IMG/VR virus record: IMGVR_UViG_3300005582_000033 | Span: 1 to 38,447 of that record | Source: a virus | Lineage: Duplodnaviria > Caudoviricetes | Direction: 5' to 3' (one strand) | DNA: 38,447 bases | Part shown: positions 1-38,447 of the stretch, one piece after another | Position numbering within the stretch: position 1 is the first letter of the stretch | Layout of the letters: every line of letters starts with the position of its first letter | Position numbers and translations under genes: made by a program | Notes under the pieces: generated by a model | Databases searched by the model: none | What the model was told of the DNA's origin: nothing | Seen by the model: only the letters and a program-made list of their open reading frames with translations

Positions 1-102
1 TGGCCGGATCACGCAGATATGGTCGTGTGGCTCATGGAGCGGTATAACCCTGCGCGATGCTCGCGAGACATGCCCGCATTGGATTCCTCGGCAGAACAGT
101 GA
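1..102 (+). CDS. 3' end of a hypothetical protein truncated by the window edge
   Basis: Open frame from base 1 (WPDHADMVVWLMERYNP...SAEQ) to TGA at 100-102, just upstream of the hairpin at 127-154. Confidence 0.35.
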   Translation, partial: WPDHADMVVWLMERYNPARCSRDMPALDSSAEQ

Positions 103-123
103 ATTGTGCGACGAACTTCGCGC

Positions 124-154
124 AAAAAAGCCCGGCCTTGATTGGCCGGGCTTT
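124..154 (-). terminator. Rho-independent terminator, possibly bidirectional
   Basis: Perfect 11-bp inverted repeat AAAGCCCGGCC (127-137) / GGCCGGGCTTT (144-154). A6 at 124-129 gives a U-tract on the minus strand directly after the stop of 160-381. Confidence 0.85.
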
Positions 155-159
155 CGCGT

Positions 160-381
160 TCATGGCACCCACAACAACTCAGCCCACCGCTCGACCAGTG
201 CTCCGGCCGTGATGCCTTGGGCCTTTGCGGCGGCGATGATTCGCTTTTTCCCAGCCAGAGTCACGCGGAGCGCGAGCAATGCCGACCTGGATCCGGCGAC
301 CGGTGGGCGACCGGCACCAGCTCGCTTGCCGCCGCGTCCTGGTCCGGCTTTCTTCTTCGTGGTTTTCTTTTTGGCACTCAT
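160..381 (-). CDS. Small DNA-binding protein (basic GGxRxGAGRP arm plus ribbon-helix-helix-like C-terminus)
   Basis: MSAKKKTTKKKAGPGRGGKRAGAGRPP followed by a beta-strand/helix/helix pattern (LALRVTLAGKKRIIAAAKAQGITAGALVERW). ATG at 381 lies 4 nt after the upstream stop. Confidence 0.7.
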   Translation of the reverse strand: MSAKKKTTKKKAGPGRGGKRAGAGRPPVAGSRSALLALRVTLAGKKRIIAAAKAQGITAGALVERWAELLWVP

Positions 382-385
382 GGGA

Positions 386-805
386 TCAATCGCAGTTGTA
401 TTCGGGATCAAGACTCAGCACAAACCCGCACGGGCAGGAGTCACCGAAATCCTGCTTGTAGCACTCTTCCATGCGGGCGCAGCAGGCATAGCATTCTTCG
501 GTGGTCAGTAGGTGCCCGATGCAGTCGGCGGCATCGTCTTCGCAGTGGTAGGACATGCCGCGGTTGTAGAGGTAGGCGAGAAACTCTTTCGCTGATCCTA
601 GCGTGGTGATGCGATTGAACAGGATGGGATGTGCCGTGGCTACAACTCCCGCGTTGTCGGCGAGCAAGGCAACGAGCGTTTCCGCATCGCGCAGCGCGTC
701 GAGTGGATCACGTTGCAGGGACTTCTTGACCGCTTCCTTCAAGAAAAAGGAGGCGGATGGGTCAGCGGCGATCTGATCGGCGAGTTTTTGGACTGATGGT
801 TTCAT
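386..805 (-). CDS. Hypothetical early protein, 139 aa, apparently two fused small domains, Cys-rich C-terminal half
   Basis: Protein-like ORF with the shared AACCAATGAA start context; part of a tightly packed minus-strand array. Confidence 0.75.
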   Translation of the reverse strand: MKPSVQKLADQIAADPSASFFLKEAVKKSLQRDPLDALRDAETLVALLADNAGVVATAHPILFNRITTLGSAKEFLAYLYNRGMSYHCEDDAADCIGHLLTTEECYACCARMEECYKQDFGDSCPCGFVLSLDPEYNCD

Positions 806-832
806 TGGTTTTGGTTTCTATTGGTTGGGGAT

Positions 833-1045
833 TCAGGCAAGTCCGTAGGTTTGCATCAGGACGCTTGTGGCGAAGCGGACTTTGCCCGTGGTGTAGTCCA
901 GAAGGCTTTCCGCTTCCGGGCCGGTGATCTCTTCCATGATCTGTTCCTTCGTCGCTCCGTAGTGGTTGGCGATGTTGTCGAGGATCATGGTTTTCGTTTT
1001 CGCGTCGATGAGGGCGAGGAATTTCTTGGTGATGATGGAGTTCAT
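833..1045 (-). CDS. Hypothetical early protein, 70 aa
   Basis: Protein-like ORF, GAACCAATGAAC start context, packed array. Confidence 0.75.
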   Translation of the reverse strand: MNSIITKKFLALIDAKTKTMILDNIANHYGATKEQIMEEITGPEAESLLDYTTGKVRFATSVLMQTYGLA

Positions 1046-1049
1046 TGGT

Positions 1050-1445
1050 TCAGGTGGTTGGGATTGGAGTGGAAGGAAACGTGTTGAGCAGGTAGGTCAT
1101 TGGGACGCGATAGCCGTATTTCGATTCGGCGTGGAAGGCTTCGACTCCCGTGCAACGGCAAACACCGTCATCCGAGACGAAGCCGAAATCCGCATCAGCT
1201 TCGCCGATGTATTCGCGGATCTTGGCAGCGGCAGCGGCGGGAGTCTTCACGCTTTTGGAATAGTCACCGTCGCAGGCGGAGAACGAAACGCGGAAGCGGC
1301 TCGCGATGAAGTAAGCCCCGCTTTCAGTCGGTTCGTAGGGATATTTGGCGAGCTCCTCCGCAATCGCTGGAGGGACATCGGTGGCGACTTTCGCAAAATT
1401 CGCGTTGTTGTCGCAATACATCGTGGTGGGCAGTGTCTTTTTCAT
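1050..1445 (-). CDS. Hypothetical early protein, 131 aa
   Basis: Start embedded in the 20-nt repeat AGAAAGACACGACCATGAAA; packed array. Confidence 0.75.
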   Translation of the reverse strand: MKKTLPTTMYCDNNANFAKVATDVPPAIAEELAKYPYEPTESGAYFIASRFRVSFSACDGDYSKSVKTPAAAAAKIREYIGEADADFGFVSDDGVCRCTGVEAFHAESKYGYRVPMTYLLNTFPSTPIPTT

Positions 1446-1477
1446 GGTCGTGTCTTTCTATGGTTGGAGTTGGAGTT

Positions 1478-1717
1478 TCAGATTTGAAGCAGCGCGGCGT
1501 AAACCGTCGCGGCCGGGGTGATAGCGTCATTCATCACGAACATCGGGATGTTGGACGATGACGTGATGGACATTCGGTAATTGTTGCCACCATCAAGGAT
1601 GGTGAAGTTGTTGGAGTAGGCACTATGATTGGGAGTGCCTTTTTCCATGAAGTAGGATTGCAAGGCGTGAGCGGCTTCAAGCGTGTCGGCGTAGGTGGTT
1701 TTCATTGGTTCTTTCAT
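1478..1717 (-). CDS. Hypothetical early protein, 79 aa (alternative start 1705)
   Basis: Start embedded in the second copy of AGAAAGACACGACCATGAAA; a second ATG at 1705 has the AACCAATGAA context. Confidence 0.7.
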   Translation of the reverse strand: MKEPMKTTYADTLEAAHALQSYFMEKGTPNHSAYSNNFTILDGGNNYRMSITSSSNIPMFVMNDAITPAATVYAALLQI

Positions 1718-1741
1718 GGTCGTGTCTTTCTTGGTTGGTGG

Positions 1742-1939
1742 TTAGTTGATGGAGTAGAAATCCTCTGGCTTGTAGTCTTTGCCGAGATACGCGCAGTGAC
1801 CGTTGACGCAGATCACGTTGAATTCCGCAGGGTCAAACTTGCTTTGCTTCACGGTGTAGGCGGAAGTGGCGTAGTGGACGATGGTTCCGGCGGCAGCGGC
1901 AGCTTTCACTTCGTCGAGGGTGGCGTAGGTCGTTTTCAT
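1742..1939 (-). CDS. Hypothetical early protein, 65 aa
   Basis: Protein-like ORF (MKTTYATLDEVKAAAAAG...), packed array. Confidence 0.7.
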   Translation of the reverse strand: MKTTYATLDEVKAAAAAGTIVHYATSAYTVKQSKFDPAEFNVICVNGHCAYLGKDYKPEDFYSIN

Positions 1940-1950
1940 GGGATTAAGAG

Positions 1951-2169
1951 TTAAACGAGGTTGATGTGTGCCGTGATGTGGCGGAAGTCCGGCAGATCGG
2001 CTACCGCTTCCGCTTGCTCGAACGTCGGTTCCGTGTGGGAGTAGATCGTCCGAACAGCGTGATTCCGTGGCATTCCGCCAAGGTGGTTGATGATGTCATC
2101 CATTTTTTTCGCGGAAACCATCGTGGTGCCGGAGGTTAAAATGACGAGGTTGAAGAGTGGGGAGTTCAT
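1951..2169 (-). CDS. Hypothetical early protein, 72 aa
   Basis: GAACCAATGAACTCC start identical to that of 833-1045; packed array. Confidence 0.7.
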   Translation of the reverse strand: MNSPLFNLVILTSGTTMVSAKKMDDIINHLGGMPRNHAVRTIYSHTEPTFEQAEAVADLPDFRHITAHINLV

Positions 2170-2181
2170 TGGTTCGTGGGG

Positions 2182-2319
2182 TTAGAGGATTGCGGCGGTG
2201 AGGACGATCACGGCAGCGACAAACAAGCCGAAAGCCATCAGCAATGGCAGCAGGCTCAGGATGTCGAGCGCGTCGAAGAAAACGTCTGCGGTGGTGGTGG
2301 GATGCTGTTGAATTTTCAT
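2182..2319 (-). CDS. Small membrane protein, 45 aa
   Basis: MKIQQH... with one C-terminal hydrophobic stretch (ILSLLPLLMAFGLFVAAVIVLTAAIL). ATG at 2319 is 4 nt after the upstream stop. Confidence 0.6.
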   Translation of the reverse strand: MKIQQHPTTTADVFFDALDILSLLPLLMAFGLFVAAVIVLTAAIL

Positions 2320-2323
2320 TGGA

Positions 2324-2494
2324 TCAGGATTTGGGATAGGTGTTTCCGAATTGGTCGGTGATCTTCGCACTTGGCGAGAGGACAGCGGCAATCTCGCGAG
2401 CGTCGCGAAGAGTGACGGTGCCGGTGGATTTGCCGTTGACGATCACTTGGAATCGCTTCTTGGTGGACTTGGTTGGGAGTGGCTTCGTTTTCAT
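2324..2494 (-). CDS. Hypothetical early protein, 56 aa, first gene of the leftward operon
   Basis: MKTKPLPTKSTKKRFQVIVNGK...; ATG at 2494 directly downstream of an AT-rich promoter-like region. Confidence 0.65.
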   Translation of the reverse strand: MKTKPLPTKSTKKRFQVIVNGKSTGTVTLRDAREIAAVLSPSAKITDQFGNTYPKS

Positions 2495-2736
2495 TACGAG
2501 TAAGAGATACCACCGTTTTTGATTCGCGTAAACATAAATCATACACGAAATGCAAAAAAGTCGCTTTTCATCAAGTCAGGCGATGGTTTGCGACAATCTC
2601 GCCGGTTCAGGTGCGGGAAATGCGTCGAGGCTTGACACGCGCCTTTTAGGTTTCGTTACCCTTGGACGCGGTGCTTTGGAATTCGCGACAATACGGCGAG
2701 CTTTACAAGACGCGCCGCCGGTGGTAGTTCATCGGC
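2495..2736. promoter_or_regulatory. Divergent promoter region between early genes and packaging genes
   Basis: AT-rich 2495-2575 with TTTACG-N17-TATCTC on the minus strand just upstream of ATG 2494. TTGACA at 2632-2637 on the plus strand upstream of terS has no clean -10 at canonical spacing. Confidence 0.4.
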
Positions 2737-3204
2737 ATGGCAACGAAGAAGAAGGGGCAGGCGGAAGCCGCTCCGGTAAAACGTGGAAGACCCTCGGCAT
2801 ACTCGATTGAAGTCGCCGATGAGATTTGTGAGCGACTCAGCAATGGTGAGCCTCTCGCGCAAATCTGCCGCGATGATCGGATGCCAGCATACCGCACGGT
2901 TTACGACTGGCAGGACAATCACCCAGACTTTTCCGCAAAGGTCGCACGCGCGAGGCTCGATGGCTTCGAGTCGCTGGCCGTGGATTGCCTGCACATCTCC
3001 GACGACAATGCGCGGGACATGCGGTTCACCGAGAAGGGCGCGGCGGTGGTCGATGGCGACGTGATCCAACGGGCCAAACTCCGAGTGGATACCCGGCTGA
3101 AACTTCTCGCGTGCTGGGATCCAAAACGCTACGGCGCGAAGGTGGACGTGAACGCACACATCACCGGCGAGGTCATCGTCGAAATCGGTGGCGACGCAAC
3201 ATGA
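2737..3204 (+). CDS. terS: Terminase small subunit (N-terminal HTH, Sf6 gp1-like)
   Basis: GRPSAYSIEVADEICERLSNGEPLAQIC...MPAYRTVYDW HTH and IQRAKLRVDTRLKLL...PKRYG; stop overlaps the terL start (ATGA). Confidence 0.9.
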   Translation: MATKKKGQAEAAPVKRGRPSAYSIEVADEICERLSNGEPLAQICRDDRMPAYRTVYDWQDNHPDFSAKVARARLDGFESLAVDCLHISDDNARDMRFTEKGAAVVDGDVIQRAKLRVDTRLKLLACWDPKRYGAKVDVNAHITGEVIVEIGGDAT

Positions 3205-4742
3205 GTGCGAACGTCGTCAGGCTGAGACTCCGGCCTCGGGCCGCGTTTCGCGAGTTCGTCACGACGACGAAACGATGGGCGTGCCTCGTCGTTCATCGCC
3301 GGGCGGGCAAGACCTTCCACGCGCTCATGAAGCTGGTGAAATGCGCCCTGGAGGACAAGCGGCCGGGTCCGCCGCGCCGGTATGGCTACATCGCGCCGAC
3401 CCAGATTCAGGCCAAGGACATCGCGTGGGGATACCTAAAACGCTTCGTGCATTCCATCCCCGGCATCGGCATCAACGAGGCGGAACTGAAAATCACATTG
3501 CCGGACGGAACCACGATCCGGCTTTACTCCGGCGAGAACTACGAGCGGATGCGCGGGCTCTACTTTGACGGGGTAATCATCGACGAGCCCGAGGACATCG
3601 ATCCGCAAGCATGGCCGGAAGTCATCCGCCCGTGCCTCTCCGACTACTGCGGCTGGGCGGTCTGGGTGGGCACCATCAGCGGCATGGAAGGGCAATATCA
3701 GCGGTATCAATCCGCGGTGCTCGATGACGACTGGTTCGCCATGCTCCTGAAAGCCTCAGAGTCCGGGATTATCCCCGACGATGAGCTGGAAGACATGCGG
3801 AAGAACATGCACCCGGACATTTACGCGCAGGAAATGGAGTGCGAGCCGCGAATCAGCCGGTGCGTGTTCACCACGTCGAGCCTCGACCTCCAAGACAATA
3901 TTTCAGCGATCAACTCCAGCCGTCGCGAGTTCGGCCGGTTCGTCAACCAAGGCACCGAGGAGGAACCTCGCGTGACGTGGACACCGACCGGCGAGGATGC
4001 GGCGATGTCGGTGCGATGGGAACAGCCCAAGGTCGGGCAACGCTACCTCGTCAGCGTCGATTCGGCGAGCGGAGCGGATCAAACCGGCGGCGAAGACCCC
4101 GACTCGCATTCCATCCTTGTTCACCGGGCTGGCTACATTTCGGCGGAGACAGGGGAATGGGTGCCGCCGGCATTGGTCGCTCGCAACATGATGGTGCCTG
4201 CGAACAAGCCCGGCTCGATCTGTTGCTGGTGGGCCCAGGATGTGCTTGAGGATCAGGTGTGGCTTCTCTGCACCTACTACAAGGCGTTCCTTGTGCCCGA
4301 ATACAACCACGACAAGGGACTCGTCGAGGCGATGCGAAGGAAGAACATCCCGACCTACAAGCGCATGATCTTCGACAAGGTGGAGCAACGTGAAGCGCAG
4401 TGTCTTGGCTGGATGACCACGAAGCAGACCAAGCCCCGCATCGTCGCCAAGCTCGAAGTGACCTTGCGCGAGTTGCTCGACCAGGTTGTCGGCGGAGGCT
4501 ACGAAGTTCGGTGCCCGTGGATCTTGAAGCAGATGCGGAATTTTGGGACGTTGCCCAATGGCAGGCAAGAAGCCCTGTTCGGTCATGACGACGACGTGAT
4601 CTCGCTGGCGATCGGCGTGTTCACCATCGACTCAGCAACGCCATTCCATGAGCGATTGGTCGAACGGCAGATTCCCCGCGACCTCCAAAGGCTCTACGAG
4701 GCCCGGCAGATGGGTGCGACGCCAAGCGGAACCTATTCTTGA
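3201..4742 (+). CDS. terL: Terminase large subunit, 513 aa
   Basis: Walker A HRRAGKT, YIAPT, RGLYFDGVIIDE Walker B, VGT coupling motif, nuclease acidic motifs VSVDSASG and GHDDDVISLAIG. True start is ATG 3201, coupled to terS, not 2985. Confidence 0.93.
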   Translation: MSANVVRLRLRPRAAFREFVTTTKRWACLVVHRRAGKTFHALMKLVKCALEDKRPGPPRRYGYIAPTQIQAKDIAWGYLKRFVHSIPGIGINEAELKITLPDGTTIRLYSGENYERMRGLYFDGVIIDEPEDIDPQAWPEVIRPCLSDYCGWAVWVGTISGMEGQYQRYQSAVLDDDWFAMLLKASESGIIPDDELEDMRKNMHPDIYAQEMECEPRISRCVFTTSSLDLQDNISAINSSRREFGRFVNQGTEEEPRVTWTPTGEDAAMSVRWEQPKVGQRYLVSVDSASGADQTGGEDPDSHSILVHRAGYISAETGEWVPPALVARNMMVPANKPGSICCWWAQDVLEDQVWLLCTYYKAFLVPEYNHDKGLVEAMRRKNIPTYKRMIFDKVEQREAQCLGWMTTKQTKPRIVAKLEVTLRELLDQVVGGGYEVRCPWILKQMRNFGTLPNGRQEALFGHDDDVISLAIGVFTIDSATPFHERLVERQIPRDLQRLYEARQMGATPSGTYS

Positions 4743-4772
4743 CCGGCACGCCGCAATCGGATAGCCTTCGGC

Positions 4773-5147
4773 ATGGGTTATTTCCTCGTCTCCCCGCCTG
4801 AAACACGCTGGAACCGACACTCCAATCTTGGCGATCCGACTGACCACTTCACTCCGCCTTTCGAGGGTCCGGTGATCGGATTAAAGCACAAGCCCAAGAT
4901 CGACATCATCATTAACCCGCTCAACGCGGGCAAGACGGAGGCGACATTACTCGACCTACGGCACCGGTGGTTGAATGCGTTCTTCCTCCAGTTGGAAGTG
5001 ATTAACCCGAAAATCCCACACGATGTAGTGGTGGAGTGGGTCATCAACCACTTGCCGAAGACCGCTTCCAGCCTCGCGGACTCGATCGTATCGGCCATCC
5101 CCGAGAAGCTGGCTTTTCGACTGGCAGACGCATGGGAAGCAAAATGA
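4773..5147 (+). CDS. Hypothetical protein, 124 aa
   Basis: Co-oriented ORF filling the gap between terL and 5193; protein-like composition. Confidence 0.55.
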   Translation: MGYFLVSPPETRWNRHSNLGDPTDHFTPPFEGPVIGLKHKPKIDIIINPLNAGKTEATLLDLRHRWLNAFFLQLEVINPKIPHDVVVEWVINHLPKTASSLADSIVSAIPEKLAFRLADAWEAK

Positions 5148-5192
5148 TAAGTTCAATCTTGCAAATCGTCAGGATTTCTTTAGGAAAACTTC

Positions 5193-7316
5193 ATGGCTAC
5201 CAAGAAGCGTCCTTCTCCCAGCGACACATCGGCATCTACACCGTCGTCATTCGTCCCCGAAGCCCGCGGTAAAGCCGCTGCTCTCTCCAGCTACCTCGCC
5301 CAAGGCGGTGCCCGCGTCCGCCGGGGCGGCAAATACGCGCAGGGGCCGATGAAGAACAAGACGCTCGAACAAGCGACACAGGATTTCGAGCGTTTGTGGG
5401 TGAAAGCACCCGACGCGCTCAAAGAGAAATATGCTTCCCGTAGCCAGAAGACCGACCTTGCACCGAGCGAGCGCGGCGAACGGAAAGTCACCAACGCCAC
5501 GTTGAACGAGGCTAGGCCCGGCGAAACCTACGACCAGATGCAAGCCCGGTTCAGGAACTCGCGGACCGGCAAGACAACCCCGGCACCGGCGAAACCGCCA
5601 ATGCAGGCGGCACCCGTCACGCCGCGAGGGGAGGAACCGGAGCAGAATAGCACCCAGCAAAATGCAGGCAAGGTTTCGGCGACGCCCCCGCCGATTGCCG
5701 GTCCGGCGGAAGCTCCCGCGCCACGCAGCGTGAATCAGCGAGACGTGAACGAGCGCCGGGCCGCTGGTGAACCGACGGTTCCGGCGGTGAATACAGATTT
5801 TAACGACCTGACGAAAGCGCCAGTGGTCCCGGCAGGAGACGTGAAGAGTGTCGGCGATGGTTCTTTCCCTGAGAACAACACGCCACCGACGGCGGATCCC
5901 ATTACCGGCTCGAAGCCGCCATCCTCGGACGCGACTCCGCAGCAAGGACAAGCCACGCCACCACCGATTCCCGGACCCGCATCACAACCCCCGGCAAAGC
6001 CCGCCGACAAAACAACCCCAGTGGGGCGCGGGGTGAATGCGATTGCGGACAGTATTGGTTCGGCTTTCCTTAAAACCGTGAACGCCGTCAAGGCTCCTTT
6101 TATTTCTGACGTGGAAGCAGCAAAAGCAGACAAGAGCCTAAATGATGCTGTTGCAGCAAAAGATGTGCGGCTCAAGACCGAATCCGACGCGCGAGCACAA
6201 GGCGTTTCTTCGGTAATGGGCGGTCCTGTAACCCCAGCAGCCCCCGCCGCAAGCCCGCAGCAGCAAGCGGCAGCGTCAACCGCCGCTGATCTAAAAGCAG
6301 AGGAAAGCCGTAAGTTTGCGAGCGAAGCTGGAGCGGCCGCGATCGCAGCCCGAGCGAACAATACCCCAGAGCAAAACCAGCAGGAGATGGATGCCGCTGC
6401 GAAAACTTCTCAAGGACTCCCAAGCGCAAAGCAGGAGGATGAGCAACGGATCATGGATGCAAAGGCAAAGAATCCTGATGCTCGTAATCCGATGGCTCAA
6501 AATTCTCCAGATCCAAAAAATACGCCCGTCGCAGGGCCAAAGGCCGCAGCGGATGCCAAAATAGGCGAAGCCCCTCCCGGCATGGTGCTGATCGGAACTG
6601 GCTGGAAGCGCGACGCCGCAGGCAACAAGACCAACGAGCGCGAAGCGAAGTATGGGACGATGGATGATAGCTACGGCAAGGCGAAGATCATTCCCGGCAA
6701 CAGCGCGGGTGACATCAAGCAGACGATGGACAAGACTCCGGTGAAAGGAGATCCGACGAAGCCCGTGATGACGGGTTCCTCTCAAACGATGGAACAACGG
6801 GTCGCCGACTACCAATCCCGCTCCAACACCCCGCAAAGCCGCGATGCCGCCGGAGCTACGCTCGAAAGCATGGGAGTCAACGCCAACGCGAGCGGCCGCA
6901 CAGCCCCGCCGATCGCCGGACCACGCGGCCCGGCGAGCCAAATACAGCCGAAGGGACCGGACCACAATGCGATCCAACTCGCAGCCGGCCGCAGCCGGGA
7001 AGCCGCCGAAAGGCAAGGCATGGCGTATCAAGAGGCGCAAGCCAAGAAGCCGACGATGGACGACGTGAACCGGAGATTCACCCCCGGCACCGAAGAGCAC
7101 CGCGCCGCCGCGTATGGAGTCAACCCGACGACCGGAGCACAGTTGACCAAGGAGGACACTAAGGTTGACGTTCGTCCCGCCGGACGGAACGACACGATGA
7201 AGCCTGGCACCTCCCGCGTCGTCGCCAGTCGCCCTGCCACGCCAGAAGAACTCCGGACCGGCAATGCAGGCGCACCTCCTCCGACGATTCGCCGCCCGCA
7301 GTTAGTTCGCCGATAA
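5193..7316 (+). CDS. Low-complexity P/A/Q/T-rich protein, 707 aa; candidate internal virion/ejection protein
   Basis: Long ORF of largely disordered composition with repeated P-[IV]-[AP]-G-P motifs. Function is inferred from position only. Confidence 0.75.
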   Translation: MATKKRPSPSDTSASTPSSFVPEARGKAAALSSYLAQGGARVRRGGKYAQGPMKNKTLEQATQDFERLWVKAPDALKEKYASRSQKTDLAPSERGERKVTNATLNEARPGETYDQMQARFRNSRTGKTTPAPAKPPMQAAPVTPRGEEPEQNSTQQNAGKVSATPPPIAGPAEAPAPRSVNQRDVNERRAAGEPTVPAVNTDFNDLTKAPVVPAGDVKSVGDGSFPENNTPPTADPITGSKPPSSDATPQQGQATPPPIPGPASQPPAKPADKTTPVGRGVNAIADSIGSAFLKTVNAVKAPFISDVEAAKADKSLNDAVAAKDVRLKTESDARAQGVSSVMGGPVTPAAPAASPQQQAAASTAADLKAEESRKFASEAGAAAIAARANNTPEQNQQEMDAAAKTSQGLPSAKQEDEQRIMDAKAKNPDARNPMAQNSPDPKNTPVAGPKAAADAKIGEAPPGMVLIGTGWKRDAAGNKTNEREAKYGTMDDSYGKAKIIPGNSAGDIKQTMDKTPVKGDPTKPVMTGSSQTMEQRVADYQSRSNTPQSRDAAGATLESMGVNANASGRTAPPIAGPRGPASQIQPKGPDHNAIQLAAGRSREAAERQGMAYQEAQAKKPTMDDVNRRFTPGTEEHRAAAYGVNPTTGAQLTKEDTKVDVRPAGRNDTMKPGTSRVVASRPATPEELRTGNAGAPPPTIRRPQLVRR

Positions 7317-7349
7317 CCCTCTCCACAACACCAACCACATAACACGACC

Positions 7350-7790
7350 ATGAATCCAACAGACGTATTTAGCGGCAATTCCACGCCACCCGCCGGGGCA
7401 CTCCGCCTCACCTATGTTCACCAAGGGCTCGGTTTCATCGATCCTGATGGAGTGACCCGCAAAATTGAAACCGTTGATGCCGTCACGCTCACCACTCCGT
7501 TGACCGGGGCAACGATCAACTCACTGGCAAAGGTCAACGAAACGAACTATGTCACGCCCGCCGGCACGATTGCAGCCCTCACATGGACGCTACCATCGGG
7601 CGAAAACTCCGTTGTTGGGCAGGTCAAGACGCTGCAAAGCTCGCAGATCATCACCGCATTAACGGTGTCTGGCCTTGCAAGCGGCGTGATCTCCGGCACC
7701 GCGCTTACCGCCGCCGCCGCCGGAGTTACCTACCAATTCCAGTGCGTCAGCATCGTCGCAGGCGTCGCCACTTGGCTTCGCATCCGATAA
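7350..7790 (+). CDS. Small beta-rich virion structural protein, 146 aa
   Basis: T/A/G/V-rich alternating beta pattern (PAGTIAALTWTLPS...TWLRIR); ACACGACCATG start context. Confidence 0.7.
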   Translation: MNPTDVFSGNSTPPAGALRLTYVHQGLGFIDPDGVTRKIETVDAVTLTTPLTGATINSLAKVNETNYVTPAGTIAALTWTLPSGENSVVGQVKTLQSSQIITALTVSGLASGVISGTALTAAAAGVTYQFQCVSIVAGVATWLRIR

Positions 7791-7798
7791 ACCCCACA

Positions 7799-7833
7799 GG
7801 TCCGCCGGATTGCCCGGCGGACCACCCCCTTTT
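7799..7833 (+). terminator. Hairpin, putative weak terminator or mRNA-processing stem
   Basis: Perfect 10-bp stem GGTCCGCCGG (7799-7808) / CCGGCGGACC (7814-7823), 5-nt loop, followed by ACCCCCTTTT. Confidence 0.55.
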
Positions 7834-7901
7834 CAACGGGCCGCGACCAGCGCGGCAAACGACCGGCGGATCCTTCCGCAACTCTCACCTGAAACTTTGC
7901 C

Positions 7902-10900
7902 ATGTCCGATGAATCCTCTTTTTTCCGCCAGAAGCCTCAAGATGCTGTTCCGACTGGTCAAAGTCAGGAAGCGGTTGACGCCTCCCCGTCCGAACTGAGC
8001 GGAGGTTTTCAGCAACAGGCGCAAGCCCCGGTTTGGAAGAGCTTCGTTGACAACCAGGATTATCAGGACGCGAACCGGGGAGCAATCCAAGCCGAGCAAC
8101 AGCAGATGCGCCAGGCGGCGAGTGCTGCCAGTTCCGGCGACATTTTCAAAGGGGTCAACGGCAAGCTGATCCACAAGGCCCGAGGCCAAAGGCCCGTCGA
8201 ATACGACGCCGCCGATTGGACCGACGACCCGATTGCCGGACCCGAAGCCCGCAAGTCGATGTGGGATCGAGAGATTCGCACGTCCCGCCAAGAGGCGGAA
8301 ACGAATTCCTTGGAGTTGGCAAACCCGGCGTTTCACGCGCAGGAACTCAAGCAGAAAGACCGCGAGGCGATCGAAGCGGAGGGTTCAATGCTCCAAGAGA
8401 CGGACCCCCGCCACGTCGAACTGAAATCGAAGCTCGTCGCCGATGACGACTACAAGGCCCGCAAGGCGGACATGGCGCAACGCGCATGGAACGCCAAAGT
8501 TCGCGCCTCGCAGCTCGAAGCGATGGACCCAGAAGAGTGGTGGATGAACCGCCAGGCGCAACCCGCGCCGACTCCAACCGAACAACGGCAAGCCACCGTG
8601 CAGGCCGCGCAAAGCACAGCGGCACAAGGACAAGCCGCCGACCAGCAAGCGGCCGCACGGATGCAGGAGATCAACACGAAGCTGCAAGGCGGAGTCACTG
8701 CGGCAGAATCCAAGTCGTTACTCGCCGAGCGGGCGGAGATCGCCGCCAACCGCGCGAGGATCGCGGACATCAACGCTGGTGCAGCGGGTCAGATCGAAGG
8801 CGTGAAGGCGGAATCCGCCAACGCAACACCGCCGAAGGACTTCTTCGACCTTGGCGATACCGTTTCCGGCATCTGGGATGCGGTCAAGGGACTCGGAACT
8901 TCCGCGCCCGCCGCGTTTTATCAACTGGTCGAGGGCATGGAACGCCCGGACCAATACTCGGACAGTGCCAAGGCCGCGTTCGCCGAGGCCGATGCGTTCA
9001 ACAAGGAGATGCAGGCGAAGACCGAGGCCAATCAAAAGGCCGGGACATCCTCATCGGTCGGCGAGTCGTTCCGCGAAGCAGGCGGAAGCCTTGGCTTCTC
9101 GCTTGGCTCGATGGCGGCGGCGATTCCCGCTTCGATTGTCGGGACAAAAGCAGGCGCGGCGGCGGGTGGGGCGATTGGCGGCGGAATTGGTGCTCTTGGG
9201 GCAGGCGTCGGTGCTGTTCCAGGCGCGGGCATTGGAGCATCCATCGGCGGAACCATTGGTGGCGTGACGGCAGGTATGGCCGCATCAGGAACCGCCGCTT
9301 ACCGCATGGCGGGCGCGGCATTCCTCAATGAGACATTCAACACCGGATTGCAGGAATATGAAGCCGTCAATGGCGTTCCGATGCCGGAGAACGAGCGCAA
9401 GGCACTCTACGAAGCATTGCTTCCAGTCGCGAAGAACACAGCACTATGGGAAGCCGGACCGGAAGCCGTCGGAAACGCTTTTATGATGGGCGCGGGCAAG
9501 ATCATCCTTGGATCCACCGCGAAGAAGATCGCTGCCGAGGCCGCTAAAGCCGTGCCGGGATTGACGGTCAAGCGCATTGCCGCAATTCAGACGGGCAAGG
9601 TGGTTGGCAGCACCGCTGAACGCGAAGCCATCGGAGCGGCAACAAAGCAAGTCGGATCCAAGTTTCTCAACACCAAGTTGGGCAAGCTCACGGCGGGACT
9701 TGCTGACCTTCCGGTGGAAATCACCACGGAAGCGGCGACTCAGGTGGAGCAGTCCGCCGACCAGCAGAAAGGCGACATGATTGCCCGCGGCGAAGATGCA
9801 AGCGGGATCAAAGCCGACTGGTCCGCTGGAGGCATAGCCGAAGCGTTTAAGGAGGTTACACCGCAGACTCTCGCACTGATGCTCTTGATGGGCGGCGGCG
9901 CGGCCAGCGTCAAAGGGGTTTACAAAGCAGGCGAAAAGGTTCTTAGCGGCGGCGATTACAAAAAGGACAACGCTCGCGCCGGGGAAGCCCTCGAAGCGGT
10001 CAACACCGGGCTCGCCGCGATCGATCCCCAAGCGACGCCCGCCACACCGGACGAGATGCACGCAGCGGCATTCATCGCCCGCCCGACCGACGGACCCGCC
10101 GAGATAGCGGATGCGGTGATGGTCGAGCGCGAGCTGAAAGCACTCAGCGAACAGGAAGCTCAAGGCCGGGCGGACAATCTCGCTGGCATCCAGGCGGAAC
10201 TCGACAATGCCATTGCCAGCGGAGCGAAAGCCCCGGCGATCAAGGCTATCCAGACGAAGCTCGACGCGGCCAGTGCGGAAGCTCCATCTTCCAGCGCACA
10301 CCTTACCCGCGCCGCGCTCCAGATCGCCGCCGGGAAGGATTTGACATCCCTCAGTCCCGAGGAACTCGCGGCAGTCGGATATGAGTCGAAAGATGGCAAG
10401 CCGAAGAAGGATGCCAACGGCAAGGACGTCACGCCGACCACCTACTCACCGATCAAGCCAGCGAAAGGCGCGACCGCCGCATCGCCGATGATTACCAAAG
10501 GCGCGGACGGTTCGATCATTCTGACCGACACGGCCCTCGATATGGTTGCGGCAGCATCGCCCCGCGCTCGCGCCCGGATCACGATGAAGGCGACCGAGGC
10601 TATCGAGAAGGCGAACGTCCGCGCCGAAGCGGCACGGCAAGCAACTTTGGCAGCACCGGCCGCTTCGGGACAAGCGGGCGCGGGGGTTCCGGCTGGTTCA
10701 TCCGCTCCGGTGTTGCCGAACACCTTCGACGTGCCGATGCGCGACGGGACCATGATGCGCGTGCAGGCGAAGGATGCCAACGACGCGCTCCGCGAAGCCG
10801 CCGCAGTTGGTCAGATCGCCGGGACGCCCGCCGTGGCTGTCGCCGCCCCCCCTTCCGCTGGTGCTTCAAATGGTGCGCCGGGAGATCCGGCGACAGGTTC

Positions 10901-13900
10901 CCCGGCGGGTGTCGGGGGTATTGCTCCCTCAGAAACAGGGGCACCGGCGGAAGAGCTCGCGCCAGTCGCCAAGGAAATCGCCACCGCTGCCAAAGCACAG
11001 CAAATCCTCGCCGAGCACAAAGCGGGACACGTCAAAGCCCTGAATGACAACATCCGCGAAGTCGCCAAGGACACGGGGATGAATGTCACCGACAAGACGC
11101 CGCTGCAAGAGGTGATCGACCACCTCGAAGCGAAGTTTCCAACGGCAAAGATCGAGGATGTTCCGGCGGAAACCATCAAGCGGGTGACGAGTCTGGTGGG
11201 TAAGACTTTGGGCGGATACATGAAGAATCCCGCCGTTAAAGCGGTGCTCGTCATCGATCCGAAAAACAAGTTCAAGGCGGGAACGCATACCGACCACATC
11301 AAGATCAATCCCCGTCTATTGATCGAGGAAATTGCCATTGCTGGACTCTCCGACTCCGACGCAAAAACCTACATCGACCGGGTGCTGTTCGAGGAACTTC
11401 ACCACCTTTCGCAAGTCCAGACGTTCGCGGAGATTTACGCGAAGGACAAGCAGGCGGGACCGGATTACGGCGTATGGCTCAACAATTACTGCCAATCGCT
11501 GATTGCGGAGTTCAAGCGGGTCGGCATCTACAAGGATGCGCTCACGGTTTACGGCGAAGACATTCAGGCGAGAGAAGCCTACGTCCAAGTCGCCGAGATC
11601 AATCGCATGATCCTCCAAGACGCGATGACCGGCAACCCGACCGAGGCGACCAAGGCCGCGTTCAGTTCGCCCGCCATCCGTGAAGTCATCACTGCCGCGA
11701 TTGCCAAGCTCAAGAAATTCGTCGCAACATTCCGCGCCAATCCATCCGCATTCTCGAAAGAACTCGTTGAAAACATCGCCCGCGTCGAAGAACTTCTCGC
11801 ACAATATGACATCCCAGAACTCACCGGAACTCCAAACCAAGGGCCAACAAATGCTGGAAATCGTCCAGAAAAGCCAAATCGGAGCGGTCCGAACGCTGGA
11901 ACTCCTAAAGCTGCCGAAGCGGCAAGCAATAGCCAGCCTGCAAGCCCAAGCGGGACTCAGCCGGGCGGACTCGAAACACCTGTTTCATCTGCATGGGTCG
12001 GCAAAAGAGTAGCGTTTGTCCGTAACGGCGAGCGGCTGGAGGGCGAGGTTTCGTATGCCGAAGAAACGTGGCGCGGCCCGCTTCTCCAAGTGAAGCTCGA
12101 CACGCCGGACGCATCCGGCACACCAACCCGCGCGATCTTCCTCGATCAGATGCTGGACGCGACCGGCGCGACGATCACGGGGTTTGAGGATTTGACGCCG
12201 CCGGAAGCATCCACCGAAGACCCAAGCATTCTACCCGAAGATTCACCTAATCTAAGCGATATTGCTGAGAAAAATGAACAGGATTTCGAGGAGGATAGAA
12301 AAGAAATCGAACCACGGTTACCTCAAGGACTCAAGGTTGTCATGGGCGACCAATTTAGAGGTCCGCAAATTCAAGTGTCAATGGACGGCAAGGAACTCCG
12401 GGTGGCACCAGGATTCCTCACAAGGTTGAAAAACAAGTTCAAGTCCGCGTGGAAAGCCGTTATAGACATCGTAATCGATGAAGAAGTATTCCACCATCAG
12501 GACATTGAAGCTCGCGGAGGACAGGACGCCGCAGAGAAGTCATGGGCGGAAGAATGGAAGTCTGCATCTGCCGAAATCAAGAGACTTGTAGCGATAGCTT
12601 ACGGCAAAATGTCCGGCTTGGATGACGCTCAGAAAGGCGCGGAACTCTCCCGGATGAAGAGCCAGGTTGCACGGCTGGGGAAAATGACGGAATCCATGAG
12701 CACGGATTCCAAGCGCGTCGAGGCCGCTACACGGTTGGTTGAACTTCTTTCGCCACAGCAGCAATCGACTCCACAGGATACTGCGGAAGTTGCAGAACCG
12801 CCACAGGACAATGCGGAACCCGCCGCGATGACGTTCAAAGAACTCCAAGATGAGTTTTTTAACATGGCGGTGGAGGGGTGGAGAAAAGACATGCCATTCA
12901 GGCAAGAGGCTGACGAAATGCTTGGGCGGAAAGTCACTGACGCAGAGTGGGAGATTCTCGATCAAGAGTTCTTTGACGGTTCTGAGGAATACGACAAGAT
13001 CACCAACACCGCCCCAGTCGGACCGCCCCGCGACTGGTCCGGCGAAACCTTCGCCGACGACGCTCCGCTGCCGCTGGGAATCCACACTGTTGACGGTGTG
13101 CGGTTCGAGTGGAAGGAAGGCGAGATCAATGCGGTGGACCCTGGCTTCTTCCCGGTGACTACTTCCGGCTATCGGTCGGTGATGAGCGGATTCAACAAAG
13201 ACGCAAAATTCACGATCAACGACTACCGAAAGCTCGCCAAGGACGGCGAAAAGGTCGTCAAAGAGCAGTTCGCGCTGGAGAAAAAGAACATTCTCAAGGC
13301 CCTGAAATCGAAGGGCATGGGGTGGGAACTCTCTGGCCTGCGGCAGAAGTTCGATTCCAAAAACCACGATGCGGAAATCTCCCGTTGGCCGGAAAAGCTG
13401 CGGGTTGAAATGGTCGCCTTAACCAAGCAGTTGCTCGACGCGATCGCCAGCAAGGATGTCGTCGTCGAAGACCCGACCAACAATGATGCCCTCAAGAATG
13501 TCGCCGCCGAACTGAAGAATGCGTTCGATGCGTTCATGGGCAAGCCCGCCGCGCCCGCCGCGGAAGCGAAGCCCGCGAAGCCGAAGAAGGCAAAGGCCGC
13601 GCAACCCGAGCCGGTCGCGACTCCAGCAGTCGCCGACAAGGTGAACGGCATGATCCAAGCCGATGACGGCAAGTTCTACGCCGACACTCGCGCGATGCAG
13701 CAACTCAACAGCGATGAGAAGCGCGTTCAGCATGAACATATCGGATTCGGAGACTTTGAAACCAAGACCCCGCACGGGGATGTCGCTTGGCTTCGCATGG
13801 ACGACAAGAACTTTGAGGGAATGACCGGGCGGGTGCATTTACTCGCGGGCAACGAGGCATCCGTCGCGTTCCTCGTCGATGTTCTGAGATCGAAGGGAGT

Positions 13901-16900
13901 CTTTGAACCTGGCCCGGCGACACCAGCCGAAAAAGCCCCCGCAGCGGCGGAACCAAGCACCCGCGAAGTCACCCTAGACGACGGCAGGGTGTTGCAAGTT
14001 CGAGGCGAAGGAGCGGCTACCTATTGGCGCGACCCAACCGTGACCAATGGCCCAGGTGCAGGCGCGTTCATTTTGGCATCGCCGGAGTTTCGCAAGCAGA
14101 TCGAAGCGGCGGAGTCCTCCCCCGCCGCGACGGTCGATCCCGCGCTTGAAGCCGCCCGCGCGAAAGCCCGCGCCGTGCTCGATGGACTGTTCGCCGGGCC
14201 TTTGCCGTCCAACCGCAACGCGCTCCGCGCCGCACAACTGCCGAAGGGATTCACCCAAGAGATTCCCGCCGAACGCTTCATGCCGCTCATGGAAGCCGCG
14301 AGTGCGATGGTGCAGGCCGGAGTCAACACCCCCGAGGCACTCGCCGCGGAAATGGACAACCTCGCACCCGACCGCAAGGCCGTGCCGTTCGTGCAAGCGT
14401 TCTGGTTCGCGCTCAAAGCCGCCGGTGCCAAGGGCAAGGCGGAACCCAAGTGGGCGACCATCTACCGCGATCTTGACAGCAAGGCCGAACAGGCGCAGAT
14501 TTCAACCAAGGAACAACCTGATGAGCAAACTCAGCGAGACGGAAACAGCGGAAGTGCTACTGATGTTGGGACGGAAGAACCTACTTCACGCCCCGGCGAA
14601 GGCACTGACCCAGCTTTGGATCCAAGCGCAGGAGGGGACGTTGCCACCGGAGGAATTCAGCCCGGACAGCCAGATGGCAGCGGACGAGGCGAGTTACCGG
14701 GCGGATCTGTTCCAGGAGGTGACGGAGATGTTGTCGGAGCAGGAGATAACGACGGCGCGCCTGAAGGAAATAGCGGAAGCGGGAGTTCCGTGGCTGGAGC
14801 GGGAGTTCGTAATGCAACACGACCCGAGCTAGGATCACCCGAGGCGAATTTCGTCATCGAAGATGGTTTTTCGATGCCCAAGGGCGAGAAAGCCCGTATC
14901 GCCGCCAACCTCAAGGCAATCACCCTGCTTCGCGAGATCGAGGCGCAAGGCCGGGATGCCACGCTGGAAGAGAAGAAGATTCTTTCCGCTTACTCCGGCT
15001 GGGGATCGTTCAAGAATGCGTTCAACCGGGTCAATCAGAAGAATTGGCTATCGATCAACGAACGTCTCGAAAACGCCTCGCCTTACTACCGCGACAACAT
15101 CCGCGACTCATCGGCCTACCAAGAACTCCGCGCATGGCGTGACAAGTGGGGCGAACTTTTCGACACCCTCGACGAGATGCTTTCGCCGGAAGAATTCCGG
15201 GCAATGTCGAAGTCCATCCGCAACGCTCACTTCACCGCGCTGCCGATCATCGATTCGATGTGGAACATGGTTCGCGCGATGGGATTCAAGGGCGGCAACG
15301 TCCTCGAAACGTCGGTCGGTGCCGGATACTTCGTCGGTCGCCAACCGGTTGACATGGCGAACGTCTCGAAGTGGTCGGCGGTCGAGCTGGATTCGATCAC
15401 CGCCCGCGTGTTCTCCAAACTCTACCCCGAGTCTCGGATCAACGGCAACGCGCCGGATGCTGGCCGGGTGGTTGACGGGCAAGGATTCCAGAAATCCAAG
15501 ATCCCGAACAACTCGCAGGATCTCATCATCGGCAACTTCCCGTTCGCCAAAGACGGGCCGATGGAATCGTTGAAGGAGTTCGGGCGAAAGCTCAACCTTC
15601 ACAACTACTTTTTCGCCCGGTCCATCGACAAGCTCAAGCCCGGCGGCATCCTGATTGCCATCACGTCGAATTCGACGATGGACAACAACATCATCCAGCG
15701 GGAATTGATCGCCGGCCGCGTGGAGTTGGTGCAAGCCATCCGCCTACCGAACGACGCTTTCAAGGAAAACGCCGGAACCGAAGTAACCACCGACATCCTG
15801 ATCCTTCGCAAGAAGGACGGAAGCCGCGACGCGCAATCCGAATCATGGACCAACACGGAATCGGTCGGCGAAGATACAGTTTACGCCAGGCAGGGCGACA
15901 AGTCGGATCACGCATTTCTTTCGGAAATCTCCCCCGATTGGGTGCCGGTCGATGAGGATTTGCGCGAACCATGGAAGGAATGGCGGGCCAAGAAGTCCAA
16001 GAGCGGCGTGAAATGGGACTTGCTCACGCACCTAATCAACAATCACCGCTACGGAAGCCAAGGCATCCCATTCCGCGCTCAGATGGTGGTGAACGAATAC
16101 TTTGCCCGCCACCCCGAGACGGTCATCGGGCGGCACGCGCTCGAAGGATCGATGTATTCCGCCGGTTCCTACGCGGTGGTTTCGGACGGTGTGGACGTGC
16201 AAGCCCGCCTCAACGAACTCATCAAGAGCCTGCCGTCGGACCTGTTTGAAGAATCCGAGCTTGGCTTGTATTCCGAGCCGGAAACCATCGAGGCGAGCGC
16301 ACAACACCGGAACGGGTCGATTGTCCTCGTCAACGATCAACCTCACCACGTCGTCCAAGGCGAGCTTGTGCCGGTCCGCTGGGATCTGGAATACACCGAA
16401 GACTTCCTTGCCGATGCGAAAGAAGTGAAAGCCGTCTTGGCTGGCAACCCGGAACTCAAAGCGAGGTTCGCCGCCACCTTCGACACGCTCAACGGCAACA
16501 TGCTTGCCAACTGGATCGACGGATTTCTCGACGAGCATCTCACGCCCGAGACGGCGAAGAAGATTCGCGACAAGATCGCCAAGGAGGTTGCCCGCCGCAA
16601 TGCGGTGTTCAAGTCCTGGGTCAAAGTCAGGGATTCCGCCCGCGCTCTCATGGATGCGGAGCTTCGCGGCGACCCGGCGGGAGAACTCTACCGGGAGGCT
16701 CTCAACCAGTCCTACGACGCCCACGTTGCCGAGCATGGGGCATTCAGCGCACGCAGCCGAGCAGGATCGCGGAATCCTCACAAATTCCTTTTCGACGAGG
16801 ACGATAGCCCGCTTCTCGAATCGCTGGAGGACGAAGTTCTCACCGGCACCGACGACAAGGGCAAGCCGATCTACCGTTACGAAAAGCGGCCAATCTTCAC

Positions 16901-19900
16901 GGAATCGATGGTTTCCAACGCCATCGCACCAACCTCCGCGAAGGACATCAAGGAAGCCGTTGGCACGTCGATGGGCTACAAGGGCCGGATCAGTCTGAAA
17001 TACATGGCGAGCTTGCTGAAAGTCTCCAAGGACGAGGCGGCGAAGCAACTGGCGGAATCAGGACTCGCGTTCAAGAATCCGAAGTCCGGCCTTTACGAAA
17101 CCGCCGACTTCTACCTTTCCGGCGAAGTCCGCGCCAAGCTCCGCGAAGCTGAAGAGGCGGAAACCTTGGAGAAGGGGGTTTACCAGTCGAACATCGAGGC
17201 ACTGACCAAGATCATCCCTGAAAACCGGCCAATCCAAGCGATTTCGGTCATTCTTGGAAACCGCTGGTTGCCTGGGTCGATCTACTCGAAGTTTGCCGAC
17301 GAAGTTATTGGCATGGACACGCCGGAAGTCCGCTACGAACAGGCATCGAATAGTTTCAAAATCAATACCGCCGGAGATAACAAGCGTCGTCGGAATCGCG
17401 GTGAGCGGGACGTTCGTGCAGCAGATCCCGATTACCTTGGAACCGATCGCGTTCGCCCCGAAGAGATTTTCGAGAACATCCTGAACTCGCGCGAAACCAA
17501 AGTGATGAGGGCGGGTCCGACACGCGGATCCATCGTCTTGGATGCAGAAGCCACCATCGAGGCGCAGACCAGGGCCGGTCAGATGATGGACAAATTCGCC
17601 GAGTGGGTGAAGACATCGAAGGACGAGGTAGAACACGAAGGGAAAACCTACCGTGTCAGTGACTTGGCGGAGCAGGAATTCAACGACAAGGTGGCCGGAC
17701 TCGTCACCCCGACCTACGTCGGCGAGTGGGTGACGCTCCCCGGCCAATCCGGCGAAATCTGGCTCAAGCCGCACCGCAAAGCCGTCCTCGCCCGCTTGCT
17801 GACGATGGGTTACGGCATGATGGCGCACGGTGTCGGTTCCGGCAAAACCTACAACCAGATCGCGCTCGCGATGGAACTCCGCCGACTTGGCAAGGCCCGT
17901 CGGGTGGTGACGATCGTTCAGAACTCGACGATCCGGCAATTCGCCGCGTCTCACATGAAGGCGTATCCACACGCTAAAATCCTTGTCGCCGACGAAGAAA
18001 ACTTCTCCGCCCGCAAACGCGCCCGGTTCCTCGCGAAGATCGCCACCGGCGATTATGACTCGATCATTATGACTCACTCGAACATTTCCCAGATCGGGCA
18101 TGACGAGCAGGCGATTCGTAATTACATGGCGCGGGCGATTGGCGAAATGGAGGAAGTGCTTGCCGGCGCGGAAGCCGGAAGCCAGCAGCAAGGCGACATC
18201 CAGGCGGCACTCGACCAACTGCAAGAAAAGCTCGAAAAGCTGCTCGCCAAGGCCACAAGCCGCGCGGGCAGTGTCCTGACATGGGAACAGCTTGGAGTGG
18301 ACGCGATCATCGTGGACGAGGCGCACGAATTCAAAAACGCGCCGATCATCACCCGCAAGGAGCGGATCAAGAACCTTCCAGCGTCAGGAACAGCGTCCGA
18401 CCGGGCGGTGATGATGCAGATGAAAACCCGCAGCGTGCAGAGCATGACCGGCGGGAAGAACGTGTTCTTCGCCACCGGCACGCCGATCACCAACACGATG
18501 GCGGAAGCCTACACGATGATTAACTTCATCGCCCCGCACATCCTCGAATCGAAGAACATCAACAATTTCGACGACTTCGCGACCATGTTCGGCCGCACCG
18601 TTTCGGAACCGGAAGCGACATGGCGCGGGGCAATCGAGATGGTCGAGCGGTTCGCGAAATTCGTCAACGGCCCGGAGCTTGTCGCGCTCATCCGGTCGGT
18701 GTTCGACGTGGCACTTGGCAACGAGAACTTGGGAATCCGCGTGCCGCGAATCAAGGGCGGCGGGCCGGAAATGCTCATCGTGGAACCCACCGAGGCCAGC
18801 GAGATTTTCAACGATTGGGTGATCGACACCGCTGCGGAGTTCGACGGCATTCAGAACAAGCGGGCGGCTTTCCAAGAAGACCCGTGGATGCAGGCAATCC
18901 CGATTATGATTATGCAGGCAGGCATGGCGCAAGCCATCGACCCGCGCCTCATCAATCCGATGGCCCCGGATGATCCAGCGTCCAAGGTCAACCAGCTCGT
19001 CGCGCGGATGATCGACATTTACAAGGACGGCACCGAGCGCAAGACCGCCCAAGTTGTTTTCACGGACCTTTCTAACCCGTTCTCCACCCTATTGCTCAAG
19101 CAATTCAACGGCGACCCGTTCGCCGAGTATGGCGACGTTACCCCGGAAATGGCCGATCTTGAAGCGCAGATCATGGCGGCACCGACGGAAACCCCGGCGG
19201 AGAAGAAAGCGAAGACAAAGCTCGTCAATCGTCTCTCCGATCTTGCGGAAAAGCGGTTCAGTCTGATGGACGACATCAAGCAAAAGCTCGTTGCCGCCGA
19301 CATCCCCGCGAGTGAAATCTTTCTGGCCGATTCCTCGATCAACCCGAAGAAGCTCAAAGCATCGTTCGACAAGGTGAACAGCGGAGAAATCCGCATCATC
19401 ATCGGATCGACCGCCCGCCTTGGAACCGGCGTGAACATCCAAGAGCGTCTCGCAGCCGCTCACAACCTCTCCCCGCCGCGCGACTTCAAGCCGGCCATGA
19501 TGGAACAGCGGATCGGACGCATCGAGCGGCAAGGCAACTTGCACCGCGATTGGGCGGATCAGGCTCTTGTCCACGTCGTGCAGAAAATGGCGAAGATTTC
19601 GTTCGACGCGAAGAAGCTCGAAGACCGCTATGAGATGGCTATCGACTGGCTGGAAAAGAACGGCACCGACAAACAGAAGGAAATCGCCCGCAAGGCCGAG
19701 GCGCAATTCGAGATCATCGTCATCAACTACGGGCTGAAATTCTCCATGGATTCGTCGGTTTATTCGATGATGAAGGCGAAACAGAAGTTCATCGACCAGG
19801 TTCTCATGGGTGAGAACGTCACCGATGAATTCGATGATCCGATGTCGGCGGAATCCAACGCCTTCGCGCTGATGGCGGCGGAAGCGATGGGTGACGAGAA

Positions 19901-22900
19901 TTTGAAGCGGCGCGTCATCCTCGACGGTGAACTGAACAAGCTCACCGCCCTGCGGACGGCGCACGTCCGCGACAAGAACAACCGCGAGAATACCTTGGAC
20001 CGTGCCAAGAACGATGTCGCATCGCTCACGCGGCAAGACCCCGACGGCATACGCGCCGAGGGCAAGAAGTTCGCCGGACTCTATGGCCGGAAGAAGCGGA
20101 TCGTCAAAACGACGAAGGGAGCGTTTGAAAAAATCTTTCCCGGTCATTTCGGAAAAATTACTGCCGAACAGGAAAAAGAACCGTGGGAGCGCGAAGTTGA
20201 AGCTCCGGTTTATCGATTCGCCGATCAAGAGATCGACACGGCCAAGTCGGATCAAACGATCACCAAACCGCTGAATGTGTTCATCGCGGACGCAATGGTT
20301 GACGCCAAAGACACCGGGGAAATCGCAACCCGTGACATCACGCTGAACGGCGAGCGGTTCGTTCTCGCCGTCAGTCACTACAAATCCTTTGGGGAATCCC
20401 GCTACTCCGCCCGTGTTGTGTGGCCCGGCAAGGTCGCCGGCCGCGTGGTGTTCGAGGCTTCCGTCAACGTCAGCGGCGAATCTCCGGCATCGAGCCTTCT
20501 CGACGGACTTCGCACACTTTCCAACCCCGACTACGCTGAGAAATACGCCAGCAACATCGAGCGCGAGATCGAGATGCACCAGCAGACCGTCGCGACGCTG
20601 GAACCACTGGTTGCCAATCCCCGCCCGTTCGCCGAAGAACAGGAATGGCGCGAGAAGTCCCGCGAGTCCATCGAAGTCAACCGCTTGCTCGCTCAAGCGA
20701 ACTCTGACCCGCGCAAGCATCGCTACTTTCGGGCACTTTCCCGATTGGTCGGCGATGATGCCACCGAGCAAATCCTTGGCATCGACGGCAAGGAAGGATT
20801 GCCCGATGTCCCTGCCGACGTGTGGAAACGGATGTTCATCCGCTTCCGGTTGGATCGCCGTGGCGTGCAGAACAACCCGGCGGCGATTGCGAAGAGGTTT
20901 CGCGATGTGGTTGCTACCGACACCGGCCAAGCGGCTGCGGACGCAGCGCGAGCGGAAGCTGATGCCGCCCGTGGAGGGCTTGGCAACTCCCCGATTGCGG
21001 GCATTGCGCCCGGAGTCATCACCGACGAAATGATTGCGGATCTGACGCGCAAGCTGACTCCGCCCGGCTTCATGTTCGCCTCTCCTCGCTACCGGAAGCG
21101 GGACGGGCGACTTGCCACCCTCCGGGGTATAGAGAACAAGCTGGCCCCCAAACTGGAAGCCCTCGAAGCCCGCGATATGTTCGGTCTTGGATTGGCGGAC
21201 AAGCGCGATCACGCGGCGAAGATCGCAGCGGCGAAAAAGCCACTGGAGAAGATCCGCGCGGAAATCGCGAAGATCGAAAAGGACAAGTATCAGGAGACGA
21301 TGCGCGGCGAAACGAGCTTGCTCCGCGCAGGCCCCCTCCCCGCCCCTATCCTCACCAACTCCCCCGAGTGGATGGCGATGGACAAGGACGAACGCCTTGC
21401 CACCGTCAAGCGGCAGAAGAGCGTCGCCCGCCAATACGTCGAGGCGATCAAGTCCTTGTTCAACGAAGACCTTGGGACCAACGACGGGCTGAAAGACGTG
21501 CCGGAAATCAACTCCAACCCGGTCGAGATGATTCGGGAGATCCGGCACTTGGTCGGCATCACGATCAACGGAATGCAACCGCTCCGCGCCGGGCCGTTAC
21601 CAGCGTCACAGGCATGGTCAACGCCACAACAAAGAGTCAGCAGTAAGGCGACCAGCATTTCATATCCCGATCCTGCCAACAAAAGCCCGATTGTTTTCAC
21701 TGCTTTCAAGGCCGGGAAAATCTCCATCGGTCCAATCAATGCGGACATCGGTGGAGGTCGATTCGATCAGATCACGAATTGGCTGAAAACCCGAGGCGTA
21801 ACGAATGTCGTGTGGGATCGGTTCAACCGTTCCGATGAGTTCAACAATGCCTCAAAAAAACGACTCCAAGGAGGCAAGGCGGACACTGCTACTGCGAGCA
21901 ATGTTCTGAACGTCATTCCAGAAAAGGAATCACGGATTGCCACCATCGCCACCGCTTTCGACTCGATCAAAATTGGAGGAACCGCAGCGTTCTCCATGTA
22001 TGAAGCTCCGCAGGGTGGTGACAAGGGTAAGGATTCCTACCAGCACTCCAAGAAAACAGCGGAATACATTCCCGAGATCGAAGAGGTTTTTGGCAAGGGC
22101 AACGTCAAACGCATCGGCGAGATCCTCGTCGCAACTAAAAATTCACCGCTTCAAGCCGGACCCCTGCCAGCCCCCGCGACCGACTTCAAGCGGTTCCCGG
22201 CGGAATGGAACTCCCTCAACGTGCCACGGGCGGAAATGCCGCAGGTTCCAACGTCGGAGCGTCCGGCGTTCCTGCAATTCCTCAAGGATGCAGGCGTGAA
22301 AGTGACCGACGAGCAGATGGCACCGAAGGCGATCACGCCGATTCAGATCGAATATTTCCCATCGAAGGTCGAGCGGGCGAAAGGCATCCCGCCGGAACGT
22401 CGCGTGTTCGTGTCCGCCGACAACTACCTCCTTGACGGTCATCACCAATGGATGGCGCAACGCGACCGCAGCACGGTGAACGTGACCCGGATCGGGCTAC
22501 CGGTGCGCGAGGCGATCGGGACCATGTTCCTGTTCCCTGGCACCGAGAAGCGCGAGGGTGGTACAGCACTCAACGCTGGGCCGCTGCCGCAGAATACCGG
22601 AGTAAAGGCTTATCGCTATGTGAACCGGGATGGAGTCGGCATGTTAAATCGGGAGGCATACAACATCGATAAACTCAACGACGATGACGCTTCCGATTTA
22701 GAAGAGTGGCTCAACTACGGATTGCAGCAACCGCGAGGCGTGGCAAACGACCAAGTTTTCCTCTTTACCGAGGAAGGAGACGCGAAACATGCGGAAGGGC
22801 TTCGCTTGCTCAAGAAAGCGGCGCGGCGTGGTTTCGTGAAGCAAACGGTATTCGTCTCTGGAGAACCCTCATGGGAAAGTGGCGATGGTCAGATTGCGGT

Positions 22901-25900
22901 ATCCTCATCACAGATCAAACAGACATCCCCCGGCAACCTCCGTGCCGGTCCACTCCCCGCCCCGGATCCGCGCCTTGTGAAAGAGTTCGGCGAGAACTTC
23001 GAGGCGGACGAATACGGAATGCCGGTCATTCCTAAAACCCTGCCGGACGGGCACCCATTGTTGGTGCAGACGGTGGATAAGAAAACCGCGACCATTCCGG
23101 CGGATCACCCGCTGGTTGCCGGTCTTCCCAAGGATCACGACTTAGCGAGGGGACTGCCCGCCGACCACCCGGCATTCAAGGGCGGATTCCTCCAGTCCGG
23201 GGAAATGTCCCGCCGCGCCATGCGCCGCGGCATCGTCCGGTTTTTCATGTCTTTCGGGACTCCACTGGCGGATGACGTGAAACCGATCGCCTACGCCACT
23301 GGCGGCGGCGGCGGGGCTGGTAAGTCCACCATTCTGAAGATTCTCAGCGGAGAGGGCAGTATCAACACCGTTGGCGCAGTCCCGGTGAACTCCGACGACA
23401 TCAAGGCACTGATTCCCGAATGGAATGAAATCGTCAAAGCTGGCGACGGGCGGGCGGCGGCAATCGTTCACGAAGAGTCTAGCAAGACGGCGAAGGACAT
23501 CCTTGGTAAACTCCTGACCGGCGACACGAAATACAACTTCATTTACGACGCCACCTTGGCAAACACCGAAAAGAGCATCCGCCAGTTCGGCGAGTGGAAG
23601 GCAGCGGGATTCGACGTAGTGATGATCGCCGTCACCATCGATCCGCAGGAAGCGGTTGTTCGTGCAACGCTCCGCGCCAAGGAAACCGGGCGATGGGTGC
23701 CAACCGGCGAACTGTTCAAGGCTCACGCCGGGTTCAACCGGGGAGTGATGGAGCTGATGGGCATCGCCGATACGGCATACGCCTACGACAACACGCCTCC
23801 AGAGGCTCACAAAATCGCCGAGAAATCTTCCGAAACGGATACGATTTCTATTGTCAATCAGGAGTTTTTTGAGAAGATCAAATTGCGTGAAGAAGAAGTC
23901 CCAACTCAGTCAAATCAAGATGCCGGCGATAATCTCCGCCGAGCAGATCAGCAAGGAACGCGCTCGCCAGAAGGCGGCGGACAAGGCGGCAATGGCGCGG
24001 ATCAAGGCCAAGGGTCGCTAACCCCCCCCGAACTCGCCCGCCTGATGCGCGGCGACCGGGGCGACGACACCATCGAGCCGACCGGGCAAGAGGAATGGGC
24101 GAAGCGCAACCCGGCCAGCGCGGCAAAACTCCGGGCGGCAGTGGACCGGCAGGCCCGCGCCAAGGGCTACACACCCGAAAAGGTTTTTCATACCACCGAA
24201 TCCACCGAATCAACGGCAGGGAAAACGTATCCTTACGCTCCTGGCGATCTGCGATACACTGGCACCAAAGCCGAAGATTGGGACGAGGTATCCATCAACG
24301 AAAGGGGCGCGTTCTACGTCACTGACGACAAGGACGCGGCAGACCAATTTGGATGGCTGAAAACCCGTTACAAGTCGCTCAAGCATCGGACCATCGAGCT
24401 TTACGCCAAGCAGGGCAACTACTTCGATTCATCCAATCCCGATCACATGGAGTCCGTCAAGCGGTCGGTGACACGGGAAGAACTGAAAGCCTCGAACGAC
24501 TTTTGGGAAGACTTCCACAAGAAGAACCCAGATGGGGGATTCGTGAACAAGAACACATCTCCTCCGCGATGGGGGCAGTTTTGGAAGAAGGACATTGTTG
24601 GATGGCAGGTAATGGAAGATCATCGCGTGATCGCCAAACTCAAAGAAGCGGGTTTCGATGGATACCGGTCGCGCGAAATGAGCCCGGATGAGGACAATGA
24701 GATCGATTTCATGTCTCTTGGCGTATTCAACCCTTCCTCCGTGAAATCTGCGGATCTTGTCACCTTCGACAAGTCCGGCAAGCCAATCCCGATTTCCGAG
24801 CGTTTCGACGATTCCAAGCCCAGCATCCTCTACGCCGGACCACTGCCGACGGCGCAGAACAACGACGCCGAGGAACTCGCCCGCCTGATGAAAGGCGACG
24901 GCGCACGCGAGCCAGAACCGACAAAATTTCGGGAGGATAGAGCCAAATACATAAAGTGGTATGATGAAAGATTAGAGAGGAAGGATGAATTCAACTTGCT
25001 GAATCCGAACAATCGCGGAGATGCCGCCACCGCGCTGTATAACGAATACCTCTCCCGCCAGCCGTTTGCGAAGCTGCCGGAGGAAAGGAACTACCGGGGA
25101 AACATCTCCGACGACCTTCTTACGCCGACGACCAACCAAAAGTTTTGGGCGGAGCGTAATCCGGTCAGTGCTGCCAAACTCCGCAAGGCCGTGGACAGCC
25201 AAGCCCGCGCCAAGGGTTACGAGGTGGATATGCTCCTTCACGGCACTCCAGGCAACAACAAGGAGATCGCCGACGACTCGCAGAAGAATGGCCCGAACGA
25301 AATTCGGAGTTACGATGGCACCGCCCCCGGTGACTTCGACGTGTTCGACGCGAAGAATACCCGGCAAGGAATGGGACTCCATTTCTTCACGAAAGATCGG
25401 GTTTTCGCCGAAGAATTCACGACGTTTGAGGACACCAACGGCAGACGTCCGGGAGGCTATCGCTACATCCCCGCCTATCTCAAAATCCGCAAGGCATGGG
25501 ACAGTAGAAATCCTGAGCATCAAGACATTATCAGGGATCTTGTTCCAGAAGATCAGCAACAACACATTGGATCCGAATTTACTTTTAGATACGTCGAACA
25601 ACCGGACGCGATTGCTCGCCTCAAGAGTCTAGGCTTTGACGCTATCCGACTTTTTGAAAATCCAGGAATGTCCGGAGATTGGGCTTATGATGGATACACT
25701 CACACCGTCGCCGTCTTCAATTCCTCGCAGGCCAAGGATGCCTCACTGGTGACTTTCGACAAGTCCGGCAAGCCAATCCCGATTGCGGAGCGGTTCGACG
25801 ACAGCAAGGATTCCATCCTTTTCGCCGGCCCGCTGACGCCCGCCGATCCTCTTTCATACAAAAAAGCGGATCAAACAGACCCGTTAAGGCAAGGGTCTAA

Positions 25901-28900
25901 GTATTGGATAACCAGCGGGGGAACTTGGTATCAATCCATTGGAGAGCACGGCAATTCCGCCGCAGAAATGGAAGATGATGGGATATCCACTGATGACGCA
26001 ATTCGGGTTGTAGTCGAAAACGGGAAAACATTGTTTTTTGAGGGTTCACCGAACCGGCGACAACTGAAAGAATTGAAAGATGCAGCTCAGATGTATCGGT
26101 TCGATCTGATTGACGATTCAGGAAGATTGTATGCCGGGCCAATCGGCACCCCGGCCCCCGAGGGAGACATCTTCCGCCGCAACGTGCCGATCAACCCCGC
26201 GCTTGTCGAAGAAGCCAAGGCCGAACGCGAGGCATTCGGCAAGAACATGGCCGGTGGTCGCCTCGCCGGTTTCGGGTCCGACCGCACCCGCGCGGAGCAG
26301 GACGCCATTGATGCCGTCTATGAGTTCACCCGCACGGTGCAGAAGAACGCCGATACGATGAACGTCGCCCGGCAGATGCTCGCCCGCGATCCTGCCGACA
26401 TCGAGCGCAAGCTCCTGGATTCCGTCACCGACAAGGATTTCAACCTCACTCCCGCCGATCATCTTGCCATTCAACTCCTGATCGACCGCAAGACGCAGGA
26501 AGCCGGCAACGACCCGAACAAGCTCGCCGAGAACGGAGCGCGGATGATGGCCTACCGGATCATGCGTGGCGATGCCGGCCGATTGCTCCAGATCGGGTAT
26601 GATCGTTACCTCACGCCCGCCGAGCGCAACCTGGCCTCAATCACCGACGCCATCTTCACCCCGACGAAGAAGATTCAGAAGGTCATCGCCAGCCGCCCGG
26701 TTTCCGAGCGGGCAGCGTTCATCCGCGCCGCCGCAGAGGCTCGCGTCAAGACCGTGGAGGCAGAGCTGAAAAAGGCCGGGTTGTCGATTGCCGAAATCAC
26801 CCGCAAGTCCGATAAGCTCGCACTCGAAAACTCGCAAATGATGAAGGAGGTGATGAAGCTCCGCAAAACGCTCGACCAGAACATCCTCAAGATGATTCAG
26901 CACGGCGCGACGCTCGCCGACATCAATCGCCGGTATGGCCCGGAAGCCGCCGCGCAGGCGCAGGGCATCAAAGACAAGGCGATGGACGAACTCGAAGCCA
27001 AGATCACGCCGATGGTGCAGGCTGGCATGACCATGGAAGAGATCGTTGCCAAGCTGGGAGCGTTGCAGGCTGGTCCCATCGGTGGAGCTACCCCCGCGCC
27101 GCTCACCCCGGCGCAAGTCGCCGCCCAGGTCGCGCAGATCATGGCGAACGGACTGGGACTCGCACGCGGCCCGATTGCCGCCACCGCGCCACTTCCCCGC
27201 GCTGCCCGCGCCAAACCACTCGTCAACGTCGCACCGACGGCGATCAACTCCGATTGGTCCCGTCCGATCATCAATGCCGCGCTCGACACCTACACCTTCG
27301 ACACGAAAGACCGCTCGGGGATTATGACTCGCGTGGAGAACATTCGGATGCTCGCCGGGGCCGTCGGCCAGATCGACAAGCTCGACCCGGCGAAGAAAGC
27401 CCAGGCACTCGCCCACCTCGCGGAGATCGACAAGATCCTCGCGAAATACGGCACCGACACCAACACGCTGTTGGCCGAGGTCCACGCCGGAAAGCCCGTC
27501 GAAAGCTACCGTTTCGACATCAACGACGTGCAGCATGTCGCACACATCGCCCGGATCATTTCAACGATGGACGCCGACTGGATCGACAAGGCCAGCGAAG
27601 TTCTTTACGCGAACATGCTCTCCGGCCTGCAAACGATGGTCGTCAACGCGACGGCGGTTTTTCCAGCCGCATGGGAAGCCACCGTTGGCCGCGGCTTTGA
27701 GATGGCGATCAACATCGCGGTCGGCGACCCCCTCGCCCCGCAGGCTGGGGAAATGAAATACATCCTCGCCGCACTCAAGCCTGCATGGACGCGGGCATGG
27801 TCCAACTTCTCCGCATCGATGCAGGCGCAACACCCGATGTTCGACCGGGACGTTCTCAACCAGCAACCCGACATCGAGCGCGTGATGGGCGGCAAAGGCT
27901 ACCGCATGGGCGGCAGCATCTCCGGGAAAAAGGGCGACATCATTCGCATCCCATCCCGCCTCCTGATGGCGACCGATGACTTCAACATGACGCTGTTCAC
28001 GATGGCGGACGTGGGAGCATACGCATTCCGATTCGTGAAGTCTCAGGGATTCAAGCCTGGCACGCCGCAATTCGACAAGGAGATGCGGATTCAGATCAAC
28101 ACCCCCGGCAGTGAGTCCTACATCCTCGCCGCCACGCGCTACAAGCGGGCGATCTTCTCGAACCCGCTGCCCGGCGAACGGGATCCGGTGACCGGCAAGA
28201 CGGTGCCGGTTCACGGGCTGGGTGACATGGTTGGCGAGTGGGCGGGCAAGCTCAACGGAGCACTCACCAAGGAGCATGATTCCATGTTCATCAAGCTCGC
28301 GCAAACCTTGGCGAAGATCAGCTTCTTCCCGTTCCAGCGCGTGCCGTTCAACATCCTGCGGAAAGGCATCCGCTACACGCCGAATCCGGTAAGTCTGTTC
28401 GACATCGGCCTTGGGATCGTCCAAAACTCCCTCACCACCGGACCCAACGGCGAGACGGTTTGGGAGTGGAACACCAACAAGCGGAATGCCGAACTCATCG
28501 AGCGGCTGGGGATGCAGCTCCAAGGCGCGGCATTGCTGACGCTGTTGGTTGCGGTCGGTGCTGGCGAGGGTGACGACGACGACTTGAAGAAGCCATTCCT
28601 CATCACCGGATCAATGCCGTTCACGCCGCAAGGCCGGGCGATGCGCGACGCGCAGACCCGCAGCGGACTCGGACCTTCGAGGTTCAGCTTCCGCAACAAG
28701 GACGGCACGGAGCGGTTTGGATTCAACTATGGCAGGCTCGAACCGCTCGCCACCACGCTCGCCGCAACCATCGACACGGTTCGCGCCGTGAAGCGGGCGC
28801 ACCGCGCGGGTAAGGACAACTACGACGCCGCAGCCGAGGCACTTGGCGGACTGGTCGCGCAGGCCAAAGATAAGTCATTCCTTCGCGGAGTGTCCGACCT

Positions 28901-29534
28901 GATGGCACTCGTCACGAATGCAATGGCCGAGCCGGACTTGCGCGAAAACCGGAAGTTCCAACAATACCTCGCCGGACGGGTCGCAATGGTGGTGCCAAAC
29001 ATCATCAAGCAACCGCTCCGCGAGATGGACAACCTGTATCGCGAACGGTCGAACGACTTCATGCAGGAAGTTCTGTATCAGGTCGCGCCCATCGGCCAGA
29101 AGTCGGCCAAGGTCGATCCTTGGGGCGAGCAGGCGGAAAAGACCGGCTTCGCGGCAACGCGGATTTTCGACGTGACCGACGCTGGCACCGACAAGCCGCA
29201 CCCGGTCGATCAGATGCTTCTCCGCTGGAGGGATTCCGGCAAGTGGTCGAAAGCTGCCGACGAGGCAGACCGCAAGCCGTGGTTCCCCAGCCCGATCGCC
29301 AACTCGACGTTCAAGAATCCTAGCACCGGCCAAACGGTGAAGATGAACGAGGCGCAGTTGGCGGAGTTCCGCGAGAAGGCGGGCAAGGCCACCGCGGCGA
29401 AGTTGAAGGCTCTCAGCCTAAATTACGAGTCGCCAACCGCTTTGGATATTGAGAAGGTCAAGAAAGCCGTGACGGATTCCCGCCGGATGATGAAAGACGC
29501 CCTCGCCCATAAATTCAGCCGAACCACCAAATGA
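7902..29534 (+). CDS. Giant polyvalent internal-virion/ejection protein, 7210 aa (glycine-zipper region, 2 zincin-like domains, DarB-like methylase-SF2 helicase, SAM-MTase, ParB-like, zeta-toxin-like kinase, 2 ART-PolyVal-like domains, C-terminal ejection-protein-like region)
   Basis: Uninterrupted 21.6-kb ORF with the motifs listed in the sub-features. The architecture matches the phage polyvalent-protein class. Confidence 0.93.
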   Translation: MSDESSFFRQKPQDAVPTGQSQEAVDASPSELSGGFQQQAQAPVWKSFVDNQDYQDANRGAIQAEQQQMRQAASAASSGDIFKGVNGKLIHKARGQRPVEYDAADWTDDPIAGPEARKSMWDREIRTSRQEAETNSLELANPAFHAQELKQKDREAIEAEGSMLQETDPRHVELKSKLVADDDYKARKADMAQRAWNAKVRASQLEAMDPEEWWMNRQAQPAPTPTEQRQATVQAAQSTAAQGQAADQQAAARMQEINTKLQGGVTAAESKSLLAERAEIAANRARIADINAGAAGQIEGVKAESANATPPKDFFDLGDTVSGIWDAVKGLGTSAPAAFYQLVEGMERPDQYSDSAKAAFAEADAFNKEMQAKTEANQKAGTSSSVGESFREAGGSLGFSLGSMAAAIPASIVGTKAGAAAGGAIGGGIGALGAGVGAVPGAGIGASIGGTIGGVTAGMAASGTAAYRMAGAAFLNETFNTGLQEYEAVNGVPMPENERKALYEALLPVAKNTALWEAGPEAVGNAFMMGAGKIILGSTAKKIAAEAAKAVPGLTVKRIAAIQTGKVVGSTAEREAIGAATKQVGSKFLNTKLGKLTAGLADLPVEITTEAATQVEQSADQQKGDMIARGEDASGIKADWSAGGIAEAFKEVTPQTLALMLLMGGGAASVKGVYKAGEKVLSGGDYKKDNARAGEALEAVNTGLAAIDPQATPATPDEMHAAAFIARPTDGPAEIADAVMVERELKALSEQEAQGRADNLAGIQAELDNAIASGAKAPAIKAIQTKLDAASAEAPSSSAHLTRAALQIAAGKDLTSLSPEELAAVGYESKDGKPKKDANGKDVTPTTYSPIKPAKGATAASPMITKGADGSIILTDTALDMVAAASPRARARITMKATEAIEKANVRAEAARQATLAAPAASGQAGAGVPAGSSAPVLPNTFDVPMRDGTMMRVQAKDANDALREAAAVGQIAGTPAVAVAAPPSAGASNGAPGDPATGSPAGVGGIAPSETGAPAEELAPVAKEIATAAKAQQILAEHKAGHVKALNDNIREVAKDTGMNVTDKTPLQEVIDHLEAKFPTAKIEDVPAETIKRVTSLVGKTLGGYMKNPAVKAVLVIDPKNKFKAGTHTDHIKINPRLLIEEIAIAGLSDSDAKTYIDRVLFEELHHLSQVQTFAEIYAKDKQAGPDYGVWLNNYCQSLIAEFKRVGIYKDALTVYGEDIQAREAYVQVAEINRMILQDAMTGNPTEATKAAFSSPAIREVITAAIAKLKKFVATFRANPSAFSKELVENIARVEELLAQYDIPELTGTPNQGPTNAGNRPEKPNRSGPNAGTPKAAEAASNSQPASPSGTQPGGLETPVSSAWVGKRVAFVRNGERLEGEVSYAEETWRGPLLQVKLDTPDASGTPTRAIFLDQMLDATGATITGFEDLTPPEASTEDPSILPEDSPNLSDIAEKNEQDFEEDRKEIEPRLPQGLKVVMGDQFRGPQIQVSMDGKELRVAPGFLTRLKNKFKSAWKAVIDIVIDEEVFHHQDIEARGGQDAAEKSWAEEWKSASAEIKRLVAIAYGKMSGLDDAQKGAELSRMKSQVARLGKMTESMSTDSKRVEAATRLVELLSPQQQSTPQDTAEVAEPPQDNAEPAAMTFKELQDEFFNMAVEGWRKDMPFRQEADEMLGRKVTDAEWEILDQEFFDGSEEYDKITNTAPVGPPRDWSGETFADDAPLPLGIHTVDGVRFEWKEGEINAVDPGFFPVTTSGYRSVMSGFNKDAKFTINDYRKLAKDGEKVVKEQFALEKKNILKALKSKGMGWELSGLRQKFDSKNHDAEISRWPEKLRVEMVALTKQLLDAIASKDVVVEDPTNNDALKNVAAELKNAFDAFMGKPAAPAAEAKPAKPKKAKAAQPEPVATPAVADKVNGMIQADDGKFYADTRAMQQLNSDEKRVQHEHIGFGDFETKTPHGDVAWLRMDDKNFEGMTGRVHLLAGNEASVAFLVDVLRSKGVFEPGPATPAEKAPAAAEPSTREVTLDDGRVLQVRGEGAATYWRDPTVTNGPGAGAFILASPEFRKQIEAAESSPAATVDPALEAARAKARAVLDGLFAGPLPSNRNALRAAQLPKGFTQEIPAERFMPLMEAASAMVQAGVNTPEALAAEMDNLAPDRKAVPFVQAFWFALKAAGAKGKAEPKWATIYRDLDSKAEQAQISTKEQPDEQTQRDGNSGSATDVGTEEPTSRPGEGTDPALDPSAGGDVATGGIQPGQPDGSGRGELPGGSVPGGDGDVVGAGDNDGAPEGNSGSGSSVAGAGVRNATRPELGSPEANFVIEDGFSMPKGEKARIAANLKAITLLREIEAQGRDATLEEKKILSAYSGWGSFKNAFNRVNQKNWLSINERLENASPYYRDNIRDSSAYQELRAWRDKWGELFDTLDEMLSPEEFRAMSKSIRNAHFTALPIIDSMWNMVRAMGFKGGNVLETSVGAGYFVGRQPVDMANVSKWSAVELDSITARVFSKLYPESRINGNAPDAGRVVDGQGFQKSKIPNNSQDLIIGNFPFAKDGPMESLKEFGRKLNLHNYFFARSIDKLKPGGILIAITSNSTMDNNIIQRELIAGRVELVQAIRLPNDAFKENAGTEVTTDILILRKKDGSRDAQSESWTNTESVGEDTVYARQGDKSDHAFLSEISPDWVPVDEDLREPWKEWRAKKSKSGVKWDLLTHLINNHRYGSQGIPFRAQMVVNEYFARHPETVIGRHALEGSMYSAGSYAVVSDGVDVQARLNELIKSLPSDLFEESELGLYSEPETIEASAQHRNGSIVLVNDQPHHVVQGELVPVRWDLEYTEDFLADAKEVKAVLAGNPELKARFAATFDTLNGNMLANWIDGFLDEHLTPETAKKIRDKIAKEVARRNAVFKSWVKVRDSARALMDAELRGDPAGELYREALNQSYDAHVAEHGAFSARSRAGSRNPHKFLFDEDDSPLLESLEDEVLTGTDDKGKPIYRYEKRPIFTESMVSNAIAPTSAKDIKEAVGTSMGYKGRISLKYMASLLKVSKDEAAKQLAESGLAFKNPKSGLYETADFYLSGEVRAKLREAEEAETLEKGVYQSNIEALTKIIPENRPIQAISVILGNRWLPGSIYSKFADEVIGMDTPEVRYEQASNSFKINTAGDNKRRRNRGERDVRAADPDYLGTDRVRPEEIFENILNSRETKVMRAGPTRGSIVLDAEATIEAQTRAGQMMDKFAEWVKTSKDEVEHEGKTYRVSDLAEQEFNDKVAGLVTPTYVGEWVTLPGQSGEIWLKPHRKAVLARLLTMGYGMMAHGVGSGKTYNQIALAMELRRLGKARRVVTIVQNSTIRQFAASHMKAYPHAKILVADEENFSARKRARFLAKIATGDYDSIIMTHSNISQIGHDEQAIRNYMARAIGEMEEVLAGAEAGSQQQGDIQAALDQLQEKLEKLLAKATSRAGSVLTWEQLGVDAIIVDEAHEFKNAPIITRKERIKNLPASGTASDRAVMMQMKTRSVQSMTGGKNVFFATGTPITNTMAEAYTMINFIAPHILESKNINNFDDFATMFGRTVSEPEATWRGAIEMVERFAKFVNGPELVALIRSVFDVALGNENLGIRVPRIKGGGPEMLIVEPTEASEIFNDWVIDTAAEFDGIQNKRAAFQEDPWMQAIPIMIMQAGMAQAIDPRLINPMAPDDPASKVNQLVARMIDIYKDGTERKTAQVVFTDLSNPFSTLLLKQFNGDPFAEYGDVTPEMADLEAQIMAAPTETPAEKKAKTKLVNRLSDLAEKRFSLMDDIKQKLVAADIPASEIFLADSSINPKKLKASFDKVNSGEIRIIIGSTARLGTGVNIQERLAAAHNLSPPRDFKPAMMEQRIGRIERQGNLHRDWADQALVHVVQKMAKISFDAKKLEDRYEMAIDWLEKNGTDKQKEIARKAEAQFEIIVINYGLKFSMDSSVYSMMKAKQKFIDQVLMGENVTDEFDDPMSAESNAFALMAAEAMGDENLKRRVILDGELNKLTALRTAHVRDKNNRENTLDRAKNDVASLTRQDPDGIRAEGKKFAGLYGRKKRIVKTTKGAFEKIFPGHFGKITAEQEKEPWEREVEAPVYRFADQEIDTAKSDQTITKPLNVFIADAMVDAKDTGEIATRDITLNGERFVLAVSHYKSFGESRYSARVVWPGKVAGRVVFEASVNVSGESPASSLLDGLRTLSNPDYAEKYASNIEREIEMHQQTVATLEPLVANPRPFAEEQEWREKSRESIEVNRLLAQANSDPRKHRYFRALSRLVGDDATEQILGIDGKEGLPDVPADVWKRMFIRFRLDRRGVQNNPAAIAKRFRDVVATDTGQAAADAARAEADAARGGLGNSPIAGIAPGVITDEMIADLTRKLTPPGFMFASPRYRKRDGRLATLRGIENKLAPKLEALEARDMFGLGLADKRDHAAKIAAAKKPLEKIRAEIAKIEKDKYQETMRGETSLLRAGPLPAPILTNSPEWMAMDKDERLATVKRQKSVARQYVEAIKSLFNEDLGTNDGLKDVPEINSNPVEMIREIRHLVGITINGMQPLRAGPLPASQAWSTPQQRVSSKATSISYPDPANKSPIVFTAFKAGKISIGPINADIGGGRFDQITNWLKTRGVTNVVWDRFNRSDEFNNASKKRLQGGKADTATASNVLNVIPEKESRIATIATAFDSIKIGGTAAFSMYEAPQGGDKGKDSYQHSKKTAEYIPEIEEVFGKGNVKRIGEILVATKNSPLQAGPLPAPATDFKRFPAEWNSLNVPRAEMPQVPTSERPAFLQFLKDAGVKVTDEQMAPKAITPIQIEYFPSKVERAKGIPPERRVFVSADNYLLDGHHQWMAQRDRSTVNVTRIGLPVREAIGTMFLFPGTEKREGGTALNAGPLPQNTGVKAYRYVNRDGVGMLNREAYNIDKLNDDDASDLEEWLNYGLQQPRGVANDQVFLFTEEGDAKHAEGLRLLKKAARRGFVKQTVFVSGEPSWESGDGQIAVSSSQIKQTSPGNLRAGPLPAPDPRLVKEFGENFEADEYGMPVIPKTLPDGHPLLVQTVDKKTATIPADHPLVAGLPKDHDLARGLPADHPAFKGGFLQSGEMSRRAMRRGIVRFFMSFGTPLADDVKPIAYATGGGGGAGKSTILKILSGEGSINTVGAVPVNSDDIKALIPEWNEIVKAGDGRAAAIVHEESSKTAKDILGKLLTGDTKYNFIYDATLANTEKSIRQFGEWKAAGFDVVMIAVTIDPQEAVVRATLRAKETGRWVPTGELFKAHAGFNRGVMELMGIADTAYAYDNTPPEAHKIAEKSSETDTISIVNQEFFEKIKLREEEVPTQSNQDAGDNLRRADQQGTRSPEGGGQGGNGADQGQGSLTPPELARLMRGDRGDDTIEPTGQEEWAKRNPASAAKLRAAVDRQARAKGYTPEKVFHTTESTESTAGKTYPYAPGDLRYTGTKAEDWDEVSINERGAFYVTDDKDAADQFGWLKTRYKSLKHRTIELYAKQGNYFDSSNPDHMESVKRSVTREELKASNDFWEDFHKKNPDGGFVNKNTSPPRWGQFWKKDIVGWQVMEDHRVIAKLKEAGFDGYRSREMSPDEDNEIDFMSLGVFNPSSVKSADLVTFDKSGKPIPISERFDDSKPSILYAGPLPTAQNNDAEELARLMKGDGAREPEPTKFREDRAKYIKWYDERLERKDEFNLLNPNNRGDAATALYNEYLSRQPFAKLPEERNYRGNISDDLLTPTTNQKFWAERNPVSAAKLRKAVDSQARAKGYEVDMLLHGTPGNNKEIADDSQKNGPNEIRSYDGTAPGDFDVFDAKNTRQGMGLHFFTKDRVFAEEFTTFEDTNGRRPGGYRYIPAYLKIRKAWDSRNPEHQDIIRDLVPEDQQQHIGSEFTFRYVEQPDAIARLKSLGFDAIRLFENPGMSGDWAYDGYTHTVAVFNSSQAKDASLVTFDKSGKPIPIAERFDDSKDSILFAGPLTPADPLSYKKADQTDPLRQGSKYWITSGGTWYQSIGEHGNSAAEMEDDGISTDDAIRVVVENGKTLFFEGSPNRRQLKELKDAAQMYRFDLIDDSGRLYAGPIGTPAPEGDIFRRNVPINPALVEEAKAEREAFGKNMAGGRLAGFGSDRTRAEQDAIDAVYEFTRTVQKNADTMNVARQMLARDPADIERKLLDSVTDKDFNLTPADHLAIQLLIDRKTQEAGNDPNKLAENGARMMAYRIMRGDAGRLLQIGYDRYLTPAERNLASITDAIFTPTKKIQKVIASRPVSERAAFIRAAAEARVKTVEAELKKAGLSIAEITRKSDKLALENSQMMKEVMKLRKTLDQNILKMIQHGATLADINRRYGPEAAAQAQGIKDKAMDELEAKITPMVQAGMTMEEIVAKLGALQAGPIGGATPAPLTPAQVAAQVAQIMANGLGLARGPIAATAPLPRAARAKPLVNVAPTAINSDWSRPIINAALDTYTFDTKDRSGIMTRVENIRMLAGAVGQIDKLDPAKKAQALAHLAEIDKILAKYGTDTNTLLAEVHAGKPVESYRFDINDVQHVAHIARIISTMDADWIDKASEVLYANMLSGLQTMVVNATAVFPAAWEATVGRGFEMAINIAVGDPLAPQAGEMKYILAALKPAWTRAWSNFSASMQAQHPMFDRDVLNQQPDIERVMGGKGYRMGGSISGKKGDIIRIPSRLLMATDDFNMTLFTMADVGAYAFRFVKSQGFKPGTPQFDKEMRIQINTPGSESYILAATRYKRAIFSNPLPGERDPVTGKTVPVHGLGDMVGEWAGKLNGALTKEHDSMFIKLAQTLAKISFFPFQRVPFNILRKGIRYTPNPVSLFDIGLGIVQNSLTTGPNGETVWEWNTNKRNAELIERLGMQLQGAALLTLLVAVGAGEGDDDDLKKPFLITGSMPFTPQGRAMRDAQTRSGLGPSRFSFRNKDGTERFGFNYGRLEPLATTLAATIDTVRAVKRAHRAGKDNYDAAAEALGGLVAQAKDKSFLRGVSDLMALVTNAMAEPDLRENRKFQQYLAGRVAMVVPNIIKQPLREMDNLYRERSNDFMQEVLYQVAPIGQKSAKVDPWGEQAEKTGFAATRIFDVTDAGTDKPHPVDQMLLRWRDSGKWSKAADEADRKPWFPSPIANSTFKNPSTGQTVKMNEAQLAEFREKAGKATAAKLKALSLNYESPTALDIEKVKKAVTDSRRMMKDALAHKFSRTTK
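9090..9905 (+). other. Glycine-zipper/hydrophobic membrane-interacting region of the giant protein
   Basis: GAAAGGAIGGGIGALGAGVGAVPGAGIGASIGGTIGGVTAGMAASG and LALMLLMGGGAA. Confidence 0.6.
11250..11800 (+). other. Zincin-like metallopeptidase domain 1 (EExxH variant)
   Basis: IDRVLFEELHHLSQ (EELHH at 11391-11405) with downstream AEINRM (E at 11595). Confidence 0.55.
11806..12012 (+). CDS. Candidate nested gene (+1 frame), 68 aa, inside a linker of the giant ORF
   Basis: MTSQNSPELQTKGQQMLEIVQKSQIGAVRTLELLKLPKRQAIASLQAQAGLSRADSKHLFHLHGSAKE, an amphipathic helical sequence. The main frame here is mostly a G/P/N/S linker. Confidence 0.45.
   Translation: MTSQNSPELQTKGQQMLEIVQKSQIGAVRTLELLKLPKRQAIASLQAQAGLSRADSKHLFHLHGSAKE
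12300..12750 (+). other. Zincin-like metallopeptidase domain 2 (EExxH variant), paralog of domain 1
   Basis: IDIVIDEEVFHHQD (12480-12497) with downstream AELSRM (E at 12642). Confidence 0.5.
14473..14501 (+). promoter_or_regulatory. Putative internal sigma70-like promoter for nested ORF 14521-14832
   Basis: TTGACA (14473-14478), 17-nt spacer, CAGATT (14496-14501, 3/6 match to TATAAT), then AAGGA and ATG at 14521. Confidence 0.4.
14521..14832 (+). CDS. Candidate nested gene (+1 frame), 103 aa, immediately before the DarB-like module
   Basis: MSKLSETETAEVLLMLGRKNLLHAPAKALTQLWIQ...LKEIAEAGVPWLEREFVMQHDPS. About three quarters of codons end in G/C in this frame. There is an AAGGA upstream and a promoter-like element, and the main frame is a G/D/S/P linker over this span. 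Confidence 0.65.
   Translation: MSKLSETETAEVLLMLGRKNLLHAPAKALTQLWIQAQEGTLPPEEFSPDSQMAADEASYRADLFQEVTEMLSEQEITTARLKEIAEAGVPWLEREFVMQHDPS
14847..16260 (+). other. DarB-like N6-adenine DNA methyltransferase domain
   Basis: ARIAANLKAITLL...ILSAYSGWG signature, motif I VLETSVGAGYF (15300-15332), motif IV IIGNFPF (GNFPF at 15531-15545), LHNYFF, AIRLPNDAF, TEVTTDILILRK. Confidence 0.85.
16260..19950 (+). other. DarB-like SF2/SNF2 helicase-ATPase region
   Basis: YLSGEVRAKL, Walker A AHGVGSGKT (17823-17849), DEAH (18315-18326), FATGTPITN, LGTGVNIQ, motif VI QRIGRIERQGN (19506-19538). Confidence 0.88.
21603..22148 (+). other. Second, small class I SAM-dependent methyltransferase cassette
   Basis: NADIGGG motif I (DIGGG at 21744-21758), VVWDRFN, SNVLNVI (21897-21917); bounded by LRAGPLP and LQAGPLP. 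Confidence 0.7.
22170..22568 (+). other. ParB/sulfiredoxin-like domain cassette
   Basis: PRAEMPQV, TPIQ, VFVSADNYLLDGHHQW (DGHHQW at 22434-22451); bounded by LQAGPLP and LNAGPLP. Confidence 0.7.
23283..23880 (+). other. Zeta-toxin-like P-loop kinase domain
   Basis: GGGGGAGKST (23301-23330), VNSDDIK, VHEESS, FIYDATL, RAKETGRWVP, YAYDNT. Confidence 0.8.
23887..24021 (+). CDS. Candidate nested gene (+1 frame), 44 aa, directly after the zeta-toxin domain; possible antitoxin
   Basis: GTG start; MKKKSQLSQIKMPAIISAEQISKERARQKAADKAAMARIKAKGR-TAA. 36 of 44 codons end in G/C in this frame, while the main frame is a G/Q/D linker. Confidence 0.5.
   Translation: MKKKSQLSQIKMPAIISAEQISKERARQKAADKAAMARIKAKGR
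24030..24827 (+). other. ART-PolyVal-like ADP-ribosyltransferase-fold domain, copy 1
   Basis: ARAKGY..KVFHTT, GAFYVTDD, IELYAK, LKEAGFDGY, VFNPSSVKSAD, TFDKSGKPIPISERFD. Confidence 0.65.
24765..25784 (+). repeat. 30-bp exact direct repeat TTCGACAAGTCCGGCAAGCCAATCCCGATT (24765-24794 and 25755-25784)
   Basis: Read directly. An 18-bp exact repeat GAACTCGCCCGCCTGATG (24030-24047 and 24873-24890) marks the other end of the duplicated unit. Confidence 0.9.
24873..25817 (+). other. ART-PolyVal-like ADP-ribosyltransferase-fold domain, copy 2
   Basis: ARAKGY...LLHGT, FDVFD, LHFFTKD, YIPAYLKI, LKSLGFDAI, VAVFNSSQAK, TFDKSGKPIPIAERFD. Confidence 0.7.
27550..29534 (+). other. C-terminal region resembling podovirus large internal virion/ejection proteins
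   Basis: PSRLLMATDDF, FFPFQRVPFNILRKGIRYTP, FNYGRLEPLAT, DKSFLRGVSDL and a hydrophobic segment AALLTLLVAVG. Recognised from memory of such proteins, not by search. Confidence 0.55.
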
Positions 29535-29668
29535 TCGCTCCTGATTCAACTCCGTTCCCATCCGATTACAAACTCACGCCCGAGCAAGAGCGGGATATTA
29601 TTGATTTTGCGAAGAATCGCTTAAAGCAAATCGAAGCCGAAATGGCTGATAAAACACCACGACCATGA
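29531..29668 (+). CDS. 45-aa mini-protein homologous to the portal N-terminal segment
   Basis: MIAPDSTPFPSDYKLTPEQERDIIDFAKNRLKQIEAEMADKTPRP. ATGA overlaps with both flanking genes; 12/30 ungapped identity to portal residues 32-61. Confidence 0.65.
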   Translation: MIAPDSTPFPSDYKLTPEQERDIIDFAKNRLKQIEAEMADKTPRP

Positions 29669-31854
29669 ACCACGAAAACGATCAATTCGCCCGCGTCATC
29701 GAACCCAAGGAAGGCGAAGAACCGCAGCATGACGATGGTTATAGTCCAGTAATGGGTTTTCCAACTTCCTACGAACTCACCCGCGATCAGGAGGCGGATC
29801 TGGTCGCCCACGCGATGACCCGCAAGGAAACGCTGGAACGTCAGATGGGCCGTGATTTGTGTTCCGGGTCCGGGTGGTATAACTCGCCCGGAGCATCCGG
29901 TCGCGACGCCATGGGCATTGACGCGCCGCAAGAAACGTGGATCGGCAAGCGCACGCTTTTCGATCTTACCTACCGCAACGACATGCGTTGGCGGGTAGGT
30001 CTGCTTGGCGGGATATTTGCCAAGACCAACCTCGTCGTGCCGGCCGCGCGGCGGATCTGCCGCCAGATGATCGCCCGCGCGGTGAATTACTTCTTCGCGA
30101 CCTCGCCATGGTTCTCCGCTTACCCGGTGGGCGCAATGGACCGGATCAAGGCCGACCAGACCGACCGCTACTCCCGTTGGAAAATGGACCAAGCGAAGCT
30201 CCAGCGGACGGAAGAGCAGGCGGTCGAACGCGCGTTCATCCTCGGCGAAGCCGTCATCAAGACCAGTTGGGCGAACCGCCAGCAGTTCTACAAGACCGAG
30301 GCGGAAGTCCTGGTCGATGCGAACGGCGCGGACATTCTCGGAGCCGATGGAGACTACATCATGCCGTCCGACAAGTGGATCCTCGACTCGACAGAAGACC
30401 CCGCCACCGGCGAGATGATCCCCGGCGAGTTGATGATGCTCGGTCGCGACGGCGTGACTCCGCAGCCCGCGGATTTGATTTTCGCCAGCAAGAAGATCAC
30501 CCGCCGAATCACCCACTACAAGGGGCCGGAGGCGAAGGTGATCCAGTTCCGGGACTTCCTTTGCCCGCTCGAAGCGGAAACCGTGCAGGAGGCGGATTGC
30601 GTCGTCCACATCTACGACAAGCCGATCATGGAGCTCGCCGATGAATGGAAAAAGGCGATTCCGCTCGACGCCACCGCGGAAGAGCGCATGGACGCCAACC
30701 GCCGCGCCGTGGAGATGCTCCGCCGGATCGGCAACTCGTCCGGTGACACCAACTCCGCGCAGAACAGCGGCGCGGTCGATAACGCGTCCGCCGAGCGGCT
30801 GCATTCCGACCAGACCCAGCCGGTGCTTGAAATCGGGGAATTCCATCTTCGCTACGACGCCGACGGCGACGGTCTTCTCGAAGACGTGTTCCTGGTCATC
30901 GACCTGAAAACCCGCACGCCGATTTTCTACGACTACGAGGCCAACATCACGCCGGACGGATTGCGGCCGTTCTCGGTGGTCCGCGTTAATGAGGTTCCGG
31001 GCCGGTGGTATGGACTCGGCGCGATGGAAATGTTCCAAACCTCGCAGGAGATCGTGGACCTTTGGATGAACCGCAAGAGTTTCGCGAGTTCGTCATCCGG
31101 GCGGGTGACGTTCTGGGATCCGTCGAAGACCAAGGAGGGCGCGGCGAATCCACACCTTCAACTCAACGGCGGGATGACCTACACGCTGAACACCGGAGCA
31201 AAGGCGGAAGAGGCTCTTTCTGTTATCTACCTCGACGACAACAAAATCGACGACTTGCAGCAGATGATCGAGTTCTTCATGCAGTTGATGATGAACGAGT
31301 CCGGTATCGCGAATGCCAACGATGGAAACGTGTCCGGCATGGACTCCACCAAGCTGGCGACCGGAATCCGCAATATCGAGAAGTCCGGCCAAGAGCTCTT
31401 CGGAATTTACCTTGGGCACCTCGAACCGGGGATTTCCGAGTCGTTGGAAAAGATGGTGAAGATCCTGTTTTCCAACATGGACCAGATGGAGGTTTACCGG
31501 TATTTCGAGAGCGGCGAGGCTGGCGGCGAGGATTCGAGCGAAATGCGCGAGATCAATCCCGGCGACATCGCCAACCTCCAGATCAACACCCGCGTCCTTC
31601 TCACCCGCCGCCGCGGCGAACAGGTGATCGAGTCGAACGCGCGGATCATCGAGCTGGTCGAGAAGTTTTACGGATTCCCGTTCCTGATTCAACAGATCGT
31701 CGTGACGCAGTTTGTGGAAATGGCGAAACAGTTCCAGTGCCCGGATCCGCAAAAGCTGTTTATTCCGGTGGAAGTGCCAATCGTCGGACCATCCGGTCCG
31801 GTGAACGGAGCTCCGCCGACATCGCAACCTCGACAATCGGCACCGAACCTGTAA
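29665..31854 (+). CDS. Portal protein (P22/N4-like podovirus type), 729 aa
   Basis: Size, position and motifs AFILGEAVIKTSW, YDADGDGLLE, RPFSVVRVNEVPGRWYGLG, KLATGI. Confidence 0.85.
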   Translation: MNHENDQFARVIEPKEGEEPQHDDGYSPVMGFPTSYELTRDQEADLVAHAMTRKETLERQMGRDLCSGSGWYNSPGASGRDAMGIDAPQETWIGKRTLFDLTYRNDMRWRVGLLGGIFAKTNLVVPAARRICRQMIARAVNYFFATSPWFSAYPVGAMDRIKADQTDRYSRWKMDQAKLQRTEEQAVERAFILGEAVIKTSWANRQQFYKTEAEVLVDANGADILGADGDYIMPSDKWILDSTEDPATGEMIPGELMMLGRDGVTPQPADLIFASKKITRRITHYKGPEAKVIQFRDFLCPLEAETVQEADCVVHIYDKPIMELADEWKKAIPLDATAEERMDANRRAVEMLRRIGNSSGDTNSAQNSGAVDNASAERLHSDQTQPVLEIGEFHLRYDADGDGLLEDVFLVIDLKTRTPIFYDYEANITPDGLRPFSVVRVNEVPGRWYGLGAMEMFQTSQEIVDLWMNRKSFASSSSGRVTFWDPSKTKEGAANPHLQLNGGMTYTLNTGAKAEEALSVIYLDDNKIDDLQQMIEFFMQLMMNESGIANANDGNVSGMDSTKLATGIRNIEKSGQELFGIYLGHLEPGISESLEKMVKILFSNMDQMEVYRYFESGEAGGEDSSEMREINPGDIANLQINTRVLLTRRRGEQVIESNARIIELVEKFYGFPFLIQQIVVTQFVEMAKQFQCPDPQKLFIPVEVPIVGPSGPVNGAPPTSQPRQSAPNL

Positions 31855-31866
31855 TCTCGCGGGACC

Positions 31867-32148
31867 ATGACCGAAGAAGAAGCCACCGCCCGCGAAGAGG
31901 TCGAAAAGTCCACCCAGGCGATTCGAGAAATCGACGGACTGACGAGCACTCACGAATTCCAAGGGTTCAAACTGAGGGTTGAGCGCAAGGCGGCGGAGTT
32001 GGCGGAAACGGTGCTGGAAGGCAACGTCGGCGGCGAAGAACGCGAAAAGCTCCGATTGCAACGCATCGGCCTGCTTTCCAGCCTGCGGATGCTTGTTTCC
32101 GACCGGGAAGGACACGCATCCATCCTCCGATCACACGGGATCGGTTAA
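31867..32148 (+). CDS. Small helical protein following the portal, 93 aa
   Basis: Co-oriented, GACCATG start, amphipathic helices; a small gene here is common in podovirus head modules. Confidence 0.7.
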   Translation: MTEEEATAREEVEKSTQAIREIDGLTSTHEFQGFKLRVERKAAELAETVLEGNVGGEEREKLRLQRIGLLSSLRMLVSDREGHASILRSHGIG

Positions 32149-33155
32149 AGCGAGAGTCCGGTGGCGGCGTCCCACGCGGGAGATCCGTCGGACTTGGCGT
32201 AAGGCCACCACTCGGTGACGGTCAGCTTTGGCGACGAGGTCAATACCACGGAGTAGTCAGGAATGGCCACCCTGATGGGTATCACCAACGTGCTGGAGGA
32301 CAAGACGACTTCCGCTGACCCGTTGCTGGCCTCCGATCCGAACATGGAGGTGAAGTCGTACGTGTTTGAGATGTTCCTCCAACTGATCCCGGGGTAAAGC
32401 GTAGCTGCCGGATCAAAAGGCGAGTCAGCTCCGATAAATGCGACCTGCGGATTAAAAACAAAATCGGACGTGTCTCCATCATACGAAGTCTCATCATAAT
32501 AGGATATACTCCCATCCTCCTCCTCAAAATATGTACGCTCCTCTGTCACGCGATAAGGCCCATAGGCACTCGGGGCAGACACATTGTAGGAGCCGCTATT
32601 TTCGGCGTAGTGGTTAGCCCCTACTTGAGTGTGAGGGGAGTATGCTGATGGCTGTAAATACTGAAATGGTTGATCAATATCTACGAGATTAACAACTCCT
32701 GTATCCGGCCACATGCAAAACTCGTCCTCCGCGTCATGGTAATCACCAAAAGCCGAAGAATATTCATCTGTATAAACAGGACCACAATGGTGCTTAAGCC
32801 ACCCTTCGTTCGTTGAGGTTGAAGAGAACGTATGTCCACGACGAATCCTTTGCGCCCAGCCGTCTTCACCAGACTGCTCTTGTTGGAAGTTGTGGGCCGG
32901 TGGCGAGCTCGCGTTGAACATACCGGTATATCTTATCCTAAAAGCCTCAGTTTCGTATTCCGCAGTATATTCGCCGCCAGAGATTATCGTGTTTCTCACA
33001 CGGTAGAAAATCTCAGCGATCTGGTCGAGGGTCGCTACCACCGGATAGGCCGTGCCATCACCACATGCGACCTTGCCCGTGGATGGAGTTCCAGTCGTCA
33101 GCTCCCCCTTCCGGTAGGTGACGTGGCTGTCAATGGTATTGACCTGAACCCCCAT
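32145..33155 (-). CDS. Hypothetical protein, 336 aa, with an AT-rich variable centre; possible tail/receptor-binding accessory
   Basis: ATG 33155 overlaps the upstream stop (TAATG). S/T/Y/D-rich beta composition; its stop overlaps the convergent stop of 31867-32148. Confidence 0.7.
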   Translation of the reverse strand: MGVQVNTIDSHVTYRKGELTTGTPSTGKVACGDGTAYPVVATLDQIAEIFYRVRNTIISGGEYTAEYETEAFRIRYTGMFNASSPPAHNFQQEQSGEDGWAQRIRRGHTFSSTSTNEGWLKHHCGPVYTDEYSSAFGDYHDAEDEFCMWPDTGVVNLVDIDQPFQYLQPSAYSPHTQVGANHYAENSGSYNVSAPSAYGPYRVTEERTYFEEEDGSISYYDETSYDGDTSDFVFNPQVAFIGADSPFDPAATLYPGISWRNISNTYDFTSMFGSEASNGSAEVVLSSSTLVIPIRVAIPDYSVVLTSSPKLTVTEWWPYAKSDGSPAWDAATGLSL

Positions 33156-33772
33156 TACAGTGACGAGCCTCCGGTTGTTTCCGGCCACAGGCAGAAGCTG
33201 CCGTTGATGATGCGGCGGATCAAAGAAAGGTTGCCCGTCCGGCGTTGGATGAATTCCGACGTGGGCTCCGCGCCATCCTCGCCGGGGACGCTCATCACCT
33301 CTCCCAGCAGGACGTTGGACCATTCCACGAACTCATCAGCATTGTCCCGGTTGGTAGGGTCTTTGGTGTTGCCCGTGATCTCGATCTTGAACTCGACCAG
33401 TCCGCCGCCAGCATTCTGCTTGATGCAAGCGTAGGCGAACTTGCCGCCGCCGGTCGTGTCTTCCGCCACGTCAACATTGGTGCCGAGCGGGAACTGGTAG
33501 CTTCCGTGGCCGATGGTGATCTTTCCGGCATCGGCGTCATACGACCCCAAGAAGGTGCCGCTCAATCCTTCATCCGCCTCCACGATGGCGAGCGGCATGG
33601 CGATGACCTCGAAAATCTGGTTGAAGCCACTGACTCCCGAAGGAAAGACGACGTTCTGGCGGGTCTTTCCGGCGAAAAGCAGGTCGAGCGTTTTGAATTC
33701 GCGCTCCAGATTGAAGAGTCGGGATTCCGCTCCGGCGATGGCAGATTCGAGTCGTGACGTGTCCGCTTCCAT
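33155..33772 (-). CDS. Hypothetical protein, 205 aa, N-terminal coiled coil plus beta domain
   Basis: Protein-like ORF with GC3-rich codons on the minus strand; translationally coupled to 32145-33155. Confidence 0.7.
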   Translation of the reverse strand: MEADTSRLESAIAGAESRLFNLEREFKTLDLLFAGKTRQNVVFPSGVSGFNQIFEVIAMPLAIVEADEGLSGTFLGSYDADAGKITIGHGSYQFPLGTNVDVAEDTTGGGKFAYACIKQNAGGGLVEFKIEITGNTKDPTNRDNADEFVEWSNVLLGEVMSVPGEDGAEPTSEFIQRRTGNLSLIRRIINGSFCLWPETTGGSSL

Positions 33773-33859
33773 GCTTTGAATATGGCATTTCCGAAAAATT
33801 TAGCAAAGCCTAAGATTCTTAGCTTTACAAAAGATCAAGGTTATGAGACGAATCCCCAC
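33773..33859. promoter_or_regulatory. AT-rich divergent promoter region
   Basis: Strongly AT-rich 87-nt gap between the divergent ATGs at 33772 (-) and 33860 (+). Individual boxes are not confidently assignable. Confidence 0.5.
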
Positions 33860-34870
33860 ATGGCAGACAATCAGGCGGAAGCCGATCAAACTGACGAAAC
33901 GGTCGCGGATCCATTCGATGCCGCGAATTCCCAAAATAATGGGACTACCGACCTGTCCAACTACGAGGACGAGATCGAAGCGATGAAGCAAGGCGGAGAA
34001 ATCCAACTTGGCGACGACGAAGAGCAGGAGCAATCCGCCGACGACGAAGCCGATGCCTTTGACGATTTCGCCGCCGATCTGGATGATGAAACATCCGAGG
34101 AGGAAGAAACCGACGAGGATGAGCCAGGCGCGAAATCGCAGGAGCGTTTCCGATTCAAGTCCGACGACGACAAGGCCGTTGCCGCCATCGCGAAAGCGAA
34201 AGGCGTGTCCCTGGTCGAAGCCGCGCGGATTTATTCGGGAGAGCAACCGCAGGCCCGCGCCGAGGAAACGACCCGGCAACAGCAATCGGCACCGTCCGAA
34301 ACCCTGTCCGTCGTCGAATCCGAGCTCGATGCGCTTTACGAGAAGAAGGATGCCGCCATTCGAGCGATCGACGTGGACGAGCAAGCCGAGCTTGAGAAGC
34401 AAATCCGTCAGCTTGAGAAAAAGGCCCGCGTGATGGCGATCACCGAGGCGGAGCAATCCGCCCGTGCCGCCCAATCGCAACTGGAACAGGATCAGCAGAA
34501 CTTCGATGCGTCGTGGGATTTCTCCCGCAACCGCTACCCGGAACTGAACGACCCGAACAGTGCCATGTATAAGGAAGTTGCCCGACTCGATGCAGAAATG
34601 CAGGAGCTTGGCGACCCGCTGGCAAACGATCCGAAACGTCTCTGGGATTTGGCAAAACGCGCCGGGCTCAACACCCGCACGCCGATGACCAAGGCTCGCG
34701 AATCTTCCCCCCCTAAAAAGGGCAGAACTGGTAGTCCAATCCAACCCGCCTCGGGCAACCGCGGCACAACCTCCGCCGATTCAAACCAACGGTTTGAGCA
34801 GCAGGTTGAAGGACTCCAGACGCTTGACGAATACGAGGAATCGGTTCGGCTGATGTTTGGAAGGGTCTGA
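33860..34870 (+). CDS. Capsid scaffolding protein, 336 aa
   Basis: Very acidic N-terminus, coiled-coil middle, basic/Pro linker and short C-terminal helix; directly upstream of the capsid gene. ATG 33860 is preferred over 33776. Confidence 0.75.
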   Translation: MADNQAEADQTDETVADPFDAANSQNNGTTDLSNYEDEIEAMKQGGEIQLGDDEEQEQSADDEADAFDDFAADLDDETSEEEETDEDEPGAKSQERFRFKSDDDKAVAAIAKAKGVSLVEAARIYSGEQPQARAEETTRQQQSAPSETLSVVESELDALYEKKDAAIRAIDVDEQAELEKQIRQLEKKARVMAITEAEQSARAAQSQLEQDQQNFDASWDFSRNRYPELNDPNSAMYKEVARLDAEMQELGDPLANDPKRLWDLAKRAGLNTRTPMTKARESSPPKKGRTGSPIQPASGNRGTTSADSNQRFEQQVEGLQTLDEYEESVRLMFGRV

Positions 34871-34961
34871 CGGCTACTGAGCAATTCCATTGGTGGAAAC
34901 TAGGCGGGTTCTCCGCTCCCGCGAGGGGGCACAACCCCAACCAACCAACCAAACCACCATT

Positions 34962-36461
34962 ATGGCTGCATACATTCAAACGTCGCCCAACACCGCGACA
35001 ACCCTCGGCTTCTCCGGCGATACCGCCACCGGGAAGATCGCAAACGTTCGCCAACTCTGGAAAAAAGGAGCGATCCTTGCAGAGCAAAACGAAGACTTCT
35101 TCCAGCAAATGGAAGGCCGCGGCGAGAAATCGCTAATCTGGGCTCAATCCGACCTTTCCAAAGGCGAAGGTTCGATCCTGAACTTCACCACTCAAGCTGG
35201 CTTTTACGGACGCGGCAAAAAGGGTGATTCTCTGTTCGAGACTTCGACCGATTACGAAACCATCCGGCAAGGTAACTTCCAGCTCAAGATCGACTTCCTG
35301 CGTAACGCAGTGCGGACGAACAAGCGCATGGAGGAACTCATGGGCATGAAGGGCGACATCGAGAGCGGCGTGAACGTCGAACTCGGGAAATGGCTCGGCC
35401 GCCAGAAGACCACCCAGGTCTTCGCAATGTTCGCCCACAAGCTCCCTGCCGCCAACGTGCTTTACGCCGGTGGCAAGCAGTTGAACACCCTTAAAACGGC
35501 GGACATTTTCCGCTGGGACGAAGCGGTGATCGCCGGCCACACCCTCATGCCGATGGGCGGCATTCCTGCGGAAATCCAGAAGAAAGGACTGGATCCAATC
35601 CTCTCCCAAACCTTCGTTTCCGCCACGACCAACCTGCTTGGTTTCAAACTCGACAGTGCTTACAAACAAGTTCTTCGCGAAGGCGATGTGCGTGGTCAGA
35701 ACAACACTATCTTCCGTGGCGGTTATCCGTCCATTGATGGTCACACCATCGTTCCTTATAACCCCATCAACCATGATGGCGTTGGACCAATGGGATCGTT
35801 CCTCAACCCGCTCGCCTATCTGGGCAACGCGGCGTTGACGGCTGGCACCACGGCCCGAACCGTTTACGGAGGCGGCAATGCAACCGATCACACGGAAGCT
35901 GACTACTTCGAGTATTTCGCAGGAGCGCCGTTCACATTTATCGACACGGGAGCGGTTGACGCGACGGCATTCCGCTCCGGCACCAAGTATTTCATCATCT
36001 ACAACACCACCGGTGCTGACGCTGGCAAGTGGGGGATGTATGCTTATGAAAACTACGCAGCAGCAACAGCGGGCAACCAAGGATCCAGCATCATCTGTTC
36101 CGCGCACCTTGGCGTTGCTAGTTCCGGCGTGGCAGTTACCACCCTTGGCGGTGTGACATGGGATGCAGCTCTCAACACCGGTGCCCACCCGCTCGGCTCG
36201 TTGATCTTCCCGTGCAACTCGTTCGGGGTGCCAATCGGTTCCACGCTCGTCATGGGTCGCTCCGCAATCCTCCGGGGTTACGGTTCGCTCCGCGCCGATC
36301 ACACGATGGACACGCTCAACGGCAAGTTCATCACCGACCGTTACATCACGTCGATCTTCGGACAGACGTTCAAGAAAGACCGCCTCGACCGCGTGATCTC
36401 CGCATTGCGGATTGACCACGCGATCAGCATTCCAGGCGTCTCCCTGCCAACCCGCTCCTAA
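34962..36461 (+). CDS. Major capsid protein, N4-gp56/DUF4043-like, 499 aa
   Basis: DLSKGEGSILNFT...GKKGD, LKIDFLRNAV, N-x-I-F-x-G motif (NTIFRGG); position after the scaffold; C/A-rich leader before ATG 34962. Confidence 0.85.
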   Translation: MAAYIQTSPNTATTLGFSGDTATGKIANVRQLWKKGAILAEQNEDFFQQMEGRGEKSLIWAQSDLSKGEGSILNFTTQAGFYGRGKKGDSLFETSTDYETIRQGNFQLKIDFLRNAVRTNKRMEELMGMKGDIESGVNVELGKWLGRQKTTQVFAMFAHKLPAANVLYAGGKQLNTLKTADIFRWDEAVIAGHTLMPMGGIPAEIQKKGLDPILSQTFVSATTNLLGFKLDSAYKQVLREGDVRGQNNTIFRGGYPSIDGHTIVPYNPINHDGVGPMGSFLNPLAYLGNAALTAGTTARTVYGGGNATDHTEADYFEYFAGAPFTFIDTGAVDATAFRSGTKYFIIYNTTGADAGKWGMYAYENYAAATAGNQGSSIICSAHLGVASSGVAVTTLGGVTWDAALNTGAHPLGSLIFPCNSFGVPIGSTLVMGRSAILRGYGSLRADHTMDTLNGKFITDRYITSIFGQTFKKDRLDRVISALRIDHAISIPGVSLPTRS

Positions 36462-36473
36462 TCGAGCACAACC

Positions 36474-36518
36474 GGCGGCGGGGGATTCGTCCCCTGCCGC
36501 CCACCCCTTTCCTTTTTT
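36474..36518 (+). terminator. Terminator-like hairpin after the capsid gene
   Basis: 12-bp stem GGCGGCGGGGGA / TCCCCTGCCGCC (one G-U) with a UUCG loop, followed by CACCCCTTTCCTTTTTT. Confidence 0.75.
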
Positions 36519-37250
36519 ATGAAAAATTCCGCCACCACCTTCCTTATTTTCATCGCCAGCCCGGTCCGCGCTTACGAATACCCGCGCATCGAGGGATTTG
36601 TCCACTCCACCGAGTTCAAGGACATCCTCGACGCATCCGGCAAGCCGCTGGGCGAGCGGTATGTCTATCTCGGCCGCGAACTGACGCTTGAGGAATTCAA
36701 CGACGCCGCCGCCAAAGTGTTCGCGCCGACGTTCGCCGGTGAAGAGCGGAATTTCCAACCGCTTGCCATCAACCCGGAAGTGGTCGCCGAATTCAAGGCC
36801 AAGCGCGATGCGGATGCCGCTGCCGCGCAAGCTGCCCGCGACAAGGCGTTCGCCGACCTGGTGGCCGCAGGTGAAGCGCAAGAAACCGCCTCCACCGATG
36901 CCGCCCGCGCCGCCGCCGAAAAGGAAGTGGAAGACCGCGAAATCGCCCGCAAGTCGCGCGAAGCCGTTCTTGCCGCAACCAAGCGTCTCGACGCCGAAAA
37001 CGCCGCCGAACAGAAGCGGGTCGCCGCCGAAGAAGCCAAAGCGATCGCCGCGCCAGTCGCTAGGCCGAAAGCCCCGGTCGCCGATGGATCCGCCCTCGAA
37101 TTCACCCTCGACGGCAAGAACATCATGCACGCCGGCGAGCGCGTCGGCGGACTTTTCGGCGATGATCGGCAGCTCCGCGTCACCGCCGCCCATTCCAATC
37201 TCCGTCCACAAATCGAAGCATGGCTTCAATCCCAACTCCAACCTGCCTAA
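36519..37250 (+). CDS. Hypothetical protein with an Ala/Glu/Lys-rich coiled-coil middle, 243 aa
   Basis: ORF directly after the capsid terminator; GC3-rich codons. Confidence 0.75.
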   Translation: MKNSATTFLIFIASPVRAYEYPRIEGFVHSTEFKDILDASGKPLGERYVYLGRELTLEEFNDAAAKVFAPTFAGEERNFQPLAINPEVVAEFKAKRDADAAAAQAARDKAFADLVAAGEAQETASTDAARAAAEKEVEDREIARKSREAVLAATKRLDAENAAEQKRVAAEEAKAIAAPVARPKAPVADGSALEFTLDGKNIMHAGERVGGLFGDDRQLRVTAAHSNLRPQIEAWLQSQLQPA

Positions 37251-37253
37251 ACC

Positions 37254-38066
37254 ATGAGCGCCTCATCCGACTACCTCGAAAAGAAACTGCTAGACCATCT
37301 CTTAGTCAATACCTCCTACGCGGGTGAAACCACCCTGTATCTCGGGTTGTTCACCGCTGATCCCGGTGAAAGCGGCGTTACCAGCGAATTCACCATCGCC
37401 ACCGGTGCCTATGCCCGGATCCCCATCACCAACAACGAGACGAATTTTCCGCCGTGCGCTGGCACAGGCGTTCCGACCAAGACCAACGGCACCTTGCTTT
37501 CATTTCCGCAAGCGACGACCGCATGGGGCATTGCGACGCATTGGGCGATTTACAACGCGGCGTCAGCAGGCGACATGATCGCGCACGGTGCGCTGGCGGC
37601 TAGTTTCTCCGTCCAAATTGGCAACACCCCGAAAATTCCGATCGGCGCGTTGTCTTTCACCATCGGCAATGCTGCCGGTGGCGGGATCACCGATTACTCG
37701 AAGCGCAAACTGCTCGACCTTACTTTCGGCAAGACGGCGTTCACTTCTCCGGCTGGGGTTTATCTCGGTCTTGGAACTGCGATCGCGGGAGAGATTCCGA
37801 CCGCTTGGACGGATGCGAACTACACCCGCCAGCTAGCCGCGTTCACCGCGACGACGCTCGGAGCGGGAACCTGCCCCAACGCCACCACGGAAACCTTCGC
37901 CGGGGCAGGGGCGGCGACCGGCGGAACGCTCACCCACTACGGCATTTGGGATAGCGTGTCGGCGGGCAACCTGCTTGTCAGCGGCCCGCTCAATAGCTCC
38001 GTGGTGGTCGCCGCCGCCGATACGGCTGACCTCGCCTCCGGCGGAGTCGTTGTGACCCTCCAGTAA
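37254..38066 (+). CDS. Phage tail/structural protein with two tandem copies of a beta-domain, 270 aa
   Basis: SDYLEKKLLD...LYLGLFT...YARI...THWAIYNAASAG, repeated as TDYSKRKLLD...VYLGLGT...YTRQ...THYGIWDSVSAG. Confidence 0.8.
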   Translation: MSASSDYLEKKLLDHLLVNTSYAGETTLYLGLFTADPGESGVTSEFTIATGAYARIPITNNETNFPPCAGTGVPTKTNGTLLSFPQATTAWGIATHWAIYNAASAGDMIAHGALAASFSVQIGNTPKIPIGALSFTIGNAAGGGITDYSKRKLLDLTFGKTAFTSPAGVYLGLGTAIAGEIPTAWTDANYTRQLAAFTATTLGAGTCPNATTETFAGAGAATGGTLTHYGIWDSVSAGNLLVSGPLNSSVVVAAADTADLASGGVVVTLQ

Positions 38067-38075
38067 TCTCCGATC

Positions 38076-38447
38076 ATGTTCACCATCACCGGCGACACAA
38101 CCAGCGGAAACGCTACGATTCTCACAGTGCCAAGCACTGCGGGAATCGTCCTCAATCAGGCGTTGTCAGGTTCGGGGATACAGGCAGGAGCGCGGGTTTT
38201 GTCCTTTGTTGCTAATACGTCGGTAACGATGACGCTCACGGCCAGCGCAACAGCAAACGGAGTAACTATCAACGTCGCGCTTTTGAATTACATCACATTC
38301 TCTCCGTCTTCATCGCTTGCTGCGGCGGTTTTGTTGTCTGCCGCGAGTTTGATTTCCTTTAGCCCAGCTTCGTCTCTCAACGGTTCACTGGCGATGACCG
38401 TCGCGAAAACGGTCGCGGTTGGTGCTCGTCCAGCTTCGTCTCTCAAC
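38076..38447 (+). CDS. Tail-fibre-like protein, truncated by the window end
   Basis: MFTITGDTTSGNATILTVPSTAGIVLNQALSGSGIQAGARV... open to the end, with S/A-rich repeats FSPSSSL, FSPASSLN, RPASSLN. Confidence 0.65.
   Translation, partial: MFTITGDTTSGNATILTVPSTAGIVLNQALSGSGIQAGARVLSFVANTSVTMTLTASATANGVTINVALLNYITFSPSSSLAAAVLLSAASLISFSPASSLNGSLAMTVAKTVAVGARPASSLN
38364..38447 (+). repeat. 18-bp direct repeat CCAGCTTCGTCTCTCAAC (38364-38381, 38430-38447)
   Basis: Read directly; the second copy is the last 18 nt of the window. Confidence 0.85.

Follow-up and report, generated by a model that had tools for sequence, protein, structure and literature searches.

A repeated L-x-A-G-P-[LI] motif as a candidate processing signal in a 7210-residue phage polyvalent protein

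Background

Autoproteolytic release of domains has been proposed for polyvalent proteins by Iyer et al. 2017 (PMC5512222). The protein described here comes from a viral window of 38,447 nucleotides, by which we mean the whole stretch of DNA analysed. It resembles the phage-type polyvalent proteins of that work in being a giant multidomain chain that joins a zincin-like domain to a methylase-helicase dyad and ART-PolyVal, but the sections of the paper available to us name no cut site or junction motif. That paper describes the zincin-like MPTase domain as HExxH, whereas the homologous domains treated here are mostly E-E-x-x-H and have no Pfam MPTase match. Podophage architecture, an SU10-type portal and a GP4 gp80-like fibre encoded in the window are features in common with phages bearing ejection proteins of the phi24B gp47 and GP4 type (bioRxiv 10.64898/2026.04.10.717836). 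That preprint, as far as its available text goes, places in virions a giant LPD protein that includes a metallopeptidase domain, and the major capsid protein there is uncleaved. Unlike the present protein, phi24B gp47 has 2811 aa; peptidoglycan is the proposed substrate of its peptidase, and no processing is reported in the same portion of text. The crAss-like gp65-gp66-gp67, compared by description only, is likewise a virion polyprotein formed by fusion, contains a zincin-like domain and was called likely to be cleaved, but its cargo is an RNA polymerase and the available text gives no sites (bioRxiv 10.1101/2020.03.07.982082).

No description of cut sites for the proposed self-processing of polyvalent proteins was found in open-licence papers or bioRxiv. 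Where ejection proteins are processed by a prohead protease (T4 gp21, SPN3US gp245), a short motif is reportedly repeated at many head-cargo sites, a feature shared with the present protein, and the separate protease is said also to cut scaffold and capsid. At the present locus, by contrast, we recognised no gene of this kind, and the motif does not extend beyond a single protein.

Results

A giant chain encoded in the virion module

The 7210-aa protein (about 786 kDa; 7902..29534, on the plus strand like every feature below) is a polyvalent protein and, from gene order, a probable internal virion or ejection protein. Its gene lies in the phage virion module between the terminase large subunit (2985..4742) and the SU10-type portal (29665..31854), which is without the motif, and this order is retained in two relatives, G001 and G002. 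A probable scaffold and the major capsid protein follow (33776..36461), a region with neither a protease gene nor L.AGP[LI]. The C-terminal part gives a weak match to an internal virion protein PHROG (E 5e-4). We regard the protein as a phage polyvalent protein that is probably ejected, as gene context and this weak match suggest. Gly/Ala-rich hydrophobic stretches detected by a hydropathy scan (9084..9251, aa 395-450) likely insert into membrane, and the conserved C-terminal region (27084..29534) has a hydrophobic segment at aa 6868-6891. The chain combines diverse effector-type domains, namely DarB-like methylase/SNF2, Zeta_toxin, ART-PolyVal and methyltransferase-like, and domain architecture differs among its homologs, one of which, P0022, is named from Luteolibacter pohnpeiensis. 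No related viral locus was found by way of the C-terminal region, nor any isolated phage matching the core. The window is a partial genome; G001 measures 59.7 kb.

Ten copies of one peptide motif

A first-pass annotation had placed ten L.AGP[LI] copies in this protein and measured the segments between them; a six-frame search of the window returned the same positions and lengths, with all ten copies in frame in ORF 7902-29534 and no match elsewhere. Protein composition predicts a count of 0.032, and among 5000 shuffles 4849 had no copy, 145 had one, six had two and none had more, which answers the question of chance that the annotation had raised. With 10 copies, L.AGP also tops the spaced four-residue words of that shape in the protein. 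The accompanying claim, that conservation is at the level of peptide, stands as well. Codons are identical in 67 of 237 same-residue pairs between copies, against 73.4±10.4 expected from the codon usage of the gene; there is thus no DNA-level repeat, and no gene-conversion signal was seen. The flanks of the copies have no DNA identity in common.

Motif 1 (LFAGPLP, 14187..14207, aa 2096) lies in the region that we designate site A. It is followed by a degenerate LRAAQLP (14223..14243, aa 2108), directly before a conserved domain where relatives carry the site-A motif; given this agreement in position we judge the degenerate copy to be real, as had been suspected. The small conserved domain (aa 2117-2192) and a block of DarB-like methylase and SNF2-type helicase (phrog_10089, E 2.5e-195) occupy 14250..21320. 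Motif 2 (LRAGPLP, 21321..21341, aa 4474) is a mosaic breakpoint in a related strain, and motif 3 (LRAGPLP, 21582..21602, aa 4561) follows an 87-aa unknown module. The methyltransferase-like module at 21603..22148 (score 0.97 to Atlas look-alikes, 24-38% of whose members carry Methyltransf_23) is missing, motif to motif, in the homologs P0001 and P0003. Motif 4 (LQAGPLP, 22149..22169, aa 4750) precedes a 140-aa mobile module, presumably ParB-like from its DGHH motif, for which Pfam offered no support. Motif 5 (LNAGPLP, 22569..22589, aa 4890) precedes a 123-aa unknown module; Pfam, PHROGs and NCBIfam gave nothing to back its earlier designation as possibly ART-like. After motif 6 (LRAGPLP, 22938..22958, aa 5013) comes a 630-aa piece comprising a zeta-toxin-like kinase (Zeta_toxin, E 1.7e-27) and a weak ART-PolyVal match (E 0.009), with no motif between them. 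Motif 7 (LYAGPLP, 24828..24848, aa 5643) separates the ART tail from a second ART-PolyVal module (E 1.6e-9), and motif 8 (LFAGPLT, 25818..25838, aa 5973) precedes a 103-aa unknown module. Motif 9 (LYAGPIG, 26127..26147, aa 6076) is site B, the start of the conserved C-terminal core; motif 10 (LQAGPIG, 27063..27083, aa 6388) is site C, a fixed site in a gapped linker inside that core.

The proposal that the motifs stand mostly at domain borders survives for module borders, though some borders are without one: the zeta/ART border, the interior of the 2378-aa DarB block and the whole of the first 2095 aa lack a copy, and the last copy lies within the core, away from swap points. No copy occurs in the N-terminal modules or in portal, scaffold and capsid, and head proteins lack the motif as a rule; core-like words occur in isolation, without pattern, in 4 of 15 structural proteins checked. 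An upstream 707-aa protein has [IV]-A-G-P words (three AGP, 0.96 expected), which were set aside on finding its homolog in G002 to be without them.

Fixed sites and concerted variants in homologs

Across the family the core is L-x-[AST]-[AGS]-x-[LI], of which Gly-Pro is not a part. Positional anchors A, B and C all carry this core in 24 of 24 close homologs, against random-window rates of 0.28 for A and 0.44 for B, so that equivalent borders do bear an equivalent motif, as had been expected. Among the 72 anchor sites, position 4 is A in 38, S in 21 and G in 13, and position 5 is P in 38. With no fixed Gly-Pro in the family core, the analogy once drawn to the Q/G-P site of picornaviral 3C fails. 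The motif at site B forms a low-entropy island amid variable linkers.

Variants, which among homologs include AGP, AAP, SAP, TSP and SSP, tend to be concerted within a protein. At motif positions 3-6, within-protein matches number 177 against 130.0±5.6 between proteins, and 72 against 52.9±3.5 after thinning to nine proteins below 60% identity; the excess was repeated in 34 proteins (268 against 209.7±6.1). Within-protein matching at the x position is at chance, and concerted change is not seen for the Pro position taken by itself (P 0.18). Where the same ART tail occurs in different proteins, the motif after it agrees with site C of the host protein (36 matches, 22.6±2.8 being expected) in 13 of the 22 tails with site C present. 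In 56 proteins there are 87 recurrences of the protein's own site-C word (14.6 expected), 84 of these after the zincin-like domain; many site-C words never recur within their own protein. One related strain has A-A-P at site A alongside A-G-P downstream, so within-protein uniformity is not strict. A de novo word search in 98 distant giant proteins gave a clear repeated word, as judged by eye, in about 27 and none in the others. A quick, unfinished tree of the C-terminal region was used for orientation only.

Module exchange at the motif

Modules have been gained, lost and swapped at the motif across homologs. Alignment ends, which are not independent of one another, fall within 15 aa of a motif in 63 of 147 cases, against 13% of positions. 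In run X2, the sequence of a near-identical strain changes over to a different upstream block exactly at the first codon of the motif (21323/21324). At site C no module is swapped, and 52 homolog alignments run across it. That one site lies within an invariant core argues for a motif that is read, and not for a mere recombination scar.

Zincin-like domains and the search for a protease

The candidate processing peptidase is zincin-like domain Z1 (11163..11762, aa 1088-1287), with E1164-E1165-x-x-H1168, E1232 and R1235; a second such domain, Z2, lies at 12255..12755 (aa 1452-1618). All 28 homologs gathered by their C-terminus have an N-terminal zincin-like domain of the form E/H-E-x-x-H…E. Across 184 homologous domains E1165, H1168, E1232 and R1235 are near-invariant, and the downstream Glu is kept in all 184. 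The first position of E/H-E-x-x-H is Glu in 161 of 179 domains, as in the E-E-x-x-H of Z1, and 18 of the 179 have H-E-x-x-H. A model of Z1 (pLDDT 94) has an N-helix, three strands and two ligand helices, as does the MPTase in the portion of Iyer et al. available (PMC5512222); folding aa 1047-1633 from a single sequence gave no informative model (pLDDT 42). Z1 has no significant profile match in Pfam, MPTase models included, or in PDB. Fold searches of four libraries gave nothing above background (selecase, E 0.73; ArdC, Z 4.2, rmsd 4.9, 121 aligned), and globin-like folds outranked zincins, a result with which a zincin fold is still compatible.

Motif similarity between proteins does not follow zincin-domain identity (rho 0.03; partial 0.17, P 0.09), and no convincing covariation of the motif variant was seen with the Z, N-terminal, A, B-C or C-terminal domains in a test that kept two visibly off site-C picks (P0005 and P0019). 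Identity of Z1 to its counterpart is only about 28% for P0002, likewise a protein with AGP, and 54% for P0019, where the motif reads AAP/TAP. In some relatives zincin-like domains are themselves motif-flanked cargo. Such cargo, the Glu that mostly takes the place of the first His, the weak fold matches and the failure of motif variants to track the domain are points against the zincin as cutter.

Beyond the zincin-like domain, neither the window nor a complete relative showed a recognisable processing protease. Nor did a prohead protease come to light in the window or among 131 G001 ORFs of at least 100 aa, a set that omits one ORF crossing a locus border and in which most ORFs have no family; its sole peptidase match is an M15 carboxypeptidase. 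An assemblin-type prohead-protease code was also considered and set aside, there being no recognised protease gene in the head module and no site pattern in scaffold or capsid, although a protease outside Pfam is possible.

Discussion

Judged from sequence, the best reading of the motif is as a processing signal. We infer, at a little short of an even chance, that it marks cut sites and that the cutter is most likely the protein's own N-terminal zincin-like domain. The phage would pack a single precursor with membrane-inserting ends and, in the middle, a cargo of DarB-like antirestriction unit, methyltransferase, zeta-like kinase, ADP-ribosyltransferases and unknowns. If the motif is cut, whether inside the head or once the chain is ejected, about eleven pieces of 10-263 kDa would result, with L-x-A/G or x/L-x-A-G as candidate scissile bonds (slash). 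A new module flanked by the signal could enter this delivery route and would need no separate gene.

An uncut tag for docking or handling, binding a groove on core, portal, scaffold or chaperone so that modules are packed, threaded or refolded, would account equally well for peptide-level and concerted conservation, and of the five domains tested the B-C segment alone shows a nominal partial correlation with motif variant (0.21, P 0.025). N4 vRNAP, in the part of its description available, is packaged unprocessed despite an HExxH domain; ejection proteins with such domains can evidently remain whole, a point against cleavage. Yet a single tag would do for packaging one chain, and the motif's absence from N-terminal modules, portal, scaffold and capsid also tells against a tag, which we consider unlikely. 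Short L-x-small-small words in linkers resemble protease sites, which again weighs against docking. Alternatively, module shuffling might have spread the motif and made its copies alike, the motif being a favoured linker or a recombination joint that nothing reads. The clustering of alignment ends, the X2 switch and the variants' failure to track any cis domain all favour this idea, but codon diversity equals the gene average, the flanks lack DNA identity, site C matches other sites and yet is never a swap point, and the site-B motif is conserved within a variable linker. Selection for intact, releasable modules would also leave breakpoints at the motif, and we hold the joint to be improbable.

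A cut site served by a protease encoded elsewhere, in the host or in a phage gene that escaped recognition, would explain the lack of coupling between motif variants and the zincin-like domain, whose swap in this lineage left the motif as it was; moreover, L-x-A plus a small residue recalls the assemblin and prohead-protease consensus, and part of the genome lies beyond the window, as the size of G001 indicates. Set against this are a head module without a prohead protease, head proteins generally without the motif, and the lone M15 carboxypeptidase of G001, even though most ORFs there have no family; this reading seems quite improbable. Least probable by far is a ribosome arrest or skipping signal, akin to the SecM and RAPP-type arrest peptides, that would pause translation between domains. 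The SecM core RAGP is matched in three of the ten copies, but its Arg is irreplaceable according to the available part of PMC12992588, whereas here Arg occupies only those three copies and 15 of 72 anchors; G-P is not conserved across anchors either, and with the Arg position free the idea was rejected on conservation.

Returning to cleavage by the zincin-like domain, a wider generalisation is more speculative, and we advance it only tentatively: giant phage ejection proteins might self-process, an atypical zincin with a Glu ligand (EExxH) reading a cut code that is specific to the lineage. Such a code would then be a plug-in standard, whereby packaging, injection and release would be open to any module that it flanks, with exchange taking place at the code itself.

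With ten candidate sites placed exactly, a candidate enzyme whose residues are named, and natural variants that can serve as specificity controls, the 7210-aa protein makes the question of self-processing directly testable. If true, self-processing at the motif would explain how a chain of this size yields separate anti-defence enzymes, would allow giant phage proteins that lack annotation to be divided into modules by a simple rule, and may point to a new sequence-specific protease.

Genome setting of the giant protein

The 38.4-kb phage fragment encodes a terminase, an SU10-type portal, a probable scaffold, a capsid and a GP4 gp80-like fibre gene, together with a plus-strand ORF (7902-29534) for a protein of 7210 aa. 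This giant protein contains a DarB-like methylase-helicase block, a zeta-toxin-like kinase, a methyltransferase-like module and two ART-PolyVal matches, one of them weak, and has hydrophobic segments close to both of its ends. It fits the description of phage polyvalent proteins in the accessible text of Iyer et al. (PMC5512222). Its C-terminal 1121 aa, used as a query, returned 27 homologs of 4.0-6.9 kaa, two of them named from Verrucomicrobia; a search of isolated phages for a relative matched none. Near-identical DNA is present in freshwater runs, 7 of the 12 among the runs listed (one perhaps the window's own) holding at least half of the words.

Upstream of the giant gene lies a 707-aa low-complexity protein (5193-7316), possibly a second ejection protein, with four [IV]-[AP]-G-P words in Pro-rich stretches; among its homologs in the related phage genomes G001 and G002, conservation is concentrated at the N-terminus. 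An opposite-strand ORF of 392 aa (32145-33323, minus strand), between portal and scaffold, matches no family. At the equivalent place in G001 lies a minus-strand ORF of 384 aa, and BLAST between the two gave no hit. The plus-strand ORFs within 1-2900 look spurious, and the true genes there are probably on the minus strand.

Conservation and concerted change of the motif

All ten L-x-A-G-P-[LI] copies reported in the first-pass annotation were recovered where it had placed them, and a six-frame scan of the window gave no further matches. Composition predicts 0.032 copies, and shuffles of the giant protein (n=5000) never produced more than two. Two copies use the same codon in 67 of 237 comparable pairs, where codon usage would give 73.4±10.4, and the flanks, compared as DNA, show no similarity except for two ART tails; the motif is therefore kept as a peptide and not as a DNA repeat, as had been claimed. 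Before the cargo, at site A (14187-14243), the motif is in tandem, with the A-G-P form of the lineage first and an A-A-Q form after it, immediately ahead of the conserved domain, which may reflect a newer site placed beside an older one. The site-A motif of the homolog P0012 is likewise doubled, in that protein's own variant.

Each of the three closest homologs contains L-x-A-G-P 5-6 times, and the others carry L-x-A-A-P, A-S-P, S-A-P, T-S-P, A-A-[DE] and similar variants. A boundary motif at equivalent positions, sought as a check on the original proposal, is present: the core [LMI]-x-[AST]-[AGS] occurs at site A, site B (the start of the C-terminal core) and site C (inside that core) in 24/24 proteins of an anchor set lacking the four most distant homologs, a conservation that is partly built in, since the same pattern was used for picking the sites. 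Equally sized windows drawn at random match it at 0.28 (A) and 0.44 (B). At the sixth position, which played no part in the selection, 63 of the 72 anchor sites have L or I. Gly and Pro are not conserved across homologs, so the suggested analogy with the LFQ/GP site of picornaviral 3C fails.

Variants also change in concert within a protein. Matches among a protein's own sites (A, B and C; positions 3-6) number 177, against 130.0±5.6 after shuffling of sites between proteins, and the excess persists after restriction to 9 proteins less than 60% identical (72 against 52.9±3.5) and in a larger automatic set comprising the 34 of 42 proteins that have all three sites (268 against 209.7±6.1). Matching at the x position is at chance, and the Pro position tested alone is not significant. 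The motif behind the same ART tail agrees with its host protein (36 against 22.6±2.8, with 13 of 22 tails testable). Across 56 proteins, the site-C word recurs in its own protein 87 times against 14.6 expected, compared with an average of 0.33 hits per protein for a foreign word; just 3 of these recurrences precede the end of the zincin-like domain (27% of length). Many proteins show no recurrence, so uniformity within a protein is a tendency only, and is most pronounced in this clade. Among more distant giants, about 27 of 98, judged by eye, have a repeated word of their own.

Module exchange at the motif

The 189-aa and 123-aa modules are absent, motif to motif, from the homolog P0001, and P0016, P0017 and P0023 have insertions beside site A that are bracketed by motifs. 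Between aa 4300 and 6200, 63 of 147 alignment ends, which are not independent of one another, lie no more than 15 aa from a motif, compared with 13% of positions. One contig of X2, a sequencing run with a near-identical strain, has about 98% identity from 21324 on and a different sequence upstream that ends in its own Leu codon, placing its breakpoint at the motif. A second X2 contig, not bridged to the first and probably from the same strain, has A-A-P at site A, so mixed variants do occur. In X2, a diverged homolog replaces the entire DarB-like block (13949-21323), and both flanks are near-identical.

In many relatives the 140-aa module (22149-22568) is also present on the upstream side of site A, there mostly without a flanking motif. 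In the precomputed Pfam lists for P0007 and P0027, the helicase is accompanied by PF14528, a LAGLIDADG intein endonuclease family, which suggests that some homologs contain inteins.

A candidate reader

An N-terminal E-E-x-x-H…E-x-x-R domain is present in 28/28 proteins gathered by the C-terminus, and the giant protein carries two, Z1 (aa 1088-1287) and Z2 (aa 1452-1618). A profile search with a cut-off of E ≤ 0.001 finds 205 proteins. Of 179 domains, 161 have E as the first ligand and 18 have H; across 184 domains the E, H, E and R after it are almost invariant, in part because of how the profile was built. The predicted model is confident (pLDDT 94) and has an MPTase layout. Known zincins match its fold weakly (selecase, E 0.73; ArdC, Z 4.2), and unrelated helical folds score above them. 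Z1 and Z2 (11163-12755) belong to other lineages than those of the closest relatives, Z1 resembling P0019/P0045 and Z2 P0082/P0117, which shows mosaicism of the N-terminal part. Extra zincin-like domains occur as cargo in P0082, P0106 and P0058, bordered by the junction word of the protein itself; the domain can be a passenger too.

In its accessible text, PMC5512222 already predicts autoproteolysis of polyvalent proteins, and describes P1 DdrB as undergoing processing and N4 vRNAP as remaining unprocessed. The HExxH-bearing N4 chain stays whole in the accessible part of the N4 structure paper. For fused crAss-like polyproteins, what is accessible of bioRxiv 10.1101/2020.03.07.982082 proposes cleavage but gives no sites; the accessible texts on phi24B gp47 (bioRxiv 10.64898/2026.04.10.717836) and crAss001 report no cargo processing. 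We found no description of a junction code of this kind in open-access papers and bioRxiv preprints.

Possible roles of the motif

The X2 contigs support the motif as a joint. That it is purely a recombination linker is nevertheless unlikely, because site C varies along with the other sites although it is not a swap point: alignments of 52 homologs run across it, and it sits in a gapped linker within the invariant core. This is the main reason to think that the motif is read by something. A ribosome arrest signal is very improbable, and a SecM-like analogy was ruled out, because Gly and Pro are not conserved and the second position is free. A docking tag that is left uncut is rather unlikely.

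Cleavage in some form, by the zincin-like domain or another enzyme, is the somewhat favoured outcome. The analysis establishes where the motif lies, that it is conserved and varies in concert, and that modules are exchanged at it, whereas packaging, ejection, cutting and the enzyme responsible are inferred. Similarity of motifs between proteins does not correlate with zincin-domain identity, and Z1 has been swapped in this lineage with the motif unchanged. Both findings count against the domain as the source of motif specificity and favour a different enzyme, a quite unlikely alternative given that neither the window nor the complete relative G001, most of whose ORFs have no family, yielded another recognisable processing protease. 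The domain may read the L-x-small-small core alone, or the reader may be located elsewhere. The leading explanation, still tentative, is that the motif is the cut site of the built-in zincin-like domain. This candidate protease would act in the head or after ejection of a presumably packaged precursor, and cutting at the motifs would free pieces of 10-263 kDa.

What the first reader, a model, noticed from the sequence alone, without database searches (positions are those of the whole stretch)
14473..14832. Hidden 103-aa gene nested in the +1 frame of the giant ORF, with its own promoter-like and RBS-like signals, just before the DarB methylase
Seen: the main frame reads as a G/D/S/P linker (EQTQRDGNSGSATDVG...GSGSSVAGAGVRN) over the span where the +1 frame reads MSKLSETETAEVLLMLGRKNLLHAPAKALTQLWIQAQEG...ASYRADLFQEVTEMLSEQEITTARLKEIAEAGVPWLEREFVMQHDPS*. 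About three quarters of its codons end in G/C, like real genes here. Upstream are TTGACA-N17-CAGATT and AAGGA. It stops 14 nt before the DarB module begins. Inference: an overprinted regulator, chaperone or inhibitor of the methylase-helicase that is expressed independently of the late polyprotein. Standard gene callers would miss it.
Basis: partly seen in the sequence, partly recalled or inferred. Interest (0 to 1): 0.82.

Follow-up and report, generated by a model that had tools for sequence, protein, structure and literature searches.

The report
Hidden gene inside phage antirestriction giant
A conserved 103-codon reading frame lies out of frame inside a phage's 7,210-codon DarB-like methylase-helicase gene, behind a conserved promoter-like motif; it likely encodes a small protein of a previously unnamed family that is weakly predicted to bind the helicase and would likely keep it switched off in the cell that makes it.

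Summary
Confirmed: a +1 ORF (14521-14832, 103 aa) lies inside the giant ORF, just before the DarB-like methylase. Selection acts on the nested frame (dN/dS 0.37 against 2.2 in the main frame, one pair). The main frame stays open in all 10 loci tested. Nine close homologs share start and end. The protein defines an acidic five-helix family with a PDSQxA motif that is not detectably TnpV- or Ulx-like and tracks one helicase clade. A TTGAC-N-N17-NANNNT motif precedes it in 8 of 8 close relatives: 7 nt before a leaderless ATG in four, farther off with a Shine-Dalgarno in four. One of these (L178) was a held-out check. In 75 of 80 DarB-bearing viral loci a +1 ORF that outscores the main frame fills this slot, mostly TnpV-like. 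This scan reported that TnpV-type nesting on other DNA before. Binding to the helicase has only weak model support (0.56, controls 0.00). Best reading: an internally expressed inhibitor or keeper of the DarB motor (about 50%). No expression data; not found in print.

The parts
14521..14832 (+). Nested +1 gene, 103 aa, acidic (pI 4.4), predicted five helices; founder of the 'PDSQ' family
14662..14691 (+). Codons 48-57, PDSQMAADEA: the family's most conserved motif, at the end of a low-confidence loop and the start of helix 3
   Evidence: A57 invariant and P48 nearly invariant in 28 rows; loop 45-52 has pLDDT under 50
14473..14478 (+). -35-like hexamer TTGACA
   Evidence: TTGAC kept in 8 of 8 close relatives
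14496..14501 (+). -10-like hexamer CAGATT, 17 nt after the -35; keeps A2 and T6 (3 of 6 consensus positions match)
   Evidence: not called by the strict scan
14508..14512 (+). Shine-Dalgarno-like AAGGA, 8 nt before the ATG
   Evidence: related contigs read GAGGA
14520..14831 (+). Main-frame G/D/S/P-rich linker of the giant protein (aa 2207-2310), kept open but free in sequence
7902..29534 (+). Giant 7,210-aa polyvalent protein gene, between terminase and portal genes
   Evidence: phrog_10089 DarB-like antirestriction
14847..15821 (+). DarB-like adenine methylase module (catalytic motif reads NFPF)
   Evidence: (Eco57I E 1e-4, under the curated cut-off)
17622..19871 (+). SF2/SNF2-type helicase of the DarB module; weakly predicted partner of the nested protein
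23887..24021 (+). Second candidate nested +1 ORF (44 aa from GTG, 33 aa from ATG 23920), directly after the Zeta-toxin domain
   Evidence: L051 has a +1 ORF at the same place after a homologous Zeta domain
11806..12012 (+). Third candidate nested +1 ORF (68 aa, or 53 aa from ATG 11851), after an EELHH-motif domain
   Evidence: no relative found

Best explanation
A conserved second reading frame inside the giant gene's linker likely encodes a small acidic helical protein, likely made from its own internal promoter, that is weakly predicted to bind the DarB-like helicase encoded just behind it and would likely hold that motor inactive in the phage-producing or prophage-carrying cell. Shown from sequence: the nested frame is under purifying selection while the main frame is only kept open; start, stop and promoter-like motif are conserved; the gene stays with the methylase-helicase cassette while flanking modules are swapped. 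Inferred: transcription by host RNA polymerase independently of the late structural operon; binding to the helicase; inhibition; release when the giant protein is packaged or injected, so that it works only on freshly delivered DNA. Writing the gene in the linker ties inhibitor and enzyme into one cassette, as an antitoxin is tied to its toxin. My odds: about 0.93 that the gene is real and translated, about 0.5 for this mechanism.
For: Selection (window against L002): dN/dS 0.37 nested and 2.2 main; amino-acid identity 67/104 and 51/104; differences by nested codon position 30/19/40. Of the 16 variants listed inside the ORF in related contigs, 10 are at nested third positions; 9 are silent in the nested frame and 3 in the main frame (118 further rows not shown). 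The main frame is open in all 10 loci tested, although random synonymous recoding of the nested gene leaves it open only 0-14% of the time. Nine homologs at 64-95% identity share start and end; five more at 28-45%. The promoter motif is in 8 of 8 close relatives, with leaderless spacing (7 nt) in the four lacking an SD, and in 9 of 70 dereplicated loci against 0.27% of 7,812 background windows. Held-out L178 has the family (E 4e-6 among 24,875 segments), the motif and the 7-nt spacing. Upstream domains differ between relatives while the methylase-helicase always follows. Homology with L002 is one block, aa 2044-4360. The helicase clade of 7 rows (SH-aLRT 100) is all PDSQ type. Complex with the helicase: score 0.56, best of 3 controls 0.00; the mark was reached by 116 of 157 solved complexes and 2 of 215 mismatched pairs, but at 0.60 or under by only 18 of the 157 and by both mismatches; runs agree in at least 3% of contacts; partner pLDDT at least 69. 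Small +1 ORFs also follow Zeta and other enzyme-like domains in these giants, which fits an enzyme-plus-keeper layout.
Against: No transcript, ribosome or peptide data. The complex pass is weak, one of three runs scored 0.00, no interface was given, and the tool rates such a pass as more often wrong than right unless the guess was likely beforehand. Binding does not tell an inhibitor from a chaperone or activator. The methylase was not tested as partner. dN/dS comes from one pair. The promoter pattern was defined after seeing the window and L002, and it is absent before the PDSQ-like genes of L029 and L021. An open +1 frame is itself likely given this linker: 35-78% in 9 of 10 loci. P1 DarB has no long upstream part and is paired with Ulx, described as aiding DarB localization (PMC9024508 table), which favours a packaging role for DarB partners.
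Confidence: 0.5

Rival explanations
1. The nested protein is a dedicated chaperone or packaging factor for the DarB module, doing the job of P1 Ulx: it helps the giant protein fold or enter the capsid, without inhibiting it.
For: P1 Ulx is listed as aiding DarB localization (PMC9024508). Thermus Lalka phages keep ulx next to darB (PMC11437467). No Ulx homolog was found in Lessieviruses (PMC9144972), so the role is vacant there. The same position, co-inheritance and weak binding evidence apply.
Against: No profile similarity to Ulx (probability 0.2%). A separate host-type promoter is not needed by a factor wanted only during late assembly (inference).
Confidence: 0.2
2. It is an early anti-defence protein in its own right, such as an acidic DNA mimic or decoy of host restriction enzymes, and sits beside DarB because both counter restriction.
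For: All 28 family rows are acidic (pI 4.05-5.21). The promoter-like motif would allow expression on entry. A low-confidence Atlas model of homolog P0017 had a type I methylase as top structural row (TM 0.53, under the tool's bar, model pLDDT 0.51).
Against: Net charge is modest (19 acidic, 8 basic residues). No fold match to known mimics in PDB or BFVD (absence is inconclusive). The slot is fixed against the methylase while other modules shuffle freely.
Confidence: 0.15
3. The +1 frame is reached by frameshifting from the giant ORF and gives an alternative C-terminus to a shorter giant protein.
For: In the window the +1 frame is open from 14044. In the PBC5 record the equivalent ORF is annotated as the end of orf33.
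Against: Homologs begin at the same Met. The open stretch upstream of the ATG is not kept: 22 codons in L002/L005 against 159 here. Promoter and SD or leaderless spacing point at the ATG.
Confidence: 0.05
4. There is no second gene; the ORF is a shadow of a Gly/Asp-rich linker, and the database homologs are gene-caller artefacts.
For: Recoding the linker leaves the +1 frame open 75% of the time in the window, and 14 of 184 +1 runs are as long. No family or fold match.
Against: Substitutions favour nested third positions. The PDSQ motif persists in proteins of 15-30% identity. The model is confident (mean pLDDT 83.5). The promoter motif is in register with the ATG.
Confidence: 0.04

Closest known systems
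Polyvalent proteins with the DNA methylase-helicase dyad, archetype P1 DarB (Iyer et al. 2017, PMC5512222; passages seen)
   Same: The host gene is a giant multi-domain protein among head genes, with adenine methylase, SF2 helicase, Zeta and ART-PolyVal domains.
   Different: The passages seen describe no gene nested in these proteins; 'linker', 'TnpV' and 'low complexity' do not occur in the main text. Supplements not seen.
Embedded Rz1 within Rz (described in PMC9144972)
   Same: A small gene lies wholly inside another in a shifted frame on the same strand, and the two products are likely partners.
   Different: The host here is a 21.6-kb gene whose overlapped part is a free linker; the nested gene has its own promoter-like motif; no membrane or lysis role.
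TnpV-like nested genes before the DarB methylase
   Same: Same slot, same +1 frame, about 100-110 aa, acidic and helical.
   Different: No significant profile match (0.4-1.5%); none of 28 family members hits PF14198; PDSQ motif; the promoter motif is found before few TnpV-type genes (L033, L051, L053).
P1 Ulx (146 aa, gene downstream of darB)
   Same: A small protein genetically tied to DarB.
   Different: A free-standing gene after darB, with no detectable similarity; reported role is localization of DarB.
Type II toxin-antitoxin and polymorphic-toxin immunity genes (recalled)
   Same: A small acidic partner gene is fixed next to an enzyme and moves with it; a +1 ORF also follows the Zeta domain.
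   Different: The partner is written inside the enzyme's own gene; toxicity of DarB to the producer and its neutralisation are untested.

Membership tests
Overprinted (fully nested) gene | ORF wholly inside another gene in a different frame, host frame intact | tested here: met
   (10 of 10 loci)
Overprinted (fully nested) gene | Purifying selection on the nested frame | tested here: met
   one full pair plus 16 listed variants
Overprinted (fully nested) gene | Own initiation signals conserved | tested here: met
Overprinted (fully nested) gene | Translation shown | not testable with these tools
   no RNA holder listed
TnpV (PF14198) | Match to the Pfam model | tested here: not met
   0 of 28 members at E 0.05 or better; window protein none
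TnpV (PF14198) | Profile similarity to TnpV-like nested proteins | tested here: inconclusive
   hhalign 0.4%, 0.4% and 1.5%; weak hmmsearch hits (best E 3e-4 among 43) in inconsistent registers
TnpV (PF14198) | Same fold | not tested
   no TnpV model was made or superposed
Ulx | Sequence similarity to P1 Ulx | tested here: not met
   hhalign 0.2%; single-sequence target
Ulx | Virion-associated and needed for DarB incorporation | not testable with these tools
   needs virion proteomics and knockouts
DarB-like methylase-helicase polyvalent protein (host gene) | Adenine methylase fused N-terminal to an SF2 helicase | tested here: met
DarB-like methylase-helicase polyvalent protein (host gene) | Gene among packaging and head genes | tested here: met
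   terminase, portal and major head protein hits flank it
DarB-like methylase-helicase polyvalent protein (host gene) | Packaged, and protects DNA from restriction | not testable with these tools
   known for P1 only (PMC5512222, PMC9024508); DarB-like gp69 found in JC1 virions (PMC9144972)
Antitoxin / immunity protein | Binds the linked enzyme | tested here: inconclusive
   weak support, 0.56 against controls 0.00
Antitoxin / immunity protein | Neutralises its activity | not testable with these tools
   needs an ATPase or toxicity assay
Sigma-70-type promoter | -35 TTGACA, 17-nt spacer, -10 near TATAAT | tested here: inconclusive
   -35 and spacer perfect, -10 matches 3 of 6; strict scan negative, but spacing and A2/T6 are conserved in 8 of 8 relatives

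The most novel reading that the evidence does not exclude
Giant injected phage proteins are dual-coded cassette arrays: each enzyme module (DarB motor, Zeta kinase, JAB-like and others) carries its own off-switch gene overprinted in the adjoining linker and expressed from an internal host-type promoter. The slot before the DarB methylase has been filled at least twice by unrelated proteins (TnpV-like and PDSQ). The 'low-complexity linkers' of polyvalent proteins would then be the shadows of a hidden layer of inhibitor genes.
Probability: 0.35. Interest if true: 0.88.

Novelty: new variant of a known kind. Interest (0 to 1): 0.7.

Why it matters
DarB-like giants take up a fifth or more of many phage genomes, and how they are controlled is unknown. 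A hidden partner gene in a fixed slot (75 of 80 loci surveyed; unannotated in 5 of 6 cultured-phage records) gives a direct handle: a candidate inhibitor or chaperone that can be expressed and assayed. It may be the accessory factor that a Lessievirus paper reported missing. This window adds a second protein family in the slot and a conserved internal promoter motif that switches between leaderless and SD-led use. It also warns that deletions or insertions in these 'linkers' hit two genes.

Tried and rejected
Family scans found nothing for the 103-aa protein: Pfam, PHROGs (best E 0.29), NCBIfam, PDB sequences (best E 0.27). Fold searches found no match: BFVD, PDB wide (best Z 3.8), PDB Foldseek; this does not show a new fold. 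The Atlas gave no usable feature hit; the type I methylase structural row is under the bar. No homolog of P0014 among cultured phages, none of P0017 in GTDB genomes, and no family member in the 80 genome loci, so the host is not identified; the only pointer is the Akkermansiaceae MAG label on P0017. No RNA holder listed. TnpV homology in several eye-picked registers was not supported. A re-start of the main frame after the nested stop, giving a free DarB, was rejected: the Met seen in the window, L002 and L178 is absent in 7 of 10 loci. No + strand terminator-like site lies in 13500-15500. No close relatives of the Zeta or EELHH modules were found, and L002 lacks them. The careful helicase tree did not finish; the quick tree is cited, built on 61 of 75 helicase hits after I left out 14 near-duplicate or long-insert rows. 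Main-frame dN/dS above 1 is read as a side effect of overlap, not as positive selection. The Piya et al. 2017 Ulx paper was not held. Literature searches (listings only, except the four papers cited) showed no report of a gene nested in DarB-like genes; subscription papers and supplements were not seen.

Full report
Setting. The window is a 38,447-base virus record, about 63% complete. PHROGs places terminase subunits before, and portal and head proteins after, a 7,210-aa ORF at 7902-29534. That ORF has a DarB-like methylase and SF2 helicase, a Zeta-toxin domain and an ART-PolyVal domain. It is therefore a polyvalent protein with the methylase-helicase dyad described in PMC5512222 (passages seen).

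A +1 ORF runs from ATG 14521 to TAG 14832 (103 aa). Over this span GC3 is 0.77 in the nested frame and 0.39 in the main frame, against 0.71 for the whole giant. It ranks first of 86 alternative-frame ORFs by codon score (+31 bits; the fourth scores -1). Length alone proves nothing: 14 of 184 +1 runs are as long, and recoding the linker leaves +1 open 75% of the time.

It is a gene by comparative tests. Nine database proteins of 64-95% identity start at the same Met and end at the same HDP motif; five more lie at 28-45%, one cluster labelled Akkermansiaceae. One independent phage contig, L002, has the same nesting with the giant frame intact; L003 and L004 are identical to the window. Against L002 the nested frame has dN/dS 0.37 and 67 of 104 identical residues, and the main frame 2.2 and 51 of 104; the methylase control gives 0.12. 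In contigs of four freshwater runs, 16 variants are listed inside the ORF (40 rows shown, 118 not): 10 fall on nested third positions, 9 are silent in the nested frame and 3 in the main frame. The giant frame is also under constraint: it is open in 10 of 10 loci where random synonymous recoding of the nested gene would leave it open only 0-14% of the time. AlphaFold gives a confident five-helix model (mean pLDDT 83.5) with a flexible loop at 45-52, and no fold match.

The slot is general. All six cultured phages examined (Pavtok, Bcep22, PBC5, POI1126, Itty13, LASTA) have a top-scoring +1 ORF of about 105 aa before the methylase. Five records do not annotate it; PBC5 annotates it as the end of orf33. 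Five of the six give weak TnpV hits below the cut-off. Among 80 viral loci with a DarB methylase (the best 80 of 320, not independent, some duplicating cultured phages), the best nearby alternative ORF is in +1 in all 80 and outscores the main frame in 75. This scan had already noted the TnpV-type nesting on other genomes; I reached it first, and take those notes as leads only.

What is new here is the family. The window's protein does not match the TnpV-like set (hhalign 0.4-1.5%), PF14198 (0 of 28) or P1 Ulx (0.2%). Its profile picks out, among 81 slot segments, L013, L030, L029, L019, L020 and L016 (E 4e-5 to 7.5e-3), which share a PDSQxAxxxA motif. Profile against profile gives 80%, E 1.3e-5, over the 30 columns around the motif. 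On a quick helicase tree of 61 rows the window sits in a clade of 7 (SH-aLRT 100), all PDSQ type; L029, L021 and L034 form a second group beside TnpV-like L051. Remote homology to TnpV is not excluded. The scan's index held no look-alike of this protein.

The promoter is better supported than a consensus scan suggests. The strict scan finds none, and the loose motif occurs 7 times in the window. But TTGAC-N-N17-NANNNT precedes the nested start in 9 of 70 dereplicated loci, against 0.27% of 7,812 background windows (two of the nine defined the pattern). It is present in 8 of 8 close relatives. In L002, L013, L016 and L178 the -10 ends exactly 7 nt before an ATG that has no SD, the geometry of a leaderless transcript (established knowledge). 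In the window, L019, L020 and L030 it lies 19 or 41 nt away and an SD is present. L178 was fetched afterwards (51% helicase identity; not in the tree) and met all three predictions: family, motif and spacing. L029 and L021 lack the motif.

Function. Domains upstream of the slot differ between relatives, while the methylase always follows. Window and L002 share one block, aa 2044-4360, with swapped flanks. So the gene travels with the DarB cassette. The verdict was weak support: 0.56, best of 3 controls 0.00; the mark was reached by 116 of 157 solved complexes and 2 of 215 mismatched pairs, but at 0.60 or under by only 18 of the 157 and by both mismatches; runs agree in at least 3% of contacts; partner pLDDT at least 69; one of three runs scored 0.00. 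The methylase was not tested. Small +1 ORFs also follow other enzyme-like domains: after Zeta in the window and at the same place in L051, and after a JAB-like domain (motif recalled) in nine loci. Together these favour a keeper that is made ahead of, or apart from, late transcription and holds the motor off until delivery (0.5). The rivals are an Ulx-like chaperone (0.2), an independent anti-defence mimic (0.15), a frameshift product (0.05) and a shadow ORF (0.04).

Novelty. Nested genes are known (Rz1 in Rz; PMC9144972). Eight searches showed no paper on genes nested in DarB-like or polyvalent genes. I saw passages of PMC5512222, PMC11437467, PMC9024508 and PMC9144972, and only listings for the rest; no supplements were read, and those of PMC5512222 could bear on this. 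PMC9144972 states that no Ulx or other Dar accessory homolog was found in Lessieviruses. Verdict: a real, unannotated nested gene of a new small family; new variant of a known kind; interest 0.70.

Noticed in passing
window 23887-24021 and L051:8418-8597: A +1 ORF directly follows the Zeta-toxin domain in both phages and stops at the same main-frame LTP; a candidate nested antitoxin.
   Followed up: partly
window 11806-12012: A +1 ORF with gene-like codon use follows a domain with an EELHH motif (zincin-like, recalled; no Pfam hit); no relative found.
   Followed up: partly
L036, L037, L039, L045, L049, L052, L058, L062, L065, L070 at about 15640-15925: A conserved 58-69-aa +1 ORF (PxxFDTLQxW motif) follows a domain with an HNHP motif (JAB-like, recalled) late in the giant gene.
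   Followed up: no
window giant protein aa 4476-6390: A short AGP(L/I) motif recurs nine times and appears to mark module boundaries in the C-terminal half; possible cassette junctions.
   Followed up: no
window 15534-15545: The methylase catalytic motif reads NFPF in the window and L005, where six cultured phages have NPPF.
   Followed up: no
window 4739-4767: The same TTGAC-N-N17-NANNNT motif lies 5 nt before the ATG of ORF 4773-5147.
   Followed up: no
L178:6684-6809: A second, 41-aa +1 ORF lies just upstream of the PDSQ gene.
   Followed up: no
L087 (4655-6232): Three further +1 ORFs with gene-like codon use lie upstream of the methylase slot in one giant gene.
   Followed up: no
L010 (Itty13) and L008 (PBC5): The Itty13 record annotates three opposite-strand ORFs instead of the giant gene. 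The PBC5 record has the upstream giant in frame with the nested ORF, either a frameshift or a sequencing error, which also explains its match to phrog_938.
   Followed up: partly
L051, L029, L021: Closely related helicases carry different nested types (TnpV-like in L051, PDSQ-like in L029 and L021), suggesting replacement within the slot.
   Followed up: partly
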